Part shown: piece by piece, positions 1-64,000 of the stretch
Layout: each line of letters starts with the position of its first letter
Numbering within the stretch: position 1 is the first letter of the stretch
NCBI RefSeq assembly: GCF_032926325.1
Contig: NZ_CP136709.1
Span: 1,167,447-1,231,446, forward strand
Source of the DNA: Aestuariibaculum lutulentum
Lineage (GTDB): Bacteria; Bacteroidota; Bacteroidia; Flavobacteriales; Flavobacteriaceae
DNA: 64,000 nucleotides
Direction of reading: 5' to 3'
Made by a program: the position numbers and the translations under genes
The notes under the pieces: model-generated
Told to the model about the DNA's origin: nothing
What the model saw: the letters and a program-made list of their open reading frames with translations, nothing else
Database searches by the model: none

Positions 1-246
1 CATAAAACTATTCGCATACCGAACATGATATCCCATGGGATCTAACTGAAACCTCCAGCGATACGCTCTGGACATATGACTTAGAAGCCCTAAAAAAACA
101 CCTAAAAGAATCCAAACATAATCAGATTCTTTTAGGTATTGAAATATTTCATCTATTGAAACTTTAGATAATGAATACCAGACTAAAAACACCCCCAACA
201 ATAAAGGAAGTACTACTTTTAAGACCTTAGTTATCTTCAGCTTCAA
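1..246 (-). CDS. Partial CDS running off the window start. N-terminus of a UPF0104/lysylphosphatidylglycerol-synthase-like transmembrane-domain membrane protein.
   Basis: Minus-strand frame reads ...[82 protein letters not shown].... This resembles typical N-termini of the UPF0104 family. There is no ATG, so the start is probably TTG or ATA near 240-250. It lies just downstream of panD on the same strand. Confidence 0.4.
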   Translation of the reverse strand, partial: MKLKITKVLKVVLPLLLGVFLVWYSLSKVSIDEIFQYLKESDYVWILLGVFLGLLSHMSRAYRWRFQLDPMGYHVRYANSFM

Positions 247-259
247 ATAATTGAATATT

Positions 260-610
260 TTATTTTAATAAGTTTGTTGCTTCATCTGGGAATACTAAAG
301 AAGGCTTAAAGGTTTTAGCTTCTTCGTAATCCATAATAGCGTAAGTGATAAGAATTAACGTATCTCCTACCGCCACTTTACGGGCTGCTGCACCGTTAAG
401 GGTAATTTCTCCACTATTACGAGGACCAGGAATACAATACGTTTCCAAACGCTCACCATTGTCGTTATTTACAATTTGAACTTTTTCGCCTTGTATAATA
501 TTGGCAGCTTCCATTAAATCCTCATCAATAGTAATACTACCAATGTAATTAAGTTCCGCACCGGTACACTTAACTCTGTGAATCTTAGATTTTACGACTT
601 GAATTTGCAT
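260..610 (-). CDS. panD: Aspartate 1-decarboxylase (pyruvoyl-dependent).
   Basis: 116 aa, [29 protein letters not shown]..., the characteristic PanD length and sequence. Immediately downstream of panC on the same strand. Confidence 0.95.
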
Positions 611-623
611 GTGGCAAAGGTAA

Positions 624-1529
624 TTAATTTAGAGCAATATTGTCAATCAGTCTGATATCATCTGCATATACTGCAATAAACGCTCTGTATTGTTTGTTAT
701 TTTCTTTTTCTGTTACGGTTTTAAGAGTTACAACATCGGCGATGATAAAATATTCCAATTCTAACAACTCCTGACTTTTAAACTCATTTTCAACCCATTG
801 TGTCACCTCTTCAGCACCTTTTGTACCAAAATGATCTTTGGCAGCTGTTAAAGTTTTGTATATAAAAGGCGCTACCTCAAGATATTCCGGCTTTAAACGT
901 GTATTTCGAGAACTCATCGCTAAACCAGAATCTTCTCTGAAAATATCGCAACCCACAATATTTACAGGTATATTATATTTTTCAACCAGTTTTTTTACAA
1001 TTTGTAACTGCTGAAAATCTTTTTCTCCAAAATAAGCGTTATCCGGTTTTGCAATTTCAAATAAACGCTTCACTATGGTTCCAACGCCATCAAAATGTCC
1101 ATCACGAAAACGTCCTTCCATTTCATGTTCCAATCCGTCATAATCAAAATGCTCGGCTTCAAGTTTTCCATCGTAAACATCTTCAACTGTTGGTGCATAA
1201 ACCAAGATATCATCTTTACTTACACCCTCTAACAGTCCTACATCACGTTCTAATGTTCTTGGGTATTTCTGTAAATCGTCTTTATTATCAAACTGTGTCG
1301 GGTTCACAAAAATACTAACAACAACCTTGTCATTATCCTGTAATGCCTTTTCTACCAATGCCAAATGCCCTTGGTGTAAGGCTCCCATAGTTGGCACCAT
1401 ACCAATGCTTAAGTTTTGGTCTTTAAAAGCACTTAATACTTTCGTAATTTGTTGTTTTTCTGAATAAACTTCCACGGTTCGATTTAAATTTAGCGGGTGC
1501 AAACTTAAGATTTTACAAGCAATCTGCAT
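624..1529 (-). CDS. panC: Pantoate--beta-alanine ligase.
   Basis: 301 aa with the PanC motifs [16 protein letters not shown] and the HIGH-like ATP site. Forms a panC-panD operon. Confidence 0.95.
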
Positions 1530-1732
1530 AAATTTTTGTACTTTTGCGTGTTTTTTATTTTGAATTAAAAAAAGCAGCGCCCTATTAAAACAAGTAAATT
1601 GTATTTCTAAAATCGCAGGAATACCGCATTATTGTTGCTTTAGGCCACTAACAATAAACCAAAAATAAAAGTTATTTAGGCTAGTCCCTTTTTAACACAA
1701 TTAAGTACTTATAAAGCAATAAATAAAAACAC

Positions 1733-2539
1733 ATGAAAGATAAGAGGATATTGTATGTATCATCTGAAGTAGTGCCTTATTTACCGGAAACCGAAATTTC
1801 TTCAATGTCTTTTGAAGCACCAAGATTAGTCAATCAACAAGGTGGGCAAATAAGGATTTTTATGCCACGATACGGCAACATTAACGAGAGAAGACATCAA
1901 TTACATGAAGTTATAAGACTTTCTGGTATCAATTTAGTGATTAACGATTTAGACATGCCACTTATTATCAAAGTAGCATCGATACCAAAAGAGCGAATCC
2001 AGGTGTATTTTATTGATAACGACGAATATTTTAAAAGAAAAGCAACGTTGACCGATGAAGACGGAAACTTATTTCCTGACAACGACGAACGTGCCATCTT
2101 TTTTGCCAAAGGCGTTATCGAAACTGTTAAAAAACTAAACTGGTCTCCAGATATTATTCACGTTCACGGTTGGCTAGCATCCCTATTACCAATCTATCTG
2201 AAAGAGTACTATAAAGATGAGCCTTTATTTAATGAAAGTAAGATTGTAACCTCGGTTTACAGCCAAAGTTTTAACAATTCATTAAATGAAGATATGGTTA
2301 ATAAAGTTAAATTTGACAATATTAACGAAGATGCCATCAAAGTGCTTGAAGAGCCTTCGTACGTGAATTTAATGAAAGTAGCTGTTGATTATTCTGATGC
2401 GCTTATTATTGGATCTGAGGAAATTCCTGCAGATTTAAAAGCCTATGTAGACGCATCGAACAAACCTACTTTAGAATACAAACCAAAAGATGAATTTGGC
2501 ACCGCTTACACAACATTCTTTAATGAACACGTGTTATAA
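1733..2539 (+). CDS. Glycogen/starch synthase family protein: the short GT5 N-terminal-domain protein typical of Bacteroidetes.
   Basis: 268 aa with a Glyco_transf_5-like N-terminal region (KRILYVSSEVVPY...GG...PRYG). Conserved neighbourhood panC - GT5 - DUF4270 - glmS. Confidence 0.75.
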   Translation: MKDKRILYVSSEVVPYLPETEISSMSFEAPRLVNQQGGQIRIFMPRYGNINERRHQLHEVIRLSGINLVINDLDMPLIIKVASIPKERIQVYFIDNDEYFKRKATLTDEDGNLFPDNDERAIFFAKGVIETVKKLNWSPDIIHVHGWLASLLPIYLKEYYKDEPLFNESKIVTSVYSQSFNNSLNEDMVNKVKFDNINEDAIKVLEEPSYVNLMKVAVDYSDALIIGSEEIPADLKAYVDASNKPTLEYKPKDEFGTAYTTFFNEHVL

Positions 2540-2567
2540 GTAACCAAATATTCTTTCAAAACTATAT

Positions 2568-4268
2568 ATGAAAAAGACCATTAGCGCCCTTAAATTTTGT
2601 GCAGTTTGTTCAGTAATCATGTCATCCTTTTTCGCTTGCGATAAAGACTTTGCTTCTGTAGAAAGTGATGTACTTGGAGATGACAATACCAACTTTCAAA
2701 CCAATAGAGAGTCCTTACCCATACTAGCATATAACAAAAAATTAAACTCGTTACAAATTGATGGATTAACATCTAACCTTCTTGGTGTTTTTAACGATCC
2801 TGCTTTTGGTCAAACCACAGCAAGTATAGTAACACAGGTTACACCTTCTAGTTACAGTCCGGATTTTGGTGACGATACCGTTATTGATTCTGTAGTGATG
2901 ACCATTCCTTACTACAGCAGAATTACAGGTCTAGACGACGAAGGGTTAAACGAATATACCATTGGCGACTCTTTATATGGCAATGCCGAAGCTCCTATTA
3001 AATTAACCGTTTTTAAAAATGAATATTTCTTAAGAGATTTTGACCCAACGGCAGAGCTAGGCGACGTTCAGTATTACTATTCAAAAGCAGATGGTGAAAT
3101 AAATGTTACTGATAATTTTGCTTTAAACGGATCGTCTACAATTAATTTTGATGACCATAAATACACGACTGATACTATCTTAGCAATTCCTTCATTTATA
3201 CCAAGTGCCAAGAGAATTCTATTGGTTACTAGAGATGAAGATAATGAAGTAACTTCAAGCACCAATTTAGCGCCTTCGTTTCGCGTAAAGTTAGATACAG
3301 ATTTTTGGCAATCACACATCATTGATCAAGAAGATAATGACGTGCTTTCAAATGCAAGTGCCTTTAAAAACTATTTCAGAGGATTATACTTTAAAGCTGA
3401 AACTGTCTCTGCTGATGGACATATGCTTATGCTAAACTTAGCTTCTTCAGATGCTAATATCGTTATTTACTATTCGTATAATACCACAACAGGAACTGGT
3501 GATAATGCGACAACAACGACGTCTAACAGCACTTATACTCTTAGTTTTTCTGGTAAACGTTTAAATACATTCATCAACAACTATAATTTACAAACTCTTG
3601 CGGATGGCAACTCAACAGAAGGGGATGATAAATTATATTTAAAGGGTACAGAAGGCTCCATGGCTGTTGTAGATTTATTCCCAACAGATGAAGATTTAAA
3701 AACATTCATTGACAACCACAGAGTTTTACTTGAAAACGGAGAATACAAAAAAGACGAAAGAGGCAACTATATTTTACAACGTCTAATTAACGATGCGCAA
3801 TTAATCGTTTATGAAGACCAGAGTATGAATACCGGAGGAGATGAAGATTTCCACAAATACGATCGCCTATACGCTTATGATGTTAACAACAACATCCCTT
3901 TAATTGACTATTCTGTAGATCCAATTTCTAATACAGCAGATCCTTTCAATTCTATTGTTGTACATTTAGGGCAACGCAGAGAAAACGACGAAAACGGACA
4001 AGCTAAATACAAAATCCGCATCACAGAACATTTGAATAATATTTTATTAAGAGATTCAACAAATACGAAAGTTGGTTTGGTTTTATCGACTAATGTAAAC
4101 TCAACCACAAATGCTAAAATATTAAATAGTGAAGGTAGCGAAGTAACAAATGTGCCAGCTACTTCCATTATTACACCAAGAGGGACTATTTTACACGGAA
4201 CGAACGATAATGTTTCTGAAACTGTAAAAATGAAATTAGAAGTATTTTTCACTGAACCTAAGGAATAA
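2568..4268 (+). CDS. DUF4270-like lipoprotein.
   Basis: 566 aa with a signal peptide carrying Cys (FFACDKDF). Asn/Thr-rich secreted protein in the conserved position between the GT5 gene and glmS. Confidence 0.55.
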
Positions 4269-4273
4269 GATTT

Positions 4274-6121
4274 ATGTGTGGAATTGTAGGATATATAGGC
4301 AAGCGTGAAGCCTATCCTATCATTATTGAAGGCTTAAAACGCCTTGAATATAGAGGATACGATAGTGCTGGGGTAGCGCTTTATGATGGTGATAACCTTA
4401 GAATATCTAAAACAAAAGGGAAAGTTTCCGATTTAGAAGAACGTTGTAAAAACGAAAACAACACATTTGGAAACATTGGAATTGGTCATACGCGTTGGGC
4501 AACGCATGGTGTCCCAAACGATGTCAATTCTCATCCTCATGTATCAAACTCAGGAAATCTGGCGATAATTCATAACGGAATTATTGAAAATTACGAATCG
4601 CTTAAGAAAGAATTAATCTCCAGAGGCTATACCTTTAAATCGGATACTGATACCGAAGTTTTAATCAATCTTATTGAAGACATTCAAAAGCAAGAAGATG
4701 TAAAACTTGGTAAGGCAGTACAGATTGCATTAAATCAGGTTATCGGAGCTTACGCTATTGCTGTCTTTGACCAAAACAACCCGGATGAAATTGTTATTGC
4801 GCGATTAGGAAGTCCATTAACGGTTGGTGTTGGTGAAGACGAATTCTTTATCGCCAGCGATGCCTCTCCATTTTTAGAATACACTAAAAACGCCATTTAC
4901 CTGGAAGATGAAGAAATGGCTATTGTGAGACTGCATCGTGAGATTAAAGTCAGAAAAATTAAAGACGATTCTTTAGTCGATCCATATATTCAGGAATTAA
5001 AACTAAATCTTGAGCAAATAGAAAAAGGGGGTTACGAGCATTTCATGTTAAAAGAAATTCACGAGCAACCTAAAGCCATTACCGATACCTATCGGGGTAG
5101 ATTGTTAAGAAACGAAGCTATTATTAAAATGGCAGGTGTTGAGGATAACATGAAGAAATTCCTTAATGCTAACAGAATCATAATTGTAGCTTGTGGCACG
5201 TCGTGGCACGCTGGTTTAGTTGCTGAATATATTTTTGAAGATTTAGCAAGAATTCCGGTTGAAGTAGAATATGCTTCAGAGTTTAGATACAGAAATCCCA
5301 TCATTAACGAGAACGATATTGTTATCGCCATCTCACAATCTGGTGAAACTGCCGATACATTAGCTGCTATAAAACTTGCCAAGTCTAAAGGCGCATTTGT
5401 TTTTGGTGTTTGTAATGTGGTTGGATCTTCTATTGCTCGCGAAACTCATGCAGGTGCTTACACGCATGCGGGACCAGAAATTGGAGTAGCTTCAACCAAA
5501 GCTTTTACAACCCAAATTACTGTATTAACACTAATGGCATTAAGGTTAGCAAGAGCTAAAGGAACTATTAGTAGTTCTGAATTCCGTCAGCATTTATTAG
5601 AACTAGAAATGATTCCTAAAAAGGTGGAAAAAGCTTTAGAAGCCGATGCTCATATTAGAGAGATTTCAGATTTATATAAAGATTCTCGCAACTGTTTATA
5701 TTTAGGTCGCGGGTACAATTTCCCGGTAGCACTTGAAGGCGCCTTAAAACTTAAGGAGATTTCATATATACATGCTGAAGGTTATCCGGCAGCCGAAATG
5801 AAACATGGTCCAATCGCCTTAATTGACGAAAACATGCCAATCATTGTCATTGCAACAAAAAAAGGGCATTACGAAAAAGTAGTGAGTAACATTCAGGAGA
5901 TTAAATCAAGAAAAGGAAAAATTATTGGTATTGTTACTGAAGGCGATGAACAGGTAAGAGCCCTTGCCGATCACGTGATTGAAGTTCCGGAAACCTTAGA
6001 ATCGTTATCTCCATTATTAACGACTATTCCCCTTCAGCTTTTATCATACCATATTGCGGTATTACTAGGCAAAAATGTAGATCAACCTAGAAACTTAGCA
6101 AAATCGGTTACTGTTGAATAA
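4274..6121 (+). CDS. glmS: Glutamine--fructose-6-phosphate aminotransferase (isomerizing).
   Basis: 615 aa starting MCGIVGYIG (Cys2 nucleophile) with two SIS domains and a C-terminal ...KSVTVE. Confidence 0.97.
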   Translation: MCGIVGYIGKREAYPIIIEGLKRLEYRGYDSAGVALYDGDNLRISKTKGKVSDLEERCKNENNTFGNIGIGHTRWATHGVPNDVNSHPHVSNSGNLAIIHNGIIENYESLKKELISRGYTFKSDTDTEVLINLIEDIQKQEDVKLGKAVQIALNQVIGAYAIAVFDQNNPDEIVIARLGSPLTVGVGEDEFFIASDASPFLEYTKNAIYLEDEEMAIVRLHREIKVRKIKDDSLVDPYIQELKLNLEQIEKGGYEHFMLKEIHEQPKAITDTYRGRLLRNEAIIKMAGVEDNMKKFLNANRIIIVACGTSWHAGLVAEYIFEDLARIPVEVEYASEFRYRNPIINENDIVIAISQSGETADTLAAIKLAKSKGAFVFGVCNVVGSSIARETHAGAYTHAGPEIGVASTKAFTTQITVLTLMALRLARAKGTISSSEFRQHLLELEMIPKKVEKALEADAHIREISDLYKDSRNCLYLGRGYNFPVALEGALKLKEISYIHAEGYPAAEMKHGPIALIDENMPIIVIATKKGHYEKVVSNIQEIKSRKGKIIGIVTEGDEQVRALADHVIEVPETLESLSPLLTTIPLQLLSYHIAVLLGKNVDQPRNLAKSVTVE

Positions 6122-6144
6122 ATAAAATAAGAACACATTATAAA

Positions 6145-6186
6145 AAGCGCCAAAGTTCAAAATGAATTTTGGCGCTTTTCTTTTTA
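6145..6186 (+). terminator. Rho-independent terminator after glmS.
   Basis: Hairpin AAAGCGCCAAA-N13-TTTGGCGCTTT followed by a T-run. Confidence 0.6.
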
Positions 6187-6290
6187 TCAGAACAACTAAA
6201 AACATGTACTAATTTATCTATCAGATATCATTTCGGACACCTCATACATAGCCTAAACTTAATTTTAGTAAAAATCTAAAATCGGCTATT

Positions 6291-9113
6291 ATGAAGACTC
6301 TAAACAAAACCATCTCTCTTTTTATTATGCTATTTAGCGCAATATTACTTGCGCAAACCACCATTTCAGGATCGGTTGTAGACTCCAATAACCAACCACT
6401 TATTGATGCACATATTATTATTGAAAATTCTATTTATGGAACCTATACCGATACGGAAGGTCATTTCATTTTAACAGTGGATATAACACCTCCTTTTAAT
6501 CTTTCAGCGAGTCGAATAGGTTACAAAACTCTTTCAATTCAAGTTTTAAATGATAATCAAATTATTAATTTCATATTAGACGAAGGAACCGACCTAGATG
6601 ACACGGTCGTTTATGGCTCTAGAAAACCAGAAAGTGTTCGGGAATCACCAGTGCCTATTGAAATTTTTGACGCGACAGACATTAGAGTAAGTACAGCAAC
6701 ACCAAATTTCTATACCAGTCTTGAAAATTTAAAAGGTGTTGATATCAATCATGGTAGTTTAACTTTCAACTCTGTTAATACGCGTGGTTTTGCAACTTTC
6801 GCAAATAACCGGTTTGTACAACTCATAGACGGCATGGATAATGCCTCTCCAGCCCTCAACTTTGTTATGGGGAATCTTGTTGGTATGAACGAGCTCGATG
6901 TACACAGTGTAGAGTTACTCCCGGGTGCTTCTTCCGCCTTATACGGCGCCAATGCATTTAATGGCATTTTATTCATGACCAGTAAAAATCCTTTTAATTT
7001 TGAAGGCATTAGTGCTTATTACAAACAAGGCATTACTTCGCAAGACGCAGCAGGCGACAACACTTACAGAGATTTCGGAATAAGAGCAGCTCACAAATTC
7101 AGTGATAAATTTGCCGGAAAAGCTTCCTTTTCATTTTTAAAAGGCACCGATTGGTATGCTACAGATTATAATGAATATACTAGAGGTCTAGTTGGTACAC
7201 CTGATAATATTTCCCCCTTTAGATCAAGTCCCGCCCATGACGGATTAAATATATATGGAGATGAAATTTCATTAGGTGCTGCCCTGGGAATGAATTTAAA
7301 AGAACTGGTTCAAGCTTATGAAGGTTTTCTGTTCCCTATAGGTTCATCTATGCTAGTTCCTGAAGACAATGTTGCCAGAACAGGATACAGAGAGCAAGAT
7401 TTAACAGATTATAATGCCAATAGTTTAAAAGCAGACTTTGCTTTACATTACAGACCTCTTGCTGACGATTTAGAAATTATCTGGAATTCCAGATTAGGTC
7501 GAGGTAATACCATTTTTCAGGGTGGCAATAGGTATCAGCTAAAAAACTTCTTTATTCAGCAACATCGACTGGAAATTAAAAACGATAATTTCTTTTTAAG
7601 AGGGTACACAACCAGTGAAAAAGCTGGCGATTCTTATGATATGTTTTTTACAGGACTTAATATGAATAAGGTTGGCGCCGAAGAATGGTTTGGTACCTAC
7701 GCCGGTGCTTACCTTCAAGGAGCGGCTCAAGTTCAGGCAAGTGGAGGCAATCCATTTGATCCAACTATTCAGGAGCAATTACACTTCGCTTCCAGAAATG
7801 CTGCCGATCAATTAGTAACCATACAACCAGGAACCCCCCAATTTAAAACCCTGTTTAATCAAATAACGTCAGATCCAGATGTTAATACTGGTTCTAAATT
7901 TATAGACAATTCTAAAATGTATGTTGTTGAAGGTAATTATAACTTTAGTAGTCTTTTAAAGGATGTTGTGGATTTACAAATAGGTGGTTCTGCCAGACAG
8001 TATGCATTGAATTCTCAAGGAACTATTTTCACAGATTATGATGGTCCAATTAAGTACGATGAATACGGTGCTTATATTCAGGGGATAAAAAAACTAGCTG
8101 ATGACCGATTAAAAGTTACAGCCTCGATTCGCTATGACAAAAATGAATTTTTTGATGCGAATTTATCGCCCAGAGTATCCTTAGTTTATTTTGCAGGAGC
8201 CAACAAAAACCATAATATTAGAGCATCTTTTCAAACGGGCTTTAGAAACCCGCATACGCAATCCCTTTTTATTGGACTTAATGTTGGTGATGTTCTTTTG
8301 GTTGGAGGTGCTCCAGCTAATCTAGATAGAAACTTACCAAACACTAACTTAACGGCCAGAGATGCCTATTCCGGTTCCTACTCGCTAGCTTCCTTTCTGG
8401 CTTTTGCCGCATCGCAAGGCGCTTCTCCCATAGAACCAGTAAACAAAACAGGAATAACCCCGCTTGTAGAGCCAGAAAAAGTAAAGGCATTCGATCTTGG
8501 TTACCGCGGTACAATCGGCCCTGTAGATATCGATTTTAGTGCTTATTATAACAATTACGACAATTTCCTTGCCGAGAAAGTAGTCATAACTCCAAATTCA
8601 GGTTCAACTAGTGATTTAAGCGGTATTGCCGATATAGCTTCAGGAAATTATACTATATTTCAATTGAATACAAATTCATCTGCAGACATCAGTTCTTATG
8701 GCGCCATTATAGGGTTATCAACACGAATAGCCAAAGATTTTAAATTAAGCGCAAGTTATAACTTTACTAAATTCGACTTCGATCAATCCTCAGATCCGGA
8801 TTTCAGTGCTGGATTCAACACCCCTGAACATAAGGTAAAACTATCATTAGGTAATCCCAATCTTTTTAAAAACTTTGGATTTCAAGTTAACGGACGTTGG
8901 AGTGACGAATACCTATGGCAAGCCAATATAGCCAACGCCATCATACCTTCAAGAACTGTTATCGATGCTCAAATAAATTACACCATACCTGCTATAAAAT
9001 CAATTTTTAAAATTGGTGGAACCAATTTAGGAGGAAAAGAATATCAAAGTGCTGTGGGTACAGGTTTTATCGGGCAACAATACTTTATTTCGTGGACAAT
9101 CAACAATTTATAA
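6291..9113 (+). CDS. TonB-dependent receptor (CarboxypepD_reg-like N-domain + plug + beta-barrel).
   Basis: 940 aa with a signal peptide. Contains the TonB-box/plug region (DTVVYGSRKPESVRESPVPIEIF) and a C-terminal aromatic barrel terminus (...SWTINNL). Paralogous to the next gene. Confidence 0.9.
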   Translation: MKTLNKTISLFIMLFSAILLAQTTISGSVVDSNNQPLIDAHIIIENSIYGTYTDTEGHFILTVDITPPFNLSASRIGYKTLSIQVLNDNQIINFILDEGTDLDDTVVYGSRKPESVRESPVPIEIFDATDIRVSTATPNFYTSLENLKGVDINHGSLTFNSVNTRGFATFANNRFVQLIDGMDNASPALNFVMGNLVGMNELDVHSVELLPGASSALYGANAFNGILFMTSKNPFNFEGISAYYKQGITSQDAAGDNTYRDFGIRAAHKFSDKFAGKASFSFLKGTDWYATDYNEYTRGLVGTPDNISPFRSSPAHDGLNIYGDEISLGAALGMNLKELVQAYEGFLFPIGSSMLVPEDNVARTGYREQDLTDYNANSLKADFALHYRPLADDLEIIWNSRLGRGNTIFQGGNRYQLKNFFIQQHRLEIKNDNFFLRGYTTSEKAGDSYDMFFTGLNMNKVGAEEWFGTYAGAYLQGAAQVQASGGNPFDPTIQEQLHFASRNAADQLVTIQPGTPQFKTLFNQITSDPDVNTGSKFIDNSKMYVVEGNYNFSSLLKDVVDLQIGGSARQYALNSQGTIFTDYDGPIKYDEYGAYIQGIKKLADDRLKVTASIRYDKNEFFDANLSPRVSLVYFAGANKNHNIRASFQTGFRNPHTQSLFIGLNVGDVLLVGGAPANLDRNLPNTNLTARDAYSGSYSLASFLAFAASQGASPIEPVNKTGITPLVEPEKVKAFDLGYRGTIGPVDIDFSAYYNNYDNFLAEKVVITPNSGSTSDLSGIADIASGNYTIFQLNTNSSADISSYGAIIGLSTRIAKDFKLSASYNFTKFDFDQSSDPDFSAGFNTPEHKVKLSLGNPNLFKNFGFQVNGRWSDEYLWQANIANAIIPSRTVIDAQINYTIPAIKSIFKIGGTNLGGKEYQSAVGTGFIGQQYFISWTINNL

Positions 9114-9135
9114 ATTAGTGTAAAATTTTAGATAA

Positions 9136-9175
9136 AAAGCGCCAAAAATAAAATTACTTTTGGCGCTTTTTTTAT
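9136..9175 (+). terminator. Rho-independent terminator.
   Basis: Hairpin AAAGCGCCAAAA-N10-TTTTGGCGCTTTTTTT. Shares the same stem sequence as the glmS terminator. Confidence 0.6.
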
Positions 9176-9317
9176 ATTTTTCCGACAGCTATTATGGAAT
9201 AGATAAAATTTCATGATTTTTTTTGCAAAATATACTATGCATGCATAATTTTTTATATTTTTATCAATACGCAATTGATTTTTGTGTCTTACTAAACTAA
9301 AACTTAACTAATTTTAA

Positions 9318-12101
9318 ATGAAAACAATTCTCCCTGTCTTGTTGTTGCTATGGTGTTTTGTATCCAATGCACAAACAAAAATTTCCGGTATTGTTAAGGA
9401 TGATAACAACCTTCCGCTTCCAGGAGCGAACGTGGTGGTTGTAGGAACCTCTACAGGAACCGTGAGTGATTTTGATGGAAATTTCAGTTTAACTGTAAAT
9501 ATGACTCCGCCGTTTAAAGTACAGGCCAGTAGTGTTGGTTTTGATACGGCTACAGAAGAAATAACAAAAGACGGGCAAATAATTACCTTCATATTAAAAG
9601 AAGGAACCTCATTAGATGAAGTGGTTATTTCAGCATCGCGAACTCCTGAACGTATTTTTGAATCGCCCGTTACCGTGGAGCGTTTTGGGTTAAGAGATAT
9701 CAAGAATACAACATCTGTTGATTTTTATGATGGCCTTGAAAATCTAAAAGGCGTTGATATCAACACCAATAGTTTAACCTTTAAATCGGTTAATACAAGA
9801 GGTTTTGCCACGTTTGCCAACAACCGCTTTATGCAATTGGTAGACGGTATGGACAACTCCACTCCTGCCTTAAACTTCCCTATAGGAAATTTAGTGGGAA
9901 TGACTGAAACTGATGTGGAAAGCGTTGAGCTACTTCCTGGTGCCTCTTCGGCACTTTACGGAGCAAATGCCTTCAACGGTATTTTATTCATGAGAAGTAA
10001 AAATCCGTTTAAACACCACGGTATTAGTGCTTCAGTAAAACGCGGTATCACTTCGCAAAAAGCCGCAGGTGACAACCCATATACTGATGTTAGTTTTAGA
10101 GCTGCTCATAAATTCACAGAACACTTTGCTGCAAAAGTGAATTTCGGATATTTAAAAGGTACAGACTGGGCTGCAACCAGTGAAGCTGATAAAATGACAC
10201 CTGGAGGTACCAGACTAAATCCAAATTACGATGGTATTAATGTTTATGGTGATGAAGTTTCTACGAATATAAAAGAAGTCGCCGTTGCTTTAGAAGGCTT
10301 AGGTATTTTACCAAGTGGCGCTAATGCCCTTGTGCCTTCAGTAGATGTTAGTAGAACAGGATATAACGAAAAGTATTTGACCGATTATAATGCTGAGAGT
10401 GTTAAAGCGGACTGGGGACTATATTTCAGACCTTGGGCTAACGATTTCGAAATTCAGTATGTTGGAAAAGTAGGTACAGGAACAACCTTGTATCAGGGCA
10501 CTAATCGCTACTATATTGATGGTTTCTTTCAACAACAACATAAATTAGAAGTTAAAAACGATAATTTTTTCGTTAGAACCTATGTTGTAACCGATAAAGC
10601 GGGAGACTCTTACGACATGGTATTTACCGGAATAAACATTAACCGTGCATGGAAGGACGATGAAACCTGGTTTGGTGAATATGCGGGAACTTTTGTTCAG
10701 GCAACTCTTGGTGGCGCTACCGAAGAACAGGCACATGCTATGGCTAGGTCTGTTGCAGATACAGGACGTTACCTTCCTGGAACTCCACAATACATCGCAG
10801 CGTTTAACAAAAGTATTAATGACCCTGATTTATCTACCGGATCAAAATTCCAGGATGCCTCAGAATATTACCATACCGATGCCAATTACAACTTTAGCCA
10901 TTTGATAGACTGGGCTGAAATTCAGGTTGGTGGTTCATACAGAAAATACAGTTTAAACTCCTTCGGAACTATTTATACTGACACCGACGGAACAATTGAT
11001 TACTCAGAATATGGTATTTACACCCAAATTCAGAAAGCCTTTGATTTAAATGAAAGCTTAAATCTGAAATTAACCGGGTCTATTCGTTATGATAAATCCG
11101 AATTTTTCGATGGATTTTATTCTCCAAGACTTTCAGCAGGTTTAACGATTAATAAAGACCACAACATTAGAGCCTCCGTTCAAACTGGGTTTAGAAATCC
11201 AACTACTCAGGATTTGTTCATCGGACTTGATGCCGGACGTGCCATCTTGGTAGGATCGGCACCAGAGAATTTAGACCGATGGTCAAGAACCTATAATGTT
11301 AGCGCCACAGGCCAAACTCTGTACGGACAACCTGCAACCATTACCCAAACAGGAGCTGTCGCTTATAACAACTCTTACACATCAAGCTCAGTTGCCTTAT
11401 TAGGCGAAACCGGAGACCCAAGTGTTTTAGAAATTTCTAATCCAGAACTTGTTAAACCTGAAAAAGTAACTTCAGGTGAAATTGGTTATCGTGGAAAAAT
11501 AAACAATTTCGTAATCGACTTTAGTGCTTATTACAACTCTTACAAAGACTTCCTTTCACAAGAAGTTGTGGTTTCTCCTTACTATGGAACTGTGGGAGAT
11601 GGAGGCTTATCAGTAGCTGCAATTTCGAATAGTGACTTCCAGGCCTATAGCACATATACCAATTCGCCTGCTAATGTTAATTCATATGGAGCATCTATAA
11701 GTGTATCGACTAAACTTTTTGGTAATTACGATTTAAGCGGAAGTTACACCTATGCTAAATTAGATTTCGATCAAAGTAAATATCCAGACTTCACTACGTT
11801 CTTCAATACGCCAGAGCATAAATTCAAAGCTTCATTTGGTAATCCGGAAGTTATTAAAAACTTAGGATTCAATATCTCTTATAGATTTAGTGATGATTAC
11901 TATTGGGAAGCAACCTTCGGAAATGGAGCCATTCCGGAATTTAATGTGTTAGATGCTCAAATTAGTTATACGGTTCCTAAGTTAAAATCTCAGTTTAAAA
12001 TAGGAGGAACAAACCTAACAGGCAAAGAATATTATACCGCCTTTGGTACGGGTTACATCGGGTCTATGTTCTACGCTTCGTGGGTAATTAATAACTTATA
12101 A
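9318..12101 (+). CDS. TonB-dependent receptor, a tandem paralogue of 6291..9113.
   Basis: 927 aa with long blocks nearly identical to the upstream receptor (NLKGVDIN..SLTF.SVNTRGFATFANNRF, ...SWVINNL). Confidence 0.9.
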   Translation: MKTILPVLLLLWCFVSNAQTKISGIVKDDNNLPLPGANVVVVGTSTGTVSDFDGNFSLTVNMTPPFKVQASSVGFDTATEEITKDGQIITFILKEGTSLDEVVISASRTPERIFESPVTVERFGLRDIKNTTSVDFYDGLENLKGVDINTNSLTFKSVNTRGFATFANNRFMQLVDGMDNSTPALNFPIGNLVGMTETDVESVELLPGASSALYGANAFNGILFMRSKNPFKHHGISASVKRGITSQKAAGDNPYTDVSFRAAHKFTEHFAAKVNFGYLKGTDWAATSEADKMTPGGTRLNPNYDGINVYGDEVSTNIKEVAVALEGLGILPSGANALVPSVDVSRTGYNEKYLTDYNAESVKADWGLYFRPWANDFEIQYVGKVGTGTTLYQGTNRYYIDGFFQQQHKLEVKNDNFFVRTYVVTDKAGDSYDMVFTGININRAWKDDETWFGEYAGTFVQATLGGATEEQAHAMARSVADTGRYLPGTPQYIAAFNKSINDPDLSTGSKFQDASEYYHTDANYNFSHLIDWAEIQVGGSYRKYSLNSFGTIYTDTDGTIDYSEYGIYTQIQKAFDLNESLNLKLTGSIRYDKSEFFDGFYSPRLSAGLTINKDHNIRASVQTGFRNPTTQDLFIGLDAGRAILVGSAPENLDRWSRTYNVSATGQTLYGQPATITQTGAVAYNNSYTSSSVALLGETGDPSVLEISNPELVKPEKVTSGEIGYRGKINNFVIDFSAYYNSYKDFLSQEVVVSPYYGTVGDGGLSVAAISNSDFQAYSTYTNSPANVNSYGASISVSTKLFGNYDLSGSYTYAKLDFDQSKYPDFTTFFNTPEHKFKASFGNPEVIKNLGFNISYRFSDDYYWEATFGNGAIPEFNVLDAQISYTVPKLKSQFKIGGTNLTGKEYYTAFGTGYIGSMFYASWVINNL

Positions 12102-12102
12102 A

Positions 12103-13647
12103 ATGAAAATCATGAAATTAAAATATATTGCCCTGTTATTAATTACAACCGGGCTTACAGCTTGTAACGATTTGGAAGATGTTAACCGTGAAGAAGCAGA
12201 AGTTATTCTTCCGGCATTAACCTCAGGAACAGCCGATTTTTCAACTTATGTATCTTTAGGAAATTCACTTACGGCTGGTTATACCGATAACGCTCTGTTT
12301 ATTGCCGCTCAGGAAAATTCAATTCCCAATATCCTGGCTTCAAAATTTGCATTAGCTGGAGGAGGTGAATTTAAACAACCTTTAATGAACGATAATTACG
12401 GCGGATTAGCTTACGGAGGTACCCGAATAGCAGATCCTCGTTTAGTTTTTAACGGCTCAGGTCCTGCTTCTTTAGAATCTGTAATTGGTTCTATAAACGT
12501 TTCAACAGATTTAGCATTAAATAATCCAACAGGGCCATTTAATAATATGGGGGTGCCGGGAGCAAAATCCTATCATTTATTATATGATGGCTTAGGAAAT
12601 CCTTCAGGGTTACTAACAGACCCAATGACAGCCAATCCATATTTTGTACGAATGGCATCGAGTACCTCAGCTACTGTATTGGGTGATGCTATGGCACAAT
12701 CGCCGACATTCTTTTCTTTGTGGATAGGAAATAACGATGTTTTAGGCTATGCCTTATCTGGAGGAGATGGTAGCAATCCAATTACACCATTAGATGGCGC
12801 TATAGGCGTTGGGTTTACTCAAACTTACGGAGCTATTATTGCAACACTAACCTCACAAGGAGCAAAAGGTGTTGTGGCTAATATTCCCGATGTGATCAGT
12901 ATTCCACACTTTACAACAGTACCTCACAATCCAATTCCATTAGATGCTGCAACTGCAACTTACTTAAATAGTACATCGGCTTACGGTGCTTACAATGCGG
13001 GTATTATTCAAGCATTTGCTTATCTCGTTGGAAATGGTTTAATGACCCAGGATGCAGCAGATGCTGAAATTGCTAAAAGAACCATAACATTTGAAGCTGA
13101 CACAACCAATGCAGTAGTTATTATGGATGAATACTTAACTGATTTAACGGGTTTAAATCCAGCTTTAGTAAGCATGAGACAGGCAACTGCCGATGACTTA
13201 TTAGTGCTAACGGCTTCAACGTTTATAGGTACCGAAGCTGTTCCTGGAAATCCCCAAACCGTTAATGGAGTTGCCATTCCTTTAGCCGATAAATGGGTTT
13301 TAACACCTGAAGAACAAGAAGAAATAGCTACGGCAACTTCAACCTTTAATGCCATTATTGATAATGTAAGACAACAAGCCGGATTAGCAATGGTAGATAC
13401 CAATTCTATACTAAATCAATTGGCAAATGGCGGTGTAACAAGTGGAGATTATACTTTAACCTCTAATTTAGTTGTTGGTGGAGCCTTTTCTTTAGATGGG
13501 GTGCATTTAACTGCCAGAGGTTATGCTTATTTAGCTAACGAATTTATGAAAGCTATAGATGCGACCTACAATTCCAATTTTGTAGATTCAGGACAATTGG
13601 TTGATATAGGAAATTACCCAACGAATTATTCGCCAACACTGCAATAA
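12103..13647 (+). CDS. SGNH/GDSL-hydrolase-family lipoprotein, co-transcribed with the TonB-dependent receptor.
   Basis: 514 aa with a lipoprotein signal (LTACND). Carries SGNH blocks GNSLTAG (block I), WIGNNDV (block III) and DGVHLTARGY (block V). Its start abuts the receptor stop. Confidence 0.7.
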   Translation: MKIMKLKYIALLLITTGLTACNDLEDVNREEAEVILPALTSGTADFSTYVSLGNSLTAGYTDNALFIAAQENSIPNILASKFALAGGGEFKQPLMNDNYGGLAYGGTRIADPRLVFNGSGPASLESVIGSINVSTDLALNNPTGPFNNMGVPGAKSYHLLYDGLGNPSGLLTDPMTANPYFVRMASSTSATVLGDAMAQSPTFFSLWIGNNDVLGYALSGGDGSNPITPLDGAIGVGFTQTYGAIIATLTSQGAKGVVANIPDVISIPHFTTVPHNPIPLDAATATYLNSTSAYGAYNAGIIQAFAYLVGNGLMTQDAADAEIAKRTITFEADTTNAVVIMDEYLTDLTGLNPALVSMRQATADDLLVLTASTFIGTEAVPGNPQTVNGVAIPLADKWVLTPEEQEEIATATSTFNAIIDNVRQQAGLAMVDTNSILNQLANGGVTSGDYTLTSNLVVGGAFSLDGVHLTARGYAYLANEFMKAIDATYNSNFVDSGQLVDIGNYPTNYSPTLQ

Positions 13648-13671
13648 CAAGACTTTTAATAATAAAATTTA

Positions 13672-13700
13672 ACACCTTCAAAATGAGGGTGTTTTTTTAT
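13672..13700 (+). terminator. Rho-independent terminator.
   Basis: ACACCTTCA-aaa-TGAGGGTGT stem followed by TTTTTTT. Confidence 0.5.
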
Positions 13701-13745
13701 TCTAAAAAACCTGAAAAAACAACTTTCTTTTTAAATTAAAAAAAT

Positions 13746-13753
13746 TATCTTTG
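13746..13753 (+). promoter_or_regulatory. Candidate Bacteroidetes sigmaA -7 element (TAnnTTTG) upstream of atpD.
   Basis: TATCTTTG lies ~60 bp upstream of the atpD start. Confidence 0.3.
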
Positions 13754-13810
13754 CAGCCGAAAACTAGAAGTGTTTTCATTGAATTAAAACGCATAATATT
13801 AAACATATAA

Positions 13811-15322
<1,512 letters not shown>

Positions 15323-15348
15323 TATTCAATAGAAAATTATAAAACATT

Positions 15349-15642
15349 ATGAATTTAGAAATTGTATCACCAGAAGCTACCCTATTTAACTCAGAAGTTG
15401 ATTCTGTAGCATTACCTGGTATTAATGGTGAGTTTCAGATTTTAAATGACCACGCCGCAATCGTGTCTATTTTAACTGAAGGAACCATTAAAATTCATAC
15501 ACATACACAAAGCCACCTGGTTTTTGATGCGTTACATTCTGAAGTTAATCCTCACCATGATGATGACAAAGTTTTAACCTTAAAAATCAAATCTGGTACT
15601 GTTGAAATGAAAGATAATAAAGTGATTGTTTTAGTTGACTAA
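15349..15642 (+). CDS. atpC: F0F1 ATP synthase epsilon subunit.
   Basis: 97 aa immediately after atpD. The N-terminal beta-sandwich sequence MNLEIVSPE...LPGINGEFQIL is typical. Confidence 0.9.
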   Translation: MNLEIVSPEATLFNSEVDSVALPGINGEFQILNDHAAIVSILTEGTIKIHTHTQSHLVFDALHSEVNPHHDDDKVLTLKIKSGTVEMKDNKVIVLVD

Positions 15643-15663
15643 ACCTTCCTTTATTCAGAATAA

Positions 15664-15700
15664 AAAAACGCGAAACTAAATGTTTCGCGTTTTTTGTTTT
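15664..15700 (+). terminator. Bidirectional rho-independent terminator (atpC on + / umuD-like on -).
   Basis: AACGCGAAAC-taaat-GTTTCGCGTT followed by TTTTTGTTTT. Confidence 0.65.
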
Positions 15701-15719
15701 ATAAATCTTTTGAAGAATG

Positions 15720-16166
15720 TTACACTTTCTTAATCACATTGGTGACGATACCCCAGATAATAAATTCATTCTCATCTGTAATTTTAATAATCGGGTAATT
15801 TGGGTTTTCGGGTTTTAACCACACTTCGCCCTGCTCTACGCGTAATCGCTTTACTGTAAATTCACCGTCTAAAAAACAAACGGCTATTCGGTTATTTTGA
15901 GGTTCAAGGCTACGGTCAATAACAAGTAAGTCGTTATCTTCTAATCCTGCTCCTATCATACTTTGTCCACTAACACGGGCAAAAAAGGTTGTTTCCCTAT
16001 TTCTAACCAACTCTTTATCTAAAGATAACCGTTGTTCGCTAAAATCTTCTGCCGGCGCCGGAAATCCACAAGAAATTCCTGTATCAAAAAATATTGCACC
16101 AAGTTCGCCTGATGCTTCGGGTGTAAAAAAAGTTAAGCTATTAGAATCGTTTACTATCATAACCAT
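15720..16166 (-). CDS. S24 peptidase, UmuD-like (LexA C-terminal-domain-only protein).
   Basis: 148 aa with a Ser nucleophile region (VSGQSMIGAGLEDNDLLVIDRS) and catalytic Lys (FTVKRL), but no HTH domain. No adjacent umuC. Confidence 0.8.
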   Translation of the reverse strand: MVMIVNDSNSLTFFTPEASGELGAIFFDTGISCGFPAPAEDFSEQRLSLDKELVRNRETTFFARVSGQSMIGAGLEDNDLLVIDRSLEPQNNRIAVCFLDGEFTVKRLRVEQGEVWLKPENPNYPIIKITDENEFIIWGIVTNVIKKV

Positions 16167-16245
16167 GCATTTCCCTCAAATATACACATTTAAATGATTT
16201 AATTGACTTGCACTACAACATTCACAACAAAATGAAAAACAGTCC

Positions 16246-17343
16246 TTAAACCTTGATAAAAATACCTTTTTTATACAAGTAATTTCCTAGCGCTAAATAG
16301 AACAAAACAACTACTAGAGCATAACATAATGATGCTAATTTAGCCTCTAAAAAATCATATTGAAAAAACGTTGAATACAACCAGGAATGAATATTGGAAT
16401 GTTCTCCTACAGGAATTAAATAAAAACTTTTTGCTATAAATCCTGATAGAAAATAAATAGTTATGGCATTCATACCAACCTTTTTGAAAACTCTACCAAA
16501 ATGCCAATGTTTCACATCTACTATATAATAAATAATTGCCAAAATAACTGTAGCATAGCCAGCGGTAACCAATACAAAACTGCTACTCCACAACGCTTTA
16601 TTTATTGGGAACCACAAACTAAATACATAACCTACAACCAAAAACAATAACCCTATTGCTACTAATATTGAAGCTTTTCGCTCTATAGGTTTATCTAGAA
16701 CCTTACCAATTAGCACGCCAAGTAAACATGTTGCTATTGCTGATACCGTTCCCAATATGCCTTCAGGATCATAATCAGGTTTCCACATGTGGCCTCCTAA
16801 AACTATTGAATCAATGTACATCGACCAATTATTGGCAACTTTATCAAAGCTTGGAGCCATACCATTTGGCAATGGTACAAATCCCAATAACAACCAATAA
16901 CTTAACAAAATACCAAGTGCAATACCTAAAAGGACTTTCCAATTATAATTTAAATACAAAACTGCTGTAATAAAAAACACAATACCAATACGCTGTAAAA
17001 CACCCATAAAACGGAAGCTTTCCCAACTCTGAATAAAAGGAAACGTTGGCATAAATGCCCTTAAAAAAAGCCCTAAAGCTATTAACTTTAAACTTCGTAT
17101 ACCAATCTTTTTATAGGTCTGAATATTACCTTTCTTATTTTTATAAGCATAGTAAATCGATATTCCCACAATAAATAAAAAGAAAGGAAACACAAGATCG
17201 GTTGGTGTTAATCCGTGCCATTCGGCATGTAACAAAGGAGCGTAAACACTAGACCAAGTACCCGGATTATTAACTAAAATCATGGCAACAATGGTCACAC
17301 CTCTCAACAAATCTACTGATTGAATTCTTTGGCTTGCAGACAT
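16246..17343 (-). CDS. DUF1624/DUF5009 (HGSNAT-like, heparan-alpha-glucosaminide N-acetyltransferase-like) polytopic membrane protein.
   Basis: 365 aa, ~10 TM segments. The N-terminus RIQSVDLLRGVTIVAMILVNNPG is typical of the family. Last gene of the HK-LytTR operon. Confidence 0.6.
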   Translation of the reverse strand: MSASQRIQSVDLLRGVTIVAMILVNNPGTWSSVYAPLLHAEWHGLTPTDLVFPFFLFIVGISIYYAYKNKKGNIQTYKKIGIRSLKLIALGLFLRAFMPTFPFIQSWESFRFMGVLQRIGIVFFITAVLYLNYNWKVLLGIALGILLSYWLLLGFVPLPNGMAPSFDKVANNWSMYIDSIVLGGHMWKPDYDPEGILGTVSAIATCLLGVLIGKVLDKPIERKASILVAIGLLFLVVGYVFSLWFPINKALWSSSFVLVTAGYATVILAIIYYIVDVKHWHFGRVFKKVGMNAITIYFLSGFIAKSFYLIPVGEHSNIHSWLYSTFFQYDFLEAKLASLCYALVVVLFYLALGNYLYKKGIFIKV

Positions 17344-17354
17344 TTTAAAACACT

Positions 17355-18077
17355 TTAATTTTCAGAATCTTCAACAGTATTTAAAATGCGTTCTCGTGTA
17401 ATTTTCACATAATTTCTTCCAATAGGAATCTTTCTATTTGAAATTTCTACCATATTACCTTCAACCGAATTTACTTTATTTATTGAAATGGTATAGGAAC
17501 GATGCACACGCAGAAAATTGGATTGTGGTAATTCTTCCGAAATCGCCGTCAAAGATTTATGTACCACGTAATCACCCAAAGTAGTAATGACTTTAATATA
17601 ATCTTTTAAGCTTTCTATATATAAAATATCATTCAAATTCACCTTAACTAATTTCTTACCCACCTTTAAAAATAAATGCGGTTCCTGCTGAAATCCTATA
17701 TCAGATGAAGAACTATTTAAATATACCTGCTGATAGACTTTATTAATGGTTTTTAAAAATCGATTAAAAGGAATTGGCTTTACAAGATAGTCTAAAACAT
17801 CAAGTTCAAAACTCTTTACGGCGTATTCCCTGTACGCTGTTGTAATAACAATGTGAGGTTTATAGCTGAGATTTTCGATAAATGCAAAACCGTTAAGCTG
17901 TGGCATATTAATATCGAGGAAAACCACATCAATTTTTTCCTGCTCTAAAACACCATAGGCTTTCAAAGGATTGGTAAAAGTTCCGACAATTTCAATATGA
18001 TCGAAGTTCTTTAAATGATCTTCAATCACCTCAATAGCCAAGGCTTCATCATCAATGATTACACATTTTATTTTCAT
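17355..18077 (-). CDS. LytTR-family response regulator.
   Basis: 240 aa with a receiver domain (IIDDE...D at the phospho-acceptor position) and a C-terminal LytTR DNA-binding domain. Confidence 0.9.
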   Translation of the reverse strand: MKIKCVIIDDEALAIEVIEDHLKNFDHIEIVGTFTNPLKAYGVLEQEKIDVVFLDINMPQLNGFAFIENLSYKPHIVITTAYREYAVKSFELDVLDYLVKPIPFNRFLKTINKVYQQVYLNSSSSDIGFQQEPHLFLKVGKKLVKVNLNDILYIESLKDYIKVITTLGDYVVHKSLTAISEELPQSNFLRVHRSYTISINKVNSVEGNMVEISNRKIPIGRNYVKITRERILNTVEDSEN

Positions 18078-19114
18078 CGAATAGGTATTTTTAAGTACAG
18101 GTTATACACATTGTTTTCTACAATAGTTTTAAACTCATAATCACTATTAAACAATAAGCTTAACCTGCGTTTGGTATTGGCAATACCAATACCTTGATTA
18201 TTGTTTATACTAGATTTGGCATTAAAAGTATTCGACAGTTTAAATTCTAAATAGTCTTTATTAAGTACTTCAAAACTCATGTTTACCCTTACGTTTTCGC
18301 AACCTTTTAATCCGTGTTTGAAACAATTTTCGATGAACGTCAAAAAAAGCAAGGGTGGCACGGTAACATCTTCAATATCGCCAATAATATCCATCTCACA
18401 TTCTACACGCTCATTAAAACGTAAACGTTCGACATCAATATAGGTATTAATATGATTGATTTCCTCTAATAAATCAGCCTTGGAACTATTCACTTCATAC
18501 AACACGTATTGCATAAGATCTGATATTTTAATCACCATTTGTGGCGCACTATCAGACTTTTTCAATGTAAGCGCATATAAATTATTTAAAGTATTAAAAA
18601 AGAAATGGGGTTGTATCTGGGTTCGTAAGTATTTCAATTCGGTACTTAATTGAAGCTTTGCCAACTTTTCATTACGGCGCTTTTCCAGACTCCAGTCAAT
18701 AACCAGTTTTATTGCAGACACAAACCCAATCACATAAAGTTCTCCTAATACAACGGCTATAATATGATTAAGCTGCATAAACTCGCCCGTACCACCAGCC
18801 TCAGGCCAAATATCTTTGGTCACTAAAACATAATTTAAGCCTGTTCTTACCAGATACACCATGGCCAACATAAAAATCAGACTTAGCACATAAGTTAAAT
18901 ACCGTCGCTTTAAAATTAATCTGGGGATTAGGTAGTAAATATTTATGTAAACCACAATGATGTGAATAGGAAATTCTACAAGGTTAGACTTGATAGAATA
19001 CCAGTAATCATTAAAGTAGCTCCCCCACCTTACGACATTAAACATGAAGTAAACTAACCAAAAAAGCACGTGATATTTAAGTGAAATGGTATTCTTTATC
19101 TGAAGTCTAATCAA
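18074..19114 (-). CDS. Sensor histidine kinase (LytS/YehU-type His_kinase domain).
   Basis: 346 aa with an N-terminal multi-TM region, an HxxFN(T/S)LN H-box (QPHFFFNTLNNL) and an ATPase domain. Overlaps the response regulator by 4 nt. Confidence 0.85.
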   Translation of the reverse strand: MIRLQIKNTISLKYHVLFWLVYFMFNVVRWGSYFNDYWYSIKSNLVEFPIHIIVVYINIYYLIPRLILKRRYLTYVLSLIFMLAMVYLVRTGLNYVLVTKDIWPEAGGTGEFMQLNHIIAVVLGELYVIGFVSAIKLVIDWSLEKRRNEKLAKLQLSTELKYLRTQIQPHFFFNTLNNLYALTLKKSDSAPQMVIKISDLMQYVLYEVNSSKADLLEEINHINTYIDVERLRFNERVECEMDIIGDIEDVTVPPLLFLTFIENCFKHGLKGCENVRVNMSFEVLNKDYLEFKLSNTFNAKSSINNNQGIGIANTKRRLSLLFNSDYEFKTIVENNVYNLYLKIPIR

Positions 19115-19353
19115 GAGTATTGGTTTAAATTATTATTAAAAAATCGACAAAAGGCTTAAACTATGTGAAGCAATTTTAAGAATATAATAATTAATTAACA
19201 ATAATTTCATTAAGAGTTTATATTCGCAAAATCACTTATCGATAGTTATCTGTCTTCTGTGTGTAAAATGATGTAGTTCAGATATTTTTTTTTAAAACAA
19301 TTTTTATAATAAATAACATTGATAGCAAATAACAAGACTAAACAATTCAAATT

Positions 19354-22300
19354 ATGAAGTATTACTTAAAAACGACACTCTTGTTTTCCTTCTTATTCTT
19401 CAGCATACAACTGTTTGCTCAGGAAAAGGAAATTAAAGGAATTGTTACCTCAAAAGCAGACGGCATGCCTATTGCCGGAGGTAACGTAATTATTCAAGGC
19501 ACAACTACCGGTACACTTACCGATTTTGATGGAAAATACACCATTATGGCAAAAACCGGTGATGTATTAACCTTTTCATTTTTAGGAATGACAACTGAAA
19601 AGGTAACTGTTGCCGATTCAAACACTATCAATGTGCAATTAGCAGAAGACAACGAACAACTTGCTGAAGTTGTAGTTACTGCTTTGGGTATTAAAAAAAC
19701 CCGCGAATCGTTAACATACGCAGCACAAGACATTAATGCTGACGAGTTAAACAAATCAAAACAAACTAACCCTATTAACAGCTTATCGGGTAAAGTTTCT
19801 GGTGTTTCCATAACCAGAAGTAGCTCTGGAGTTGGAGGGTCTGTAAAGGTTACACTTCGTGGAAATTCTTCTATTGGAAATAACCAACCATTATATGTGG
19901 TCGATGGTATTCCTTTATCGAACCCAACCGCTAGTCAACCTACTTTATCTTTTGGAGATATTGACGGAGGAAATAGAGACGGTGGTGATGCCTTATCGCT
20001 TATTAACCCAGACGATATCGAATCGTTAACTGTATTGAAAGGAGCTTCTGCTTCTGCACTTTATGGTAGTGCCGGACTTAATGGTGTTATATTAATTACC
20101 ACCAAGAAAGGACGTTCTGGAAACTTCAAAACCGATTTCTCTACGAATTTAACTGTTGACAGCGCAGCCTATTCTATGGAATTCAATAATGAAGCTCAGA
20201 ATAATAATGACGACTTTTTTAACACTGGATATACAAATATAAATTCACTTTCTATTTCCGGAGGAACAGATAAGGCGCAAACCTATTTTTCATACAGTAA
20301 CTCTTTCGCCTCAGGAATTTTGCCTGAAAACAATTTAAAACAACATACATTTAATGTTCGAGAAACAGCCAAACTTTTCGACGACAAATTAACCGTGAAT
20401 GCCAGTGTAATGGCATCAACACAAAACATTACAAACAGACCAATCTCAGGGTTATACTACAACCCATTAGTGGGGGTTTATGGTTTTGAATCTGACACTG
20501 AAAAACTTTCAGACTATTCAGATTTTGAAAGCTACGATGCGAATAGAAACATTATGTCTCAACGTTGGTTTAGAGCAACTTCAGACATTGAACAAAACCC
20601 ATACTGGATCCTTAATCGCAATGCTTCTGAAGACACTAATAAAAAATTAATTTCTTCATTATCTTTAAATTACGAAGTTAACTACTGGTTATCTTTTCAA
20701 ACCAGAGGAACTTACGACAAATCGATGTATGAATTTGAAAGAAAAATTTATGCAACAACCGATGCAACCTTAGCCCCAGAAAATGGTAGATACATTTATA
20801 ACTCTAGTGATTTCACACAATACTATGGCGATTTTATCGCAAACATAAATACAACTTTTAACGAAACCATAAGTTTAAGTGCTATTATTGGTACAAGTAC
20901 AACAAGAACAACTACCGAATCGTTTGTTGGAGACTCAGGTACCAACGGTGGTTTACAATTTGCTAATGTATTTGCTTTCCAAAACTTTAACGGAAATCCT
21001 TCTGTTAATTTTACTCAAAATTCTTTAGAAACCAGAGTTAATTCTGTTTTTGCAAGTGCAACCGTTGGGTTTAACGACAAATTCTTTATTGATTTAACCG
21101 CGAGAAACGACTGGACTTCTACACTTCCAAAAGAAAACAACTCATTCCTTTACCCTTCAGTTGGTTTAACAGGAGTATTAAGCGAAATATTTGAATTACC
21201 AGAAAGTATCTCTTTTGCAAAATTAAGAGGATCGTATGCCGAAGTAGGAAATGGGTTTGCTGCCGATCAAATTAACCCACAACGTCAAATTATATTTGGA
21301 GGTGGTGGTGTAGATCCAAACGAACCTATTAGACCGTTCCCTGGATCAACACCTAAACCTGAAAGACAAAAATCTTTTGAGATTGGTACCGAATGGAAAT
21401 TTGCTAATAACAGATTTGGTATCGATTTAGGTTACTATAATACTAAAACTTCAGATCAATATTATGCCTTTTCAACATCTGTTGCTATTATAGGTGCTCC
21501 GCAAGCCTACTTAAATTCCGGTGAAATCTCAAATAAAGGTTTTGAAGCTACAGTTTTTGCTATTCCAGTTCAAAACGATAACATCTCATGGAATACTTCT
21601 ATAAACTTTGCTTCTAACAAAAATAAAATTGAGAAAATTTATAACGGTCAGGTTTTAGAAGGTTTAATTGAACCTGAATTCTTTACCTTATCCCAAAAAG
21701 GCGTTAACACGTTTGGTTCTTATTTAGTAGAAGGCGGTTCATTTGGTGACATCTACGCCCAAGTAGTAAGAAGAAACGATGAAGGTTTACCAATTATTGA
21801 AGGCGATGCCGTTATGGTAAACGACGACAACACGATTGACGGATTAACAAAAGTTGGAAACGCCAATCCAGACTTCACTTTAGGCTGGAACAACTCTTTT
21901 TCAATTAAAAACTTTTCAATTGATTTCTTAGTTGATGGGAAATTTGGAGGAGAAACCATGAGCATGACCGAAGCTATTGTTGAAGGATTCAGTAATAACT
22001 CTGCCAGAGAAACAGCAAATAACAATGTTAATGTACAAATAGATGGTACGGCAACAACAATGACGGCTCAAGAATATTACGGGAAAGTTTCTGGTAGAAA
22101 TGGTTTCACAGGAGAATATGTTTATAGCGCAACAAACGTAAGACTTGCCGAATTTTCACTTGGGTATAATTTCAAATTAGGAGAAAATTCATTCTTATCA
22201 AAAGCTAAAGCTTCTATAGTTGGAAACAACTTGTTTTTCTTCTATAAAGATGCTCCGCACGACCCGAATTTATCGATTAGTACCGGTAATGCCTTACAAG

Positions 22301-22365
22301 GAGTCGATGTTTTAGCACTTCCTTCAACTAGAAGTGTTGGTCTGAATCTTAATCTAACATTCTAA
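19354..22365 (+). CDS. SusC/RagA-family TonB-linked outer-membrane transporter.
   Basis: 1003 aa with a signal peptide and a CarboxypepD_reg domain. Contains the SusC-specific plug (LAEVVVTALGIKKTRESLTYAAQ) and a C-terminal LNLTF. Confidence 0.92.
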   Translation: MKYYLKTTLLFSFLFFSIQLFAQEKEIKGIVTSKADGMPIAGGNVIIQGTTTGTLTDFDGKYTIMAKTGDVLTFSFLGMTTEKVTVADSNTINVQLAEDNEQLAEVVVTALGIKKTRESLTYAAQDINADELNKSKQTNPINSLSGKVSGVSITRSSSGVGGSVKVTLRGNSSIGNNQPLYVVDGIPLSNPTASQPTLSFGDIDGGNRDGGDALSLINPDDIESLTVLKGASASALYGSAGLNGVILITTKKGRSGNFKTDFSTNLTVDSAAYSMEFNNEAQNNNDDFFNTGYTNINSLSISGGTDKAQTYFSYSNSFASGILPENNLKQHTFNVRETAKLFDDKLTVNASVMASTQNITNRPISGLYYNPLVGVYGFESDTEKLSDYSDFESYDANRNIMSQRWFRATSDIEQNPYWILNRNASEDTNKKLISSLSLNYEVNYWLSFQTRGTYDKSMYEFERKIYATTDATLAPENGRYIYNSSDFTQYYGDFIANINTTFNETISLSAIIGTSTTRTTTESFVGDSGTNGGLQFANVFAFQNFNGNPSVNFTQNSLETRVNSVFASATVGFNDKFFIDLTARNDWTSTLPKENNSFLYPSVGLTGVLSEIFELPESISFAKLRGSYAEVGNGFAADQINPQRQIIFGGGGVDPNEPIRPFPGSTPKPERQKSFEIGTEWKFANNRFGIDLGYYNTKTSDQYYAFSTSVAIIGAPQAYLNSGEISNKGFEATVFAIPVQNDNISWNTSINFASNKNKIEKIYNGQVLEGLIEPEFFTLSQKGVNTFGSYLVEGGSFGDIYAQVVRRNDEGLPIIEGDAVMVNDDNTIDGLTKVGNANPDFTLGWNNSFSIKNFSIDFLVDGKFGGETMSMTEAIVEGFSNNSARETANNNVNVQIDGTATTMTAQEYYGKVSGRNGFTGEYVYSATNVRLAEFSLGYNFKLGENSFLSKAKASIVGNNLFFFYKDAPHDPNLSISTGNALQGVDVLALPSTRSVGLNLNLTF

Positions 22366-22377
22366 ACTTAACAGAAA

Positions 22378-23964
22378 ATGAAAAATATAAAAAGCATGTT
22401 ATCTTGTTTAGTTGCCACAGGAATTATATCAACATCTTGTAGTGATTTAGAACAATTTAACGTAAACGAAAGAAATATAACTCAAGAGCAACTTGAAGTC
22501 GATTTTCAACACGTAGGATCAAAATACAAACCAATTTTCGAAAATATTTATCAATATACCCCTGCCTGGTCTTACCAATTACAACAAAACCTAAATGCTG
22601 ATGTATATTCTGGATATATGACAAATCCAAGGCCCTTTGTTGCAGGTGCTAACAATACAACGTATAGTCTTGTTAGCGGATGGAATAATTTTATCTGGAA
22701 TGTACCATATTCTAACGTTATGAATAATGTTGATGGAATTACAAAACTAACCGAAGGAGAATTCCCGACGTTGCATGCCATTGCCTTAATTCTAAAGGTT
22801 GAGGCTATGCATAGAGTATCAGACGTTTTTGGGCCTATAGTTTACACGAGTTTCGGTGACCTTGAAAAAGCAGGTATTTACGACTCTCAGGAAACTGCTT
22901 ACAACGCCTTTTTCTCCGATTTAGATATGGCTGTTGAAAATCTTATGGCAGATATTGATAGTGAACGATTTTCTGCTTTCGATTTAGCATATGATGGCGA
23001 TTACTCACAATGGGTAAAATTTGCAAATTCTTTAAGACTACGTTTAGCGATTAGAATTTCTAAAGTAGACCCTGCAAAAGCCAAGCTTGAAGGCGAAAAA
23101 GCATTAAATCAATCCTTAGGTGTGATGAGTGCAAATACCGATGGCTTTTTTGTTAACGGTAGTTTAGACCACCCTTTAGCAACACTCGATAATGCCTGGG
23201 CCGACATTAGAATGAATGCATCTATGGAATCGTTTTTAGTGGGTTACAACGATGGAAGAGCAAACGCCTATTTCGATGCTCCTACGACTGTTTCAGGAAC
23301 AGTAAAAGGTATTCGTGGTGGTTTACCTCTGTTTTCTAAATATGCTGATGAGCTTGCTCAAAAAGCCGATTATGTAGGATTTTCAATGATTAATGATAAT
23401 ATACACACCTCAAAAGTACAATTAATGACTGCAGCTGAAGTGGCATTCCTTAAGGCCGAAGCTGCTTTACGCGGATGGTCGGGGGCAGGCGATGCACAGT
23501 CTAATTACGAAACCGGCATACAACTGTCTTTCGATCAACATGGGGCTAGTGGCGTAAACGACTATATTTCAGATAATGCATCAACTCCTGCTAATTATGT
23601 AGACCCTATAACTCCATCAAATAATATTTCAGCACTTTCAACTATTACAATTGCCTGGGACGAAGCGGCCAGCAACGAAGTTAAGCTTGAAAAAATTATT
23701 ACTCAAAAATGGCTGGCTATGTTCCCTGAAGGACAAGAAGCCTGGAGTGAATTCAGACGTACTGGGTATCCTAAAATCTTCCCTGTGGTAAGCAATCAAA
23801 GTGGCGGACTTATAGATACCAATATTCAAATTAGACGTATTCCTTTTGTAGATAGCGAACTATCAACCAACCCGGAAGGTGTTGCCGAGGCCGTAAAATT
23901 ACTAAGCGGCCCAGACAACGGAGGCACCAGATTATGGTGGGATACAGGTGCTGCAAATTTTTAA
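22378..23964 (+). CDS. SusD/RagB-family nutrient-binding lipoprotein.
   Basis: 528 aa with a lipoprotein signal (ISTSCSD). TPR-like SusD fold features are present, including the C-terminal W..F.R.GYP motif (EAWSEFRRTGYPKIFP). Confidence 0.9.
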   Translation: MKNIKSMLSCLVATGIISTSCSDLEQFNVNERNITQEQLEVDFQHVGSKYKPIFENIYQYTPAWSYQLQQNLNADVYSGYMTNPRPFVAGANNTTYSLVSGWNNFIWNVPYSNVMNNVDGITKLTEGEFPTLHAIALILKVEAMHRVSDVFGPIVYTSFGDLEKAGIYDSQETAYNAFFSDLDMAVENLMADIDSERFSAFDLAYDGDYSQWVKFANSLRLRLAIRISKVDPAKAKLEGEKALNQSLGVMSANTDGFFVNGSLDHPLATLDNAWADIRMNASMESFLVGYNDGRANAYFDAPTTVSGTVKGIRGGLPLFSKYADELAQKADYVGFSMINDNIHTSKVQLMTAAEVAFLKAEAALRGWSGAGDAQSNYETGIQLSFDQHGASGVNDYISDNASTPANYVDPITPSNNISALSTITIAWDEAASNEVKLEKIITQKWLAMFPEGQEAWSEFRRTGYPKIFPVVSNQSGGLIDTNIQIRRIPFVDSELSTNPEGVAEAVKLLSGPDNGGTRLWWDTGAANF

Positions 23965-24076
23965 GATTTTCATAAGCATATATTTTTTGGTTTAGTTTAA
24001 ACAGAGCGTTTTTTAATTTGAAAGAGAGCTCTTAACAAGCAAGCAGAACATTGTTCTGCTTGCTTTTAAAAAACAG

Positions 24077-26008
24077 ATGAAAATGAGAGTAGATATTACT
24101 GATTATAAAAGTATAGCCTACAGAGAGGCTGGAAAATTTGAAGAAACGCGCTTTGAAAAAATTCACAATGTTATTTTCGAATCTTCTCATGAAGCTTCAT
24201 TAATTGTTGCTAAGGAAATAGCATCACTAATTCGTGATAAACAGTCGCAAGGACAACCATGTATACTTGGCTTAGCAACCGGATCATCTCCTATTAAAGT
24301 TTACGAAGAACTGGTTCGTATGCACAAAGAAGAAGGTTTATGTTTCTCTAATGTAGTTACTTTTAATCTCGATGAATACTATCCCATGGATAAAAATAAT
24401 ATTCAGAGTTACTACTACTTTATGCATGAACACCTGTTCAACCACATAGATATACTTTCTGAAAACATTAATATTCCTGATGGCAAAGTGCCTACCGACG
24501 AACTGTATCAATTCTGTATAGATTATGAAATGAAAATCAAATCTTATGGCGGATTAGACTTTCAATTGTTAGGTATTGGACGTACAGGCCATATCGGTTT
24601 TAACGAACCCGGATCACACCTCAACTCCGGTACGCGAAGCATTACTTTAGATCACATTACACGTGTTGATGCTGCTTCGTCATTTTTAGGAATAGATAAC
24701 GTTCCGCGTAAAGCCATTACTATGGGAATTGGCACCATAAAAAGTGCTAAACGCATTGTTTTATTAGCTTGGGGAAACAATAAAGCTGAAATTATACAAC
24801 AAGCCATTGAGGGCGACATAACCCCAAACATTCCTGCAACCTATTTACAGGAACACCACAACACAACCTTTGTGTTAGACCATGAAGCTGCTTTAGAACT
24901 AACCCGTGTAAAAACCCCTTGGTTAGTTACTTCTTGTTTATGGACCAATATTTTAAAATTAAAAGCTGTGGTTTGGCTAAGTGAATTACTAAATAAACCT
25001 ATTTTAAAACTAACTGATAAAGATTATAACGATAATGGCATGTCTGGTTTATTAACCGAAGAAGGCACTGCTTACGATTTAAACATTAAAATGTTTAATC
25101 AATTACAACATACCATAACAGGATGGCCTGGAGGAAAACCTAATGCTGATGATACTTACCGTCCTGAACGCGCAACACCAGAAAAAAAGCGCATCATCAT
25201 TTTTAGCCCGCACCCAGACGACGACGTCATTTCTATGGGTGGCACTTTCGATCGCCTTGTGGAGCAAGGTCACGAGGTACATGTGGCTTACCAAACCTCA
25301 GGAAACATCGCTGTTTCGGACGAAGAAAGCTTGAAATTTGCAGAAATAGCAAACCTTTTCGAACCGAATGCAGAAATCGATAAAATAATTTCATACCTCA
25401 AAACAAAGCGAGAGAGCGACATCGACTGTTTAGAAGTACGAAATCTTAAAGGCAAAATACGTCGTAGCGAATCGCTTGGCGCCACGCGTTATTTAAACTT
25501 AAAAGATGAAAACGTACACTTTTTAGATCTTCCGTTTTACGAAACCGGAACCATTAAAAAAGGGCATTTAACTTCAGCTGATATCAGCATTATGTGTAAC
25601 CTGATTGAAAGCATAAAACCGCATCAAATATATGCCGCCGGCGATTTAGCCGATCCGCATGGTACACATCGTGTGTGTTTAAATGCCTTGTTTATGGCTT
25701 TAGAAGAATTAAAATCAAAACCTTACATGAACGATTGCTGGGTTTGGCTCTATCGTGGTGCCTGGCATGAATGGGAATCCTACGAAATAGACATGGCCAT
25801 ACCTATGAGTCCCGATCAGGTACTTAAAAAACGTCATGCCATTTTCTATCACCAGTCGCAAAAAGACGGGGTGATGTTTCAAGGCGACGATTCCAGAGAA
25901 TTCTGGGTACGCGCTGAAGACCGTAACCGCTTAACCGCAAAAAAATACAATGATTTAGGCTTAGCCGAATATGCTGCTATTGAAGCCTTTAAACGCTACC
26001 ATTTTTAA
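24077..26008 (+). CDS. nagB: Glucosamine-6-phosphate deaminase (NagB-II type) fused to a C-terminal PIG-L/LmbE-like deacetylase domain.
   Basis: 643 aa. The N-terminal half has the GlcN6P deaminase motif (LGIGRTGHIGFNEPGS). The C-terminal half has the LmbE-like HPDDD metal site (IIIFSPHPDDDVISMGG). Confidence 0.85.
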   Translation: MKMRVDITDYKSIAYREAGKFEETRFEKIHNVIFESSHEASLIVAKEIASLIRDKQSQGQPCILGLATGSSPIKVYEELVRMHKEEGLCFSNVVTFNLDEYYPMDKNNIQSYYYFMHEHLFNHIDILSENINIPDGKVPTDELYQFCIDYEMKIKSYGGLDFQLLGIGRTGHIGFNEPGSHLNSGTRSITLDHITRVDAASSFLGIDNVPRKAITMGIGTIKSAKRIVLLAWGNNKAEIIQQAIEGDITPNIPATYLQEHHNTTFVLDHEAALELTRVKTPWLVTSCLWTNILKLKAVVWLSELLNKPILKLTDKDYNDNGMSGLLTEEGTAYDLNIKMFNQLQHTITGWPGGKPNADDTYRPERATPEKKRIIIFSPHPDDDVISMGGTFDRLVEQGHEVHVAYQTSGNIAVSDEESLKFAEIANLFEPNAEIDKIISYLKTKRESDIDCLEVRNLKGKIRRSESLGATRYLNLKDENVHFLDLPFYETGTIKKGHLTSADISIMCNLIESIKPHQIYAAGDLADPHGTHRVCLNALFMALEELKSKPYMNDCWVWLYRGAWHEWESYEIDMAIPMSPDQVLKKRHAIFYHQSQKDGVMFQGDDSREFWVRAEDRNRLTAKKYNDLGLAEYAAIEAFKRYHF

Positions 26009-26016
26009 CAATTAAC

Positions 26017-28050
26017 ATGAATAGATTACTTGCTATACTTTGCCTCATTACTTTAAATTGTTTCTCTCAATCCAATTTGAAAGAGACTTATAATTTAATG
26101 CCCTGGCCAAAATCAATAGAGGAAAACAACCAACGTTTTGTTATAGATGAAAACCTAACGGTATCCATTGATGGTGACTCCCCAAAACGGGTTCAGCATG
26201 CAGTGACTTCATTTTTAAGACGCCTGTCAAACAGAAGTGGCGTGTTTATCAATGAAGGTTTTGCAATGCCTTTATCTGAAAACAAGCAAGCATCTATTCA
26301 AATATCTTATAAAGAATCTGCTAAGTTAATCATTGAAGACGACGAGTCGTACCAATTAGATGTACAGTCTAATAAAGTATCGCTTGTTGCCAATACAGAT
26401 GTTGGGGCTATTCGAGGATTGGAAACACTTTTACAATTATTAACGAACACCAATTCTGAATACTATCTACCCGGTGTTTCTATCTCCGATGCCCCACGTT
26501 TTGTATGGCGTGGCTTAATGATTGACGTTTCCAGACACTTTCATCCCATAGACGTTATAAAACGCAATCTCGATGCTATGGCTTCTGTAAAAATGAATGT
26601 CTTTCACTGGCATTTAACAGACGACCAAGGCTTTAGAATTGAGTCGAAAACCTATCCCAAACTACACGAATTGGCTTCCGACGGACTATACTATACTCAA
26701 GAACAAATCAAGGACATTGTAGAGTATGCCTCTATTCTTGGCATTCGAGTAATTCCGGAATTTGATGTGCCGGGCCATGCTACCGCCATTTTAACCGCCT
26801 ATCCAGAACTTGGAAGCAAACCGGGAGCAACCTATAAAATTGAACGTTATTCGGGTGTTTTCGATCCCACTTTAGACCCGACTAACGAGGATGTATATGT
26901 TTTTTTAGAAAACCTATTTACTGAAATAGCACCCCTATTCCCAGATAGCTATTTTCATATTGGTGGTGACGAAAACGAAGGCAAACACTGGGATGCTAAC
27001 GAGCATATTCAGCTATTTAAAAAAGAACATAATCTTGCTACCAACCACGATTTACAAACCTATTTTAATATCCGATTAGAAAAAATTCTGAAAAAACTGG
27101 ATAAAAAACTGGTTGGCTGGGATGAAATTATGACACCAAATATGCCGAAAACAGCCATTATTCATTCGTGGAGAGGTGAACATGAAGGCTTAGCAAAGGG
27201 CGGAACCTTAATTGAAGCTGCTAAAAAAGGGTATAACACCATTTTATCTAACGGATTTTATATTGACCGCATGGAATCTGTGGTGAAACATTACCAAACC
27301 GAACCGATTGGAGATGTACAACTAACCGAAGACGAACGAAACCGTATTTTAGGTGGCGAAGTCACCATGTGGAGCGAACTGGTAACACCATTAACCATCG
27401 ACTCCAGAATCTGGCCAAGAACAGCTGCCATAGCCGAGCGCTTATGGTCACAAAAAGACATTACGGATGTTGATAAGATGCTGAAACGTTTAGAAGTTAT
27501 TAATTATAGATTGGAAGAGGTTGGCATTACCCATATTAGAAACAAAGGGGTAATTTTAAGAAACCTGAGTAATAATCAGGATATTTCAGGATTGGAAATA
27601 CTTTCTAATGTTTGTGAACCGCTTAAAATTTACAGCCGAAATGAAGGCGGTACCGAGTATAAAACCTACTCGCCTTTCACCCTATTTGCCGATGCCTGTA
27701 ATGTAGACGCCAACGATGCTTTAAAATTTAAAAAAGCCGTTACAAACTATACTGAATCACCTAACGAAGCGCACAAATCGGATATTATTACGCTATTGGA
27801 ATCTTGGGCAAAAAACCATAAAGCTTTTCAAAAAATAGATAAAAGCCCTAAGATAGCACCGCTGGAATCTTTATCGTTTAACCTTTCGGAAAGTGCTAAG
27901 TTTTTATTGAAGCTGTCACAAAAAGAAAAGCTATCGAAGAATGACATAAAATCATTCAAATCTCGAATAGAAACCTTAAAACAACCTTTCGCAGATGTTG
28001 AATTGGTTATTGTAAACGATATGGAAAAACTATTTGAAGCCTTAAAATAA
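26017..28050 (+). CDS. Beta-N-acetylhexosaminidase (GH20).
   Basis: 677 aa with a signal peptide and the GH20 catalytic motif HIGGDE plus flanking conserved blocks (FHWHLTDDQGFR). Confidence 0.9.
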   Translation: MNRLLAILCLITLNCFSQSNLKETYNLMPWPKSIEENNQRFVIDENLTVSIDGDSPKRVQHAVTSFLRRLSNRSGVFINEGFAMPLSENKQASIQISYKESAKLIIEDDESYQLDVQSNKVSLVANTDVGAIRGLETLLQLLTNTNSEYYLPGVSISDAPRFVWRGLMIDVSRHFHPIDVIKRNLDAMASVKMNVFHWHLTDDQGFRIESKTYPKLHELASDGLYYTQEQIKDIVEYASILGIRVIPEFDVPGHATAILTAYPELGSKPGATYKIERYSGVFDPTLDPTNEDVYVFLENLFTEIAPLFPDSYFHIGGDENEGKHWDANEHIQLFKKEHNLATNHDLQTYFNIRLEKILKKLDKKLVGWDEIMTPNMPKTAIIHSWRGEHEGLAKGGTLIEAAKKGYNTILSNGFYIDRMESVVKHYQTEPIGDVQLTEDERNRILGGEVTMWSELVTPLTIDSRIWPRTAAIAERLWSQKDITDVDKMLKRLEVINYRLEEVGITHIRNKGVILRNLSNNQDISGLEILSNVCEPLKIYSRNEGGTEYKTYSPFTLFADACNVDANDALKFKKAVTNYTESPNEAHKSDIITLLESWAKNHKAFQKIDKSPKIAPLESLSFNLSESAKFLLKLSQKEKLSKNDIKSFKSRIETLKQPFADVELVIVNDMEKLFEALK

Positions 28051-28491
28051 TTTACCTGCTTCAATAATGGTAAACCCGGTTCGCTTATAATCGACCTTTT
28101 TCCCATTGGCACAAAACTGATATCTGCCTTTAGATTTTTGCTCTGAGGCAGATATTAAAACAACCTCTTCTACCGAGCAATTATAATCTTTAGCCACTTT
28201 AGCTTTTACATCATCAATAGTCGCTCTGCCCTTTTTTAACTGCGATTGAATTTTATTGTTTAGTTTAGGTTCTTCAAAACCTTCACCCAATTTACATGCA
28301 TCATCTTTTACAGATATAGCTTCAGAAATATCCTTTTTGGGAGCATCCTTAGGCATGGCATCAATATATTCCCAGGTGTAATCAGCTTTTAACAGAACTT
28401 TTCGACCATCTTCGGTTTTAACAATATAATTATTTTGAGCAAACGATACAGATGTGATAAAAAGTAATAAAAGGAAAACTATTGATTTCAT
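28042..28491 (-). CDS. Small secreted hypothetical protein.
   Basis: The ORF track gives 28042..28518, but the signal peptide begins at the internal Met (MKSIVFLLLLFITSVSFAQ), so the start is set at 28491. Convergently overlaps the GH20 stop by 9 nt. Confidence 0.45.
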   Translation of the reverse strand: MKSIVFLLLLFITSVSFAQNNYIVKTEDGRKVLLKADYTWEYIDAMPKDAPKKDISEAISVKDDACKLGEGFEEPKLNNKIQSQLKKGRATIDDVKAKVAKDYNCSVEEVVLISASEQKSKGRYQFCANGKKVDYKRTGFTIIEAGKLF

Positions 28492-28530
28492 AGAATATTT
28501 ATAATTGGATGTACTCAAAAGTACAAATTA

Positions 28531-30327
28531 TTAGTTTAATTGCTTAGAAGACAACCAAGCCTTTCTGGCCGTTTTTTGTTTGGCATTCAACTTTAGATTG
28601 TTAGCTTCAAACGGGCTTAAGCTATATGCTCTGTTTGGTAGTAAAGTCACTTTTGTTCTCTTCGGCACACCAAACCGTTCAAACTCAATTTTTATAACAT
28701 CATATGGTTTTAAACTAGCTATTAAAACATTAAAGTTATTTGAAGTTGTGAAATCTATTCCGTCTACCTTTAAAATTCTGTCACCTTCTTCCAGTCCGGC
28801 GTTATATGCTGCTGTTCCGATAATGGTGTTTTTGGAAATAAAACCTTCGTCGTTTACTGAAACTCCAAAATCGGGTTTATCTAAATCCTGAGTTAAAGTC
28901 ACACCTACAGAACTTAATAAAGCCTTCATTTCAGGCATATCACTTTTGTAGATATAATTCTTAAAAAAGTGAGAGCCAAAAGCTTCTCCGGCATATTCAT
29001 TTAACGTATTATGCAAATCTTCAACCGTATATGGCTTTTCATTTTTTCCATATTTGTTCCAAACCAGTTTCATAAGATCATCGAGATTTAATCCGTTTTG
29101 ACGCAACGACAAGTCTAAAGCCAGGCCAAGCATATTTCCGTATGAATAATAAGAAATGAATGTATTGTCTCTATTCACCGGATCTACTGAACGAGCCGCA
29201 TCAACAAACGGCGCCTGATAACTCATTTCAATAGGATTGAAAAATTGTCTCGCCGGAGAATTCCATACATAATTAAATGTTCCGGTAATGCTATTGACAT
29301 ATTGCTCTTCACTGATTAAACCTGCTCTACATAAGGTTAAAGTAGTGTAATAACTGGTAAAGCCTTCGGCAAACCAAAGTTCTCCACTCATATTAGCCTC
29401 TTCAAAATCGAACGGCTCCAAGGTATCAGGACGAATACGCTCTACGTTCCAGCAATGAAAAAACTCGTGAGCGACTGTTCCTAAATTCGCATCCATTCCG
29501 CCATCGGCCAAACTACGTGTGTTGGTAACAATGGTTGAATTTCTATGCTCCATACCATCGCCTGAAGCGTTAGAAATATAACACACCAAAAAAGTATACT
29601 CACCATAATCGAACTTTGGCAATTCGCCATACACCTGTTCTTCCTCTAGAACAATTTTCTTAACGCGGTTAAAATAATCATCTAATTCCGCTTCAGTGCC
29701 GTTATGATGCAATACGAAGTTTATGGTTTGTCCGTTTACCTGAAAAGAACGTTCACTAAAATTGCTTATCTCGGTTGGGCTATCCATAAAATACTGCAAG
29801 TTTTCGGCGTAGTAGGTATTGTCTTTTACATGCTTTAATTGTGTTGCAACTTTCCATTTCAAATCTTCACGCACATTAAAAGTGACTTCCATAGCTTTAT
29901 CTTCTAAACTCGGCACATACAAAAAAGTTGCCGGCATATTTAAATGCGCATGGGTATCATCTATTTGAGAATAGGTGCCGCCACCTCGATTAGCGAATAA
30001 AATATAATGCACTTTTATGGTCCCGTCATGTCCGGAAACCTCCCAGGAATACGGATCGGGTCTTGATGTTTTTAATACCTTTCCTTTACCATCGGTTACC
30101 TTAACGCCGTAAACATTCTTCATAAATTCATGCAAAGCATAACGACCTGGTGAGGTTCTACTCATTCTAAATTCTACAGTTTTTTCCGTTAAATCCGTAA
30201 AAACGGCGTCAACAACCGCTTCGTGATGTCCGGCATTTTCAAAGGAAATATTATAGTTTGAGGCCACTTGTGCCTTGATTCTAAAACAACTTGAAACTAA
30301 AAGGAAAATGAAAAGAATTCTACGCAT
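28531..30327 (-). CDS. M61-family metallopeptidase (glycyl aminopeptidase-like) with a C-terminal PDZ domain.
   Basis: 598 aa with a signal peptide and an HEFFHCWNVE zincin motif. The C-terminal PDZ-like region is GDRILKVDGIDF. Confidence 0.8.
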   Translation of the reverse strand: MRRILFIFLLVSSCFRIKAQVASNYNISFENAGHHEAVVDAVFTDLTEKTVEFRMSRTSPGRYALHEFMKNVYGVKVTDGKGKVLKTSRPDPYSWEVSGHDGTIKVHYILFANRGGGTYSQIDDTHAHLNMPATFLYVPSLEDKAMEVTFNVREDLKWKVATQLKHVKDNTYYAENLQYFMDSPTEISNFSERSFQVNGQTINFVLHHNGTEAELDDYFNRVKKIVLEEEQVYGELPKFDYGEYTFLVCYISNASGDGMEHRNSTIVTNTRSLADGGMDANLGTVAHEFFHCWNVERIRPDTLEPFDFEEANMSGELWFAEGFTSYYTTLTLCRAGLISEEQYVNSITGTFNYVWNSPARQFFNPIEMSYQAPFVDAARSVDPVNRDNTFISYYSYGNMLGLALDLSLRQNGLNLDDLMKLVWNKYGKNEKPYTVEDLHNTLNEYAGEAFGSHFFKNYIYKSDMPEMKALLSSVGVTLTQDLDKPDFGVSVNDEGFISKNTIIGTAAYNAGLEEGDRILKVDGIDFTTSNNFNVLIASLKPYDVIKIEFERFGVPKRTKVTLLPNRAYSLSPFEANNLKLNAKQKTARKAWLSSKQLN

Positions 30328-30598
30328 TACAACATTTTAAACGACTAAGATAACATTTTTGAATCATCGATAGTTTTAATGAAAATTGAAAATAAAAGTT
30401 ATCCTTGTAACAAATCACAGATTTCACCTACATATATAATGAAAATTAAAATTTATAGACTCCTATTAACCTAATTAAGAACACATTAATTTTAGATATA
30501 GGAATTTCATGAAATCTATGTTGATTTTACTTTCGAATTAGTCATATAAAACCACAAAAAGGTTTTATATTGAATCATAAAATTTAAACCTTTTAATT

Positions 30599-31177
30599 AT
30601 GACCGAGTGGTTTTATAGCTTAGAACTCTTTCCTCAGATTTACTGGGGTATTGCTCTGGTAGCTTCACTAATTTTTATAATTATGATGATTCTAACCTTT
30701 GTGGGAGGTGATTCTGATGGATTAGAACTTGAAACAGATGCCGAAATTGAAACCGACACGGGAATCGGTTTTCAATTCATCACTTTTAAAAACCTGGTGG
30801 GATTCTTTACCATTTTTGGGTGGAGTGGTATTGCATGCATTGATGCAGGGGTATCAAAACCGCTTACCATTGTTATTTCTCTAATTGCTGGTTTAGTAAT
30901 GATGAGTATTATGGCGGCCATGTTTTATTATATGAAAAAACTAAATCATAGTGGTACACTTGACTTTAAAAATGCTATAGGTGCTGTTGGTGAAGTTTAT
31001 TTAACTATCGGTGCTAACCGCTCGTCTATTGGTAAAGCTCATGTTCGTATTCAAGGCGCTTTGCGTGAACTTGAAGCCTTAACCGATGCACAGACTACCT
31101 TAAAATCGGGAACCGTAATAAAAGTAAAAGACGTTACCGATAACGGAATTTTAATTGTAGAACAACTTAATAACTAA
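30599..31177 (+). CDS. NfeD/YqiJ-like membrane protein, partner of flotillin.
   Basis: 192 aa with N-terminal TM helices and a C-terminal OB-fold-like segment (GKAHVRIQG...GTVIKVKDV). Immediately upstream of the flotillin gene. Confidence 0.6.
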   Translation: MTEWFYSLELFPQIYWGIALVASLIFIIMMILTFVGGDSDGLELETDAEIETDTGIGFQFITFKNLVGFFTIFGWSGIACIDAGVSKPLTIVISLIAGLVMMSIMAAMFYYMKKLNHSGTLDFKNAIGAVGEVYLTIGANRSSIGKAHVRIQGALRELEALTDAQTTLKSGTVIKVKDVTDNGILIVEQLNN

Positions 31178-31181
31178 TTTA

Positions 31182-32819
31182 ATGCTAACACTTATTACTC
31201 AGGACGCCTTTAGTTTTGGGCTTCCTATGGCTGTTATTGCGGCCATCATGTTCATTTTTGTATTTTTTATTGTACTTATTCGCCGTTATAAACGCTGTCC
31301 TTCCGATCGCATTTTAGTGGTTTATGGTAAAGTAGCTGGCGGACAATCGGCTAAATGTATTCACGGGGGTGCTGCCTTTATTTTTCCGGTTATTCAGGAT
31401 TATGAATTTCTGGATTTAACACCTATTTCTATTGAAGTAAATCTGGTTAACGCCCTGTCAAAACAAAACATCCGTGTTAATGTACCATCGCGTTTTACTA
31501 TTGGTGTGTCTACCGAACCTGGTATTATGCAAAATGCTGCCGAGCGTTTATTAGGTCTATCAATGAGTGATGTTCAGGAGTTAGCAAAAGAAATTATTTT
31601 CGGTCAGTTGCGTTTAGTAGTTGCTTCTATGGACATTGAGGAAATCAATTCCGACAGAGATAAATTCTTAACCAATATTTCACAAAGTGTTGAATCGGAG
31701 CTTAAAAAAGTAGGTTTAAAACTGATTAACGTTAACATTACAGATATTGTTGATGAGTCTGGTTACATCGAAGCTTTAGGTAAAGAAGCTGCTGCACACG
31801 CTATAAACGCGGCTCGTAAATCGGTTGCCGAGAAAAACAGAGATGGATCTATTGGTGAAGCCGATGCCGTTCAGGATGAAAGAACTAAAGTTGCCGAATT
31901 GAACGCCAAAGCAAAAATTGGTGAGGCCAACGCGATGCAAAATGAAAGAACTCAGGTAGCAGCAGCTAACGCACAAGCTATGATTGGTGAAGCTAATGCC
32001 AATCAAACCGAAAGGGTGCAGACTGCCAGCGCCATAGCAAAAGCTAAAATTGGTGAGGCCGAGGCTTTAAAAGAAGAGCGTATTAAAATATCGGAAGCCA
32101 ATGCACGTGCCATCGACGGAGAAAACGTTGCTAAAATTTCGATTGCTGAATCTGATGCTTTAAGACGTGAAAAAGAAGCTGAAGCTGAAAAACGAGCGAT
32201 TGCCTCTGAAAAAGTTCAGGCTGCAAGAGCATTAGAAGAAGCCTATGCTGCAGAGCAACTTGCCGAGGTTGCCAGAGCCGAACGTGAGCGTTCATCACAA
32301 ATGGCCGATATTATCGTTCCAGCCGAAATTGATAAAAAGAAAGTAGAAATTGATGCTGAAGCTGAAGCTGAAAATATTAGAAGACGTGCAAAAGGGGAAG
32401 CCGATGCGATTTTATTTAAAGCACAAGCCGAAGCACAAGGTATTTACGAAGTCTTAACCAAACAAGCAGCCGGTCTTGATGAAATTGTAAAGGCTGCCGG
32501 AAACAATTCCAGAGATGCTGTGTTATTATTGATTGCCGACAAACTTCCTGAGTTGGTTAAATTACAATCTGAAGCTATTAAAAATATCAAGATTGATAAA
32601 GTTACCGTTTGGGATAATGGCAGTACTAAAGATGGCAAATCATCTACTGCAAATTTCCTTTCTGGCATGTATAAATCGGTGCCTCCATTACAAGACATGT
32701 TTAATATGGCCGGTATGCAATTACCGGAATATTTAAAAGGAAAAGATGTTGAAGTTAAATCGGAATCAACGATAACAGATAGTACTGATATCGAGGAATC
32801 TCCAACAGATAAAGAGTAA
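31182..32819 (+). CDS. Flotillin-family SPFH/band-7 protein.
   Basis: 545 aa with an N-terminal TM segment, an SPFH domain and a long Ala/Glu-rich repeat region (AKAKIGEANA... repeats). Confidence 0.85.
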   Translation: MLTLITQDAFSFGLPMAVIAAIMFIFVFFIVLIRRYKRCPSDRILVVYGKVAGGQSAKCIHGGAAFIFPVIQDYEFLDLTPISIEVNLVNALSKQNIRVNVPSRFTIGVSTEPGIMQNAAERLLGLSMSDVQELAKEIIFGQLRLVVASMDIEEINSDRDKFLTNISQSVESELKKVGLKLINVNITDIVDESGYIEALGKEAAAHAINAARKSVAEKNRDGSIGEADAVQDERTKVAELNAKAKIGEANAMQNERTQVAAANAQAMIGEANANQTERVQTASAIAKAKIGEAEALKEERIKISEANARAIDGENVAKISIAESDALRREKEAEAEKRAIASEKVQAARALEEAYAAEQLAEVARAERERSSQMADIIVPAEIDKKKVEIDAEAEAENIRRRAKGEADAILFKAQAEAQGIYEVLTKQAAGLDEIVKAAGNNSRDAVLLLIADKLPELVKLQSEAIKNIKIDKVTVWDNGSTKDGKSSTANFLSGMYKSVPPLQDMFNMAGMQLPEYLKGKDVEVKSESTITDSTDIEESPTDKE

Positions 32820-32836
32820 TAATACTCACTTTCATA

Positions 32837-32872
32837 AAAGCCTCATTATTAAATTAATGAGGCTTTTTATTT
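32837..32872 (+). terminator. Bidirectional terminator between the flotillin and MocR genes.
   Basis: AAAGCCTCATTA-N6-TAATGAGGCTTT followed by TTTAT. Confidence 0.55.
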
Positions 32873-34372
32873 TAATACCACTTGACTGTATGCTCTATAA
32901 AGTTTCTCTACTACCACCTCAATCTCCTCTTCTGTTAACTGTCCAAATCCCAAACGAATAGCACAGGTATTTTTATCCTGATATAAAATGGTTTTTGGAA
33001 TGAACAAATCATGCTTTTCAGATGCTTCAGCAAGCTTTACTAAAGAAATTTTTGGTTCAAATTGCAACCACAATGCCAAACCTCCTGAAGGAATTTCAAA
33101 ACTGACTTTGTCTCCAAAATGATTTTTTAATAACTCGCATAAAACATCACGCCGTTGCTTGTAAACAATAATATTCTTTTTTATAAGCCGAGAAATTTCG
33201 CCTTCATTAATTAATCCTGCCAACATTTGTTCCTGAATTAAATCACCTTGTTTATCGAGTAATTGCAAATAGTTTTTGGCTTCTGAAATTAAATTATCTG
33301 GCGCCACTACAAACCCTGTTTGAAAACTTGGAAATAGAGATTGCCCCAACTTACCAAGATAGATAACCATACCATTAGCATCGGCACTCGCCATGGGTAG
33401 CATGGCCGAGCCTTCGTATTGAAAATCGTAATCGTAATCATCTTCAATAATCGCAAAACCATATTGTTTAGCCAATTCCAATAATTTTAAGCGTCGCTCC
33501 GCACTAAGCGTCCTTGTAGTTGGATAATCACGTTGAGCACAAACATAAACACACCGAATAGTCCCTTTTACAAAATGCGTTTTAATATAATCTACATCCA
33601 GTCCATCCTCATCAACAGGAATCGTTTTAATACTCGCGCCAACTTCCTGAAAAATCATATTGGATTCGTAATTACTCAACTGCCCTACCAATACCACATC
33701 CTTAGGTTTTATAAGCAGCTGAGACACGATATATAGACTCATTTCGGTACTTCGGGTATTCACAATATTTCCCGGATTAATGTGAAATCCGCGTGTTGCG
33801 TTCAAATAATTACAGAGCTGATTTTCGAAAATGGAATGTATTTGCTCTCCTGCTCTATTCCATTTTGGTATTAACGTTTTTCGTTTCATGGCCGCACTAT
33901 ACCACTTTGAAAACTGATGAACTGGATGTAATCTTAAATCGGGTTTTCCATCGCTAATACTGTATTTGGCATTCGTAATTTGAATAGTAGGCGCTAAATG
34001 TAATGCCGTTTGAAAAGGAAAACCTGTAGTTTTTGAATACGTATATGCCTGATCGATTTGTTGTATTGGTGCGGTTATCTTAGCAGTATGCTGTTCCGGT
34101 ACTAAAACAAAAGTACCTTTATTTGGTTGAATTTCTACCCAACCTTGTGAAGCCAACTCATCATAAATAGCAACAGCCGTATTTCTATGCACTTTTAACA
34201 ACTGACTCAATACACGTGTTCCAGGTAATAGTGTGCCTTTTAATACATAGCCTCGTTGAATTAAATTAATAATCTGCTCGGCAACCTGCATATATATGGG
34301 CTTCGGTAATACTTTATCAAAAGTGATAAGTTTTTCAAAAAGACTTTCAACCGGACTATTTACTGTTTTCAA
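32867..34372 (-). CDS. MocR/GabR-type regulator: GntR-family HTH fused to a PLP-dependent aminotransferase-fold domain.
   Basis: 501 aa. N-terminal wHTH (IYMQVAEQIINLIQRGYVLKGTLLPGTRVLSQLLKVHRNTAVAIYDEL) and a C-terminal class-I aminotransferase-like domain. Confidence 0.85.
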   Translation of the reverse strand: MKTVNSPVESLFEKLITFDKVLPKPIYMQVAEQIINLIQRGYVLKGTLLPGTRVLSQLLKVHRNTAVAIYDELASQGWVEIQPNKGTFVLVPEQHTAKITAPIQQIDQAYTYSKTTGFPFQTALHLAPTIQITNAKYSISDGKPDLRLHPVHQFSKWYSAAMKRKTLIPKWNRAGEQIHSIFENQLCNYLNATRGFHINPGNIVNTRSTEMSLYIVSQLLIKPKDVVLVGQLSNYESNMIFQEVGASIKTIPVDEDGLDVDYIKTHFVKGTIRCVYVCAQRDYPTTRTLSAERRLKLLELAKQYGFAIIEDDYDYDFQYEGSAMLPMASADANGMVIYLGKLGQSLFPSFQTGFVVAPDNLISEAKNYLQLLDKQGDLIQEQMLAGLINEGEISRLIKKNIIVYKQRRDVLCELLKNHFGDKVSFEIPSGGLALWLQFEPKISLVKLAEASEKHDLFIPKTILYQDKNTCAIRLGFGQLTEEEIEVVVEKLYRAYSQVVLK

Positions 34373-34375
34373 ACT

Positions 34376-34393
34376 GGACTACTTTAATAGTCC
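34376..34393. promoter_or_regulatory. Perfect palindrome GGACTA-N6-TAGTCC in the MocR / TBDR-bioB divergent region, a candidate operator.
   Basis: GGACTACTTTAATAGTCC. An additional GGACTA half-site is a direct repeat 23 bp away at 34353. Confidence 0.35.
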
Positions 34394-34437
34394 GCTAAGT
34401 TACGACTTTTGCACTGTTTTTAAATTTAAACTTAATC

Positions 34438-36255
34438 ATGAAAAACAAACTGACTCTCATTTCATTTATAATGCTTTTTAGCTTATTCGCTAAAGCACAA
34501 AATGAACCTATTAAAATGGATTCGCTACAGGAAGTTACCATTACCTCAACACGTATCGATTTACCTTTTAAAGAAAACTCAAGAACCATAAATATTATAT
34601 CTTCTGAAGATATTAAAAATAGCGCGGCTACTAACGTGGCAGACTTACTTCAACAAGTAGCTGGAATCGACATCAGAAAACGAGGAACGGGAGGTAGCCA
34701 AGCCGATTTATACATTCGCGGTGGTAGTTTCGACCAAACCCTTTTACTTATCGACGGTATAAAAATGGACGATGCACAAACCGGACATCACACCATGAAC
34801 GCCGCTTTACCAATTGAAGTTATTGAACGTATTGAAATTATAAAAGGACCGGCTGCCAGAGCTTTTGGTCAAAACGCTTTTGCCGGAGCGATAAACATTG
34901 TAACTAAAAACCAACTAAAAAATAGTGTTTCGGCTAATATAGAAACAGGCTCTTTCAATCAGTTAAACGGATCGGTTACTGTGGGATCTGACTTAGTAAA
35001 CTCCTCACATATTGCACATATGGGGAAATTATCTTCTGACGGGTACAGAACCAATTCAGATTACGATAATTCAAACTATTTCTTAAAAAGTGTATTCAAT
35101 AAAAATGCGCTTCCAATAGAAATGCTTGCAACTTTCTTTGAAAGAAAATTTGGTGCAGAAAACTTCTATACCTCAAACGCAACATTTCACGAATACGAGG
35201 AAACTCAAAACAGTTTAATTGGCTTATCAACAGCATTTCAAACCAATAATCTAAAAATTAAACCGAGATTGTATTGGAAACGCAATCAGGATATGTTTTT
35301 GCTAAGACGTAATGAACCAAGTTTTTACAGAAATTTACACATTAGTAATAAAGTAGGTGCTGAAATTAATACGTCTTACACCTCAAATTTAGGGGTTACC
35401 GGATTGGGTGTTGATGTATCACAAATTTACATGACTAGTAACACCTTAGGGGATCGTGACAGATTGATGGCTACAGCATTTTTAGAACATCGTTTTAAAG
35501 TTGATAATTTAGACATTACACCGGGTGTGGCTGTAACTTACTTTTCAGATTTTAAATTTCATGCGTTCCCTGGTGTTGATTTAGGATATAAAATTTCTGA
35601 AAACTTCAGAGCTTATGGAAATTTAGGATATACTTATCGTGTACCAACTTACACCGATTTATATTATAGCGACCCTTCTTCTATTGGAAATGAAGATTTA
35701 CAACCTGAAGAAGCACTTTCTGGTGAAATTGGAGGTAAATTTTTCTCTTCAAGATTTAATGCCTCGTTTGCATTATTTTATAAAGACGCCGAAAACTTAA
35801 TTGATTATGTAAAAGCTAATACAGACGATCCTTTTATGGCACAAAACATTAGAGATTCTAAAACTAAAGGATTTGAAGTTAATACCTCTTACAATTTCAC
35901 AGTTAACAACTTAAAGCAAAATTTATCGGTTGGATATACCTTTATGGAAGACAAAATTGAAGAAATCAACCTTGATTTCTCAAGATATTCCATCAATTCT
36001 CTTAAGCACCATTTTACATCACGATTAAGTACTCGCATTACAAAAAACATCAACTTTAATGTGATTTATAAATACGCTGAACGTACCCAAGGATTAAGCT
36101 ATAATGTATTAGATGCATCGGCGATTTTTAATTTCAACCAAGTTGAATTAAGCATTACAGCAAACAATATTTTCGATGCCGATTACATCGAGACCGGTAT
36201 TGTACCAATGCCTCCAAGTAATGTATTATTTGGTTTACGTTACAACTTTAAATAA
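34438..36255 (+). CDS. TonB-dependent receptor (605 aa, BtuB/CirA-size plug + barrel).
   Basis: Signal peptide and a plug domain (DLPFKENSRTINIIS...LYIRGGSFDQTLLLIDGIKM). The stop lies 6 nt before the bioB start. Confidence 0.85.
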   Translation: MKNKLTLISFIMLFSLFAKAQNEPIKMDSLQEVTITSTRIDLPFKENSRTINIISSEDIKNSAATNVADLLQQVAGIDIRKRGTGGSQADLYIRGGSFDQTLLLIDGIKMDDAQTGHHTMNAALPIEVIERIEIIKGPAARAFGQNAFAGAINIVTKNQLKNSVSANIETGSFNQLNGSVTVGSDLVNSSHIAHMGKLSSDGYRTNSDYDNSNYFLKSVFNKNALPIEMLATFFERKFGAENFYTSNATFHEYEETQNSLIGLSTAFQTNNLKIKPRLYWKRNQDMFLLRRNEPSFYRNLHISNKVGAEINTSYTSNLGVTGLGVDVSQIYMTSNTLGDRDRLMATAFLEHRFKVDNLDITPGVAVTYFSDFKFHAFPGVDLGYKISENFRAYGNLGYTYRVPTYTDLYYSDPSSIGNEDLQPEEALSGEIGGKFFSSRFNASFALFYKDAENLIDYVKANTDDPFMAQNIRDSKTKGFEVNTSYNFTVNNLKQNLSVGYTFMEDKIEEINLDFSRYSINSLKHHFTSRLSTRITKNINFNVIYKYAERTQGLSYNVLDASAIFNFNQVELSITANNIFDADYIETGIVPMPPSNVLFGLRYNFK

Positions 36256-36261
36256 ATAATT

Positions 36262-37356
36262 ATGGCGGCGGCAAGTCACAACTGGACACAAAAAGAGATT
36301 TTAGCAATCTACAACAAACCATTGATGGAGCTACTTTACGAAGCAGCTACTGTACATCGGTTGCACCACAATCCGAATACAGTTCAGGTAAGCACTTTAC
36401 TTTCTGTCAAAACAGGGGGTTGCCCTGAAGATTGTGGGTATTGTCCGCAAGCCGCACGCTATCATACTAATATTGAAGGCAACGATTTAATGTCCGTTAC
36501 GCAGGTAAAGGCTCAGGCTTTGCGTGCCAAAGCGTCTGGTAGCTCCCGTGTTTGTATGGGAGCCGCTTGGCGTAATGTTAAAGACGGTGCAGAATTCGAT
36601 CAGGTTTTAGAAATGGTTCGCACCATTAACAAACTGGATATGGAGGTCTGCTGTACTTTAGGCATGCTTACCAAAAATCAGGCGAAGCGATTAGCTGAAG
36701 CTGGCTTATATGCTTACAATCACAACTTAGATTCTTCAGAAACGTATTATAAAGAAGTGATTTCTACACGAGGTTTTGAAGACCGCCTGAAAACCATCGA
36801 TAATGTTAGAAAAACCAATGTTACGGTTTGCAGCGGTGGTATTATAGGCATGGGCGAAACCGAAGACGATCGCGCAGGCATGTTAGTGGCTTTATCCACT
36901 TTAAATCCGCAACCAGAATCGGTACCCATTAATGCTTTGGTAGCTGTTGAAGGCACACCATTAGAACACCAGAAACCGGTTTCTATATGGGAAATGGTTC
37001 GCATGGTTGCCACAACGCGTATTGTTATGCCTGAAACACAAGTACGCTTAAGTGCTGGTCGCACGCAAATGTCGCAAGAAGGACAAGCCCTATGTTTCTT
37101 TGCTGGAGCGAATTCCATTTTTGCCGGCGACAAACTATTGACCACACCCAATCCAGATGTTAGTGAAGACATGGAATTATTCAAGCTTCTCGGATTAAAT
37201 ACCCAAAAGCCTTTTATAAAAAAGATGCAACCAGAAACCGTAGAAGCTGAAGATTCGCAATTTCAGGACTTAGGCGAAAAACCCAAATGGAGTCGACCTG
37301 AACACACCATTGAACGAAATGAATCAGCAAAAGAAAAAGCTAAATCTTTAAAATAA
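36262..37356 (+). CDS. bioB: Biotin synthase (radical SAM).
   Basis: 364 aa with the CPEDCGYCPQ radical-SAM cluster motif and conserved BioB blocks. Has a ~40-aa C-terminal extension. Confidence 0.95.
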   Translation: MAAASHNWTQKEILAIYNKPLMELLYEAATVHRLHHNPNTVQVSTLLSVKTGGCPEDCGYCPQAARYHTNIEGNDLMSVTQVKAQALRAKASGSSRVCMGAAWRNVKDGAEFDQVLEMVRTINKLDMEVCCTLGMLTKNQAKRLAEAGLYAYNHNLDSSETYYKEVISTRGFEDRLKTIDNVRKTNVTVCSGGIIGMGETEDDRAGMLVALSTLNPQPESVPINALVAVEGTPLEHQKPVSIWEMVRMVATTRIVMPETQVRLSAGRTQMSQEGQALCFFAGANSIFAGDKLLTTPNPDVSEDMELFKLLGLNTQKPFIKKMQPETVEAEDSQFQDLGEKPKWSRPEHTIERNESAKEKAKSLK

Positions 37357-37380
37357 CAGATTATACACAATTAACATATA

Positions 37381-37416
37381 AAGCCCTTTCTATAACTAGA
37401 GAGGGCTTTTTTATTT
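37381..37416 (+). terminator. Rho-independent terminator after bioB.
   Basis: AGCCCTTTCT-N6-AGAGAGGGCT followed by TTTTTTAT. Confidence 0.5.
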
Positions 37417-37442
37417 CTTTATATTTATGCCAAACAAATATT

Positions 37443-38414
37443 ATGAATTATCTATCTATACTTTTTAGCACCATCTTTTTATTCCTATTTAATGCTACTT
37501 TGAACAGCCAAACAGACCCTGATATTTTCAGCAAATTCGAATCTAAATTTTATGAAATTAATGGCTATAAAATAAATGTTGAAGTTAAAGGAGAAGGACA
37601 ACCTATTTTCTTTCTTCCCGGCGGACCGGGTAATTCTCATGACTACATGCAAGCTAACTTTGGACAATATTACAAAAGCCATAAAGTTGTATTCTTCGAT
37701 TTCTTAGGCAGAGGAAAAAGTGACGATGCCAAAGATCTTTCGGAATATTCTGTTGAAAATGATGTAGCTCTCATTGAACAACTAAGAAAACTATTAAATT
37801 TTGATAGAATTTCTATAGTAGGGCACTCCTACGGAACAGTTCCAGCGCAAGCATATAGTATAAAATATCCCAATAATGTTGACAAATTATTGCTTATTAG
37901 TGGATTTCATGGAGGAGAGATGTGGCAAGCTAATTGCGATAGCTACAACCACTACACAAAAACACACTTTCCTGAAAAATGGAAACAAGTAGATTCTTTA
38001 AGGGCATTGGGGTATGTTTCTAGCCAGGAGCCCTTAAAATCACTTTACGCCAGCTTTCCTACAAAATATATTTATTATCACAACACAAATATTGAAGGCA
38101 ATCACCCTAATGAACCTTACAGACGTTGGTCTAATGATGTTTATGAAACTATTATTGGACGAGATGGAGATTTTTACGTTAGTGGAAGTATGATTAATCA
38201 GGACTATCGCCAAGATTTAAAAAATGTAAAGGCTAAAACTATGATTATTGCAGGTCGATACGATGGAGTTTCAACTCCTGAATTCAATATCCAATATAAA
38301 ACATTTATGCCTCAGGCTCAATTTGAAATGTTTGAAAATAGTGGTCATAATCCATATTTAGAAGAACCTGAAAAATTTTACAAATTATTTGATACCTTTT
38401 TTGAAGTGAAATAA
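37443..38414 (+). CDS. Secreted alpha/beta-hydrolase (proline-iminopeptidase-like fold).
   Basis: 323 aa with a signal peptide, a nucleophile elbow (VGHSYGT) and an HGG oxyanion region (FFLPGGPG). Confidence 0.7.
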   Translation: MNYLSILFSTIFLFLFNATLNSQTDPDIFSKFESKFYEINGYKINVEVKGEGQPIFFLPGGPGNSHDYMQANFGQYYKSHKVVFFDFLGRGKSDDAKDLSEYSVENDVALIEQLRKLLNFDRISIVGHSYGTVPAQAYSIKYPNNVDKLLLISGFHGGEMWQANCDSYNHYTKTHFPEKWKQVDSLRALGYVSSQEPLKSLYASFPTKYIYYHNTNIEGNHPNEPYRRWSNDVYETIIGRDGDFYVSGSMINQDYRQDLKNVKAKTMIIAGRYDGVSTPEFNIQYKTFMPQAQFEMFENSGHNPYLEEPEKFYKLFDTFFEVK

Positions 38415-38498
38415 TAATTAAAAAGGAATTTAATCAATAAACTCTAATTCCAAATTCCATAACCTTTTCTTAACTTTGGCTCACTAAATTTTTTCACC

Positions 38499-39359
38499 TT
38501 GTCGTTAAACTTACAAGACATTCCTCGGGTAAAAACCATTACTAAAGAGGACTTTATAAAGCATTATTTTTTACCACAAAAACCTGTGGTCATTGAACGT
38601 TTTATAGAAGACTGGCCTGCTTACAGCAAATGGAGTTTAGATTACATGAAGGAATTGGGTGGCGATATTACCATTCCGTTGTATGACGACAGACCTGTAG
38701 ATTATAAAGAAGGGTTTAACGAGCCTCATGCCAGAATGAAACTTGGCGACTATATCGATTTACTAAAACGCGAACCAACGAAATTCCGCATATTTTTATG
38801 GAATGCCATTAAGGAAATTCCGCAATTACAAGACGATTTTACCTTTCCTGACTTTGGTTTACGATTAATGAAAGGGATTCCAATGTTATTTTTTGGAGGA
38901 CGTGATTCGTACACTTTTATGCATTACGATATTGACCTGGCAAACATTTTTCACTTTCATTTTGAAGGTAAAAAACAGATTATACTATTCGACCAGAAAC
39001 AAAATCAATATTTATATAAAATTCCGTATTCTCTTATTACCAGAGAAGACATTGACTTCAATAATCCGGATTTTAAAAAATGGCCCATGCTAAAAAAAGC
39101 AAAAGGGTTTCAAACGGAATTAAATCATGGTGAAGTTTTGTATATGCCTGAAGGTTACTGGCACTATATGCGATATATAACACCTGGTTTTTCAATGAGT
39201 TTACGTGCTATAGCAAGAAACCCAAAAAACTTCAGCAAAGCCGTTTCTAACCTAGTTTTTATGCGTAGCTTCGACAATGTCATGCGCCGCATTGGTGGCC
39301 AGAAATGGATTGACTGGAAAAATAACCGGGCAATTGTTAAAACTCACAAAGCACTGTAA
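38499..39359 (+). CDS. Cupin-like / JmjC-domain protein.
   Basis: 286 aa. Cupin_8-type sequence with a His-x-Asp...His arrangement (FMHYD ... EGYWHYM). Confidence 0.6.
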   Translation: MSLNLQDIPRVKTITKEDFIKHYFLPQKPVVIERFIEDWPAYSKWSLDYMKELGGDITIPLYDDRPVDYKEGFNEPHARMKLGDYIDLLKREPTKFRIFLWNAIKEIPQLQDDFTFPDFGLRLMKGIPMLFFGGRDSYTFMHYDIDLANIFHFHFEGKKQIILFDQKQNQYLYKIPYSLITREDIDFNNPDFKKWPMLKKAKGFQTELNHGEVLYMPEGYWHYMRYITPGFSMSLRAIARNPKNFSKAVSNLVFMRSFDNVMRRIGGQKWIDWKNNRAIVKTHKAL

Positions 39360-39423
39360 ATAAATACGTCGTTTTATAAAAGTTATAATATATTTGTTTA
39401 CCAAAAAAATCTAAAATCAAATT

Positions 39424-39918
39424 ATGAAAAAATTAATTTTATTAGCTGTTGCCGTTCTTAGCTTCACATTTGCTAACGCTCAAGCTTACAATGGTGTTAA
39501 CGATAATAAATTTCAGGTTGGTGTTAACCTACAAGATAATGCCACAAGCATTAACCTTACTTACGATTATGGTCTTGGCGATAATATCTCTATTGGTTTA
39601 TCATCGGCTTATGCATTAGGTGTAAATGAAGATATCGACGCTGATTTTGGTGATCGTTTCGACCTTAAAGGACGTTTTAATGCAAACTTAGGAAACGTTA
39701 TTAACATTGATGAAAACTTCGATTTATACCCTGGTTTAAACTTAAGCCTTAAAAATTTTGGTGGTCATTTAGGAGCTCGCTATTTCTTTACTGAAGGTTT
39801 CGGAGTTTACACTGAATTAAACACCCCATTAGCAAAGTACAAAACTGAAGATTTAACCCCTGCTGAAAAGTTACACAACCAGTTTACTGTTAGCTTTGGT
39901 ATGTCTTTTAGCTTATAG
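39424..39918 (+). CDS. Small outer-membrane beta-barrel protein.
   Basis: 164 aa with a signal peptide, alternating hydrophobic beta-strand pattern and a C-terminal aromatic-x-aromatic motif (FGMSFSL). Confidence 0.55.
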   Translation: MKKLILLAVAVLSFTFANAQAYNGVNDNKFQVGVNLQDNATSINLTYDYGLGDNISIGLSSAYALGVNEDIDADFGDRFDLKGRFNANLGNVINIDENFDLYPGLNLSLKNFGGHLGARYFFTEGFGVYTELNTPLAKYKTEDLTPAEKLHNQFTVSFGMSFSL

Positions 39919-39971
39919 TTAAAAAAACTCAATATAGTTTGTAAAAAGGTTAAGCGAGAGCTTAACCTTTT

Positions 39972-40448
39972 TTATTTTATTAATTCGTTGGCCTTGTCGT
40001 AAACCAGATAGGATTCCCAACCACGGTATAAAAAGTAATCGGCAAACTTCTTTTTCTTTTTATATACATTATTTTCTTTAATGCTCTCGGCCTTCTTCTC
40101 TGCTATAGTATTAAATAATTCCAAATAGTCTTCATCATCAATGTCATTAAGAGCTTCCTGAATATTTATTTTACTAATATCCTTTTTCTTCAATTCAAAT
40201 GAAATTCGATTCTTACCCCAATGCTTTATTTTAAATTTTCCGCTGGCAAACTGTTTAGCATATCTAGATTCATTTAAAAAATTATGCTGAAGTAAATGCA
40301 CGACAATAACATCTATTGCCTCAGGTATCATATGCATTTGCGTAAGCTTTTGAACCACTTCCTGATGACAACGCTCTTGGTAAGCACAGTAATGCTCTAA
40401 CTTACTCATAGCTTCCTGAACCGTATATGTTTTTTTAGATTGTTGCAT
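39972..40448 (-). CDS. recX: Regulatory protein RecX.
   Basis: 158 aa, ...LEHYCAYQERCHQEV... three-helix repeat architecture. Adjacent to recO. Confidence 0.75.
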   Translation of the reverse strand: MQQSKKTYTVQEAMSKLEHYCAYQERCHQEVVQKLTQMHMIPEAIDVIVVHLLQHNFLNESRYAKQFASGKFKIKHWGKNRISFELKKKDISKINIQEALNDIDDEDYLELFNTIAEKKAESIKENNVYKKKKKFADYFLYRGWESYLVYDKANELIK

Positions 40449-40489
40449 TTGGGCACTAAAATAATAATTCTACTATTGTTGAAATATCC

Positions 40490-41209
40490 TTAACTAAAGA
40501 CTTGATTAAGTATTTCTAGGGATTTAGGTTTTCTGAAACTTTCTAAATGTAATTCGTAGTACTGTAAAAGCATATTCAAAAACGACTGGCGTTGTTTACC
40601 TGTGATTTTTACAGAAGATAAATCGTCAAAAGACATGCCTAAAAGTTCTTTTAAGAGTTTTAAATTATCACCTGAAACCGACGACTTTCCATATTCCTTT
40701 AAATCAAACATACCATCAGCCAAATTAAAATATGGAAAATCGATAGTTGAAGTATCAGGATAAAATCCTAAGTATTTTGTAAGATTCAATAGAAATAACA
40801 AATGAAAATTTGAAAAATCGGACTGTTCGTCCAACCACAAAAGAGCCGTTTCCAAGTAACTGTATAATGTTTCATTCTGCTCTTCTTCGCGTAAAGCAGA
40901 ATATAATACCTCGGCCAAAAACATGACTATAGAACTCTTTAAGATATGCGTGTGTAAACTAGAGTAAACATGAATAGGCTTAGATTCTTTTACAATTTGC
41001 AAAGAGCGATTCTCTGCGTAATTTATTATCAATTGCAATTGCGATAATAACTGAAAATAAGCCACTTTATTTCCAGATTTTTTACTCTTTAATACACCTT
41101 TAAGTAAAAAGCCTACAATACCTAATTCCTGTGTGTAACAGGTAACAATTAAATCGTTATCCTTATATTTTAGTTTAGAAAGAACAATGGCATTTGTGGT
41201 AACAAGCAT
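40490..41209 (-). CDS. recO: DNA repair protein RecO.
   Basis: 239 aa with an N-terminal OB-fold (IVLSKLKYKDNDLIVTCYTQELG) and a C-terminal helical domain. Confidence 0.85.
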   Translation of the reverse strand: MLVTTNAIVLSKLKYKDNDLIVTCYTQELGIVGFLLKGVLKSKKSGNKVAYFQLLSQLQLIINYAENRSLQIVKESKPIHVYSSLHTHILKSSIVMFLAEVLYSALREEEQNETLYSYLETALLWLDEQSDFSNFHLLFLLNLTKYLGFYPDTSTIDFPYFNLADGMFDLKEYGKSSVSGDNLKLLKELLGMSFDDLSSVKITGKQRQSFLNMLLQYYELHLESFRKPKSLEILNQVFS

Positions 41210-43563
41210 TATCGAACTACCATTATTTTTAGGACTTTCGTTTCATAGGTATCTAAATCGGAAAGCATCACTAAATAAACTCCAGAAGCTACAACATTAT
41301 CCCCTAAATTTTTACCATTCCAATAAGCCGTACCTCCATCTATTTCCAAATTATAACCGCTATAACGCTGATTAACTCTAGATTGCCCCTCGGCCACCAG
41401 ATTCCCCTCTATATCCGTTATTTTGATATTAACATTCTCTGAAATGTCTTTAATCTTAACTTTCTTTTCTACAATATCAAAACCGGGTCTTACAGGATTG
41501 GGATAAGCATAAGCATTCTCTATAGTTTCAAGAACACCAGAGCTTCCAGATTGAAAAGATACCAATCCACGTGTTGTAGCTATATATACAATACCATTAA
41601 CATCATCTATAGAAATATCTCTAATACTATTAGATGGCAATGGCGAATTATCTGTTGTAAAATGATGAATCGTTTTCTGCCCGTCCGATGAAAAATAAAA
41701 CAGCCCTGAATCACTAGTTCCAATCCATTTATTATTTGAACCATCTACTTTAATATCCATTATGTACTGTTGATATAATAATTCTTTAGCAATACCATCT
41801 TCCTCAATAATAATTTCGTCAACTTGAACATTATTATTTTCAAAGAAATTTGAAGTATTATACAATACTCTAACTCCTTTTGTTGTACCAATCCATAATT
41901 GATTTCTTTTATCAAGAGTTAAAGCTGTAACATATTTGGATGGCATATTTTCTTCTTCCGTAGAAATATTTTTTACTGAATTACTTCCATTCTCATTGAA
42001 AGCAATAACTCCAAAATCATAACTAGCTAACCATTTTGTTTGGTTACCATCAATTACAACATCAGCAAAACCATTATTATCGAATTCGTCTGTAATTATT
42101 TTACCAAGACTATACGATCTCCACTGTTTAATTGATAAATCAAAAGATTTTAATTGATTTTTAACCAATCCCGTAGTTACCCATAACACACCATTTGAAT
42201 CAAAAGTTGTAGCTCCAACTCTAATATCAATGTAACTAGGATTATTTGGAAGAACCAACGACTCTAAACCACTATTAGTTTCGTTATACAATATAATAGA
42301 TGTTTCTTCATTTACTTCTAATAATCCACTAAAAAAGGAACTTATAAATACCTGATTATTCTTAAAAGGATTAACAGAAATTCTATTTAAAGATTTCGCT
42401 TCTAATACATCATTATATGGCAAATTTATCCATTGATCACCTTTTAAATGACTAATCCCCCTATTATTTAACGGGTATGGGTTATAAAACAAATCGTATT
42501 CTCCAAAAGTTACCCAAACCCCATTTGATTTTGCCTGTAACGAAAAAGGAATGTTTAACAAAGGCCCGTCAGGATGAACTTCCTCAAAAGTAACGGGGTT
42601 TAATAATTCTGTTTTTAAAACTCCAAAATTTTTGGTTCCAATGTATAAAAAGTTATCATCAATTGTAGCAGAAGTTAACTCAGTAGGAAAATTATTTGTA
42701 TCTACTACTACTTGAGATAAAAGATTAAAAGCTGAATCATAAATAAAAACTTGATTTCTAGTCGTAACTATCATATTTTCATTCACTTTTCTCAAATCCA
42801 ATGGCTGATCTTGATATAATGATAATTCAGTTAAAATACCATTTTCTACTCTAAAAAGTCTTTTATCTGACCTTACTGCATATAAATCATCTGTTTGAGA
42901 CTCTATTCCTGTAAAATTCCCTGTCGTTACTGCTTCCCAATTACTAAAATCAATTAGATTTGTGTTAGTTGTCAATGCTCTTCTTATTCCATTGCTTCCA
43001 GAACAAGCAGCATATATATAATCCTGATAAATTGTGGTTTGATTTACTTGAATCTGAGAACCTCCATCACCAATAAAATAAGTGTCTCCGAATTCTAGAC
43101 GCGCCAAATCGAACACCGAAATACCATAACTGGTTGAAATATAAACCAAATTATTATAGCCATTAAAATGATTGATTCGTTTTGTTGTTGGAGGAATGGT
43201 AGGTTTATCGATAATATCAACAATGGTCAATACATTCTCATCATTATCAAAAACAATTTCTATTAAACCATTATCATATCCAACAACTAGCAATTCATAA
43301 GCATCACTGTAATAAATGGTTGAAATCGTTTCTCCTGATAAACCGTTAACAGAATTAATTTCTTCTAACTGATTAGTTTGTGTATCTAAACTGAAAACAG
43401 CATTTTCTGAAGCTGCATAAATTTTATCATTTCCCTGAGCAACTTCCTTAATATTGTAATATGAAAAGTGACCTTGCCAGGACGCTGAATAATCTTGAGC
43501 GAAGAGACAAATCGGAATTATATAAACGACAAAAACAACGAGTTTTTTAAACATAGATACCAT
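41209..43563 (-). CDS. Secreted beta-propeller-repeat protein with a T9SS type-A (Por) C-terminal sorting domain.
   Basis: 784 aa with a signal peptide and multiple two-component-regulator-propeller-like repeats. The C-terminal beta-sandwich CTD ends ...GVYLVMLSDLDTYETKVLKIMVVR. Confidence 0.75.
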   Translation of the reverse strand: MVSMFKKLVVFVVYIIPICLFAQDYSASWQGHFSYYNIKEVAQGNDKIYAASENAVFSLDTQTNQLEEINSVNGLSGETISTIYYSDAYELLVVGYDNGLIEIVFDNDENVLTIVDIIDKPTIPPTTKRINHFNGYNNLVYISTSYGISVFDLARLEFGDTYFIGDGGSQIQVNQTTIYQDYIYAACSGSNGIRRALTTNTNLIDFSNWEAVTTGNFTGIESQTDDLYAVRSDKRLFRVENGILTELSLYQDQPLDLRKVNENMIVTTRNQVFIYDSAFNLLSQVVVDTNNFPTELTSATIDDNFLYIGTKNFGVLKTELLNPVTFEEVHPDGPLLNIPFSLQAKSNGVWVTFGEYDLFYNPYPLNNRGISHLKGDQWINLPYNDVLEAKSLNRISVNPFKNNQVFISSFFSGLLEVNEETSIILYNETNSGLESLVLPNNPSYIDIRVGATTFDSNGVLWVTTGLVKNQLKSFDLSIKQWRSYSLGKIITDEFDNNGFADVVIDGNQTKWLASYDFGVIAFNENGSNSVKNISTEEENMPSKYVTALTLDKRNQLWIGTTKGVRVLYNTSNFFENNNVQVDEIIIEEDGIAKELLYQQYIMDIKVDGSNNKWIGTSDSGLFYFSSDGQKTIHHFTTDNSPLPSNSIRDISIDDVNGIVYIATTRGLVSFQSGSSGVLETIENAYAYPNPVRPGFDIVEKKVKIKDISENVNIKITDIEGNLVAEGQSRVNQRYSGYNLEIDGGTAYWNGKNLGDNVVASGVYLVMLSDLDTYETKVLKIMVVR

Positions 43564-43620
43564 TTAATTCGTCAAATATATTTATAAGTAACGAGTTTTA
43601 CCTGAAAATCATATAAATTC

Positions 43621-43656
43621 AAACAAAAAAAGCTTCCTGAAATTCAGGAAGCTTTT
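43621..43656 (-). terminator. Rho-independent terminator after gdhA (minus strand).
   Basis: AAGCTTCCTGA-N4-TCAGGAAGCTT with an A-run on the plus strand (a T-run on the transcribed strand). Confidence 0.6.
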
Positions 43657-43679
43657 AACAATTTTATAAGGGTAATTTA

Positions 43680-45026
43680 TTAAACGATACCTTGAGCTAA
43701 CATAGCATCGGCAACTTTAACAAATCCTGCAATATTTGCACCTTTTACATAATCTATATAACCGTCTTCACCTTTTCCGTAAGTAATACAAGCATCGTGA
43801 ATATTAGCCATAATCTCTTTTAATTTTTTATCAACTTCCTCTCTTGTCCAGTTGAATCTTAAAGAATTCTGAGTCATCTCTAACCCTGAAGTCGCAACAC
43901 CACCGGCATTTGATGCTTTACCTGGGGCAAATAAGATTCTTGCTTCATGGAATGCTACAATTGCTTCTTTAGTAGATGGCATATTTGCTCCCTCACTAAC
44001 ACAGATACAACCGTTTGCTAAAAGCACTTTTGCATCCTCTTCATGAAGTTCGTTTTGTGTAGCACATGGTAATGCTATATCACATTTTACACCCCAAGGT
44101 GTTTTACCTTCAACAAATTGAGCAGAAGGATAGACATTAACATACTCGCTAATTCTTCCGCGTTTTACGTTTTTAAGATTCATAACATATGCTAATTTCT
44201 CAGCATCAATACCATCGGCATCGTAAATGTATCCTGAAGAATCTGATAAGGTTAACACTTTACCTCCTAGTTGTAAAATTTTCTCGGCAGCATATTGCGC
44301 AACGTTTCCTGAACCTGAAATCACAACATTTTTACCTTCAATAGTATCATTTTTAGTTTTAAGCATATTTTCTGCAAAATATACCGCACCGTAACCCGTT
44401 GCTTCAGGTCTGATTAACGAACCTCCCCAAGACAATCCTTTACCAGTTAAAACCCCAGTAAACTCATTTCTTAGTTTTTTATACATTCCGAAAAGGTATC
44501 CAATTTCACGAGCTCCAACACCAATATCTCCAGCAGGAACATCGGTATTTGGTCCAATATGTCTAAACAATTCACTCATAAAGGCGTGACAGAAACGCAT
44601 GATTTCATTATCGCTCTTTCCTTTAGGATCGAAATCACTTCCTCCTTTACCACCACCCATTGGTAATGTGGTTAAACTATTTTTAAATACCTGCTCGAAA
44701 GCCAAGAATTTCAAAATACTTAAATTAACCGTTGGATGAAAACGTAATCCACCCTTATACGGTCCAATAGCAGAGTTCATTTGAATACGGTAACCTCTGT
44801 TAACCTGTATTTCTCCTGCATCATCTACCCAACAAACTCTAAACGTGATAACACGCTCTGGCTCAACCATTCTTAAAAGAATGTTTTTGCCATAATAAAT
44901 ATCATGCTCTACAATGTAAGGAATAACTGTTTCTGCTACTTCCTCTACAGCCTGTAAAAACTCTGGTTCATGACCATTACGCTCTTTAACTTGATCTAAA
45001 AAAGCTTCAATGTTACTTTTCATCAA
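43680..45026 (-). CDS. gdhA: NADP-specific glutamate dehydrogenase.
   Basis: 448 aa with the Glu/Leu/Phe/Val dehydrogenase active-site block (KGGSDFDPKGKS) and a Rossmann GSGNVAQY motif. Confidence 0.95.
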   Translation of the reverse strand: MMKSNIEAFLDQVKERNGHEPEFLQAVEEVAETVIPYIVEHDIYYGKNILLRMVEPERVITFRVCWVDDAGEIQVNRGYRIQMNSAIGPYKGGLRFHPTVNLSILKFLAFEQVFKNSLTTLPMGGGKGGSDFDPKGKSDNEIMRFCHAFMSELFRHIGPNTDVPAGDIGVGAREIGYLFGMYKKLRNEFTGVLTGKGLSWGGSLIRPEATGYGAVYFAENMLKTKNDTIEGKNVVISGSGNVAQYAAEKILQLGGKVLTLSDSSGYIYDADGIDAEKLAYVMNLKNVKRGRISEYVNVYPSAQFVEGKTPWGVKCDIALPCATQNELHEEDAKVLLANGCICVSEGANMPSTKEAIVAFHEARILFAPGKASNAGGVATSGLEMTQNSLRFNWTREEVDKKLKEIMANIHDACITYGKGEDGYIDYVKGANIAGFVKVADAMLAQGIV

Positions 45027-45310
45027 TTACTTTAATGTTTTAGTTTAACAAAAAACTGTATAAAAAGCTCAATTTTGGTTTAAGATGGAATTTTATTTAC
45101 GAGTTTCAAACCCTTCAAAAAAGCCATCAAATTATTGAATATACAATTTATTGCCACAAATATACGTTATCTTTAAAAATAATGCATTTATTTTTTGAAT
45201 TTGATAACATATATTTTTCATTTAATCTTGTACCAAGTTATAATATTTGTTTCTAAGGGCAGTTTTTTTATATTTGTTTTAACAATGGCTCCATTAAACA
45301 AACTACTATC

Positions 45311-46141
45311 ATGCTTAACTTTAAGTGTTTAGCCCTGCTTTTTTTTATGTTTGTTACAACTCAAACTATGTTTTCTCAGCTTGGGTTTTCTCACGAAATT
45401 GGTGCTATTATTGGTCCCGTGGAGTTTCGATCAGATTTTGGAAGCCGTAATGAAGAAGCTACCAACCTTGGCAATTCAGGAATTGGTATTGGACTCATTC
45501 ATTACATCAGTTTCGCTTATACTGCAGATTGTAACTGCTACTCTACCGACACTTATTTTAATGACCATTTTAAACTACGAAGTGAAATCTCATATAACTA
45601 CACACGCTTAGACCATCACGGTTTTTGGGTAGCTCCGGATAAAACCAGCACCGCAGCTGATAAATTAAGAGCTCACAGTGGCGCAGCAGAAAATTTCGAT
45701 ATTGGTATGCAGTTAGAATATTTCCCACTAAGTATTCGTTCATTTCAGGCTTTCGCTTACAGAGTCGCCCCCTTTGTTAGTTTAGGAGTTCATTATACCT
45801 CCTACCATCCAAAAGCAAGCACCAGATATAATAATCCGAATCCTGATGCTTATGGTGATATTTATGACCAATCTAACCTTTACCCCTATTGGTTCGATGC
45901 CTATAATGCAGGAGAAGCACCTTACCCAATTAACATTGACGGTGGCAGTACTTGGTCTGTTGTAAGTAGTATTGGAGCTCGTTACAAACTTGGCATTTTA
46001 TCTGATCTTATGATAGATTTAAGATGGCAATATTACTTTAGTGATTGGATTGACGGATTTGACCACAACTGGAGAAACTACGACCGTAAAAACGACTGGT
46101 TGGTTTGGTTAAACTTTGGCTATGTATATTATCTGGACTAG
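45311..46141 (+). CDS. Hypothetical secreted/outer-membrane protein.
   Basis: 276 aa with a signal peptide. Tyr/Trp-rich with a C-terminal GYVYYLD, a beta-barrel-like composition. Confidence 0.45.
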   Translation: MLNFKCLALLFFMFVTTQTMFSQLGFSHEIGAIIGPVEFRSDFGSRNEEATNLGNSGIGIGLIHYISFAYTADCNCYSTDTYFNDHFKLRSEISYNYTRLDHHGFWVAPDKTSTAADKLRAHSGAAENFDIGMQLEYFPLSIRSFQAFAYRVAPFVSLGVHYTSYHPKASTRYNNPNPDAYGDIYDQSNLYPYWFDAYNAGEAPYPINIDGGSTWSVVSSIGARYKLGILSDLMIDLRWQYYFSDWIDGFDHNWRNYDRKNDWLVWLNFGYVYYLD

Positions 46142-46237
46142 CCCCCCTTTTTATTTGCTATCAAGTTTACTAAGATTTATTGCCGAAGTTCACAACAATA
46201 GTTACCTTTATCATATATCTTAATTAAGCCTCTTGAC

Positions 46238-46960
46238 ATGTCTTTTAAACCATTACTCACAGCCTTTTGTATTGTTTTATTATTGTTTTCATGCAATGAA
46301 GATAGTAATACAACATTTTCAATTATTACGGTTACTACAGACAATAACAAATTAGTTGAAATAAACATTCCCAAAGCTGAGGGCAACAACGAGATTTCAA
46401 AGAACATAAATAATGAAATAAACAAAGTTGTTTCAGCATCATTACACATTGGAGAAGAAACACCTAATGCTGAAGCTTCAATTGAAGAAAACATTGAAAA
46501 GTTTAATACCGAATACAATGATTTTGCAAAAGATTTTCCTGAAAGCACTTTCCCTTGGGAAGCTCAAATTGATGGCGAAGTTATATTTCAATCACCTGAA
46601 CTAATCAGTATATCAATTACCTCTTATACAAATACAGGCGGTGCTCACGGCAATGTTGTTATTTCGTTTTTAAATTTGGACGCTCTAACAGGTAAACGAA
46701 TTGCAAATGAAGAACTGTTTAATAATGAAAAGGATTTTGAAACTATAGCCAAAACCTATTTCGATAAATCGATTGAAGATAAAAATACGCTTTTTGAACC
46801 TGAAAACTTTCAACTTGCTCAAAATATAGGATTCAGTGAAGAAGGCCTTATTATGCTTTACAACACCTACGAAATAGCACCATATTCAGCAGGAATTATA
46901 GAATACACAATTCCCGCCGAAGAGGTCAATTCCTTATTAGCTATTAATAGCCCTCACTAA
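46238..46960 (+). CDS. DUF4163/DUF3298 (RsiV/PdaC-like) lipoprotein.
   Basis: 240 aa with a lipoprotein signal (LLFSCNED). The characteristic DUF3298 block is YTNTGGAHGN. Confidence 0.65.
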   Translation: MSFKPLLTAFCIVLLLFSCNEDSNTTFSIITVTTDNNKLVEINIPKAEGNNEISKNINNEINKVVSASLHIGEETPNAEASIEENIEKFNTEYNDFAKDFPESTFPWEAQIDGEVIFQSPELISISITSYTNTGGAHGNVVISFLNLDALTGKRIANEELFNNEKDFETIAKTYFDKSIEDKNTLFEPENFQLAQNIGFSEEGLIMLYNTYEIAPYSAGIIEYTIPAEEVNSLLAINSPH

Positions 46961-47401
46961 AGCCATTACATAACCGAGATGCATACCTTCGTGAAATAAA
47001 ATAAAATCGAAAGCATCTTCAATTGTGTTTAATGTATTTCCTGTTGTAGAAACCGTATAACTGTTAAATGTTTTAAACACCCCGTTTTCAACATCCTCTT
47101 TTGTTTTTTCTAAAGTTGAAAACAACAAAGCTTTAATATTGTTAACTTCCTCTTGAGAAACAACTCCTTCAGGCTTTGTTCCTTTCATATATTTTGAAAT
47201 CATAACCTCATCAACCATCATTGGCAAACCCGATAACTTATATGCTAATAATTGCTGAGTAACCACAATATGGCCAATATTCCAAATAATGTTATTATTG
47301 AATCCTTCAGGAACTTTATTTAAATCCTCAAGTGAAGTATTTTCTAAAAATTGTCCAAAAAATTGTCTTGTTTTAGCTAAAATGTCTAATGTAAACTGCA
47401 T
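46937..47401 (-). CDS. DinB/YfiT-family (DinB_2) four-helix-bundle protein.
   Basis: 154 aa with conserved His residues (NIGHIVVTQQ...HEGMHLGYV). Confidence 0.65.
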   Translation of the reverse strand: MQFTLDILAKTRQFFGQFLENTSLEDLNKVPEGFNNNIIWNIGHIVVTQQLLAYKLSGLPMMVDEVMISKYMKGTKPEGVVSQEEVNNIKALLFSTLEKTKEDVENGVFKTFNSYTVSTTGNTLNTIEDAFDFILFHEGMHLGYVMALVRAINS

Positions 47402-47479
47402 GCCTTATTTTTTTGATAAATATACTTTAAATGACAAAATTACTTTTATTTTGGTATAAATTTTTACAAAAATAGGATT

Positions 47480-47827
47480 ATGAAAAAAGTATATTACCTA
47501 AAAACATGCAGTACCTGTATACGAATTTTAAAAGAGTTAAATCTTCCTTCCGACTTTATTCTACAGGATATAAAAACCGAAGAAATAACCGTTAAACAAT
47601 TAGAAGAGATGCATGCACTTTCCGGTAGCTACGAAGCTCTTTTTGGTAAACGTTCAAAACTTTACAAAGAAATGGATTTAAAGAACCAAGATATTACTGA
47701 ACGTGATTACAAAAACTACATTTTAGAGCATTACACCTTTTTAAGTCGTCCGGTAATTATAATAGATAGAAACATTTTTATAGGGAATAGTAAAAAAACC
47801 GTTGAAGCCATAAAAGCAGCTTTGTAA
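47480..47827 (+). CDS. ArsC/Spx/YffB-family thioredoxin-fold protein.
   Basis: 115 aa with an N-terminal CxxC-like redox motif (YYLKTCSTCIRILKEL). Confidence 0.8.
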   Translation: MKKVYYLKTCSTCIRILKELNLPSDFILQDIKTEEITVKQLEEMHALSGSYEALFGKRSKLYKEMDLKNQDITERDYKNYILEHYTFLSRPVIIIDRNIFIGNSKKTVEAIKAAL

Positions 47828-47963
47828 AATATATTTCATTACCCCAAAAACAGGAATTTTCGAAAACATTTGTAACAAAATTCTTAAAACCTCAACTAAT
47901 CAATAAAACCTTACTTTTTAGGGTTTTGAAACAAACTATCATCTTAACTTAATTTTATTAACC

Positions 47964-49373
47964 ATGACTATCACTGGTATTACTTTAATTGTACTAGCTA
48001 TTCTGTTGGCTGTTACAATCAACATTTTTTCATCTAATGCTTCAACAGAATCGGAATCCAAAGTTCCAAATCTTGTTCAAAAGTTAATTAATTTATGGAC
48101 TCTAAAGAAGTCTATCTACTTAGGTTTACTAGGTATATTTTTTGTTAGTCTAAGCGGAATGTTTTTCTACAATCCTGCCGGAACAGCAACTGCCATTCAA
48201 TATTTGTGGGGAGGAGATGCAGCAGTTACCACTCAAGGTGTAAAACTAAAACTGTGGGGAAAAACTATTCCTATTTCTTTTGAAATCGCTTTACAGGATA
48301 AAATCATAGAATTCGACAAACAAGGCAACCGAATTATCGATAAAAACGGAGCTGAGGAAGGTATCTACCACCGAAATGCACAAACCAGAGAATTCGCCGA
48401 TGCTATTAAAGCAGATATTGCAGCTGCATTAATTGTATCTATTGATTACAATAACGAAGATTTATTTTTAGAAATGGCCGACAAAAACCGATCGGAAAGC
48501 AAACTTGTTTACGCAAGAATTTACCCTGTATACGATCAAGCCTTAAAAAACACCTGCAAACTTATGGATGCGCAAGATTATATTTCAGGAGCTTCATCAC
48601 AATTTGATTATTATTTAAAAGATCAAATGGAAAACGGGATGTATTTAACCGAAGAAGTTTATGAAGATATTGACATCAGCCCAATTACCTCTTTAGATTC
48701 TACTAGAACCGTTGCAAAAGGAAAAATAAACAACGAAAAACGGGAGAAGAAATACAGAATTCGTAAAGACAAAAACGGAGATCCAATTCGAGATGCTTCG
48801 AACTCTTTAAAACGATACGGACTAACAGTACAACAAGTTGCAGTTACGAGTATTGATTGGGAAGCAAGTTTTGACAACCGACTTAAAGACCAAAAAGAAC
48901 AGGTTGCCCAAACACAACTGGAAAAACAAGAAGCCGAAAAAGAATATTATGCCACACAAAAAGCCATTGCAAAAGGTGAACGTGAAAAAGCCGAAACTCG
49001 CGTAAAACTTGAAAAAATACAATTAGAAAAAACTATTACGGCAGAAACTGCAGCAAAAACCGCTTCTTACAAAGAACAGGAAGAATCTAACCTTTTAGCC
49101 GCAGCAAAAAAATCGGCTGAAAAAATTAGAATTATTGCCGATGCTGAGGCTTACGAAATTTCTAAAAAAGTAAATGCCGGTATTACCCCTGAAAAACAAT
49201 TACAAATGGAATTAGATGCCAGTGTGCAGCGTACAAAAGCTTTAGCCGGCCCTAATGGCCTTCAACTACCAAACACAGTTTTTAGCGGCAGCACAGACAA
49301 TAAACAAGCAAGTATGCTTGAATCTATTTTAGGCGCTAAAATTTTAAGTGGTGAAATAGGAAGTGTAAAATAA
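47964..49373 (+). CDS. SPFH/band-7 domain membrane protein with a C-terminal coiled-coil.
   Basis: 469 aa with an N-terminal TM segment and an SPFH-like core (…LTVQQVAVTSIDWEASF…) followed by an Ala/Glu/Lys-rich coiled-coil. Confidence 0.55.
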   Translation: MTITGITLIVLAILLAVTINIFSSNASTESESKVPNLVQKLINLWTLKKSIYLGLLGIFFVSLSGMFFYNPAGTATAIQYLWGGDAAVTTQGVKLKLWGKTIPISFEIALQDKIIEFDKQGNRIIDKNGAEEGIYHRNAQTREFADAIKADIAAALIVSIDYNNEDLFLEMADKNRSESKLVYARIYPVYDQALKNTCKLMDAQDYISGASSQFDYYLKDQMENGMYLTEEVYEDIDISPITSLDSTRTVAKGKINNEKREKKYRIRKDKNGDPIRDASNSLKRYGLTVQQVAVTSIDWEASFDNRLKDQKEQVAQTQLEKQEAEKEYYATQKAIAKGEREKAETRVKLEKIQLEKTITAETAAKTASYKEQEESNLLAAAKKSAEKIRIIADAEAYEISKKVNAGITPEKQLQMELDASVQRTKALAGPNGLQLPNTVFSGSTDNKQASMLESILGAKILSGEIGSVK

Positions 49374-49392
49374 CATATTGAATTACTATTCA

Positions 49393-49430
49393 AAAAAAGG
49401 GAGCTATAAGCTCCCTTTTGTGTTTTTCGA
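49393..49430 (+). terminator. Rho-independent terminator.
   Basis: AAGGGAGCT-ataa-GCTCCCTT followed by TTGTGTTTTT. Confidence 0.55.
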
Positions 49431-49459
49431 AAGTTCTAATAAAGTCATATAATTTACTC

Positions 49460-49513
49460 CACAAAAAAAGCCTCACATTTCTGTAAGGCTTAAATTTTGC
49501 TCCCCCTCTTGGG
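49460..49513. repeat. Distal att-like direct repeat: a partial copy of the tRNA-Asn 3' end plus its downstream terminator hairpin.
   Basis: 54/54 bp identical to 59213-59266 (CACAAAAAAAGCCTCACATTTCTGTAAGGCTTAAATTTTGCTCCCCCTCTTGGG). The upstream flank is similar but imperfect. Confidence 0.75.
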
Positions 49514-49631
49514 GTTTTTCTATATAACACACAATATTAATAATCAGACACTTAACAAGACTACATCTTTACATTTCACCTTTAAACACACCCTTGAATA
49601 AATAAAATTAGGTACGTTTAATAATTCCTTT

Positions 49632-52600
49632 TTAACGTTTTAGAGCAAAATGCCCTTTGAAAACTCTACCGTCTTCTAAAATAACACTGAACCAATAATC
49701 ATCTGTAGGAAGCATTTCACCTTTAAAGGTACCATCCCATCCATTAGAGCTTGGATTTAACTGCTTTAACAATTTACCATAACGGTTATAAATAAAAATA
49801 TCACTTTGAATTTGAAACTGATCATTAACACCAGGAATATACCAAGTATCATTAATACCATCTCCATTAGGCGTAAAGTATCTTAGAAAACCTATTACCG
49901 AAACTTCTATTGAAGCTGTTCCACAGCCTTTTTTATCTCTTACATAAACCGTATGAATACCTGAACTAACATTTTCAAATATAGGGCTATCCTGAAAAGA
50001 TGAAAATTCATCATCTAAAGCATATTCATATTCTCCCTGTCCTAAGTTATTAGTATTAATTATAACTTTATTATTATTTGAAACATCTTCTATAACTATG
50101 TCCTCTGGAATAATATTAGCTAATTCAGAAGCATTTACAAAAACATCTCTAGTTCTAGAACACCCAGTTCCATCAGTCTTGGTTAAAGTTATAAAATAGG
50201 TTCCAGGCGTTGACACCGTTAAAGTAGGCGCATTAGAGAGTACTGTACCATCTTCATACACCCACTCATAATTAAAAATTTCATTTGCATTTGACTCTAA
50301 AGGATCTAGAACAATTGTAAACGTAGGGTCTGATGAACAAACTATTTGAGAATTTTCAATTGTAAAATCAGGCAAAGGATTAACTATAAACTGAATATCT
50401 GTAGATGCAATACAATTAGAATTTAAGGGATTTACTACTTTAACTGTTACAGTTTGAGTATTCGACCTAAATGGATTTGGTAAGGGACTTGGTAATTCTA
50501 TACCTAGACTATTATAATAATGAACCTCCATGCCTGTTTGTCCATTTAAAACAGAACTTTCTATTAATGATGTATCAAAATCATGCAGCCCATCCGAATC
50601 ATTTATACCATCGTCACATGATATTAGATCTGATACCATATTAGCTACAGGCTTCTTATCTACAATAAATTCTAAAGTCGTCTCATCAAAACAACTTCCA
50701 TCAGCTATATTATTATTTTCTACAACAACTTTTATAATTTGACTAGAGGTTAAAAACGGATTAGGCAGAGGGCTAGGTAAAGGATTATCATTTTCGTCAT
50801 AATAGAAAATGGAAACATCACTTAAAGACTGACTTCCTAAAACGGTTAACTCTACTTCAGATACATCAAAAGGATATTTACCATCAAAATCATCATCACA
50901 TTCTCTTGTTATTGTAACTGGATTAGCAACAGGATTAGCTTCAACATGCAATGTTATATGTGCTCCTAAACCTAAACAATCGTTATTTAGCCTACTATCT
51001 ACCCTAACATAAATATCTTGTGTATAAGGATATCCAATATTACTATAATCTGTTATATTCTCTATTTTATTAACTTCAGCCAATGCATCAGGTTCATTTT
51101 GGTAATAAGTAATTATTAATTCCTGTCCTGCAGGAAATAGACTGGCAATTTCATCATGAACAGTTTCAAAACTAAAATTTGAAATCCCATCAAAATCATC
51201 ATCACAAGTATAAAACTCCCTTTTAAAATCCAATGGAATCTTTGTTGTAGTTACTATTAAATTAACTTTTGAGACCCTAAAACATCCATTTTTATTTTCA
51301 ACTCTAGCCCAAACCACATCTAGACTAGGTGTATTATTAGAATATGTTGTTAAATTAGTTATTGGATCTTGATCATTTTCAGCTTTTAACTCCGATTCGA
51401 AAAATGAAACTTTCTCTTCGTCTGCATTAGTAGTTATTTCATTTATAACTTCATTTAAATTAAATGCACTGTAAAGACCATCTAAATCATCATCACATTG
51501 TTTTAGTTCAACAATTGGAGTCACCGACGGTAATTTTAAAACTTCAACTATAAAGGACGTTATTGCTTTACATTCACTATTTAAATTACTAACACATTCC
51601 ACATAAATGGTTTGCGAGCTTTGACTATTAACAAAGGTATTTGGCGAAGCTATTGGCTGTTTGAGGTCTTCATCTGTATAATAATTATAGTGCACTTCTG
51701 AATCTATTCCGTTAAGCAATAGATATTGTTCCTTTTCTGTTAGATCAAAAACAACAATTCCATCTGTATCAGACCCTGAGTCTGAATTATCGCATTGTGT
51801 TAAATTTGAAATATTATTAGGCAATTCCAATTGTGGAGTTTTATAAACACCTATATTAAACTTCGTAATATCATTACATTCCGGGTTCTGTTTGTTATAA
51901 ACTTCAGCAATAATTTCTTGTGTAAAAAACCCTAAGGCATTTGTATAAGCTTCAGGTGCATTAATTTTTATCCCATTATTATAATTTTCTATTCCTTCAT
52001 AATAATGCACTCCAAAAACATTAGAATCTAGACCATTTAAAACATATTTATTATGACCATATAAATCAAAAGAATTATCATCATACAACGTGCATAACCC
52101 TATATCATTAGGTTTACTTGCTATTGGCTGCTCATATATTGTAATCGTAGTTACTTCTGTTACAGTATTACCTCCTAAGGACGCAATAACACTAACCTCA
52201 TAGGTTCCAGCTTCAGAAAACACATGTGTAGACTCTAAATCTGTTGAAGTATTATTAGCTCCTGAAATTGGATCTCCAAAATCCCAATGGATTGAATCTA
52301 CTGTTTCTTCAAGAATAAATTTAGCTGTATCTCCAAAACATAAATTCTCAACACTGAAAGGAATTTCTTTTGTTTTCCTAGGTACTCCAGTAACATTTAT
52401 AAACAAATTAGAAGGAGGTCTACCACTACCAAAATCTGTTGATTTTATATAAGACCGAGTACCTAAGCACCCTTTATACCATGAAAAATCATTCCCTTCT
52501 TCTGTTCCTGCCAATTGAACTGCTGAAACTCCAATTCCTCCAGGAGAAGCCTCCTTTTTTACTTCTACCAATATCCTTTCTACTCCCGCCGGAACAATAA

Positions 52601-52988
52601 CTGGTGTTTCAAAATTAATCGTAAATATCACCTTATTACCAGACCATGCAGGTGGAGCTAATTCTACCTGACTACTTCCTATTAATTTAGATTCGTCAAA
52701 GCTATTGGGAAAATCAAAATCTATCTCATAAATATTAAAACTTAAATTGGAGTTATCAGCAACCGACATGTAAAGACCAATTTCTCCTTGATCTATAATA
52801 AATTCTTCGTCTGGATTAACACCAAAATCTAAAAGCGTAAATGTCCTAGCTAAATGCTCTGTTTCTTCACAAGATCCAACATAGGACCTTACAAGATTAT
52901 CACCTACATTATGGGTTAGTTTTATTTGACTAAATAAACTTAAATTAACTCCTAACAGTAGGATGATAAAACTTAAAAAAAATCTCAT
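49632..52988 (-). CDS. Large secreted adhesin-like protein with a T9SS type-B C-terminal sorting domain (CHU_C / gliding-motility-associated CTD). Island cargo.
   Basis: 1118 aa with a signal peptide and internal Ig/PKD-like repeated modules with recurring ...DENDNPLPSPLPNPF... linkers. The C-terminus ...YNRYGKLLKQL...GEMLPTDDYWFSVILEDGRVFKGHFALKR is typical of type-B T9SS CTDs. Confidence 0.75.
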   Translation of the reverse strand: MRFFLSFIILLLGVNLSLFSQIKLTHNVGDNLVRSYVGSCEETEHLARTFTLLDFGVNPDEEFIIDQGEIGLYMSVADNSNLSFNIYEIDFDFPNSFDESKLIGSSQVELAPPAWSGNKVIFTINFETPVIVPAGVERILVEVKKEASPGGIGVSAVQLAGTEEGNDFSWYKGCLGTRSYIKSTDFGSGRPPSNLFINVTGVPRKTKEIPFSVENLCFGDTAKFILEETVDSIHWDFGDPISGANNTSTDLESTHVFSEAGTYEVSVIASLGGNTVTEVTTITIYEQPIASKPNDIGLCTLYDDNSFDLYGHNKYVLNGLDSNVFGVHYYEGIENYNNGIKINAPEAYTNALGFFTQEIIAEVYNKQNPECNDITKFNIGVYKTPQLELPNNISNLTQCDNSDSGSDTDGIVVFDLTEKEQYLLLNGIDSEVHYNYYTDEDLKQPIASPNTFVNSQSSQTIYVECVSNLNSECKAITSFIVEVLKLPSVTPIVELKQCDDDLDGLYSAFNLNEVINEITTNADEEKVSFFESELKAENDQDPITNLTTYSNNTPSLDVVWARVENKNGCFRVSKVNLIVTTTKIPLDFKREFYTCDDDFDGISNFSFETVHDEIASLFPAGQELIITYYQNEPDALAEVNKIENITDYSNIGYPYTQDIYVRVDSRLNNDCLGLGAHITLHVEANPVANPVTITRECDDDFDGKYPFDVSEVELTVLGSQSLSDVSIFYYDENDNPLPSPLPNPFLTSSQIIKVVVENNNIADGSCFDETTLEFIVDKKPVANMVSDLISCDDGINDSDGLHDFDTSLIESSVLNGQTGMEVHYYNSLGIELPSPLPNPFRSNTQTVTVKVVNPLNSNCIASTDIQFIVNPLPDFTIENSQIVCSSDPTFTIVLDPLESNANEIFNYEWVYEDGTVLSNAPTLTVSTPGTYFITLTKTDGTGCSRTRDVFVNASELANIIPEDIVIEDVSNNNKVIINTNNLGQGEYEYALDDEFSSFQDSPIFENVSSGIHTVYVRDKKGCGTASIEVSVIGFLRYFTPNGDGINDTWYIPGVNDQFQIQSDIFIYNRYGKLLKQLNPSSNGWDGTFKGEMLPTDDYWFSVILEDGRVFKGHFALKR

Positions 52989-53093
52989 GTAGGTAAAACT
53001 CAGAAAACAATAATAACGGGCAAGATAAAAATTATATACGACGTATTTTATTACAAATACACATTTTAGATAAACTGCTTACAGACTAGAATA

Positions 53094-53240
53094 TTACTCC
53101 CTCTGAGTAGCTCTGTATGCACTAAGCATTTCTTCAAAAGTAATAGGCTTATATTCAGACGTATGAATTGTAGAATACCTATTCACTTGCGCAAAACCTA
53201 ACATTGGTAGGATAATAAAAATTAAAAACATATTTTTCAT
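53094..53240 (-). CDS. Possible small secreted peptide (48 aa).
   Basis: Self-translated MKNMFLIFIILPMLGFAQVNRYSTIHTSEYKPITFEEMLSAYRATQRE, which has a signal-peptide-like N-terminus. There is no other support. Confidence 0.2.
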   Translation of the reverse strand: MKNMFLIFIILPMLGFAQVNRYSTIHTSEYKPITFEEMLSAYRATQRE

Positions 53241-53258
53241 AGGACAAAAAATTAAATA

Positions 53259-54077
53259 CTATTCATAAATAAACACTCCTGAATCCTGAACATCTTGGGC
53301 TAACAATTCGTAAGAAATAGGATAATTATCGGCATCGTATTGGTATACTACTTTAAAAATTTCATTTCCGTCTGAATCAGATATACTTGTTACATTATTT
53401 GGAATAAAATTTACATTTAATCGCTTCTTTGAAAAAATAGAAGGTGCGTTAGGTATATATATCCCTGTTTCAACCCCTACTTTAAAAAACGGATTAATTT
53501 TATCATCTAGAACGACATTAAAAATACTTGAGCTTGATTCACCTGCATAATATTCTGTTATGGAATATTGATGTAACTTACCATCTTGATAACTAAACAA
53601 TAGTTTTCTATGCAGTTCTCCATCTATATAAAACTTATACTCACCTAGATTCTCTCCATCATACTTATATTCACCTACTACAATACCATCCTTTCGGATA
53701 AAACTAATTTTACCATTAGAATATTCATAATCATACTTTAGACAATCGACACAATTCGCTAAATCAAATGAAAAGTCATTGTAACTTTCATAGTTACCAC
53801 CACCATGTTCTGGATTAGCAAGAATTACACTTTTCAGTATGTTCTCCTGATAAATTAACTGATGAAAATCTTTCCAAGTTTGATAATTAATAATTTTTAT
53901 TAGCTTATCATTTTCAAAGTAAAAATAAAGCTTATCATACTGATCGCTACCTTCTACTCTTAACAATGTTTTGGCTTCTACTACAACCGGATCTGGACTG
54001 CCTTCCTCTGAAGAACCAGAACTACAACCTATTAAAAACAACACCATTAAAAGTATCTTTAAAACATTTTTAATCAT
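53259..54077 (-). CDS. Hypothetical lipoprotein (island cargo).
   Basis: 272 aa with a lipoprotein signal (LFLIGCSSGSS). Tyr-rich. Confidence 0.5.
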   Translation of the reverse strand: MIKNVLKILLMVLFLIGCSSGSSEEGSPDPVVVEAKTLLRVEGSDQYDKLYFYFENDKLIKIINYQTWKDFHQLIYQENILKSVILANPEHGGGNYESYNDFSFDLANCVDCLKYDYEYSNGKISFIRKDGIVVGEYKYDGENLGEYKFYIDGELHRKLLFSYQDGKLHQYSITEYYAGESSSSIFNVVLDDKINPFFKVGVETGIYIPNAPSIFSKKRLNVNFIPNNVTSISDSDGNEIFKVVYQYDADNYPISYELLAQDVQDSGVFIYE

Positions 54078-54690
54078 ACTTTTTATTTTTAATAAAAATT
54101 TTTAAAAAACTAATATACAACACTATACCATAAAATATATACGGTTTTCCTTATTTCATAAACGCCGTTAACTCCTTCCTTTATCTTTTGTTTTTATTAA
54201 TTAAGAAGAAATACTTCGCAAACTTAAAAAACACTAATTAACATAAATGTAATACACTGATTACAAAAACATTACATATATTTACCCTCATAAAAACCCA
54301 ATACTCCCTACTATTAATAATAGTATACTTTTTGTTTAACCATTAATTATACTTATTATGTCACATCACGGAATGAATTCACTACACGGCATTAACGCCA
54401 TGTGCAAGCACGACACCTCCCACCACGGACGATTCGGAAGAATGTTTAGCTGTTTAAACCCCAACTACAACCCTCCTCTAGAACTTTCAAAACTCGGAAT
54501 AAAAGATGGTCCAATGGATGGAGGAAATGCTTACACTCTGATTAATTACAAATGAGTAACAGTTGATCAAAATGGCACAACTGAACTTCACATTGATTTT
54601 GACACGATGCACTGTGATTAAAGACTAATTGTAAATAAAAAGAAGCTAACCACTTCCCTTTAACTTTTCTATTTCAGAACTAATTTTCCT

Positions 54691-54876
54691 CTAAACCACC
54701 TTACCGTAACTATCCTGAGTAATTTTCATATCGGAATGCCCTAAAAGTTCACTTACTATTTCCATAGGCACGTTATTATAGAGCAATACAGTACTAGCAA
54801 AAGTACGTCTAGCTATATGGGTGATTAGATTCTTTTCTATTCCAACAACTCCAATCATTTCTAATAGATAAGAACC
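54691..54876 (-). pseudogene. Remnant of a tyrosine-integrase 3' end (last ~60 codons), paralogous to the integrase at 56097..57293.
   Basis: The minus strand translates to ...IGVVGIEKNLITHIARRTFASTVLLYNNVPMEIVSELLGHSDMKITQDSYGKVV*, almost identical to the C-terminus of the 56097 integrase (HMARRTFASTVLLYNNVPMEIVSELLGHSNMKITQESYGKVV). Similarity is lost upstream of 54876. Confidence 0.75.
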
Positions 54877-55113
54877 AAATGTTTAAGAAAGGGAAAGAGT
54901 CTTATTCTAACTCAACTAACTCAATTAGTTGGTAAGGATAGACAGTACCTATATAAAATTGAAAAAAATGTTGTAACGTTTTGCAGATTTGCGATGGGCG
55001 GGTTTTTCAGGACAAATATTCATATGGAGCATTACACTTCCATTAACCACAACAGTGTCATAGAAGCACGTCACCTCGATATTGCAAATGTACTGTTACC
55101 TGCTGCCATTCTT

Positions 55114-55599
55114 CTATCCTACAAAGTCTGAACGATTTGTATTTGGGTCATATTGAATTTCCAAGTCTGTTCCATTCCAAATCGCTTCACAACTTTCAAG
55201 TCGGTATGTGTCACCTTGGTTCCAACTTGCACCAATATAATCTTCAATTAAGTCTTCAATGAAAACTCTTTCACCAATTACAATATCTTTTGGTATTAAG
55301 TATGCTGCAAAAGGCGACTTGAAACTATGAGGATAATAAAATGTCCAGTCAACCACAGTTTCAAAATCATTATTATCGTCCGAATAAAAGTCGACCCGAT
55401 AGTCTCCAACAATTTCAATTTCTCCCGTTTTCTTGTTTTGAACCACAGAATACTTTGAACGAATTTTATCAGAAGGTTCAACCTTTTTTACTAATGGATT
55501 AAGTCCACTTTTAGCAGCCTTATTTATAGTGTCCTTGTCACGGGCAGTTTTTATAACACGTAATCCTTGCGTTTTTTTATTTCTGTTCAAGAATGCCAT
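55114..55599 (-). CDS. Hypothetical protein (island cargo, second gene of a two-gene cassette).
   Basis: 161 aa with no recognisable motifs. Overlaps the upstream gene by 23 nt. Confidence 0.45.
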   Translation of the reverse strand: MAFLNRNKKTQGLRVIKTARDKDTINKAAKSGLNPLVKKVEPSDKIRSKYSVVQNKKTGEIEIVGDYRVDFYSDDNNDFETVVDWTFYYPHSFKSPFAAYLIPKDIVIGERVFIEDLIEDYIGASWNQGDTYRLESCEAIWNGTDLEIQYDPNTNRSDFVG

Positions 55600-55942
55600 T
55601 TGATACTATTTTTATATTGTGTTGTTTTAAGTCAATTTTCAAACAAGTGTCGGGATTTTGTCTAACAATTTTCAGAAGGTCGTCATCTGTTAAAAATTCT
55701 GTATCAACTATTAAGTGGACGCAATTTGCACATTTTCGAAATGTAGAATTTGTAGCTTCTAATTTGTCCCAACTCATTTTATAGGGGCAATTCATTTTCT
55801 TCACAAATTCGTCTTTGTCTGTATAAATATCTTTTGTTAATGGGTCAAATTTCATTGCTCGTGTCTTTTTATGGTAACAGATAACTCCTAATATATTTAC
55901 AATTTCAGTAATAGCTTTAACACTTGAAATTCCTCTAAACAA
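55577..55942 (-). CDS. Hypothetical small Cys-containing protein (island cargo). The true start may be the internal Met at 55855.
   Basis: 121-aa ORF. The MKFDPL... version is 92 aa and has a CPY...CANC...C pattern suggesting a small zinc-binding fold. Confidence 0.4.
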   Translation of the reverse strand: MFRGISSVKAITEIVNILGVICYHKKTRAMKFDPLTKDIYTDKDEFVKKMNCPYKMSWDKLEATNSTFRKCANCVHLIVDTEFLTDDDLLKIVRQNPDTCLKIDLKQHNIKIVSNGILEQK

Positions 55943-56022
55943 ATTTTTTAAAATTGAAATTTAGTGTTTATAAAATTATAAATTTCCCTCATGTAAAAAA
56001 CGATGAAATTTGCAATAAGAAA

Positions 56023-56062
56023 CTTGATGTTGCAAAAAACTTAATTTTTCTACAACATCAAG
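56023..56062. promoter_or_regulatory. 10-bp perfect inverted repeat (CTTGATGTTG-N20-CAACATCAAG) between the integrase 3' end and the two-gene cassette.
   Basis: Read directly from the sequence. Could be an integrase terminator on the minus strand or an operator for the downstream cassette. Confidence 0.4.
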
Positions 56063-56096
56063 ATACTTAATACAGTTTAAAACTCCTTTTTACTAC

Positions 56097-57293
56097 CTAA
56101 TCACTTTGTTTTAACCTCTCAATTTCCAAACTAACTTTTTTCTGTACTACCTTTCCATAGCTTTCCTGCGTTATCTTCATATTACTATGACCAAGTAGCT
56201 CACTGACAATCTCCATAGGCACATTGTTATAAAGCAATACAGTGCTTGCAAAAGTACGTCTAGCCATATGGGTAGTTAAATTTTTTTCAACCCCTATAAT
56301 CGCTGCTATTTCCTTTAAATAGGAATTATAACGCTGATTACTTATTCTAGGAAACACTAAATCATCATCGGTATACTTACATAAAATATTTAAAGCTTTT
56401 GATAATAATGGAATTGATAAATCCTTATCTGTCTTTTCTCGTTTCATCTTAATCCACTTATTACCGTCAAACCCATTAATAATATTTGTTTGTTTAAGGT
56501 TCATTAATTCCAAATAAGGTAACCCAGTATAACAACTGAATATAAATAAATCCTTTACTAGTTTAAGTCTAGGCTGTATAAATTCATAACTCTCAAGCTG
56601 TATTAACTCTTCTGGTGATAAAAACACAACCTCCTTCTTAACCTTTTTAGCTTTATAAAGCATAAATGGATCTACCTGTAAATGTCGTTCAGCTACAGCA
56701 ACTTTAATTATCTTTTTAAAACGCTAAATCTTTTTATTGATGGTAACCTGTTTTAACTGCGTTTTATGCCCTACCTTATAGTAGTAGTCCAATTCACTTA
56801 AAAAGTTCATATCAAGTTTCTTTAGTGGATAATCCTTGGTTTTAAACTTCCATTTCACAAAAGCTTTAATATCATTTTTAACGTATTCAAACTTCTCGTA
56901 GGTTACTTGTTTTATCTCAACACCAACAAGCGTTTTTATGCGTTTTAAGTAACGTTCAAAGTATTCAATCACGTTGTATTCCTTAGCTGTTTTAACGCCT
57001 TTATACAGGCTAAAAATATCGTCTACAGTAAAAGCTTCATCTTTAACCTGAAGCAATAAAAAAGCCCTATTAATTTTAGTTTTAATAAGGCTTAGCTGTT
57101 GATTTATTTCTTTTCTATCTGGTTCAGGTGGTTTAACTACCTGTTGTTTACTATCCCAGTTATTAGCATTTACGAACTGACCTGTAGAAAATGTTTTTCT
57201 GACTTTATTATGTGTCAATCTACACATTAGTGCACAAACTCCTTTAGCATTTTTTTTCTGCTTATTTATTATAAATAGTATGTTGATTTTCAT
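56097..57293 (-). pseudogene. int: Tyrosine site-specific integrase (Bacteroidetes arm-binding + SAM-like + catalytic domains) interrupted by a single in-frame TAG at 56724-56726.
   Basis: ORFs 56724..57293 (N-terminal, MKINILFIINKQKKNAKGVCALMCRLTHNKVRKTFSTGQF...) and 56097..56663 (catalytic, ...HMARRTFAST...LLGHS...Y) are in the same frame. They are separated only by a TAG, and the bridging translation ...TINKKI*RFKKIIKVAVAERHLQVDPFMLYKAKKV... is continuous. Confidence 0.8.
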
Positions 57294-57359
57294 TTTGAAT
57301 AAGATTTTAAATTAAGGTGGAAGGTAATTGACTAAATAAAGTTATTTATCTTTAGAAGA

Positions 57360-59051
57360 TTGAACATTATGGAGTTAAATGCAATGTGTTTATTCCTATA
57401 TTATGTAGAAGTTATGCGTAAAAGTAATACACTTGAATTTATAGAAAAATCAAAAAATGTACATGGTGATAAATATGACTATTCAAAAGTTGAATATTTA
57501 GGAGCTACAGAAAAAGTCTGTATCATTTGCCCGGAACATGGACCTTTTTATCAAATTCCAAATTCTCATTCTAGAGGTAAAGGATGTTTGAAATGTGCAC
57601 GAAAAATAGCAATTAAAAAAACATATTCTAATACTGAAAAATTTATTGAAAAAGCCAGAAAAAAACATGGAAACAAATATGACTATTCAAAAGTTGAATA
57701 TATAAAAGCTAAAGAAAAAGTCAGTATTATTTGTCACAATATAGATGAAATAACAAATGAAAAACATGGAGAGTTTTTACAACAACCATCTAATCATCTA
57801 GCAGGTGGAAATTGCCCCAAATGTACTGGAAATTATATGACACAAGAACTTTTTATAAAAAGAGCAAGAGTAATTCATAACAACCAATATGACTATTCAA
57901 AAGTTGAATACAAAACTGCACGTAAAAAAGTAAATGTTATTTGTCCAGAGCATGGACTATTTTCGCAGGTACCAGATAGTCATATAAGAGGTAACGGATG
58001 TCCTAAATGCAGTAATATTTACTCACCCACAACTAGAGAGTGGATTGAAAAAGCTAAGAAAATCCATGGTAACCGATATGATTATTCCAAAACAGTCTAT
58101 AAAAAAACTCATTCTAAAGTATCCATCATTTGTAAAGAACACGGAGTTTTTTTGCAAACACCAGCAAATCACCTCAATGGTAATAACTGTCCTAAATGCA
58201 CTGGAAACTATATGGATAAAAGTTTTTTCATACAAAAAGCAAACGAAATCTATAAAGATAAAAGTGGGGCTCCATTATATGATTATTCATTAGTTGATTA
58301 CGTAGATTCCTCTACTAAAGTGACAATCATATGCCATAATAAAGACCCTGAAACAGGTAAAGAACATGGCGAATTTAATAAAACTCCTAATACCCTCTTA
58401 ACTCAGCATGGTTGTCCTAAATGTGGATTAGAATCATTGCGACAAATAAAAAGCTTAACTCGTTTAAGTAATAAGGAATTTCTTGATAAGGCATTTCCAA
58501 ACGAATATGAATATCTAAATGGTTACAAAACAGCTGCGTCTAAAATGCATATTAAATGTAAAAAATGTGGGCATAAATTTTGGCAGAAAGCTAATAATCA
58601 CTTAATGGGGGCTGGTTGTCCAGCTTGCAAAATGAGTAGGCTAGAAAGAGCAGTTTGTAATTATCTCAAAAAACATAACGTTAAATATAAAATGCAAAAA
58701 AGATTTGAATGGTTAGGGAGACAGAGTTTAGATTTTTATTTACCTGATTTCAACATGGCTATTGAATGCCAAGGTATCCAACATTTTGAACCAAAAGATT
58801 TCTTTGGTGGCGATGATGAATTAAAAAATATAGTAAAACGAGATAATAGAAAGCTTAAAAAATGTTCATCCAACAACATAGAAATGGTTTATGTTATAGA
58901 CAATGAAAAGTATCTAGAAAAAAAATATCATTTTGATATTGCAGAACCTTTTTCAGGTAATGTATGTTATAAAATTATGCATATTAATAATTTTGAGAAT
59001 TATATCAACCAATTAGTTGAGATGTCTAATTTTTTTGAAAAGAAATTATGA
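57360..59051 (+). CDS. Protein with six tandem ~60-aa Cys/His zinc-ribbon repeats fused to a C-terminal DUF559/Vsr-like PD-(D/E)xK endonuclease domain (homing-endonuclease-like).
   Basis: 563 aa. Repeat consensus F(I/L)EKA..(I/K)HGNKYDYSKVEY.....KV.IIC.EHG.F.Q.P..HL.G.GCPKC occurs six times. The C-terminus LDFYLPDFNMAIECQGIQHF matches the DUF559 (R.DFY.P...LAIE.DG..H) nuclease core. The start may be the internal Met (MRKSNTLEF). Confidence 0.7.
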   Translation: MNIMELNAMCLFLYYVEVMRKSNTLEFIEKSKNVHGDKYDYSKVEYLGATEKVCIICPEHGPFYQIPNSHSRGKGCLKCARKIAIKKTYSNTEKFIEKARKKHGNKYDYSKVEYIKAKEKVSIICHNIDEITNEKHGEFLQQPSNHLAGGNCPKCTGNYMTQELFIKRARVIHNNQYDYSKVEYKTARKKVNVICPEHGLFSQVPDSHIRGNGCPKCSNIYSPTTREWIEKAKKIHGNRYDYSKTVYKKTHSKVSIICKEHGVFLQTPANHLNGNNCPKCTGNYMDKSFFIQKANEIYKDKSGAPLYDYSLVDYVDSSTKVTIICHNKDPETGKEHGEFNKTPNTLLTQHGCPKCGLESLRQIKSLTRLSNKEFLDKAFPNEYEYLNGYKTAASKMHIKCKKCGHKFWQKANNHLMGAGCPACKMSRLERAVCNYLKKHNVKYKMQKRFEWLGRQSLDFYLPDFNMAIECQGIQHFEPKDFFGGDDELKNIVKRDNRKLKKCSSNNIEMVYVIDNEKYLEKKYHFDIAEPFSGNVCYKIMHINNFENYINQLVEMSNFFEKKL

Positions 59052-59212
59052 ATACAAAACGAAGCGATTAATAATAATTTTATTAATGGGTGTCTTTTAA
59101 AAATTAATAGGTATCCAAATGGGTGTCTTTTTTTAGTAGAAGGATAAATTAAGTTTCCTAAATTAAACACATAGAGGAATTAGCAATATCTTGTAAACCC
59201 CAAATTTTACTT

Positions 59213-59266
59213 CACAAAAAAAGCCTCACATTTCTGTAAGGCTTAAATTTTGCTCCCCCTCTTGGG
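59213..59266. repeat. Proximal att-like direct repeat overlapping the 3' 14 nt of tRNA-Asn plus its terminator hairpin.
   Basis: 54/54 bp identical to 49460-49513. Confidence 0.75.
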
Positions 59267-59326
59267 CTCGAACCAAGGACCCTTTGATTAACAGTCAAAT
59301 GCTCTAACCAACTGAGCTAAGGAGGA
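59253..59326 (-). tRNA. tRNA-Asn (anticodon GTT).
   Basis: Hand-folded on the minus strand. Acceptor TCCTCCT/AGGGGGA (one G-U), U8 A9, D-arm GCTC-AGTTGGTTA-GAGC, anticodon arm TTTGA-CTGTTAA-TCAAA, T-arm CTTGG-TTCGAGC-CCAAG, discriminator G. Followed by terminator hairpin AAGCCTTACAGAAATGTGAGGCTT + T-run. Confidence 0.85.
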
Positions 59327-59496
59327 GTGTTGCTTTCTCTATCCAGAGAGCTGCTTGTGCAAATAATATGCAAACCTTAACCGGATTAATATGCGAATAT
59401 AAAATATATTTAATCAATCATCATCCAAAATGTTTTATATTTTTAAGAATCGATTCATACTTTTTTTGAGTTTGAATTACACATATAAACAGTATC

Positions 59497-62427
59497 TCAT
59501 TCTAAATACTTTTTGAGTTTTTCTGCAATTGCTTTTGCTAAAAGAGGAGGTACTGCATTACCTATCTGTATTCCCAGAGAGGTAATATTACCAAAAAACC
59601 TATATGAATCATCAAATGATTGGATTCGAGCAGCCTCCCTTGGAGTAATAGTTCTATTCTTTAACGGATGGGTAATTCTCCCAACAGAAGGAGTGTTAAT
59701 CCTTGTAGTTATTGTGTAAGAAGGTTTTGTTCTGTCTATTCTACCATAAGCTCCACTATGAATAGATTTTGTATGATATTCCCTAGGAAGATCTTTGATT
59801 CCTTGTCCTTCTTTTATAAGTTTTAAAATTTCAATTGTTTTGGGTGTTGGTTTTGAGCTAACATGATTAAAAATATATCCATTAGAACTTCTCATATTAA
59901 TCTGGTAGTTTGAGAATCTTTCTTTGTAATTTTTTGTTGATATTTTTTCATTTCCCTCTCCAGGCTCTAATTCAGGCAAATCTCCGATTGCCTCCCATGC
60001 GCTAATAAATTTCTTAGGATTTTTTTGTGGTTCAGGAAAAAGTTCTTCTGAATTTAATCCAAGTCTATTTCCTATAAAAAATGCTCTTTTCCTTAATTGC
60101 GGAACTCCAAATTCATTTGCACTTAAAACCTTTGAAGTTACATTATACCCAAGGGCTTCAAATTTCTCTATAATCTCTCTTTTAACACTTCCGTTATTAT
60201 AATTTAAAATACCTGGTACATTTTCAATTACAAAAAATTTAGGATTTAAATCTTTAACCATCCTGTAATATTCTAAGAACAAATAATTTCTTTTATCATT
60301 AAAGAACTTAAAATCCTTTCTAATTCTATTACCCGCCATTGAAAACCCTTGGCAAGGAGGTCCTCCAATAATTACATCGCATTCGGCTGATTTTTGCTTG
60401 AATATATTTTCAATAGAGATTTCAGATCTTTTATCTTTTTCTGAACCAGAAACATTTCTTATATCGTCAACTATTAATTTAGTGTTAGGATGGTTATAGA
60501 GATATGTTTTTTCTATTCTTTTATCATACTCAACAGCTGCTACAATATCAAATCCTGCTTTTTCAAAACCATTTGAAAGCCCCCCTGCACCAGCAAACAA
60601 ATCTAAAACTGAAAACTTGTTTTCTTTTTTATCTTTTGTAAACTCCTTCCTATCCCATTTGTATGAGTTGTTTATCATTTTATAATCAAAATGGGATAAC
60701 AGAAGCTTTTCTAAATTTATAACTTTCCCTTTTTTATCTAATACAGCATAATTATTTATGATTTCAGGGATTATAAATTCATAAAGTTGAGAAGAGGTTA
60801 CAGCTCCATTCTGAATCAGAAAATCCTGAACTGAATTAACTATAAAAACCTCACCATCTTCACAAGGTTTTGATAATACTGGTTTATTACAATTTGATTT
60901 TTTGTATGTGTAAACAAAATCCCCGGTCAAAGTATTATTTTTGTTTATTCCTTGTGTTCCTGAAGATACCGCTTGCTCTTGTAAAATTGCTGATTCAAAT
61001 TTGAAGCCGGCATTAGTACATGCATCGATAATAGCCTTCCATACATTTAAATCTCTATTATGAAATGTAAAGGACAGATAAGATTCTGGCTTTAAAACTC
61101 TATACATTTCCTTAAATGCTTCACCTATTCTTTTCGAATAATCTTCATAATCCTTTTCTCGAAAATTATCAATGATTATTTCATCTTCAAATTTAGGTTT
61201 ATTTTTCAACCAGGTATTCCATAAATGACTTAAAGAAAAATAAGCTATACTTTCTCCATAAGGAGGATCTGTAAAAATATAATCAACACTTTCGGAAGAA
61301 ATTGTAGTATTTCTACTATCTAAATTTAATATTTCAGCATTTTCTCCTCCAATATTTTTAAGTTCCTTTTTCCCTTTTTTAATAGCGTTAAATCTTAGTT
61401 CAAAACAATCTATCACATTTCTCTCTGCATGAATATTAGGAACCCAAAATTTACTTATTACCCAACCTGACTTATAAATTCCCTTTTCTGGATCACCTGG
61501 TAGCATACTACTACAGTTAGCCAGCATTGAAGTAAAAATGAAATCAAACAATTCTCTAATATCTTTATTTTTAAGCTTATTAATTTCATATTTAATCTCT
61601 GCTAATATCAATAATGCTCTCTTAGAAAATAGTTCATCAATTGTTTCTTTATTATTCCTCTTTACATATTGAGGAATTTTATCCGTTGGAATTAAATTTT
61701 TTTTGGTTTTAGATAATTCATCTAATAATTTCTCACTTTTTTGAAAAATTTTCAAATCATAACCTGTAGCTTTTTTAACAAACTTACCGTGAATCTCGCA
61801 TTCTCCTTTTAGAGTGAGTAATTCTTCAAATTCCCAAACGGAACAATTAATTTTTGAAACTTTATTGCAGACAGGACAGGGAGATTCATATAAATTCCCA
61901 TATAAATTAACTACCTTACTAAAAATTTTATTATAATTATTTTGAAACTCCTCTAAATCAATTGAACTGATAGAATTTCTAACAATCGAAATACTCATAG
62001 GATTTAAATCAACTCCAATTACCCTCCTTTTAGTTTTAAGTGACTCTATAACAGTAACACCTGACCCCATAAAAGGATCTAATACCACTTGATTCTCTGA
62101 AGTGAAATATTCGATATATTGACGTACAATATTATGAGCCTTTCTCCCCCAATATTTATGCATCAAATAATGCTTAGGATGTGAATGAGCTTTTAAATTA
62201 CCCAATTTAGGCTTTCCATTATTTATTGTTGCTACGTGTATTTCAGAAGCATTGTTTTTTTGATCAATAATATAATTATCAATACTTTCTTTCAAATATC
62301 TTCTGTGTCCAGAGTTTCCAATCCTAATATACTCAATTAAACCAGAGTCTGCATATCTTTTAACTGTTGATTCTGAGACCGATAACACTTCCGCTGCCTC
62401 TTTTGTAGTAAGTTGATTTTTCTTCAT
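59497..62427 (-). CDS. Triple-domain DNA methyltransferase: N-terminal HTH, an N6-adenine/N4-cytosine MTase domain and a C5-cytosine MTase domain (Type IIS-like fused modification enzyme).
   Basis: 976 aa. HTH at the N-terminus (TTKEAAEVLSVSESTVKRYADSGLIEY). Amino-MTase motifs I (VVLDPFMGSGVTV) and IV (FTDPPYGES). C5-MTase motifs I (VLDLFAGAGGLSNGF), IV (IIGGPPCQGFSMAGN), VI (FFVIENVPG), VIII (QLRKRAFFIG) and X (GNAVPPLLA). Confidence 0.9.
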   Translation of the reverse strand: MKKNQLTTKEAAEVLSVSESTVKRYADSGLIEYIRIGNSGHRRYLKESIDNYIIDQKNNASEIHVATINNGKPKLGNLKAHSHPKHYLMHKYWGRKAHNIVRQYIEYFTSENQVVLDPFMGSGVTVIESLKTKRRVIGVDLNPMSISIVRNSISSIDLEEFQNNYNKIFSKVVNLYGNLYESPCPVCNKVSKINCSVWEFEELLTLKGECEIHGKFVKKATGYDLKIFQKSEKLLDELSKTKKNLIPTDKIPQYVKRNNKETIDELFSKRALLILAEIKYEINKLKNKDIRELFDFIFTSMLANCSSMLPGDPEKGIYKSGWVISKFWVPNIHAERNVIDCFELRFNAIKKGKKELKNIGGENAEILNLDSRNTTISSESVDYIFTDPPYGESIAYFSLSHLWNTWLKNKPKFEDEIIIDNFREKDYEDYSKRIGEAFKEMYRVLKPESYLSFTFHNRDLNVWKAIIDACTNAGFKFESAILQEQAVSSGTQGINKNNTLTGDFVYTYKKSNCNKPVLSKPCEDGEVFIVNSVQDFLIQNGAVTSSQLYEFIIPEIINNYAVLDKKGKVINLEKLLLSHFDYKMINNSYKWDRKEFTKDKKENKFSVLDLFAGAGGLSNGFEKAGFDIVAAVEYDKRIEKTYLYNHPNTKLIVDDIRNVSGSEKDKRSEISIENIFKQKSAECDVIIGGPPCQGFSMAGNRIRKDFKFFNDKRNYLFLEYYRMVKDLNPKFFVIENVPGILNYNNGSVKREIIEKFEALGYNVTSKVLSANEFGVPQLRKRAFFIGNRLGLNSEELFPEPQKNPKKFISAWEAIGDLPELEPGEGNEKISTKNYKERFSNYQINMRSSNGYIFNHVSSKPTPKTIEILKLIKEGQGIKDLPREYHTKSIHSGAYGRIDRTKPSYTITTRINTPSVGRITHPLKNRTITPREAARIQSFDDSYRFFGNITSLGIQIGNAVPPLLAKAIAEKLKKYLE

Positions 62428-62495
62428 ATTTTCCGTAACCGTTCAAAACGTTCACAAATCTAATAAATAATGATTAAAATTGTTAAAAATATTAA

Positions 62496-64000
62496 ATGAC
62501 ATCAGAAGATTTTTACACCAAGTTTAAAGAAAAAGGATTTTTATATTCTAAAGAGCAAATTTATAATCTCTTTATTTCATTACAAACAAAGCCTTTTGTT
62601 ATACTTTCAGGTATTTCAGGTTCTGGTAAATCTAAAATAATAGAAATTTTTGCAGAAATATTATCAGAAAATGATAGCCAATATGAATTAGTTCCTGTAA
62701 AACCAAATTGGAGAGATAATCGTAATGTTTTCGGCTATCATAATTTGGTGAACGACACTTATTCTATTACTCCAATCTTAAAATTAATTCTAAAAGCTCA
62801 TTCAAATCCTGACAAACCTTATTTTCTTATTCTTGATGAAATGAATCTAGCAAAGGTTGAACAATATTTTGCCGATTTTTTAAGCTTAATCGAAACAAGA
62901 AGATATACACCTTCTTCTATCGGTACAATAAGTGACCTTAAAAGTGTTTTTAGTTTTCCAGCAGGCACATCTTTATCAGAGGCGATTATAATGTCATGTT
63001 TGCATATAAATCCTAATAATGTTGCTATGTCTATTGGTGATTATCGTTCAGATATATTCTCTACTCTATGGAAAGAAACATTCTTTAACGGAGACCCTGC
63101 TAATTGGACTCCACAATACAGAACAGAAATCAATCAGAAGGATTCCAGTAGTCTACCTTCAAGATTAGCTGGAAAATTATTAGAAGGCAGTGACGGTAGC
63201 TATAAACTCAAAAATTATGACACATTAGATAGTGCATCTCAAGTTGCCTTTGATTCAATAAAAACTACTTATGAAAGTATTAAAAGTCAATTTTTTGATA
63301 TAAAACAACATTCTATACAACTTCATTCAAATTCAGTTTTAAAATCAAATGATTCTTTACCAGCCTACAATTCTGGTGATGCATTTGTACAAGGTTCTTA
63401 TCCAAATTATTCCTATTACGTTCCGCAAGAGATCGAGATTCCTTTAAACTTATTCGTTGTAGGAACTGTAAATGTAGATGAAACCACACATATGTTTAGC
63501 CCTAAAGTATTAGATAGAAGTAATGTAATTGAAATGAACGAAGTGAATTTAGAAAGCATACTTAATAAACCTGAATACTCTAATAATGACAACCTGGCTG
63601 ATGATAATTATTTCTTTGCTACAGATATAGCTCCATTAAAAATAAATTTATCACATACAGCACATGTTATTGAATTTGAAAGCCAATTCAAAACTCAATT
63701 TGATGATATTTTTAAAATTAATGAAAGTTTAAAAAAATACAATAAACACTTTGGCTATAGGGTATTTAATGAAGTTTCTAATTATTGCTTAAATGCTATT
63801 AGTCAATCTTCAAGTGCTAATATTACAGTTGCTACAGATATTCAAATACTTCAAAAAATATTGCCAAAATTACATGGTTCTGCCGAACAGCTATTTAATC
63901 CACTTATGTCCATATTGTCTTTATGTCTTTCAAACGATAGTAATAATTTATCTGCACAATCGGAATATACTGAAGAGGAATTTGAAAATATTTTAAATGA
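62496..64000 (+). CDS. McrB-family AAA+ GTPase (restriction-system motor subunit), partial with the C-terminus beyond the window.
   Basis: Self-translated from an ATG at 62496. Walker A (ILSGISGSGKSKI) and the McrB signature block (YFLILDEMNLAKVEQYFADFLSLIE). No stop before the window end. Confidence 0.85.
   Translation, partial: MTSEDFYTKFKEKGFLYSKEQIYNLFISLQTKPFVILSGISGSGKSKIIEIFAEILSENDSQYELVPVKPNWRDNRNVFGYHNLVNDTYSITPILKLILKAHSNPDKPYFLILDEMNLAKVEQYFADFLSLIETRRYTPSSIGTISDLKSVFSFPAGTSLSEAIIMSCLHINPNNVAMSIGDYRSDIFSTLWKETFFNGDPANWTPQYRTEINQKDSSSLPSRLAGKLLEGSDGSYKLKNYDTLDSASQVAFDSIKTTYESIKSQFFDIKQHSIQLHSNSVLKSNDSLPAYNSGDAFVQGSYPNYSYYVPQEIEIPLNLFVVGTVNVDETTHMFSPKVLDRSNVIEMNEVNLESILNKPEYSNNDNLADDNYFFATDIAPLKINLSHTAHVIEFESQFKTQFDDIFKINESLKKYNKHFGYRVFNEVSNYCLNAISQSSSANITVATDIQILQKILPKLHGSAEQLFNPLMSILSLCLSNDSNNLSAQSEYTEEEFENILN

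Follow-up and report, generated by a model that had tools for sequence, protein, structure and literature searches.

The 64,000-nt stretch of DNA from the marine bacterium Aestuariibaculum lutulentum analyzed here (the window) contains two identical 54-nt sequences, one of them spanning the 3′ terminus of a tRNA-Asn gene, raising the question of whether the 9.7 kb between them is an integrated mobile element and, if so, of what kind and in what state. The favored reading, with a probability of roughly 0.9, is that positions 49514-59212 are a decayed mosaic remnant of integrative elements that inserted at the 3′ end of tRNA-Asn(GTT) by tyrosine-integrase site-specific recombination.

Positions 49460-49513 and 59213-59266 are identical over all 54 nt, in agreement with the perfect direct repeat reported in a preliminary description of this DNA, and allowing one mismatch lengthens the match to 61 nt (49453-49513 and 59206-59266). 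The two copies start 9,753 nt apart and enclose 9,699 nt. Sub-patterns of the repeat (up to three mismatches) were found at just these two sites in the 64-kb window, and two matches occurred in none of 100 shuffles. The features at the ends of the island are as follows.

49460..49513, minus strand: distal direct repeat (attR-type junction), the putatively displaced chromosomal tRNA-Asn 3′ end (15 nt) and terminator hairpin
59213..59266, minus strand: proximal direct repeat (attL-type junction), now providing the tRNA gene with its 3′ end and terminator
59252..59326, minus strand: tRNA-Asn(GTT), the proposed integration target (ARAGORN; Rfam RF00005, 67 bits)

The repeat comprises the last 15 nt of the tRNA by ARAGORN coordinates, the 14 nt given previously being correct by Rfam coordinates only, followed by 39 downstream nucleotides that form a hairpin (10-bp stem, GAAA loop) and end in a U-run. 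The distal copy departs from the tRNA sequence directly past CTTGGG; as had been noted, it carries only the tRNA 3′ tail. Since the block of identity includes the terminator, the attP of the element would itself carry a terminator copy, an earlier deduction for which the 10K island of Riemerella offers an experimental precedent (PMC6764341).

Content of the island

The island has a GC content of 30.8%, compared to 35.6% in the left 49 kb, where none of 160 same-size windows is as low, and its tetranucleotide distance (0.22) exceeds that of any native chunk (at most 0.13). The AT-richness previously judged by eye is thus real relative to this flank, if modest. The features between the repeats are listed below.

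49585..49599, plus strand: candidate arm-type integrase-binding site, AACACACCCTTGAAT, in the distal arm, inverted relative to the two proximal copies and proposed from its position
49632..52988, minus strand: PKD-repeat surface protein of 1118 aa with a T9SS type B (CHU_C) sorting domain; cargo
53094..53240, minus strand: stump of 48 codons, similar to the beginning of a 149-aa gene in the strain M13 element
53259..54077, minus strand: lipoprotein of 272 aa, signal peptide with LIGC lipobox, UniRef name DUF4595; cargo
54358..54555, plus strand: ORF of 65 aa without a family match
54646..54874, minus strand: second integrase stump, its final ~76 codons interrupted by a stop, from a family member other than int1
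54975..55885, minus strand: apparent lone integron gene cassette (SALIN-like), GTT at both borders
about 54975-55100, within the cassette: attC-like imperfect palindrome
55114-55599, within the cassette: orf161, overlapping orf92
55577-55855, within the cassette: orf92
56097..57293, minus strand: integrase int1 (Arm-DNA-bind_5, Phage_int_SAM_5 and Phage_integrase domains), a pseudogene with an in-frame TAG
57360..59051, plus strand: free-standing gene for a predicted homing-endonuclease-like protein of 563 aa, with zinc-ribbon repeats and a Vsr-fold nuclease
59082..59129, minus strand: candidate arm-type integrase-binding sites, two direct copies of AAGACACCCATT(AAT/TGG) in the proximal arm, their function proposed

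The gene content listed in the preliminary description (T9SS protein, lipoprotein, small ORFs, integrase, integrase stump and zinc-ribbon-repeat nuclease) was correct. Its contrast between this cargo and flanking housekeeping genes fails at the 5′ side of the tRNA, where the flank is itself AT-rich defense DNA without synteny to relatives, carrying a DNA methyltransferase fusion and a PADLOC candidate defense gene. The 1118-aa adhesin belongs to the same protein cluster (at least 90% identity) as an adhesin in the same position in Aestuariibaculum sp. M13, and the DNA spanning it is 95.8% identical; a weak homolog of the lipoprotein adjoins the integrase in a related element (L030).

The 563-aa protein comprises about six zinc-ribbon/treble-clef repeats (DUF723/DUF4379) and a C-terminal PD-(D/E)XK nuclease domain, for which profile matches were weak (DUF559/PvuRts1I/PD-DEXK) and a PDB sequence search returned nothing useful, so that a fold search was needed. 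The AF2 model (pLDDT 86.6) matched 1cw0/1vsr (Foldseek E-values of 1.5e-4 and 7.5e-4) and 3r3p (2.6e-3), the top PDB fold matches being Vsr and the catalytic domain of I-Bth0305I, which points to a Vsr-type PD-(D/E)XK catalytic fold and to a homing-endonuclease-like product. The predicted C-terminal fold, as well as homologs with phage-associated annotations, liken the protein to the I-Bth0305I family (PMC3239194), from which it differs in being free-standing rather than intron-encoded and in having a zinc-ribbon array as its N-terminal DNA-binding part. Its gene is flanked by the candidate arm-type sites on one side and the integrase start codon on the other; in related elements it is either present or absent at this intergenic spot, and in others it occupies other spots.

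Between the two integrase fragments lies the apparent lone integron cassette. It is 88% identical over 913 nt, with the same end points, to sequences in eight metagenomic cassette-array contigs, where it recurs in different array contexts and similarity stops at the GTT boundaries; the cluster of orf161 has 123 members at 90% identity or more. The window copy of the attC candidate retains TAAC...GTTA boxes and a partial stem and folds no better than shuffles, while an ortholog (L101) folds well (z = -2.6). Custom palindrome scans, run to look for additional attC sites, proved too noisy to use, failing to detect even the clear site of L101. A SALIN is a single attC site without an integron integrase (bioRxiv 10.1101/2022.09.11.507474), and no intI-type integrase matched in the island, the sole weak, sub-threshold NCBIfam integron-integrase match being that of int1. 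A lone cassette outside any integron, with an attC-like palindrome and GTT borders (GWT consensus), and the occurrence of the same cassette in shuffled arrays elsewhere resemble the SALINs of that report; the host here is a flavobacterium, and its attC is a candidate site. Bacteroidetes very rarely carry complete integrons (PMC9024848).

No capsid, terminase, tail or lysis genes were recognized in the island, PHROG matches being limited to the endonuclease, and by gene content it is not a prophage. Likewise, searches of the island ORFs with Pfam, NCBIfam, PHROGs and PADLOC found no relaxase, Mob, oriT or conjugation genes, nor does the M13 element have relaxase/mobilization, oriT or conjugation genes; the island therefore lacks the mobilization genes of an NBU-like integrative mobilizable element or an ICE. 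It does have the repeats, the integrase (present, not intact), the empty counterpart site and the deviating composition of a tRNA-targeted island.

A replication module of AAA_24, DUF3871 and VapE/DUF5906 primase-helicase genes, present in L015, L030, L112 and M13, is missing from the island. A possible, if doubtful, alternative is that the family consists of phage satellites, or of integrative elements that depend on phages in some other way, and that the window holds a dead satellite. Intact relatives pair the integrase with this phage-type module (a Sak4-like AAA_24 protein and a VapE/DUF5906 helicase-primase, with PHROG helicase/primase matches) and lack structural or conjugation genes, PHROG matches in relatives being to replication genes only; they also carry phage-typical homing-endonuclease genes and defense cargo. 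Nevertheless, hallmark genes for capsid redirection and packaging were not recognized, and the integrase relatives in IMG/VR are distant, at 32-34% identity, lending no support to a recognized virus. The window itself is silent on the question because its replication module is deleted.

The integrase and the decay of the island

The domains of the tyrosine integrase int1 are present, as described previously; its gene, however, is not intact. An in-frame TAG at 56724-56726 (codon 190, CAG-to-TAG) interrupts int1 where 9 of 10 aligned homologs have Gln and the tenth Lys, and int1 is annotated as two proteins, each on two contigs. Consequently, the island is most likely immobile at present unless a related integrase acts in trans. 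A TGLPY sequence in int1 was considered as a lost first catalytic arginine and ruled out: TGLP is invariant across the family alignment and is a family trait rather than a lesion.

Sequence searches place int1 in a very large Flavobacteriaceae integrase family, with 4,216 matches below 1e-20; the domain architecture is Arm-DNA-bind_5/SAM_5/Phage_integrase. A metagenome scan returned 80 integrase-family loci; a tRNA was detectable at 44 of them, and in 21 of these 44 it was tRNA-Asn(GTT), ~200-300 nt upstream on the same strand. Where a tRNA was found, most members at least 53% identical to int1 lie next to tRNA-Asn, five loci at 53-56% adjoining tRNA-Met, and members at 52% identity or less are mostly beside Met, Val, Asp, Pro, Lys or Arg tRNAs. 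The closest integrase (L015; 88% identity) is intact and lies behind the same hairpin in the same nuclease-integrase order. No distal repeat was found within ~10 kb in 32 tRNA-adjacent metagenomic loci, suggesting that these elements are longer than ~10 kb; the loci accordingly provide no size statistics. The proximal arm-type motif copies keep their position in three relatives (L022, L025 and L026), and position is what marks these motifs as candidate integrase-binding sites, their number not being significant across the window (at least five matches in 30 of 100 shuffles).

Comparison with M13 indicates that the island is a mosaic. The window is 95.8% identical to M13 DNA over 39645-53105, where the shared segment ends, and only the distal 3.6 kb of the island (the distal junction and the adhesin gene) are orthologous. 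The tRNA-proximal 6 kb differ and contain the second integrase stump, which is closer to another family member (P0003; 85% amino acid identity) than to int1 (78%). Elsewhere, identity to M13 falls to 80.8% for int1 and 84.6% (nucleotide) for the integrase stump, and to 78% for the 48-aa stump. The single clean element implied by the preliminary description gives way here to a mosaic remnant of several related elements. A search for degenerate att copies inside the island, at the joints of the sub-elements, found none (up to three mismatches, 64-kb window), and a history of tandem integration plus deletion is thus reconstructed rather than seen.

It is improbable, and largely refuted by these data, that the 9.7 kb are a single intact and currently mobile element. 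The perfect repeats would fit such an element, as would an integrase that keeps all its domains in a single frame and is 88% identical to an intact homolog; these are outweighed by the stop codon, which lies on both contigs carrying int1 proteins, by the second integrase stump with a stop of its own, by the gene stump at 53094-53240, by the missing replication module and by the restriction of M13 orthology to the distal part.

The tRNA-Asn site in related genomes

If an element inserted at this tRNA, relatives should retain an unoccupied site, as the preliminary description had anticipated, and A. sediminum TT11 (L002) does: its SPFH gene is followed by the terminator, directly by tRNA-Asn and then by RseP. 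There is one copy of the repeat, window positions 43621-49513 abut 59213-59331 (tRNA-Asn and terminator, 100% identical between the species), and the inner edges of the repeats coincide exactly with the break in synteny. In M13, the order is RseP, tRNA-Asn, the identical perfect 54-nt repeat, 21,629 nt, the identical repeat and the SPFH gene; this 21.6-kb element encodes an intact 402-aa integrase along with the replication module, and its distal element/chromosome junction is that of the window. In A. suncheonense, collinearity persists as far as 49513; beyond it lie a drifted copy of the repeat, mutated in its tRNA-derived part, and then PUL genes that are unrelated. With its different gene order, a metagenomic SPFH relative (P0124) was uninformative. 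Exact-protein look-ups of the window SPFH protein, orf161 and the integrase (P0002) found no record; only the cluster members P0129 and P0269 led to the M13 locus.

Presence and absence alone cannot polarize these states, and recombination between the repeats would leave exactly the empty site observed, so the region could be ancestral and lost from A. sediminum. This is very unlikely given the foreign composition of the island and the three different contents at this site in three species or strains; such a loss would, moreover, be excision itself, leaving the nature of the element unchanged. The preliminary description had named two observations that would count against integration, namely the same content without the repeat in close relatives and a dispersed terminator family. 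The former is not what M13 shows, with 54-nt repeats at both island ends. As to the latter, the repeat does include a terminator hairpin and similar hairpins lie behind tRNA-Asn in other flavobacterial contigs, but a terminator/REP-like family copy, or a chance or duplicative event without integration, is refuted for the DNA examined by the two copies in the window and one in the empty-site genome, by the 15 nt of tRNA within a repeat whose inner edges are the synteny break, and by the same edges enclosing different DNA in M13.

The decayed-remnant reading suggests the following history. An integrase with arm-binding N-terminal, core-binding and catalytic domains would have paired the chromosomal site with an attP that was already identical to the 3′ end of the tRNA and its terminator over at least 54-61 nt, and strand exchange, presumably within the block of identity, would have inserted the element. 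The tRNA gene would remain whole because the element supplies its last 15 nt and terminator, and the original chromosomal copy would have been displaced to the far end beside the SPFH gene, producing the direct repeat. The distal junction and adhesin gene were probably present in the common ancestor with M13, and the tRNA-proximal 6 kb in A. lutulentum may later have been replaced and eroded, leaving the 76-codon stump of a second integrase lineage and, from a third, int1 together with its passenger, the homing-endonuclease-like gene. The CAG-to-TAG change would then have truncated int1, most likely fixing the island.

Known elements and significance

NBU1 and NBU2 of Bacteroides (IntN1/IntN2) are mobilizable elements of 10-12 kb that target tRNA 3′ ends (Leu, Ser), have common cores of 13-14 bp and carry mobilization genes and oriT. 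The A. lutulentum island shares with them a Bacteroidota-type tyrosine integrase with an arm-binding N-terminus, a tRNA 3′-end target and small size, and differs in its 54-bp repeat and in lacking a relaxase or Mob domain. Closer in architecture is the 10K island of Riemerella anatipestifer, also from Flavobacteriales, ~10 kb long and with a tRNA-adjacent tyrosine integrase, whose perfect 53-bp repeat consists of a tRNA-Arg 3′ end and a hairpin with a T-run and whose integrase and 53-bp attP were shown to integrate and excise (PMC6764341). That island is intact and active at tRNA-Arg, whereas the present one is a mosaic at tRNA-Asn with a nonsense-mutated integrase. Compared to the tRNA-integration classes of Williams 2002 (NAR 30:866), the identity block similarly covers the tRNA from the 3′ half of the T-arm to its 3′ end, so that the element restores the tRNA, and the integrase gene is tRNA-proximal and in the tRNA's orientation; here, however, 39 of the 54 nt lie downstream of the tRNA, covering the whole terminator, and the T-loop is outside.

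The island is thus real but ordinary mobile DNA in a textbook arrangement, and it leaves the known working of tRNA-targeted islands unchanged. A bolder proposal, tentative at best, is that the window represents, in decayed form, a family of Flavobacteriaceae integrative elements that is very large and has so far gone undescribed. Its intact members, with a tRNA-specific integrase and the AAA_24, DUF3871 and VapE/DUF5906 primase-helicase genes, might be satellite-like, serially re-use tRNA-Asn and carry defense systems, free-standing homing-endonuclease genes and even integron cassettes among marine Bacteroidota. If so, the lone cassette at 54975-55885 would testify to active integron integrases in a phylum from which hardly any integrons are known. 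For annotation, the two "integrase" proteins of A. lutulentum are halves of one pseudogene, and the adhesin, lipoprotein and nuclease are island cargo. Within one genus, the tRNA-Asn site is found in four states: empty in A. sediminum, occupied by an intact 21.6-kb element in M13, by a decayed 9.7-kb mosaic in A. lutulentum and by polysaccharide-utilization genes in A. suncheonense. The island is a cleanly delimited example of the re-use of a tRNA-Asn hot spot in marine Flavobacteriaceae.

The repeat, its tRNA-Asn gene and the same site in relatives

The island described at tRNA-Asn is confirmed as an observation, and its interpretation as an integration is supported, with corrections. The organism is Aestuariibaculum lutulentum, to whose annotated proteins exact matches were obtained. 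Comparison within the window agrees with the reported perfect repeat (54/54 nt identical, 49460-49513 versus 59213-59266), and the match reaches 61 nt with a single mismatch at 49459/59212. ARAGORN and Rfam agree on a minus-strand tRNA-Asn(GTT) gene at 59252-59326, and the tRNA part of the repeat is the final 15 nt of this gene, starting at the 3′ half of the T-stem. The other 39 nt comprise a 10-bp stem, a GAAA loop and then a U-run, and form an intrinsic terminator; the arrangement of tRNA end plus terminator given in the preliminary description therefore stands, with its lengths of 14 nt and about 40 nt revised to 15 and 39 nt. As previously seen in the sequence, the distal copy consists of the tRNA 3′ tail and terminator hairpin and departs after CTTGGG, past which it holds no more tRNA sequence. 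A check for a dispersed terminator family, in which repeat sub-patterns were searched throughout the 64-kb window with up to three mismatches, found no place besides the two copies, and shuffled sequences used as a control gave no matches.

Related genomes were collected via the SPFH gene. The predicted empty site, with tRNA-Asn directly by the SPFH gene, is found in Aestuariibaculum sediminum TT11, where SPFH is followed by a single terminator copy and tRNA-Asn, then RseP, SCO1, and FeoB. By blastn, window positions 43621-49513 (78%) and 59213-59331 (100%) adjoin each other in this genome, and the break points are exactly the inner edges of the repeat. In A. suncheonense SC17, the locus is collinear with the window as far as 49513 and continues into a repeat copy whose tRNA-derived part has two substitutions and a deletion, so that this copy is a displaced, non-functional fragment. 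Beyond it lie a GH2 beta-galactosidase, a sulfatase, a GH20 enzyme, and a SusD protein (L001 11468-21407), and no tRNA was found within 10 kb at this locus. A. suncheonense represents an independent occupation of the same tRNA-Asn site, seemingly by a polysaccharide-utilisation locus whose far end, with any integrase, lies past these 10 kb.

The most informative of the relatives compared is Aestuariibaculum sp. M13, which shares 95.8% identity with the window across 13.5 kb and has the order RseP, tRNA-Asn, perfect 54-nt repeat, 21,629-nt island, same repeat, SPFH; its 54-nt repeats are identical to those of the window.

Two further features of the repeat region were observed. The base at which the perfect 54-nt identity ends is swapped between A. 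lutulentum and M13 (49459/59212 versus 8890/30573 in merged L116 and L115): read on the strand of the tRNA, it is G distally and A proximally in the window, and A distally and G proximally in M13. In addition, the tRNA-Asn gene with its 39-nt terminator region (59213-59331) is 100% identical to A. sediminum L002 11517-11635, with flanking DNA at 78%; the elements possibly carry a tRNA end and terminator of their own from one species to another.

The integrase family and its target tRNAs

The tyrosine integrase reported in the island is present with all three expected domains (Arm-DNA-bind_5, Phage_int_SAM_5, and Phage_integrase), but it is not intact. Two ORFs, 56724-57293 and 56097-56663, share one frame with a combined product of 398 residues and are divided by a single TAG. 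Since aligned homologues have Gln (9/10) or Lys (1/10) at this position, the likely mutation is CAG to TAG, and an assembly error is unlikely because each half of the gene is on record from two contigs.

The integrase family is very large, with 4,216 matches below 1e-20, the best being 88% (a Logan contig, L015) and 82% (M13) identical. A metagenome scan returned 80 integrase loci, with a tRNA detectable in 44. In 21 of these 44, the integrase is preceded on its own strand, at a distance of ~200-300 nt, by tRNA-Asn(GTT), which is in every case followed by a terminator hairpin; these 21 loci include most family members at least 53% identical with a detected tRNA. All such members at 57% identity or more are at tRNA-Asn, those at 53-56% are at tRNA-Asn or tRNA-Met (the latter in five loci), and those at or below 52% (48-52%) mostly adjoin tRNA-Met, Val, Asp, Pro, Lys, or Arg, with the integrase always ~200-300 nt downstream of the tRNA on the same strand. 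Across these metagenome loci, tRNA specificity follows integrase divergence.

Two copies of AAGACACCCATT lie between the core and the integrase, at positions conserved in related loci, and a third copy, in reverse orientation, is found in the distal arm; we take these as candidate arm-type sites on position alone. The short spacer between these repeats and the integrase start codon (57294-59081) has repeatedly received single genes: it contains a zinc-ribbon/Vsr nuclease gene in the window and in L015 (204-1631), a DUF1508 gene instead in M13 (L116 9400-10000), and no gene in metagenome loci L022, L025, and L026. L015 starts within the same hairpin sequence and has nuclease then integrase, as in the window; its cargo is wholly unlike that of the window.

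The island as a mosaic remnant

Other island cargo includes a 1118-aa PKD-repeat T9SS substrate and a 272-aa lipoprotein. The nuclease gene, which comparison with the three gene-free loci identifies as an insertion, encodes a 563-aa protein with about six zinc-ribbon repeats (DUF723/DUF4379), and four diverged ~200-nt direct repeats within the gene (57425-58132) correspond to the zinc-ribbon modules; repeat number varies among homologues (416 to about 890 aa). Its C-terminal domain was modelled with confidence (pLDDT 86.6), and the model resembles Vsr endonuclease and the catalytic domain of the homing endonuclease I-Bth0305I; PHROG families labelled HNH or homing endonuclease match the protein at E = 9e-100. 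Homologues 63-68% identical are found at different places in defence islands and in elements of a similar kind. The predicted nuclease gene would fit a selfish, free-standing homing-endonuclease-like gene.

Additional segments within and beside the island (window positions)
54975-55885, minus strand: two-gene module with attC-like palindrome, 88% identical to cassette-array contigs L101-L108
59497-62427, minus strand: HTH_17/N6-N4/C5 DNA methyltransferase fusion, 976 aa
From 62499, plus strand: ORF running off the window, PADLOC candidate PDC-M26A match (E = 7e-56)

The similarity of the first segment to eight metagenomic contigs (54974-55886, 88% DNA identity) is bounded by GTT at both ends and includes both of its overlapping genes (92 and 161 aa). 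In these contigs, the module is surrounded by short genes in same-strand runs, with neighbours that include the toxin-antitoxin genes PemK, ParE, Fic, and HTH_3 in a set varying by contig. The 161-aa gene is followed by an imperfect palindrome with a TAAC...GTTA frame; another palindrome, unrelated to the first and framed in the same way, lies between other genes of the arrays. For the 161-aa protein, 123 relatives of at least 90% identity occur across many samples. Integron cassettes and their attC sites have this anatomy; the window palindrome is degenerate and folds no better than shuffles. Bacteroidetes very rarely contain complete integrons (PMC9024848), and isolated cassettes of such kind, inserted at GWT sites, have been named SALINs (bioRxiv 10.1101/2022.09.11.507474). 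We somewhat favour the reading (probability roughly 0.6) that 54975-55885 is an apparent lone integron cassette in a flavobacterial tRNA island.

The reading of an integration at tRNA-Asn holds, but not that of a single clean live element: the island is a remnant, both mosaic and pseudogenised. The 95.8% identity to M13 covers the left flank, the distal repeat, the element/chromosome junction, which is the same in both, and the adhesin gene plus 117 nt on its upstream side. It ends at 53105; the distal island end was therefore inherited from an ancestor shared with M13. The interrupted integrase gene is just 80.8% identical to the M13 integrase at the DNA level. The second integrase remnant, a 76-codon stump (54646-54874), shares 84.6% identity with the M13 integrase, and its protein is nearer the family member P0003 (85%) than the interrupted integrase (78%); a 48-codon stump (53094-53240) corresponds at 78% to the beginning of a gene in the M13 element. 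Intact relatives (M13, L015, L030, and L112) have in common an AAA_24 (Sak4-like) gene and DUF3871, and three of the four, L015 being the exception, carry a VapE/DUF5906 or AAA_25 helicase-primase; no structural, conjugation, or mobilisation genes were found in these four. None of the AAA_24/DUF3871/helicase-primase module is present in the window. The simplest history would be that related elements integrated serially at the regenerated tRNA end and that later deletions eliminated the att copy between them along with the greater part of the older ones; sub-patterns of the repeat, searched in the window at up to three mismatches, revealed no surviving internal att remnant. On computing, the island is more AT-rich than the left 49 kb (30.8% versus 35.6% GC), which bears out on that side the judgement made by eye, and lies beyond the native range of same-size windows, compatible with foreign origin.

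The description of the flanks as housekeeping genes applies to the left side, where GDH, PdaC-like, DinB, ArsC, and SPFH genes are core and syntenic in three relatives. It fails on the right, which is not syntenic: RseP lies upstream of tRNA-Asn in M13 and A. sediminum, and the methyltransferase fusion and PDC-M26A candidate stand in its place in the window, indicating at least 4.6 kb of extra DNA on the tRNA 5′ side, with limits beyond the window. With 29.5% GC and a strong tetranucleotide deviation, 59327-64000 was probably acquired separately, as a second segment.

Precedent and significance

The element kind, target type, and repeat architecture are all already known. In the 10K island of Riemerella anatipestifer, the tRNA-Arg 3′ end and a hairpin make up a 53-bp repeat, and precise integration and excision were shown for its integrase with the 53-bp attP (PMC6764341). 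R. anatipestifer belongs to the same taxonomic order as A. lutulentum, and the repeat of its island is likewise a tRNA 3′ end plus hairpin, so that a repeat swallowing the terminator is already documented. A more novel reading, of low probability, concerns the element family rather than the A. lutulentum copy: these tRNA-specific elements of flavobacteria may form a large group, undescribed and possibly satellite-like, whose members also acquire integron cassettes.

Follow-up and report, generated by a model that had tools for sequence, protein, structure and literature searches.

In a 64,000-nucleotide stretch of Aestuariibaculum lutulentum DNA (the window), a gene that joins an array of Cys/His modules to a nuclease-like domain lies between an integrase gene and a tRNA gene. 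The locus raises the question of what such a protein does there. A preliminary description had considered its architecture unusual and its role compatible with either a nuclease that reads DNA sequence by modules, in the manner of free-standing homing enzymes, or a Vsr-like mismatch-nicking enzyme. The neighbors it named (the integrase, the tRNA, and a C5-cytosine methyltransferase across the tRNA) were all found as described:

49453..49513, no strand: left-hand 61-bp direct repeat, with one mismatch
56097..57293, minus strand: tyrosine integrase (Arm-DNA-bind_5, SAM_5, and catalytic domains), with an in-frame TAG
57294..57413, no strand: 120-bp intergenic region between the divergent integrase and nuclease genes
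57414..59051, plus strand: coding sequence of the zinc-finger-array nuclease, ATG start, 545 aa
59086..59130, minus strand: direct repeats AAAGACACCCAT, exact in the two outer copies and degenerate in the middle one
59206..59266, no strand: right-hand 61-bp direct repeat (att)
59252..59326, minus strand: tRNA-Asn (GTT), the integration target
59497..62427, minus strand: C5-methylase fusion, outside the att-bounded island

The host DNA is a decayed integrative island at tRNA-Asn, ∼9.7 kb long and delimited by the 61-bp repeats, the right-hand copy of which comprises the last 15 nt of the tRNA and 46 nt downstream, terminator hairpin included. The nuclease gene lies inside it, between tRNA-Asn and the integrase. 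The integrase is broken by a single in-frame TAG (56724 to 56726) where intact homologs of 396 to 402 aa carry Gln, and because of this stop codon the island looks immobile. The AAAGACACCCAT repeats are probably arm-type sites of the integrase; in relatives that lack the nuclease, such repeats stop 20 to 45 bp ahead of the integrase ATG. The 120-bp intergenic region contains the stretch TAAAGATAAATAACTTTA, common to the window and a related locus (L049).

The nuclease ORF is intact. It runs on the plus strand from 57360 to 59051 and gives the 563 aa initially reported if counted from a TTG, from which all residue numbers below are also counted; that ORF exists, but the true start is likely the ATG at 57414, for a protein of 545 aa. 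Homology to relatives spans ∼57421 to ∼59052, and the first "FIEK" of homologs falls 8 to 12 residues after their start. The dN/dS values, 0.14 to 0.24, show purifying selection across the entire gene, also in the part for the nuclease domain. It is free-standing: an Rfam scan of positions 54000 to 60000 (E ≤ 0.1) for group I or group II introns returned the tRNA only. A sigma-70 promoter scan stayed at background level; for a Bacteroidota genome, that model carries no information. At NCBI, the protein is already listed as "PDDEXK family nuclease." An exact look-up of proteins P0001 and P0130 gave no record, an NCBIfam search with the nuclease protein gave nothing meaningful, and PDB sequences searched with the whole protein gave only a chance zinc-knuckle match to a ribosomal protein (E = 0.18). 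The protein divides into the following parts:

57429..57611, plus strand: zinc module 1 (aa 24-84; C57, H60, C76, C79)
57633..57839, plus strand: zinc module 2 (aa 92-160; C125, H136, C152, C155)
57843..58025, plus strand: zinc module 3 (aa 162-222; C195, H198, C214, C217)
58032..58214, plus strand: zinc module 4 (aa 225-285; C258, H261, C277, C280)
58227..58439, plus strand: zinc module 5 (aa 290-360; C325, H336, C352, C355)
58470..58643, plus strand: zinc module 6 (aa 371-428; C400, C403, C420, C423)
58632..58919, plus strand: EDxHD/Vsr/DUF559-like PD-(D/E)xK nuclease core (aa 425-520)
58920..59048, plus strand: clade-specific C-terminal extension (aa 521-563), common to the close clade and L048/L049

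A 61-position HMM built from three repeats matched all six modules (domain E values from 3.6e-39 to 7.5e-8), bearing out the six tandem ∼60-aa Cys/His units first read from the sequence. The CxxH...CxxC site that had been assigned to every repeat stands for repeats 1, 3, and 4; the first Cys and the His lie farther apart in repeats 2 and 5, owing to ∼8 inserted residues, and repeat 6 is divergent, with an all-Cys site in place of the C-x2-H...C-x2-C type of the other five. All 24 predicted zinc ligands are present. Across 888 repeats from 128 family proteins, ligand positions C34, H37, C53, and C56 are conserved at 100%, 97%, 100%, and 100%, respectively, and variation concentrates at positions 41, 43, 45, 46, 49, and 51. 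The modules had been called zinc ribbons, a label that has to be replaced: Pfam classes them as treble-clef zinc fingers (DUF4379; 56.4 bits against a cutoff of 24.5, 3.4e-15, in four stretches, the best being aa 395-425 in module 6), and PF05265 (DUF723) and PF14311 are listed in precomputed domain matches of close homologs. AlphaFold2 modeled module 3 with a pLDDT of 90; module 4 was also modeled, and module 6 was included in the model of the C-terminal domain. Pairwise identity among the modules is 33 to 69% at the protein level. At the nucleotide level it is just 56 to 71%, and every module is retained as its own ortholog throughout the clade, which rules out recent tandem duplication as the source of the six. 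By analogy, we infer DNA binding by the modules from experiments on CapR and CasPR; for CapR domains, site-specific DNA binding or target repression was abolished by mutations of conserved cysteines (PMC8096241; bioRxiv 10.64898/2026.02.23.707548).

The C-terminal domain is modeled as a Vsr-like variant of the PD-(D/E)xK restriction-endonuclease fold. The preliminary description had assigned it to a DUF559/Vsr-like PD-(D/E)xK class and left the fold and catalytic residues to structure prediction. The motif LDFYLPDFNMAIECQGIQHF is present, and the AlphaFold2 model (pLDDT 89.9 for this domain) has a Vsr/DUF559-like fold with the PD-(D/E)xK residues kept. Core residues E429, D458, E469, G472, Q474, H475, D495, and K498 are invariant, with E429, D458, E469, H475, D495, and K498 so in 46 of 46 diverse sequences; Q471 is Q or D among family members. 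In an HMM alignment to 3R3P, E429, D458, H475, and D495 are in register with E170, D196, H213, and D222 of I-Bth0305I. Similarity of the nuclease-domain profile to solved EDxHD/DUF559 structures is marginal (3R3P, E = 0.071; 3HRL, E = 0.019), so the link to them is carried by fold and motif. Pfam DUF559 (PF04480) is matched by 7 of 18 family members (best, 4.6e-9), but this protein lies below the cutoff (13.2 versus 20.6 bits; E = 0.086), and its relation to DUF559 is therefore at the superfamily level. The nuclease domain alone matched 10,693 cluster representatives, only the four top-scoring of which (P0036, P0249, P0250, and P0251) matched through to the domain end.

Such an architecture is common and ordinary rather than unusual. 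The protein has >8,000 homologs, and tblastn located relatives at 2,705 places in 1,090 phage genomes, with up to 19 copies in one jumbo phage; they are annotated as endonuclease, homing endonuclease, and the like. Matching PHROG families are labeled endonucleases or homing endonucleases (phrog_559, 9e-100; phrog_681, 3e-71; phrog_9084, "homing endonuclease," 2.5e-18). In Salmonella phage Sasha, the homolog is a free-standing gene adjoining TerL. Some hits have zinc repeats fused to T5orf172-like ends (P0059, P0088, and P0109). The viral contigs scanned contained no relative above 54% identity, so that scan demonstrated no flavobacterial phage source, and a genome scan with the full protein gave 7 loci, just one from the close clade. 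The protein thus joins a very large family, known from phages, of selfish homing-type genes for zinc-finger/EDxHD-Vsr-like nucleases: an identical domain layout has been reported, as a large and distant outgroup to the EDxHD/Vsr homing endonucleases (PMC12350094, Nucleic Acids Res 2025), and zinc-finger repeats have been described as homing-endonuclease heads that bind DNA in modular fashion (PMC10448857, 2023).

At the nucleotide level, relatives from seven other contexts match only as far as the ORF borders. The gene is absent from eleven related elements, in which tRNA-Asn directly adjoins the integrase, and was found in 0 of 80 metagenomic integrase loci, with positive controls that worked. 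In the window, L048, and L049, it occupies an identical position, between the integrase-upstream repeats and the integrase start codon. At this shared locus the array has been swapped (six modules in the window versus four in L048/L049), with the nuclease domain and flanks unchanged. By these comparisons, the gene acts as a mobile cassette of one gene. Since the window, L048, and L049 are also the elements whose integrases are most alike, the presence of the nuclease in all three could reflect one old insertion, vertically inherited, instead of recent homing. The genes in the tRNA-integrase gaps of L087 and L114 were considered as other homing endonucleases and rejected; they are Cupin, DUF6090, and unknowns.

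Because of the PHROG matches, the spread in phages, the fold, the catalytic residues, and the cassette-like mobility, we favor, with a probability of roughly 0.65, the reading of this protein as a free-standing, sequence-specific DNA endonuclease of the homing-endonuclease type, from the CapR-like/DUF4379/DUF723 plus EDxHD (Vsr-like) family. This agrees with the first of the two roles originally proposed. We infer cleavage activity, a target site, and homing for the protein. Each of the six ∼60-aa modules would fold independently around one zinc ion held by Cys-x2-His...Cys-x2-Cys, and the modules would align as beads on a string over an extended, asymmetric DNA site, specificity being set by a handful of hypervariable positions that lie between the two knuckles of each finger. 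The array would position the C-terminal nuclease, which would cut nearby by means of E429, D458, E469, H475, and D495, and probably also K498. The break so made would promote transfer of a copy into related DNA without the gene.

A second reading, which we regard as unlikely, is a domesticated nuclease of defense or interelement conflict, whose array would recognize phage or competing-element DNA for the nuclease to destroy, the gene being kept for protecting the host or its element and not through homing. In a survey of homologs' contexts, suggested from the outset, the close clade resides mostly in bacterial integrative elements and defense islands, which could point to a domesticated role. 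The genes beside close relatives frequently belong to defense, among them a RES toxin with AbiEi/AbiEii, McrBC, an Mrr-helicase, putAbiC, and a type I restriction-modification system with an AAA ATPase. Exchange of the array at a constant locus is what an arms race would predict; the purifying selection on the gene is likewise consistent with defense, and there are documented cases of homing-endonuclease domains being domesticated in conflicts between phages and satellites (PMC10448857, PMC8096241). However, hotspots collect mobile and defense genes alike, no partner gene is conserved across contexts, and the family is multicopy in lytic phages beside essential genes, a classic homing context. 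PADLOC gave no confident defense-system match with partner genes, and its weak partial matches (HEAT_CxxC_PD-DExK, 2.4e-5; PDC-S69, 6.5e-5) cover aa 401-475 only, a segment that takes in the final zinc knuckle and a portion of the nuclease.

A bolder reading, which we consider improbable, makes the cassette a weapon of Flavobacteriaceae tRNA-Asn integrative elements, with a swappable reading head, and not a mere passenger. The nuclease would cut rival elements without it, or the junction of repeats and integrase start; the cassette and surrounding DNA would spread among elements competing for one attachment site; and the interchangeable array, in principle decipherable, would retarget the enzyme.

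[quoted passage not shown] Yet the catalytic residues are all invariant across the 46 diverse sequences, purifying selection covers the nuclease domain too, and known regulators of the CapR/CasPR kind have lost theirs; we judge this role very improbable.

The methylase suggested a very-short-patch repair nickase, which would fix T:G mismatches arising from deamination at the sites of the neighboring C5 enzyme. Its C5 methylase domain is indeed only ∼450 bp from the nuclease across the tRNA, but it lies beyond the att repeats that bound the nuclease's island, and a C5 methylase was near none of the eight surveyed loci of close relatives found via the nuclease (L001, L008 to L010, and L012 to L015). 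Profile HMM searches, which placed DUF4379 above its cutoff and DUF559 below, gave no Pfam match to the Vsr family (PF03852) even at E ≤ 1; the position of Vsr His64 is Gln471 here, and a Vsr-type Cys/His zinc-site motif was not visible in the catalytic-core sequence. Vsr is a single domain of ∼150 aa, whereas six modules are present here, and thousands of phage copies occur without dcm genes. The Vsr-like nicking role offered initially is thus hardly credible, and restriction-modification pairing with the adjacent methylase is ruled out on the same grounds.

These results bear on annotation: the protein and its many "hypothetical" relatives are best described as zinc-finger-array EDxHD/Vsr-like homing-type endonucleases, not as repair enzymes or restriction partners. 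Modestly new are the fixed cassette position in bacterial integrative elements, between integrase-upstream repeats and integrase start codon, and the exchange of a predicted DNA-reading array while the nuclease domain and flanks stay put. A fixed cassette with an exchanged array offers a natural system for studying how arrays of this modular kind determine and alter their targets, which bears on the engineering of compact programmable nucleases. Current understanding is not overturned by this gene.

Among known systems, E. coli Vsr (PDB 1CW0) and DUF559 proteins (PDB 3HRL) are single-domain proteins without zinc-finger arrays. The DUF559 proteins share the D...ExxG.QH core motif with this protein; Vsr contains a zinc site, aromatics that intercalate, and His64, none of which is evident here. 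CapR, of the PLE satellite, and the CasPR anti-CRISPR repressors have related zinc-finger DNA-binding domains, for which cysteine-dependent binding or repression is experimental. Unlike this protein, they carry just one or two modules and no nuclease and serve as regulators, and the CapR ligands are CxxC...CxC versus C-x2-H...C-x2-C in five of the six modules here.

T5orf172 homing endonucleases, such as those of Vibrio phage ICP1 (PMC10448857), have the same CapR/DUF723/DUF4379 beads-on-a-string zinc modules and likewise display module and domain shuffling. Their genes mark boundaries of genetic exchange; here, homology between L014 and L015 starts at the nuclease gene. The catalytic fold differs, GIY-YIG/T5orf172 in the ICP1-type enzymes versus PD-(D/E)xK Vsr-like in this protein. 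I-Bth0305I, the EDxHD prototype (PDB 3R3P; PMC3239194), shares a bipartite plan in which a DNA-binding region (predicted here) precedes the nuclease, and its catalytic E, D, H, and D and an extra acidic residue (E469 here) align, at marginal sequence similarity (E = 0.07). In contrast, it has two NUMOD/helix-turn-helix motifs and no zinc fingers, and it is intron-encoded in phage recA.

The CapR-like/EDxHD-Vsr-like phage homing endonucleases (PMC12350094; PHROG 559, 681, and 9084), which this protein closely resembles, have thousands of members, many unannotated. The published examples have 3 to 5 modules and lie in phage group II or group I introns, whereas the protein described here combines six modules with a C-terminal extension particular to its clade and is encoded by a free-standing gene in a flavobacterial integrative island. 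Common to both is the layout of multiple ∼60-aa CapR/DUF4379/DUF723-related fingers followed by a C-terminal EDxHD/Vsr-like nuclease of ∼100 aa.

The open reading frame at 57360-59051 on the forward strand of this stretch of Aestuariibaculum lutulentum (Flavobacteriaceae) DNA was confirmed to be real, and the observation as a whole, six zinc modules and a C-terminal nuclease domain beside an integrase, a tRNA gene, and a C5 methylase, stands as the preliminary description gave it. The six tandem modules of ∼60 residues share the signature (H)G.KYDYS...IIC.EHG.F.Q.P..HL.G.GCPKC, and a 61-position HMM trained on three of them matched all six (domain E-values, 3.6e-39 to 7.5e-8). Since they are 33-69% identical to one another in protein and 56-71% in DNA, the modules are old paralogues rather than products of recent duplication. 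Five of the six carry a Cys-x2-His...Cys-x2-Cys ligand pattern, with an insertion of ∼8 residues between the first Cys and the His in modules 2 and 5; the ligands of module 6 are all Cys (CxxC...CxxC). Translation probably starts from the ATG at 57414 (545 aa): relatives become homologous in nucleotide sequence from ∼57421, and homologues start 8-12 residues ahead of the first FIEK. Pfam assigns the modules to DUF4379, "probable treble clef zinc finger," in four stretches (56.4 bits; cut-off, 24.5), DUF723 appears in addition among the precomputed annotations for close homologues, and NCBI names the protein "PDDEXK family nuclease." The four ligand positions were conserved at 100%, 97%, 100%, and 100% in 888 modules drawn from 128 proteins of the family, and variability peaked at alternating inter-knuckle positions (41, 43, 45, 46, 49, and 51; each >3 bits of entropy) within the stretch F-x-Q-x-P-x-x-H-L-x-G-x-G-C. 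Among the nearest relatives of the window nuclease (here, the close clade), each module retains a characteristic set of residues here (∼1-1.6 bits), consistent with modules that would each read a sub-site of their own.

The C-terminal domain was examined for loss of catalytic residues, and none is lost, since E429, D458, E469, G472, Q474, H475, D495, and K498 (numbered from the TTG at 57360, 563-aa version) are all present and invariant in 46 diverse family members. In a profile alignment, the catalytic residues land on E170, D196, H213, and D222 of I-Bth0305I, the EDxHD motif of that family and the equivalents of Vsr E25, D51, H69, and D97 (PMC3239194); E469 aligns with an extra conserved acidic residue known from the same family (PMC3239194). 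Sequence similarity to solved structures is marginal (E, 0.02-0.07). For DUF559, the window protein falls under the cut-off and 7 of 18 relatives match (best, 4.6e-9). Judged from these residues, the nuclease looks active.

The features surrounding the gene are as follows.

56097-57293, reverse strand: tyrosine integrase
59086-59130, reverse strand: direct repeats, AAAGACACCCAT, of the same kind as in nuclease-less relatives
59252-59326, reverse strand: tRNA-Asn
59497-62427, reverse strand: 976-aa fusion of HTH, N6/N4 methylase, and C5 methylase
49453-49513 and 59206-59266: 61-bp direct repeat with one mismatch, bounding a ∼9.7-kb island

The 61-bp repeat comprises the last 15 nt of tRNA-Asn and its terminator hairpin. 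Apart from a lone in-frame TAG (56724-56726, codon 190), at a position that is Gln in 16 homologues, the integrase is full length (398 codons); the TAG is either a fresh pseudogene mutation or a sequencing error. At 54653-54848, ∼196 bp survive from the 3' end of a second integrase; they are 79-82% identical in nucleotides to the ends of the integrases in L049 and L048, the two loci carrying the closest integrases with readable context. Because of the TAG and this remnant, the island looks decayed; fragments at 54894-54977 and 55882-55963 match the HTH gene region in L049, and the island seems to combine the decayed remains of two related elements. It also encodes a predicted lipoprotein of 272 aa and a PKD/CHU_C protein (type IX secretion) of 1118 aa. 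Across tRNA-Asn, an ORF with an AAA_5 (McrB-like) domain (62496-64000, forward strand) runs off the window divergently from the methylase fusion, and the two may form a methylase plus modification-dependent restriction unit.

Both L048, whose integrase is 88% identical, and L049 (Mariniflexile maritimum; integrase 75% identical) encode a zinc-finger nuclease of 416 aa next to the integrase and divergent from it, and in L049 the three genes follow each other as in the window (tRNA-Asn, nuclease, integrase). At the nucleotide level, the window and L049 are homologous over two segments: the integrase with the intergenic region, and the nuclease domain with its downstream flank and the tRNA. The zinc-finger array lies outside this homology, with four modules in L049 versus six in the window, 42-45% identical. 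The nuclease was found in none of 80 metagenomic loci (L050-L129) whose integrases belong to the same family but are less similar (35-70% identical), where positive controls worked; assemblies evidently break at the tRNA/integrase junction, limiting the view beyond the tRNA in short contigs. Many of these contigs stop at the tRNA gene or slightly past it, 200-480 bp ahead of the integrase start. In 11 of the 80 loci, tRNA-Asn lies just 173-297 bp from the integrase start. Nuclease-less elements (L050, L051, L053, L057, L064, L068, L069, L073, L080, L091, and L124) have two or three direct repeats that are specific to each element and 9-12 bp long, e.g., GACACCCAT; these end 20-45 bp before the integrase ATG and are probably arm-type sites bound by the Arm-DNA-bind_5 domain. 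In the window and L049, what comes next after the repeats is the nuclease gene's 3' end, not the integrase start; the cassette was therefore inserted between the repeats and the integrase start codon. The window repeats double as a terminator-like hairpin downstream of the nuclease gene, and an Rfam scan of 54000-60000 detected no intron RNA around the cassette.

The nuclease gene is under purifying selection (dN/dS, 0.14-0.24 in seven pairwise comparisons). Against seven loci encoding proteins 61-69% identical, nucleotide homology to the window is confined to the ORF (57421-59052), and the flanks are unrelated. Two metagenomic loci, L014 and L015, share 90% nucleotide identity on one side only, for 3.6 kb from the nuclease gene start rightwards; to the left, their defence cargo differs, with McrBC and an MmeI fragment in one and Mrr-helicase in the other, making the nuclease gene the boundary of exchange. 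Close-clade genes occupy integrative elements and defence islands, with RES toxin, AbiE, McrBC, Mrr-helicase, type I R-M, putAbiC, and tyrosine integrases as neighbors. In L009 (nuclease 68% identical), tRNA-Asp, integrase, and nuclease precede a replication module of phage or satellite type (AAA_24, DUF3871, and DUF5906) and a GIY-YIG/NUMOD1 homing endonuclease. AAA_24 and DUF3871 genes are common to L009 and L048, and integrative elements of this type may be satellite-like.

The best-supported reading, to which we give a probability of roughly 0.65, is that the nuclease is a free-standing homing-type endonuclease: the array would bind a long asymmetric DNA site, the tethered EDxHD nuclease would cut nearby, and the gene would persist and spread as a single-gene cassette. 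Its biochemical side, a nuclease guided to specific sequences by zinc fingers, is more secure than its biological side, the choice of homing over a domesticated role. The main rival, a nuclease serving defence or conflict between elements, draws on the defence-island neighborhoods of the close clade and on exchange of the array while the locus is conserved, and is a less probable account. A nuclease-dead regulator is highly improbable, being at odds with the invariant catalytic residues. Of the two roles proposed in the preliminary description, the modular sequence-reading nuclease is retained and the Vsr-like mismatch nickase serving the C5 methylase is not: it is very unlikely, as that methylase lies outside the island, none of eight loci reached via the nuclease links a relative to a C5 methylase, the Vsr profile gave no match, and Vsr-specific features are absent.

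Contrary to the preliminary description, the architecture is not unusual, and it is already covered in the literature: a 2025 paper (PMC12350094) places the same layout in a large outgroup of EDxHD/Vsr homing endonucleases. Homology searching returned at least 8000 matches, and tblastn located homologues at 2705 places in 1090 phage genomes (up to 19 per genome), with annotations including "endonuclease," "homing endonuclease," and "hypothetical"; PHROGs matches were very strong (phrog_559, 9e-100; phrog_681, 3e-71). The nuclease domain alone matched 10,693 representatives of 50%-identity clusters, nearly always at the C terminus of proteins of 250-750 aa. In Salmonella phage Sasha, a free-standing homologue adjoins the large terminase gene, a classic homing-endonuclease position. 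Among homologues, the same arrays are also joined to T5orf172/GIY-YIG-like ends, to a Vsr-like end ("EFHGDFWHGNP"), and to a classical DUF559 end ("ELDGxQH"). Such repeats have been described as DNA-binding heads, arrayed as beads on a string, that homing endonucleases exchange by recombination (PMC10448857, 2023), and CapR-type zinc fingers are reported to bind DNA or repress targets in a site-specific manner, dependent on conserved cysteines (PMC8096241, 2021; preprint 10.64898/2026.02.23.707548, 2026). The window nuclease belongs to this known, very large kind; the sole modestly new detail is that the insertion point in tRNA-Asn elements is fixed, at the junction of integrase and arm repeats, and that the DNA-reading array has been swapped.

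What the first reader, a model, noticed from the sequence alone, without database searches (positions are those of the whole stretch)
59497..64000. HTH + amino-MTase + C5-MTase triple fusion divergently paired with a McrB-family GTPase: candidate Type IIS/LlaJI-like restriction system next to the tRNA
One 976-aa polypeptide carries complete motif sets for both an N6A/N4C methyltransferase and a C5-cytosine methyltransferase. That is the arrangement used by Type IIS systems to modify both strands of an asymmetric site (as in fused M.Alw26I/M.Esp3I-type enzymes). It also has an N-terminal helix-turn-helix, suggesting autoregulation. The divergent neighbour is an McrB-family AAA+ GTPase with the diagnostic DEMN…FADFLSLIE block. 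McrB-like motors paired with methyltransferases occur in LlaJI-type systems, and a McrC-like partner would be expected just beyond the window. Lying on the other side of the tRNA-Asn hotspot, this probably forms a defense islet.
Basis: partly seen in the sequence, partly recalled or inferred. Interest (0 to 1): 0.7.

Follow-up and report, generated by a model that had tools for sequence, protein, structure and literature searches.

The report
McrBC-type restriction-modification module, fused methylase
This is a mobile bacterial DNA-defence module in which one large protein carries two different DNA-methylating enzymes plus a regulator, next to a motor protein that normally pairs with a DNA-cutting enzyme; the general kind is known, but this version reads DNA through an unusual domain inserted inside the motor, and no member has been studied experimentally as far as I could find.

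Summary
ORF 59497-62427 (-) encodes a 976-aa fusion of an HTH_17 domain, an amino-methyltransferase (FMGSG, DPPY) and a canonical C5-methyltransferase. The gene starting at 62496 (+) is a McrB-like AAA+ protein, 501 of whose 544 codons lie in the window. The source organism is Aestuariibaculum lutulentum.

In 12 of 12 related loci, from Bacteroidota, Spirochaetota, Campylobacterota, Clostridia, Bacilli and Gammaproteobacteria, the same module recurs. It consists of the amino- and C5-methyltransferases (fused or as overlapping genes), the McrB-like gene, and a McrC-like DUF2357+PD-DxK nuclease gene immediately downstream of the McrB-like gene (start overlapping its stop in the closest relatives).

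Three points correct or limit that reading:
- The partner cannot be read in this genome, and no A. lutulentum orthologue appeared in a database that holds the other two proteins.
- The C5 domain is not circularly permuted, so this is not an M.Alw26I/M.Esp3I-type enzyme.
- The motor has no N-terminal DNA-binding domain. It carries the uncharacterised "NxD" variant of the McrB signature and a family-specific ~180-aa insertion containing a winged-helix fold. This insertion co-occurs strictly with the methyltransferase pair.

Verdict: a new variant of the known McrBC-type restriction-modification kind (LlaJI, PcaRCI). Interest is moderate.

The parts
59497..62427 (-). 976-aa fusion protein: HTH, amino (probably N6-adenine) methyltransferase, and C5-cytosine methyltransferase
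   Evidence: ORF; Pfam, NCBIfam and PADLOC hits; motifs; 100% identical to P0121 of A. lutulentum; orthologues of 975-984 aa in L004 and L006-8.
62269..62412 (-). HTH_17 (MerR/excisionase-type) domain, residues 6-53; inferred autoregulator
   Evidence: Pfam HTH_17 E 2.4e-10 and TIGR01764 excise domain 2.1e-7. It is a separate 79-aa gene in L009 and is fused to the amino-MTase in L010-L013.
60880..62163 (-). Amino-methyltransferase domain, residues ~89-516. Motif I FMGSG (119) precedes motif IV DPPY (387), with ~265 aa between them as the presumed target-recognition region
   Evidence: PADLOC MTase_II PDLC03319 covers residues 89-516 (E 2.6e-55). Pfam N6_N4_Mtase matches in two pieces in permuted order, and MethyltransfD12 matches residues 99-169. 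Motifs.
59509..60615 (-). C5-cytosine methyltransferase domain, residues 605-973, with motifs I-X in canonical order
   Evidence: Pfam DNA_methylase 7.5e-77 over the full profile; PDB M.HaeIII 2.9e-40; motif positions.
62428..62495 (.). 68-bp divergent intergenic region. It holds a conserved block GTAACCGTTCAAAACGTTCAC (62435-62455, an imperfect palindrome) and candidate Bacteroidetes-type -7 boxes: TAGATTTG on the minus strand (62455-62462) and TAAAATTG on the plus strand (62475-62482)
   Evidence: Sequence. The block is conserved in L004, L006 and L007, and more weakly in L009. The palindrome is detected by the tool only in L004. The operator and promoter roles are inferred, not tested.
62496..64000 (+). 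McrB-like AAA+ NTPase of the NxD branch; codons 1-501 of 544, with the stop expected at about 64128-64130
62610..62633 (+). Walker A motif GISGSGKS (residues 39-46)
   Evidence: G39, S41, G42, G44 and K45 are invariant in 72 family members.
62835..62846 (+). Walker B motif DEMN (residues 114-117), followed by the LAKVEQYFADFLSLIE helix
   Evidence: D114, E115, M116 and N117 are invariant. The block aligns to McrB DEINRANLSKVFGEVMMLME.
62901..63449 (+). Family-specific insertion of ~180 aa (residues ~136-318) between the Walker B helix and the sensor strand. It includes a winged-helix fold at about residues 160-240 (62973-63215) with a conserved helix NWTPQYRTEINQ. This is the inferred DNA-target reader
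63471..63482 (+). N326-V-D328-E329: the 'NxD(E)' variant of the McrB consensus loop, which replaces sensor 1
   Evidence: N326 and D328 are invariant and E329 is at least 90% conserved. The motif is GTVN[VMI]D in all relatives, against NTAD in the canonical McrB of L012. The NxD branch is defined in PMC11090510.

Best explanation
The window holds the first two genes of a three-gene, four-function McrBC-type restriction-modification module. It works like LlaJI and PcaRCI.

Shown:
- One polypeptide joins an HTH domain, an amino-methyltransferase (DPPY, so probably m6A) and a canonical m5C methyltransferase.
- The divergent gene encodes a McrB-like AAA+ NTPase of the NxD branch.
- In every relative examined, a DUF2357 + PD-DxK (McrC-like) nuclease gene follows the motor gene directly; its start overlaps the motor gene's stop in the closest relatives.

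Inferred:
- The two methyltransferase domains each mark one strand of a shared asymmetric target, adenine on one strand and cytosine on the other, which protects host DNA.
- The motor forms a ring and, having no N-terminal DNA-binding domain, reads the unmethylated target through the winged-helix insertion placed between Walker B and the sensor loop.
- The McrC-like subunit docks into the ring, stimulates NTP hydrolysis and translocation, and cuts DNA with its PD-DxK site.
- The HTH domain binds the conserved block in the 68-bp divergent promoter region and sets the balance between methyltransferase and nuclease expression when the module enters a new host.

The module is horizontally mobile. 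Whether it is complete and active in A. lutulentum itself is unresolved.
For: Domain and motif completeness.

Module conservation in 12 of 12 independent loci from at least six lineages, with different flanks each time:
- L004 Tenacibaculum and L006-8
- L009
- L010, plasmid pSpe of Thiospirochaeta
- L011 Aliarcobacter, L012 Alkaliphilus, L013/14 Enterococcus faecalis
- L015
- L095 Pseudocolwellia and L096 Peribacillus

At least 14 McrB-like clusters share their longest-contig length and organism with a methyltransferase cluster.

The McrC-like partners have invariant P434-D435 and D454-x-K456 and match DUF2357 at 3e-22 and PDDEXK_7 at 6e-17.

The insertion and the methyltransferase pair co-occur. 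All insertion-bearing loci have the pair. The 79 insertion-less NxD relatives lack it (three have only a distant C5 match), and most of those resolved carry a 150-650-aa N-terminal extension instead.

The insertion folds as a winged helix with an invariant Arg in the putative recognition helix.

The methyltransferase variable regions are 44-48% identical across phyla and the winged helix 38%, which fits one shared target.

Experimental precedents exist for McrB/McrC-like nucleases that cut unmethylated DNA and are protected by cognate methyltransferases: LlaJI (PMC1459862) and PcaRCI (PMC8989522).
Against: No experiment exists on any member that I could find, and the recognition sequence is unknown.

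The McrC-like gene lies beyond the window. No A. lutulentum orthologue appeared among 108 homologues, although that organism's other two proteins are in the same database. The system may therefore be broken here.

Sequence similarity to solved McrB is marginal (E 0.1 for the single sequence, 0.017 for the profile; hhalign probability 13%). By fold, MoxR, BchI and RavA score slightly higher than McrB.

The operator palindrome is degenerate in the window itself.

Nucleotide specificity of NxD enzymes is untested (PMC11090510).
Confidence: 0.6

Rival explanations
1. In this particular genome the module is a remnant. The McrC-like nuclease gene is missing, replaced or a pseudogene, so the fusion methyltransferase acts as an orphan or epigenetic enzyme and the McrB-like protein has no cutting partner.
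For:: eight orthologues of the McrC-like protein at 74-100% identity were found, but none from A. lutulentum. The same database does hold the A. lutulentum methyltransferase (P0121) and McrB-like protein (P0001), both from NCBI records on a 3.78-Mb contig. NCBI issues no protein record for pseudogenes (established practice).
Against: Both visible genes are full length and uninterrupted (976 aa against 975-984 aa; 544 aa against 543-545 aa in orthologues). That is not what long-standing decay would give. Absence from a database listing is indirect evidence. All 12 related loci are complete.
Confidence: 0.22
2. The motor and nuclease pair is a conventional modification-dependent (Type IV) McrBC enzyme, and the neighbouring methyltransferase is functionally independent. 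For example, it could be an orphan or an anti-restriction enzyme, or it could write a self mark that the nuclease ignores while attacking differently modified phage DNA.
For: McrBC systems are typically Type IV. The census paper calls methyltransferase association 'surprising' and leaves it unexplained (PMC11090510). One winged-helix match is the methyl-DNA-binding domain of DpnI.
Against: There is strict co-occurrence of this methyltransferase pair with the insertion-bearing motor, in 12 of 12 loci against none of 79 relatives. The divergent or operon arrangement is conserved across phyla. The methyltransferase variable regions and the insertion are conserved in parallel. The two characterised methyltransferase-linked McrBC-like systems both cut unmethylated DNA. 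No modified-base-reader domain (SRA/ADAM, YTH or EVE, the readers named in the reviews cited) appeared among the fold matches, and Pfam found nothing in the insertion.
Confidence: 0.1
3. The AAA+ protein is a MoxR/RavA-like ATPase rather than a McrB-type nucleic-acid motor, and the adjacency to methyltransferases reflects some other process such as chaperoning or remodelling.
Against: The obligatory downstream partner is DUF2357 + PDDEXK_7, the McrC architecture. The DExN Walker B with the following helix and the N-x-D loop in place of sensor 1 are McrB-branch features (PMC7680126, PMC11090510). NCBI names it a McrB family protein.
Confidence: 0.04

Closest known systems
LlaJI (Lactococcus lactis pNP40; also the H. 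pylori LlaJI-like system)
   Same: It has methyltransferase activities for both strands of an asymmetric site (GACGC/GCGTC), a McrB-like NTPase subunit that determines specificity, and a McrC-like PD-(D/E)xK subunit. It restricts unmethylated DNA and is carried on mobile DNA (PMC1459862; PMC12707154).
   Different: LlaJI uses two separate m5C enzymes. R1 (585 aa) reads DNA through an N-terminal B3 domain, and all four genes point the same way. Here there is one fused HTH + amino-MTase + m5C-MTase protein, no N-terminal domain on the motor, an internal winged-helix insertion, an NxD loop and a divergent gene arrangement. LlaJI sequences could not be retrieved for a direct comparison.
PcaRCI (Pectobacterium carotovorum RC5297)
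   Same: It combines an AAA+ GTPase-like subunit and a DUF2357 nuclease subunit with a cognate methyltransferase. It was shown experimentally to block unmethylated plasmids and phage, and it is thought to be mobile (PMC8989522).
   Different: It has a single Dcm-like enzyme and a palindromic target (CCNGG). The motor has its own N-terminal region, and the nuclease has large extra extensions.
E. coli / Thermococcus McrBC (Type IV)
   Different: McrBC cuts modified DNA, has no methyltransferase, reads DNA through an N-terminal domain (DUF3578 or YTH), and has an NxxD loop.
NxD branch of McrB GTPases (includes CoCoNuT systems; Bell et al. 2024)
   Same: It has the strictly conserved N-x-D followed by E. 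The branch was reported as often methyltransferase-associated and as having insertions in the GTPase domain that were 'likely' specificity domains (PMC11090510).
   Different: This family has no coiled coils, no RNA-binding domains and no two-component regulators. That paper gives no description of this particular family, and no NxD enzyme has been characterised.
Fused Type IIS methyltransferases M.Alw26I / M.Esp3I / M.BsmBI
   Same: An N-terminal amino-methyltransferase and a C-terminal m5C methyltransferase sit in one chain, serving an asymmetric site (general knowledge; C5 part in PMC5944983).
   Different: Their C5 domains are circularly permuted (IX-X before I-VIII), whereas this one is canonical. 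They serve single-chain Type IIS nucleases, not a McrBC-type enzyme, and no N-terminal HTH is reported for them.
Clostridium cellulovorans Clocel_4005-4008 'atypical type II' system
   Same: It has two methyltransferases and two restriction genes. Deleting the two restriction genes raised conjugation tenfold, and the authors compare it to LlaJI (PMC11779793).
   Different: This remains only a lead.

Membership tests
C5-cytosine DNA methyltransferases | Ten conserved motifs including FxGxGG (I), PCQ (IV), ENV (VI), QxRxR (VIII) and GN(A/S)V (X), in the order I to X | tested here: met
   One search gives the motif positions 611, 691, 735, 777, 930 and 956. Pfam PF00145 covers the full profile at 7.5e-77.
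Amino (N6A/N4C) DNA methyltransferases | AdoMet motif I FxGxG and catalytic motif IV (D/N/S)PP(Y/F/W) | tested here: met
   FMGSG at 119 and DPPY at 387; PF01555 at 1.1e-21. DPPY favours N6-adenine (established knowledge), but the base modified was not tested.
McrB-family AAA+ GTPases | Walker A, and Walker B DExx followed by the conserved helix | tested here: met
   GISGSGKS and DEMN...YFADFLSLIE are invariant in 72 sequences. They align to E. coli McrB residues 26-139.
McrB-family AAA+ GTPases | Signature consensus loop MNxxDR (NxxD) in place of sensor 1 | tested here: not met
   The loop is GTVNVDETT, which is N-x-D-E. This is the shortened NxD variant that defines a separate, uncharacterised branch in PMC11090510. 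The canonical form NTAD is seen in the McrB of L012.
McrB-family AAA+ GTPases | Cognate McrC partner (DUF2357 + PD-(D/E)xK) encoded downstream | tested here: inconclusive
   Present in 12 of 12 related loci. It lies beyond the window in this genome, and no A. lutulentum orthologue was found.
McrB-family AAA+ GTPases | GTP-specific hydrolysis, hexameric ring, stimulation by McrC | not testable with these tools
McrB-family AAA+ GTPases | N-terminal DNA-binding domain ahead of the AAA+ module | tested here: not met
   Only 38-45 residues precede Walker A in this family. Most insertion-less relatives that could be resolved have 150-650 residues there.
LlaJI-type restriction-modification systems | Two m5C methyltransferases, one per strand of an asymmetric site | tested here: not met
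   There is one amino-MTase domain and one C5 domain. The strand assignment and site asymmetry were not testable.
LlaJI-type restriction-modification systems | R1 subunit with an N-terminal B3-like site-specific DNA-binding domain | tested here: not met
   There is no N-terminal domain. The internal insertion matches winged-helix folds, not B3.
LlaJI-type restriction-modification systems | Restricts unmethylated DNA; both R subunits required | not testable with these tools
   Inferred only, from the conserved linkage with methyltransferases and from the LlaJI and PcaRCI precedents.
M.Alw26I/M.Esp3I-type fused methyltransferases | C5 domain circularly permuted (motifs IX-X precede I-VIII) | tested here: not met
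   The order here is canonical, I (611) through X (956). The feature is taken from PMC5944983.
Type IIS restriction systems | Single-chain nuclease cutting at a fixed offset from an asymmetric site | tested here: not met
   The nuclease in relatives is a two-gene AAA+ motor plus PD-DxK enzyme. Cleavage position is not testable.
PADLOC candidate system PDC-M26 | Match to the PDC-M26A profile over its full length | tested here: not met
   The protein matches only profile positions 310-437 of 724 plus a second stretch (7e-56). The profile's ~300-residue N-terminal part has no counterpart. The McrC-like partner has no PADLOC hit.

The most novel reading that the evidence does not exclude
This family could be the first tractable example of an NxD-type McrB motor, and one in which target recognition is built into the AAA+ ring itself. 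A winged-helix module is inserted between Walker B and the catalytic loop, rather than hanging on a flexible N-terminal tether. Binding of an unmethylated asymmetric site would then be coupled directly to the nucleotide-hydrolysis loop. The insertion domain has no detectable relatives outside about 28 sequence clusters. It travels only with one specific m6A + m5C methyltransferase pair, so the whole family may be a single horizontally spreading specificity.
Probability: 0.3. Interest if true: 0.6.

Novelty: new variant of a known kind. Interest (0 to 1): 0.45.

Why it matters
McrBC-type nucleases that cut unmethylated DNA are known from only a few studied cases (LlaJI, PcaRCI). According to the 2024 census, the whole NxD branch of McrB motors has no characterised member. 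This family is compact, has three or four genes, and is spread across phyla including Enterococcus faecalis and clostridia. It offers a simple system for asking how an NxD motor works and how DNA reading can be placed inside an AAA+ ring. It is also probably a practical barrier to genetic manipulation in the organisms that carry it. For annotation, the 976-aa protein is currently labelled only as a cytosine methyltransferase, and the system escapes PADLOC apart from one partial match.

Tried and rejected
Reading beyond position 64000 failed by every route:
- Exact-protein look-ups of four window proteins and of P0001 found nothing on record.
- The one genome-contig scan returned only distant Chitinophaga paralogues without the insertion or methyltransferases.
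- An exact 39-nt pattern from the window end had no metagenome match.

A direct comparison with LlaJI was not possible, because pNP40 (DQ534432) is not in the plasmid collection.

Sequence-only membership tests against solved McrB gave marginal scores, so I relied on fold, motifs and the partner gene.

Under-representation of 5- and 6-mers in the 64-kb window gave no candidate target. GTCTC was 26 observed against 37 expected and GACGC 19 against 28, neither outstanding.

The operator palindrome is clear in L004 but not detected in the window, L006 or L009, so it is reported only as a candidate.

The afdb50 fold library was unavailable.

I first thought the triple fusion was confined to Flavobacteriaceae. 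One search showed about 45 fused clusters in several phyla, so I dropped that idea.

I considered 'defence islet at a tRNA hotspot'. The 61-nt repeats place the integrated element on the other side of the tRNA, and its genes show no defence domains.

Full report
**What is in the window**

The 976-aa ORF at 59497-62427 (-) is real. It contains three domains:
- an HTH_17 domain at residues 6-53;
- an amino-methyltransferase;
- a complete C5-cytosine methyltransferase at residues 605-973.

I located the catalytic motifs directly. For the amino enzyme, FMGSG is at 119 and DPPY at 387. For the C5 enzyme, motifs I, IV, VI, VIII, IX and X lie in canonical order between 611 and 956. In the amino enzyme, motif I precedes motif IV by about 265 residues, so the presumed target-recognition region sits in the middle. 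Pfam's N6_N4 model therefore matches in two permuted pieces.

The divergent gene starts at ATG 62496, 68 bp from the methyltransferase start, and runs off the window. It is 100% identical to a 544-aa 'McrB family protein' of Aestuariibaculum lutulentum (P0001). This identifies the source organism and shows that only 43 codons are missing. tRNA-Asn lies at 59252-59326 (-).

**The partner gene and the module**

The window's genome could not be read further, so I examined relatives.
- In Tenacibaculum (81% identical motor) and three metagenome contigs (75%), a 975-984-aa fused methyltransferase lies divergent to the 543-544-aa motor. The motor's stop overlaps the start of a 532-535-aa DUF2357 + PDDEXK_7 gene.
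- The same set of functions occurs in a 55%-identical contig (L009), on plasmid pSpe of Thiospirochaeta, in Aliarcobacter, Alkaliphilus and Enterococcus faecalis, in a metagenome contig where all genes are co-oriented (L015), and in Pseudocolwellia and Peribacillus.
- That is 12 of 12 independent loci. Flanking genes differ each time and often include mobile-element genes: RteC in L004, an integrase in L009, and an integrase, MobC and a coupling protein in L095.
- At least 14 further motor clusters share contig length and organism with a methyltransferase cluster.

The McrC-like proteins keep invariant PD and DxK residues. No additional conserved gene follows the nuclease.

**Fusion state of the methyltransferase**

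The fusion state varies among relatives:
- L009 has a separate HTH gene, an amino-MTase (frameshifted there) and a separate C5 gene.
- L010-L013 have HTH + amino-MTase and C5 as two genes. In L011-L013 these overlap by 16-25 nt.
- The full triple fusion occurs in about 45 clusters of 900-1012 aa from several phyla.

The window's ORF reads straight through the point where the split versions overlap. The fusion is therefore a simple in-frame merger. It is recurrent or widely transferred, not an assembly artefact.

**What kind of motor this is**

Across 72 family members, Walker A, DEMN and the block G-T-V-N326-x-D328-E329 are invariant or nearly so. The block is the 'NxD' variant of the McrB consensus loop. 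The 2024 census describes this branch as strictly conserving NxD, usually followed by E or D. It also describes the branch as often methyltransferase-associated and as having no characterised member (PMC11090510). A canonical McrB that happens to lie 4 kb from the module in Alkaliphilus has NTAD.

Sequence-only links to solved McrB are weak. I therefore place it in the McrB branch mainly on the motifs and the obligatory McrC-type partner, and I record the canonical NxxD feature as not met.

**The insertion**

The putative recognition helix (NWTPQYRTEINQ, about residues 201-213) holds an invariant Arg and nearly invariant Glu, Asn and Gln.

The segment has no Pfam match. In 1.84 billion representative proteins it occurs in only 28 clusters. 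In the full-length (~500-575 aa) hits it sits at roughly the same internal position.

A comparative pattern supports a role in target reading:

| Group | Residues before Walker A | Walker B to sensor gap | Methyltransferase pair |
|---|---|---|---|
| Insertion-bearing proteins | 38-45 | about 180-220 | always present |
| 79 insertion-less NxD relatives | mostly 150-650 where resolved | 46-114 | absent |

Most of the insertion-less relatives have a DUF2357-like gene downstream. The DNA-reading module therefore appears to have moved from the N-terminus into the ring, and it travels with this particular methyltransferase pair.

The methyltransferase variable regions are 44-48% identical and the winged helix 38% identical between the window and six distant loci, against 59-66% for the catalytic cores. 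This suggests one shared or closely related target. That last step is inference.

**How it most likely works**

Two experimentally studied systems, LlaJI (PMC1459862) and PcaRCI (PMC8989522), show that McrB/McrC-like nucleases with cognate methyltransferases cut unmethylated DNA. By analogy, and given the strict linkage, I infer the following:
- The fusion enzyme marks adenine on one strand and cytosine on the other strand of an asymmetric site.
- The motor reads the unmarked site through the winged-helix insertion.
- The McrC-like subunit cuts.

The HTH probably autoregulates. A conserved block next to the methyltransferase start (62435-62455) is shared by the flavobacterial loci. It is an obvious palindrome only in L004, so this remains a candidate operator. 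Sequences resembling the Bacteroidetes -7 box flank it (my reading, using the published TAnnTTTG consensus from memory).

**Caveat for this genome**

A search with the Tenacibaculum McrC-like protein found eight orthologues at 74-100% identity but none from A. lutulentum. The A. lutulentum methyltransferase and motor are both present in the same database. The nuclease gene may be a pseudogene, absent or replaced. Equally, the record may simply be missing. Both visible genes are intact and of orthologue length. I give about 0.2 to the remnant scenario.

The LlaJI-like idea and the expected PD-(D/E)xK partner are borne out at family level. Several details are not:
- The M.Alw26I/M.Esp3I analogy is functional only. 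Those C5 domains are circularly permuted (PMC5944983) and this one is not.
- 'Type IIS' does not fit a two-subunit NTP-driven nuclease.
- The 'defence islet' idea is not supported. A 61-nt direct repeat (49453-49513 and 59206-59266) that includes the tRNA 3' end bounds a 9.7-kb element on the other side of the tRNA. That element's genes show no defence domains.

**Verdict**

This is a real, well-conserved, mobile restriction-modification module of the known McrBC-type kind, in a previously undescribed architectural variant. Interest is moderate (0.45). A specialist would not be astonished, since the census paper already flagged methyltransferase-linked NxD motors and GTPase insertions. However, this family is a compact and testable entry point to an uncharacterised branch.

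Noticed in passing
window 49453-49513 and 59206-59266: A 61-nt direct repeat (98% identical). Its right copy covers the last 15 nt of tRNA-Asn plus a downstream hairpin-like stretch. It bounds a ~9.7-kb integrated element (attL/attR) to the left of the tRNA. The restriction-modification module lies outside it.
   Followed up: partly
window 56097-57293 (-), and 54646-54874: The element's tyrosine integrase is split into two ORFs: Arm-DNA-bind_5 + SAM_5 (189 aa) and the catalytic domain (188 aa). A second 229-nt copy, 73% identical to the catalytic part, lies 1.4 kb away. The element looks degenerate.
   Followed up: partly
window 57360-59051 (+): A 563-aa protein built from at least four tandem ~200-nt repeats. 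Each repeat carries CxxC pairs, matching the DUF4379 treble-clef zinc finger. Its C-terminal tail resembles Vsr/DUF559-type endonucleases by eye. Function unknown.
   Followed up: no
window 49632-52988 (-): A 1118-aa protein with PKD domains and a CHU_C type IX secretion signal is carried inside the tRNA-Asn element.
   Followed up: no
window ~47000-64000: Most 1-kb windows here have G+C of 0.28-0.33, and the module region 60001-64000 is at 0.28-0.30. Most of the first 40 kb is at 0.33-0.41. This is consistent with horizontally acquired DNA on both sides of the tRNA.
   Followed up: no
L012 1-3091: In Alkaliphilus transvaalensis a canonical McrB (AAA_5 + McrB_lid, NTAD loop) and McrC (PF10117) pair lies 4 kb from the NxD module. 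Both branch types therefore coexist side by side.
   Followed up: partly
alignment A1, columns after the winged helix (window protein residues ~280-305): Most non-flavobacterial family members have a four-cysteine cluster (CLxxxGxxCxxxxCxYxxxxKYKC), probably a zinc site, in the second half of the insertion. The window's clade has lost all four cysteines.
   Followed up: no
L009 6448-7970: In this relative the amino-methyltransferase is split by a frameshift into 285-aa and 138-aa ORFs. This could be a sequencing error or an inactivated copy.
   Followed up: no
whole window: GGATCC occurs 2 times against 11 expected (z = -3.6), the strongest palindrome depletion seen. This may hint at a BamHI-like system elsewhere in the genome.
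   Followed up: no
L011, L012, L013, just upstream of the methyltransferase start: A shared element AAGTCTATC (AAGTCAATC in L010) sits next to the methyltransferase start in the Firmicutes, Campylobacterota and Spirochaete loci. It differs from the flavobacterial block, as expected if operators co-vary with their HTH domains.
   Followed up: no
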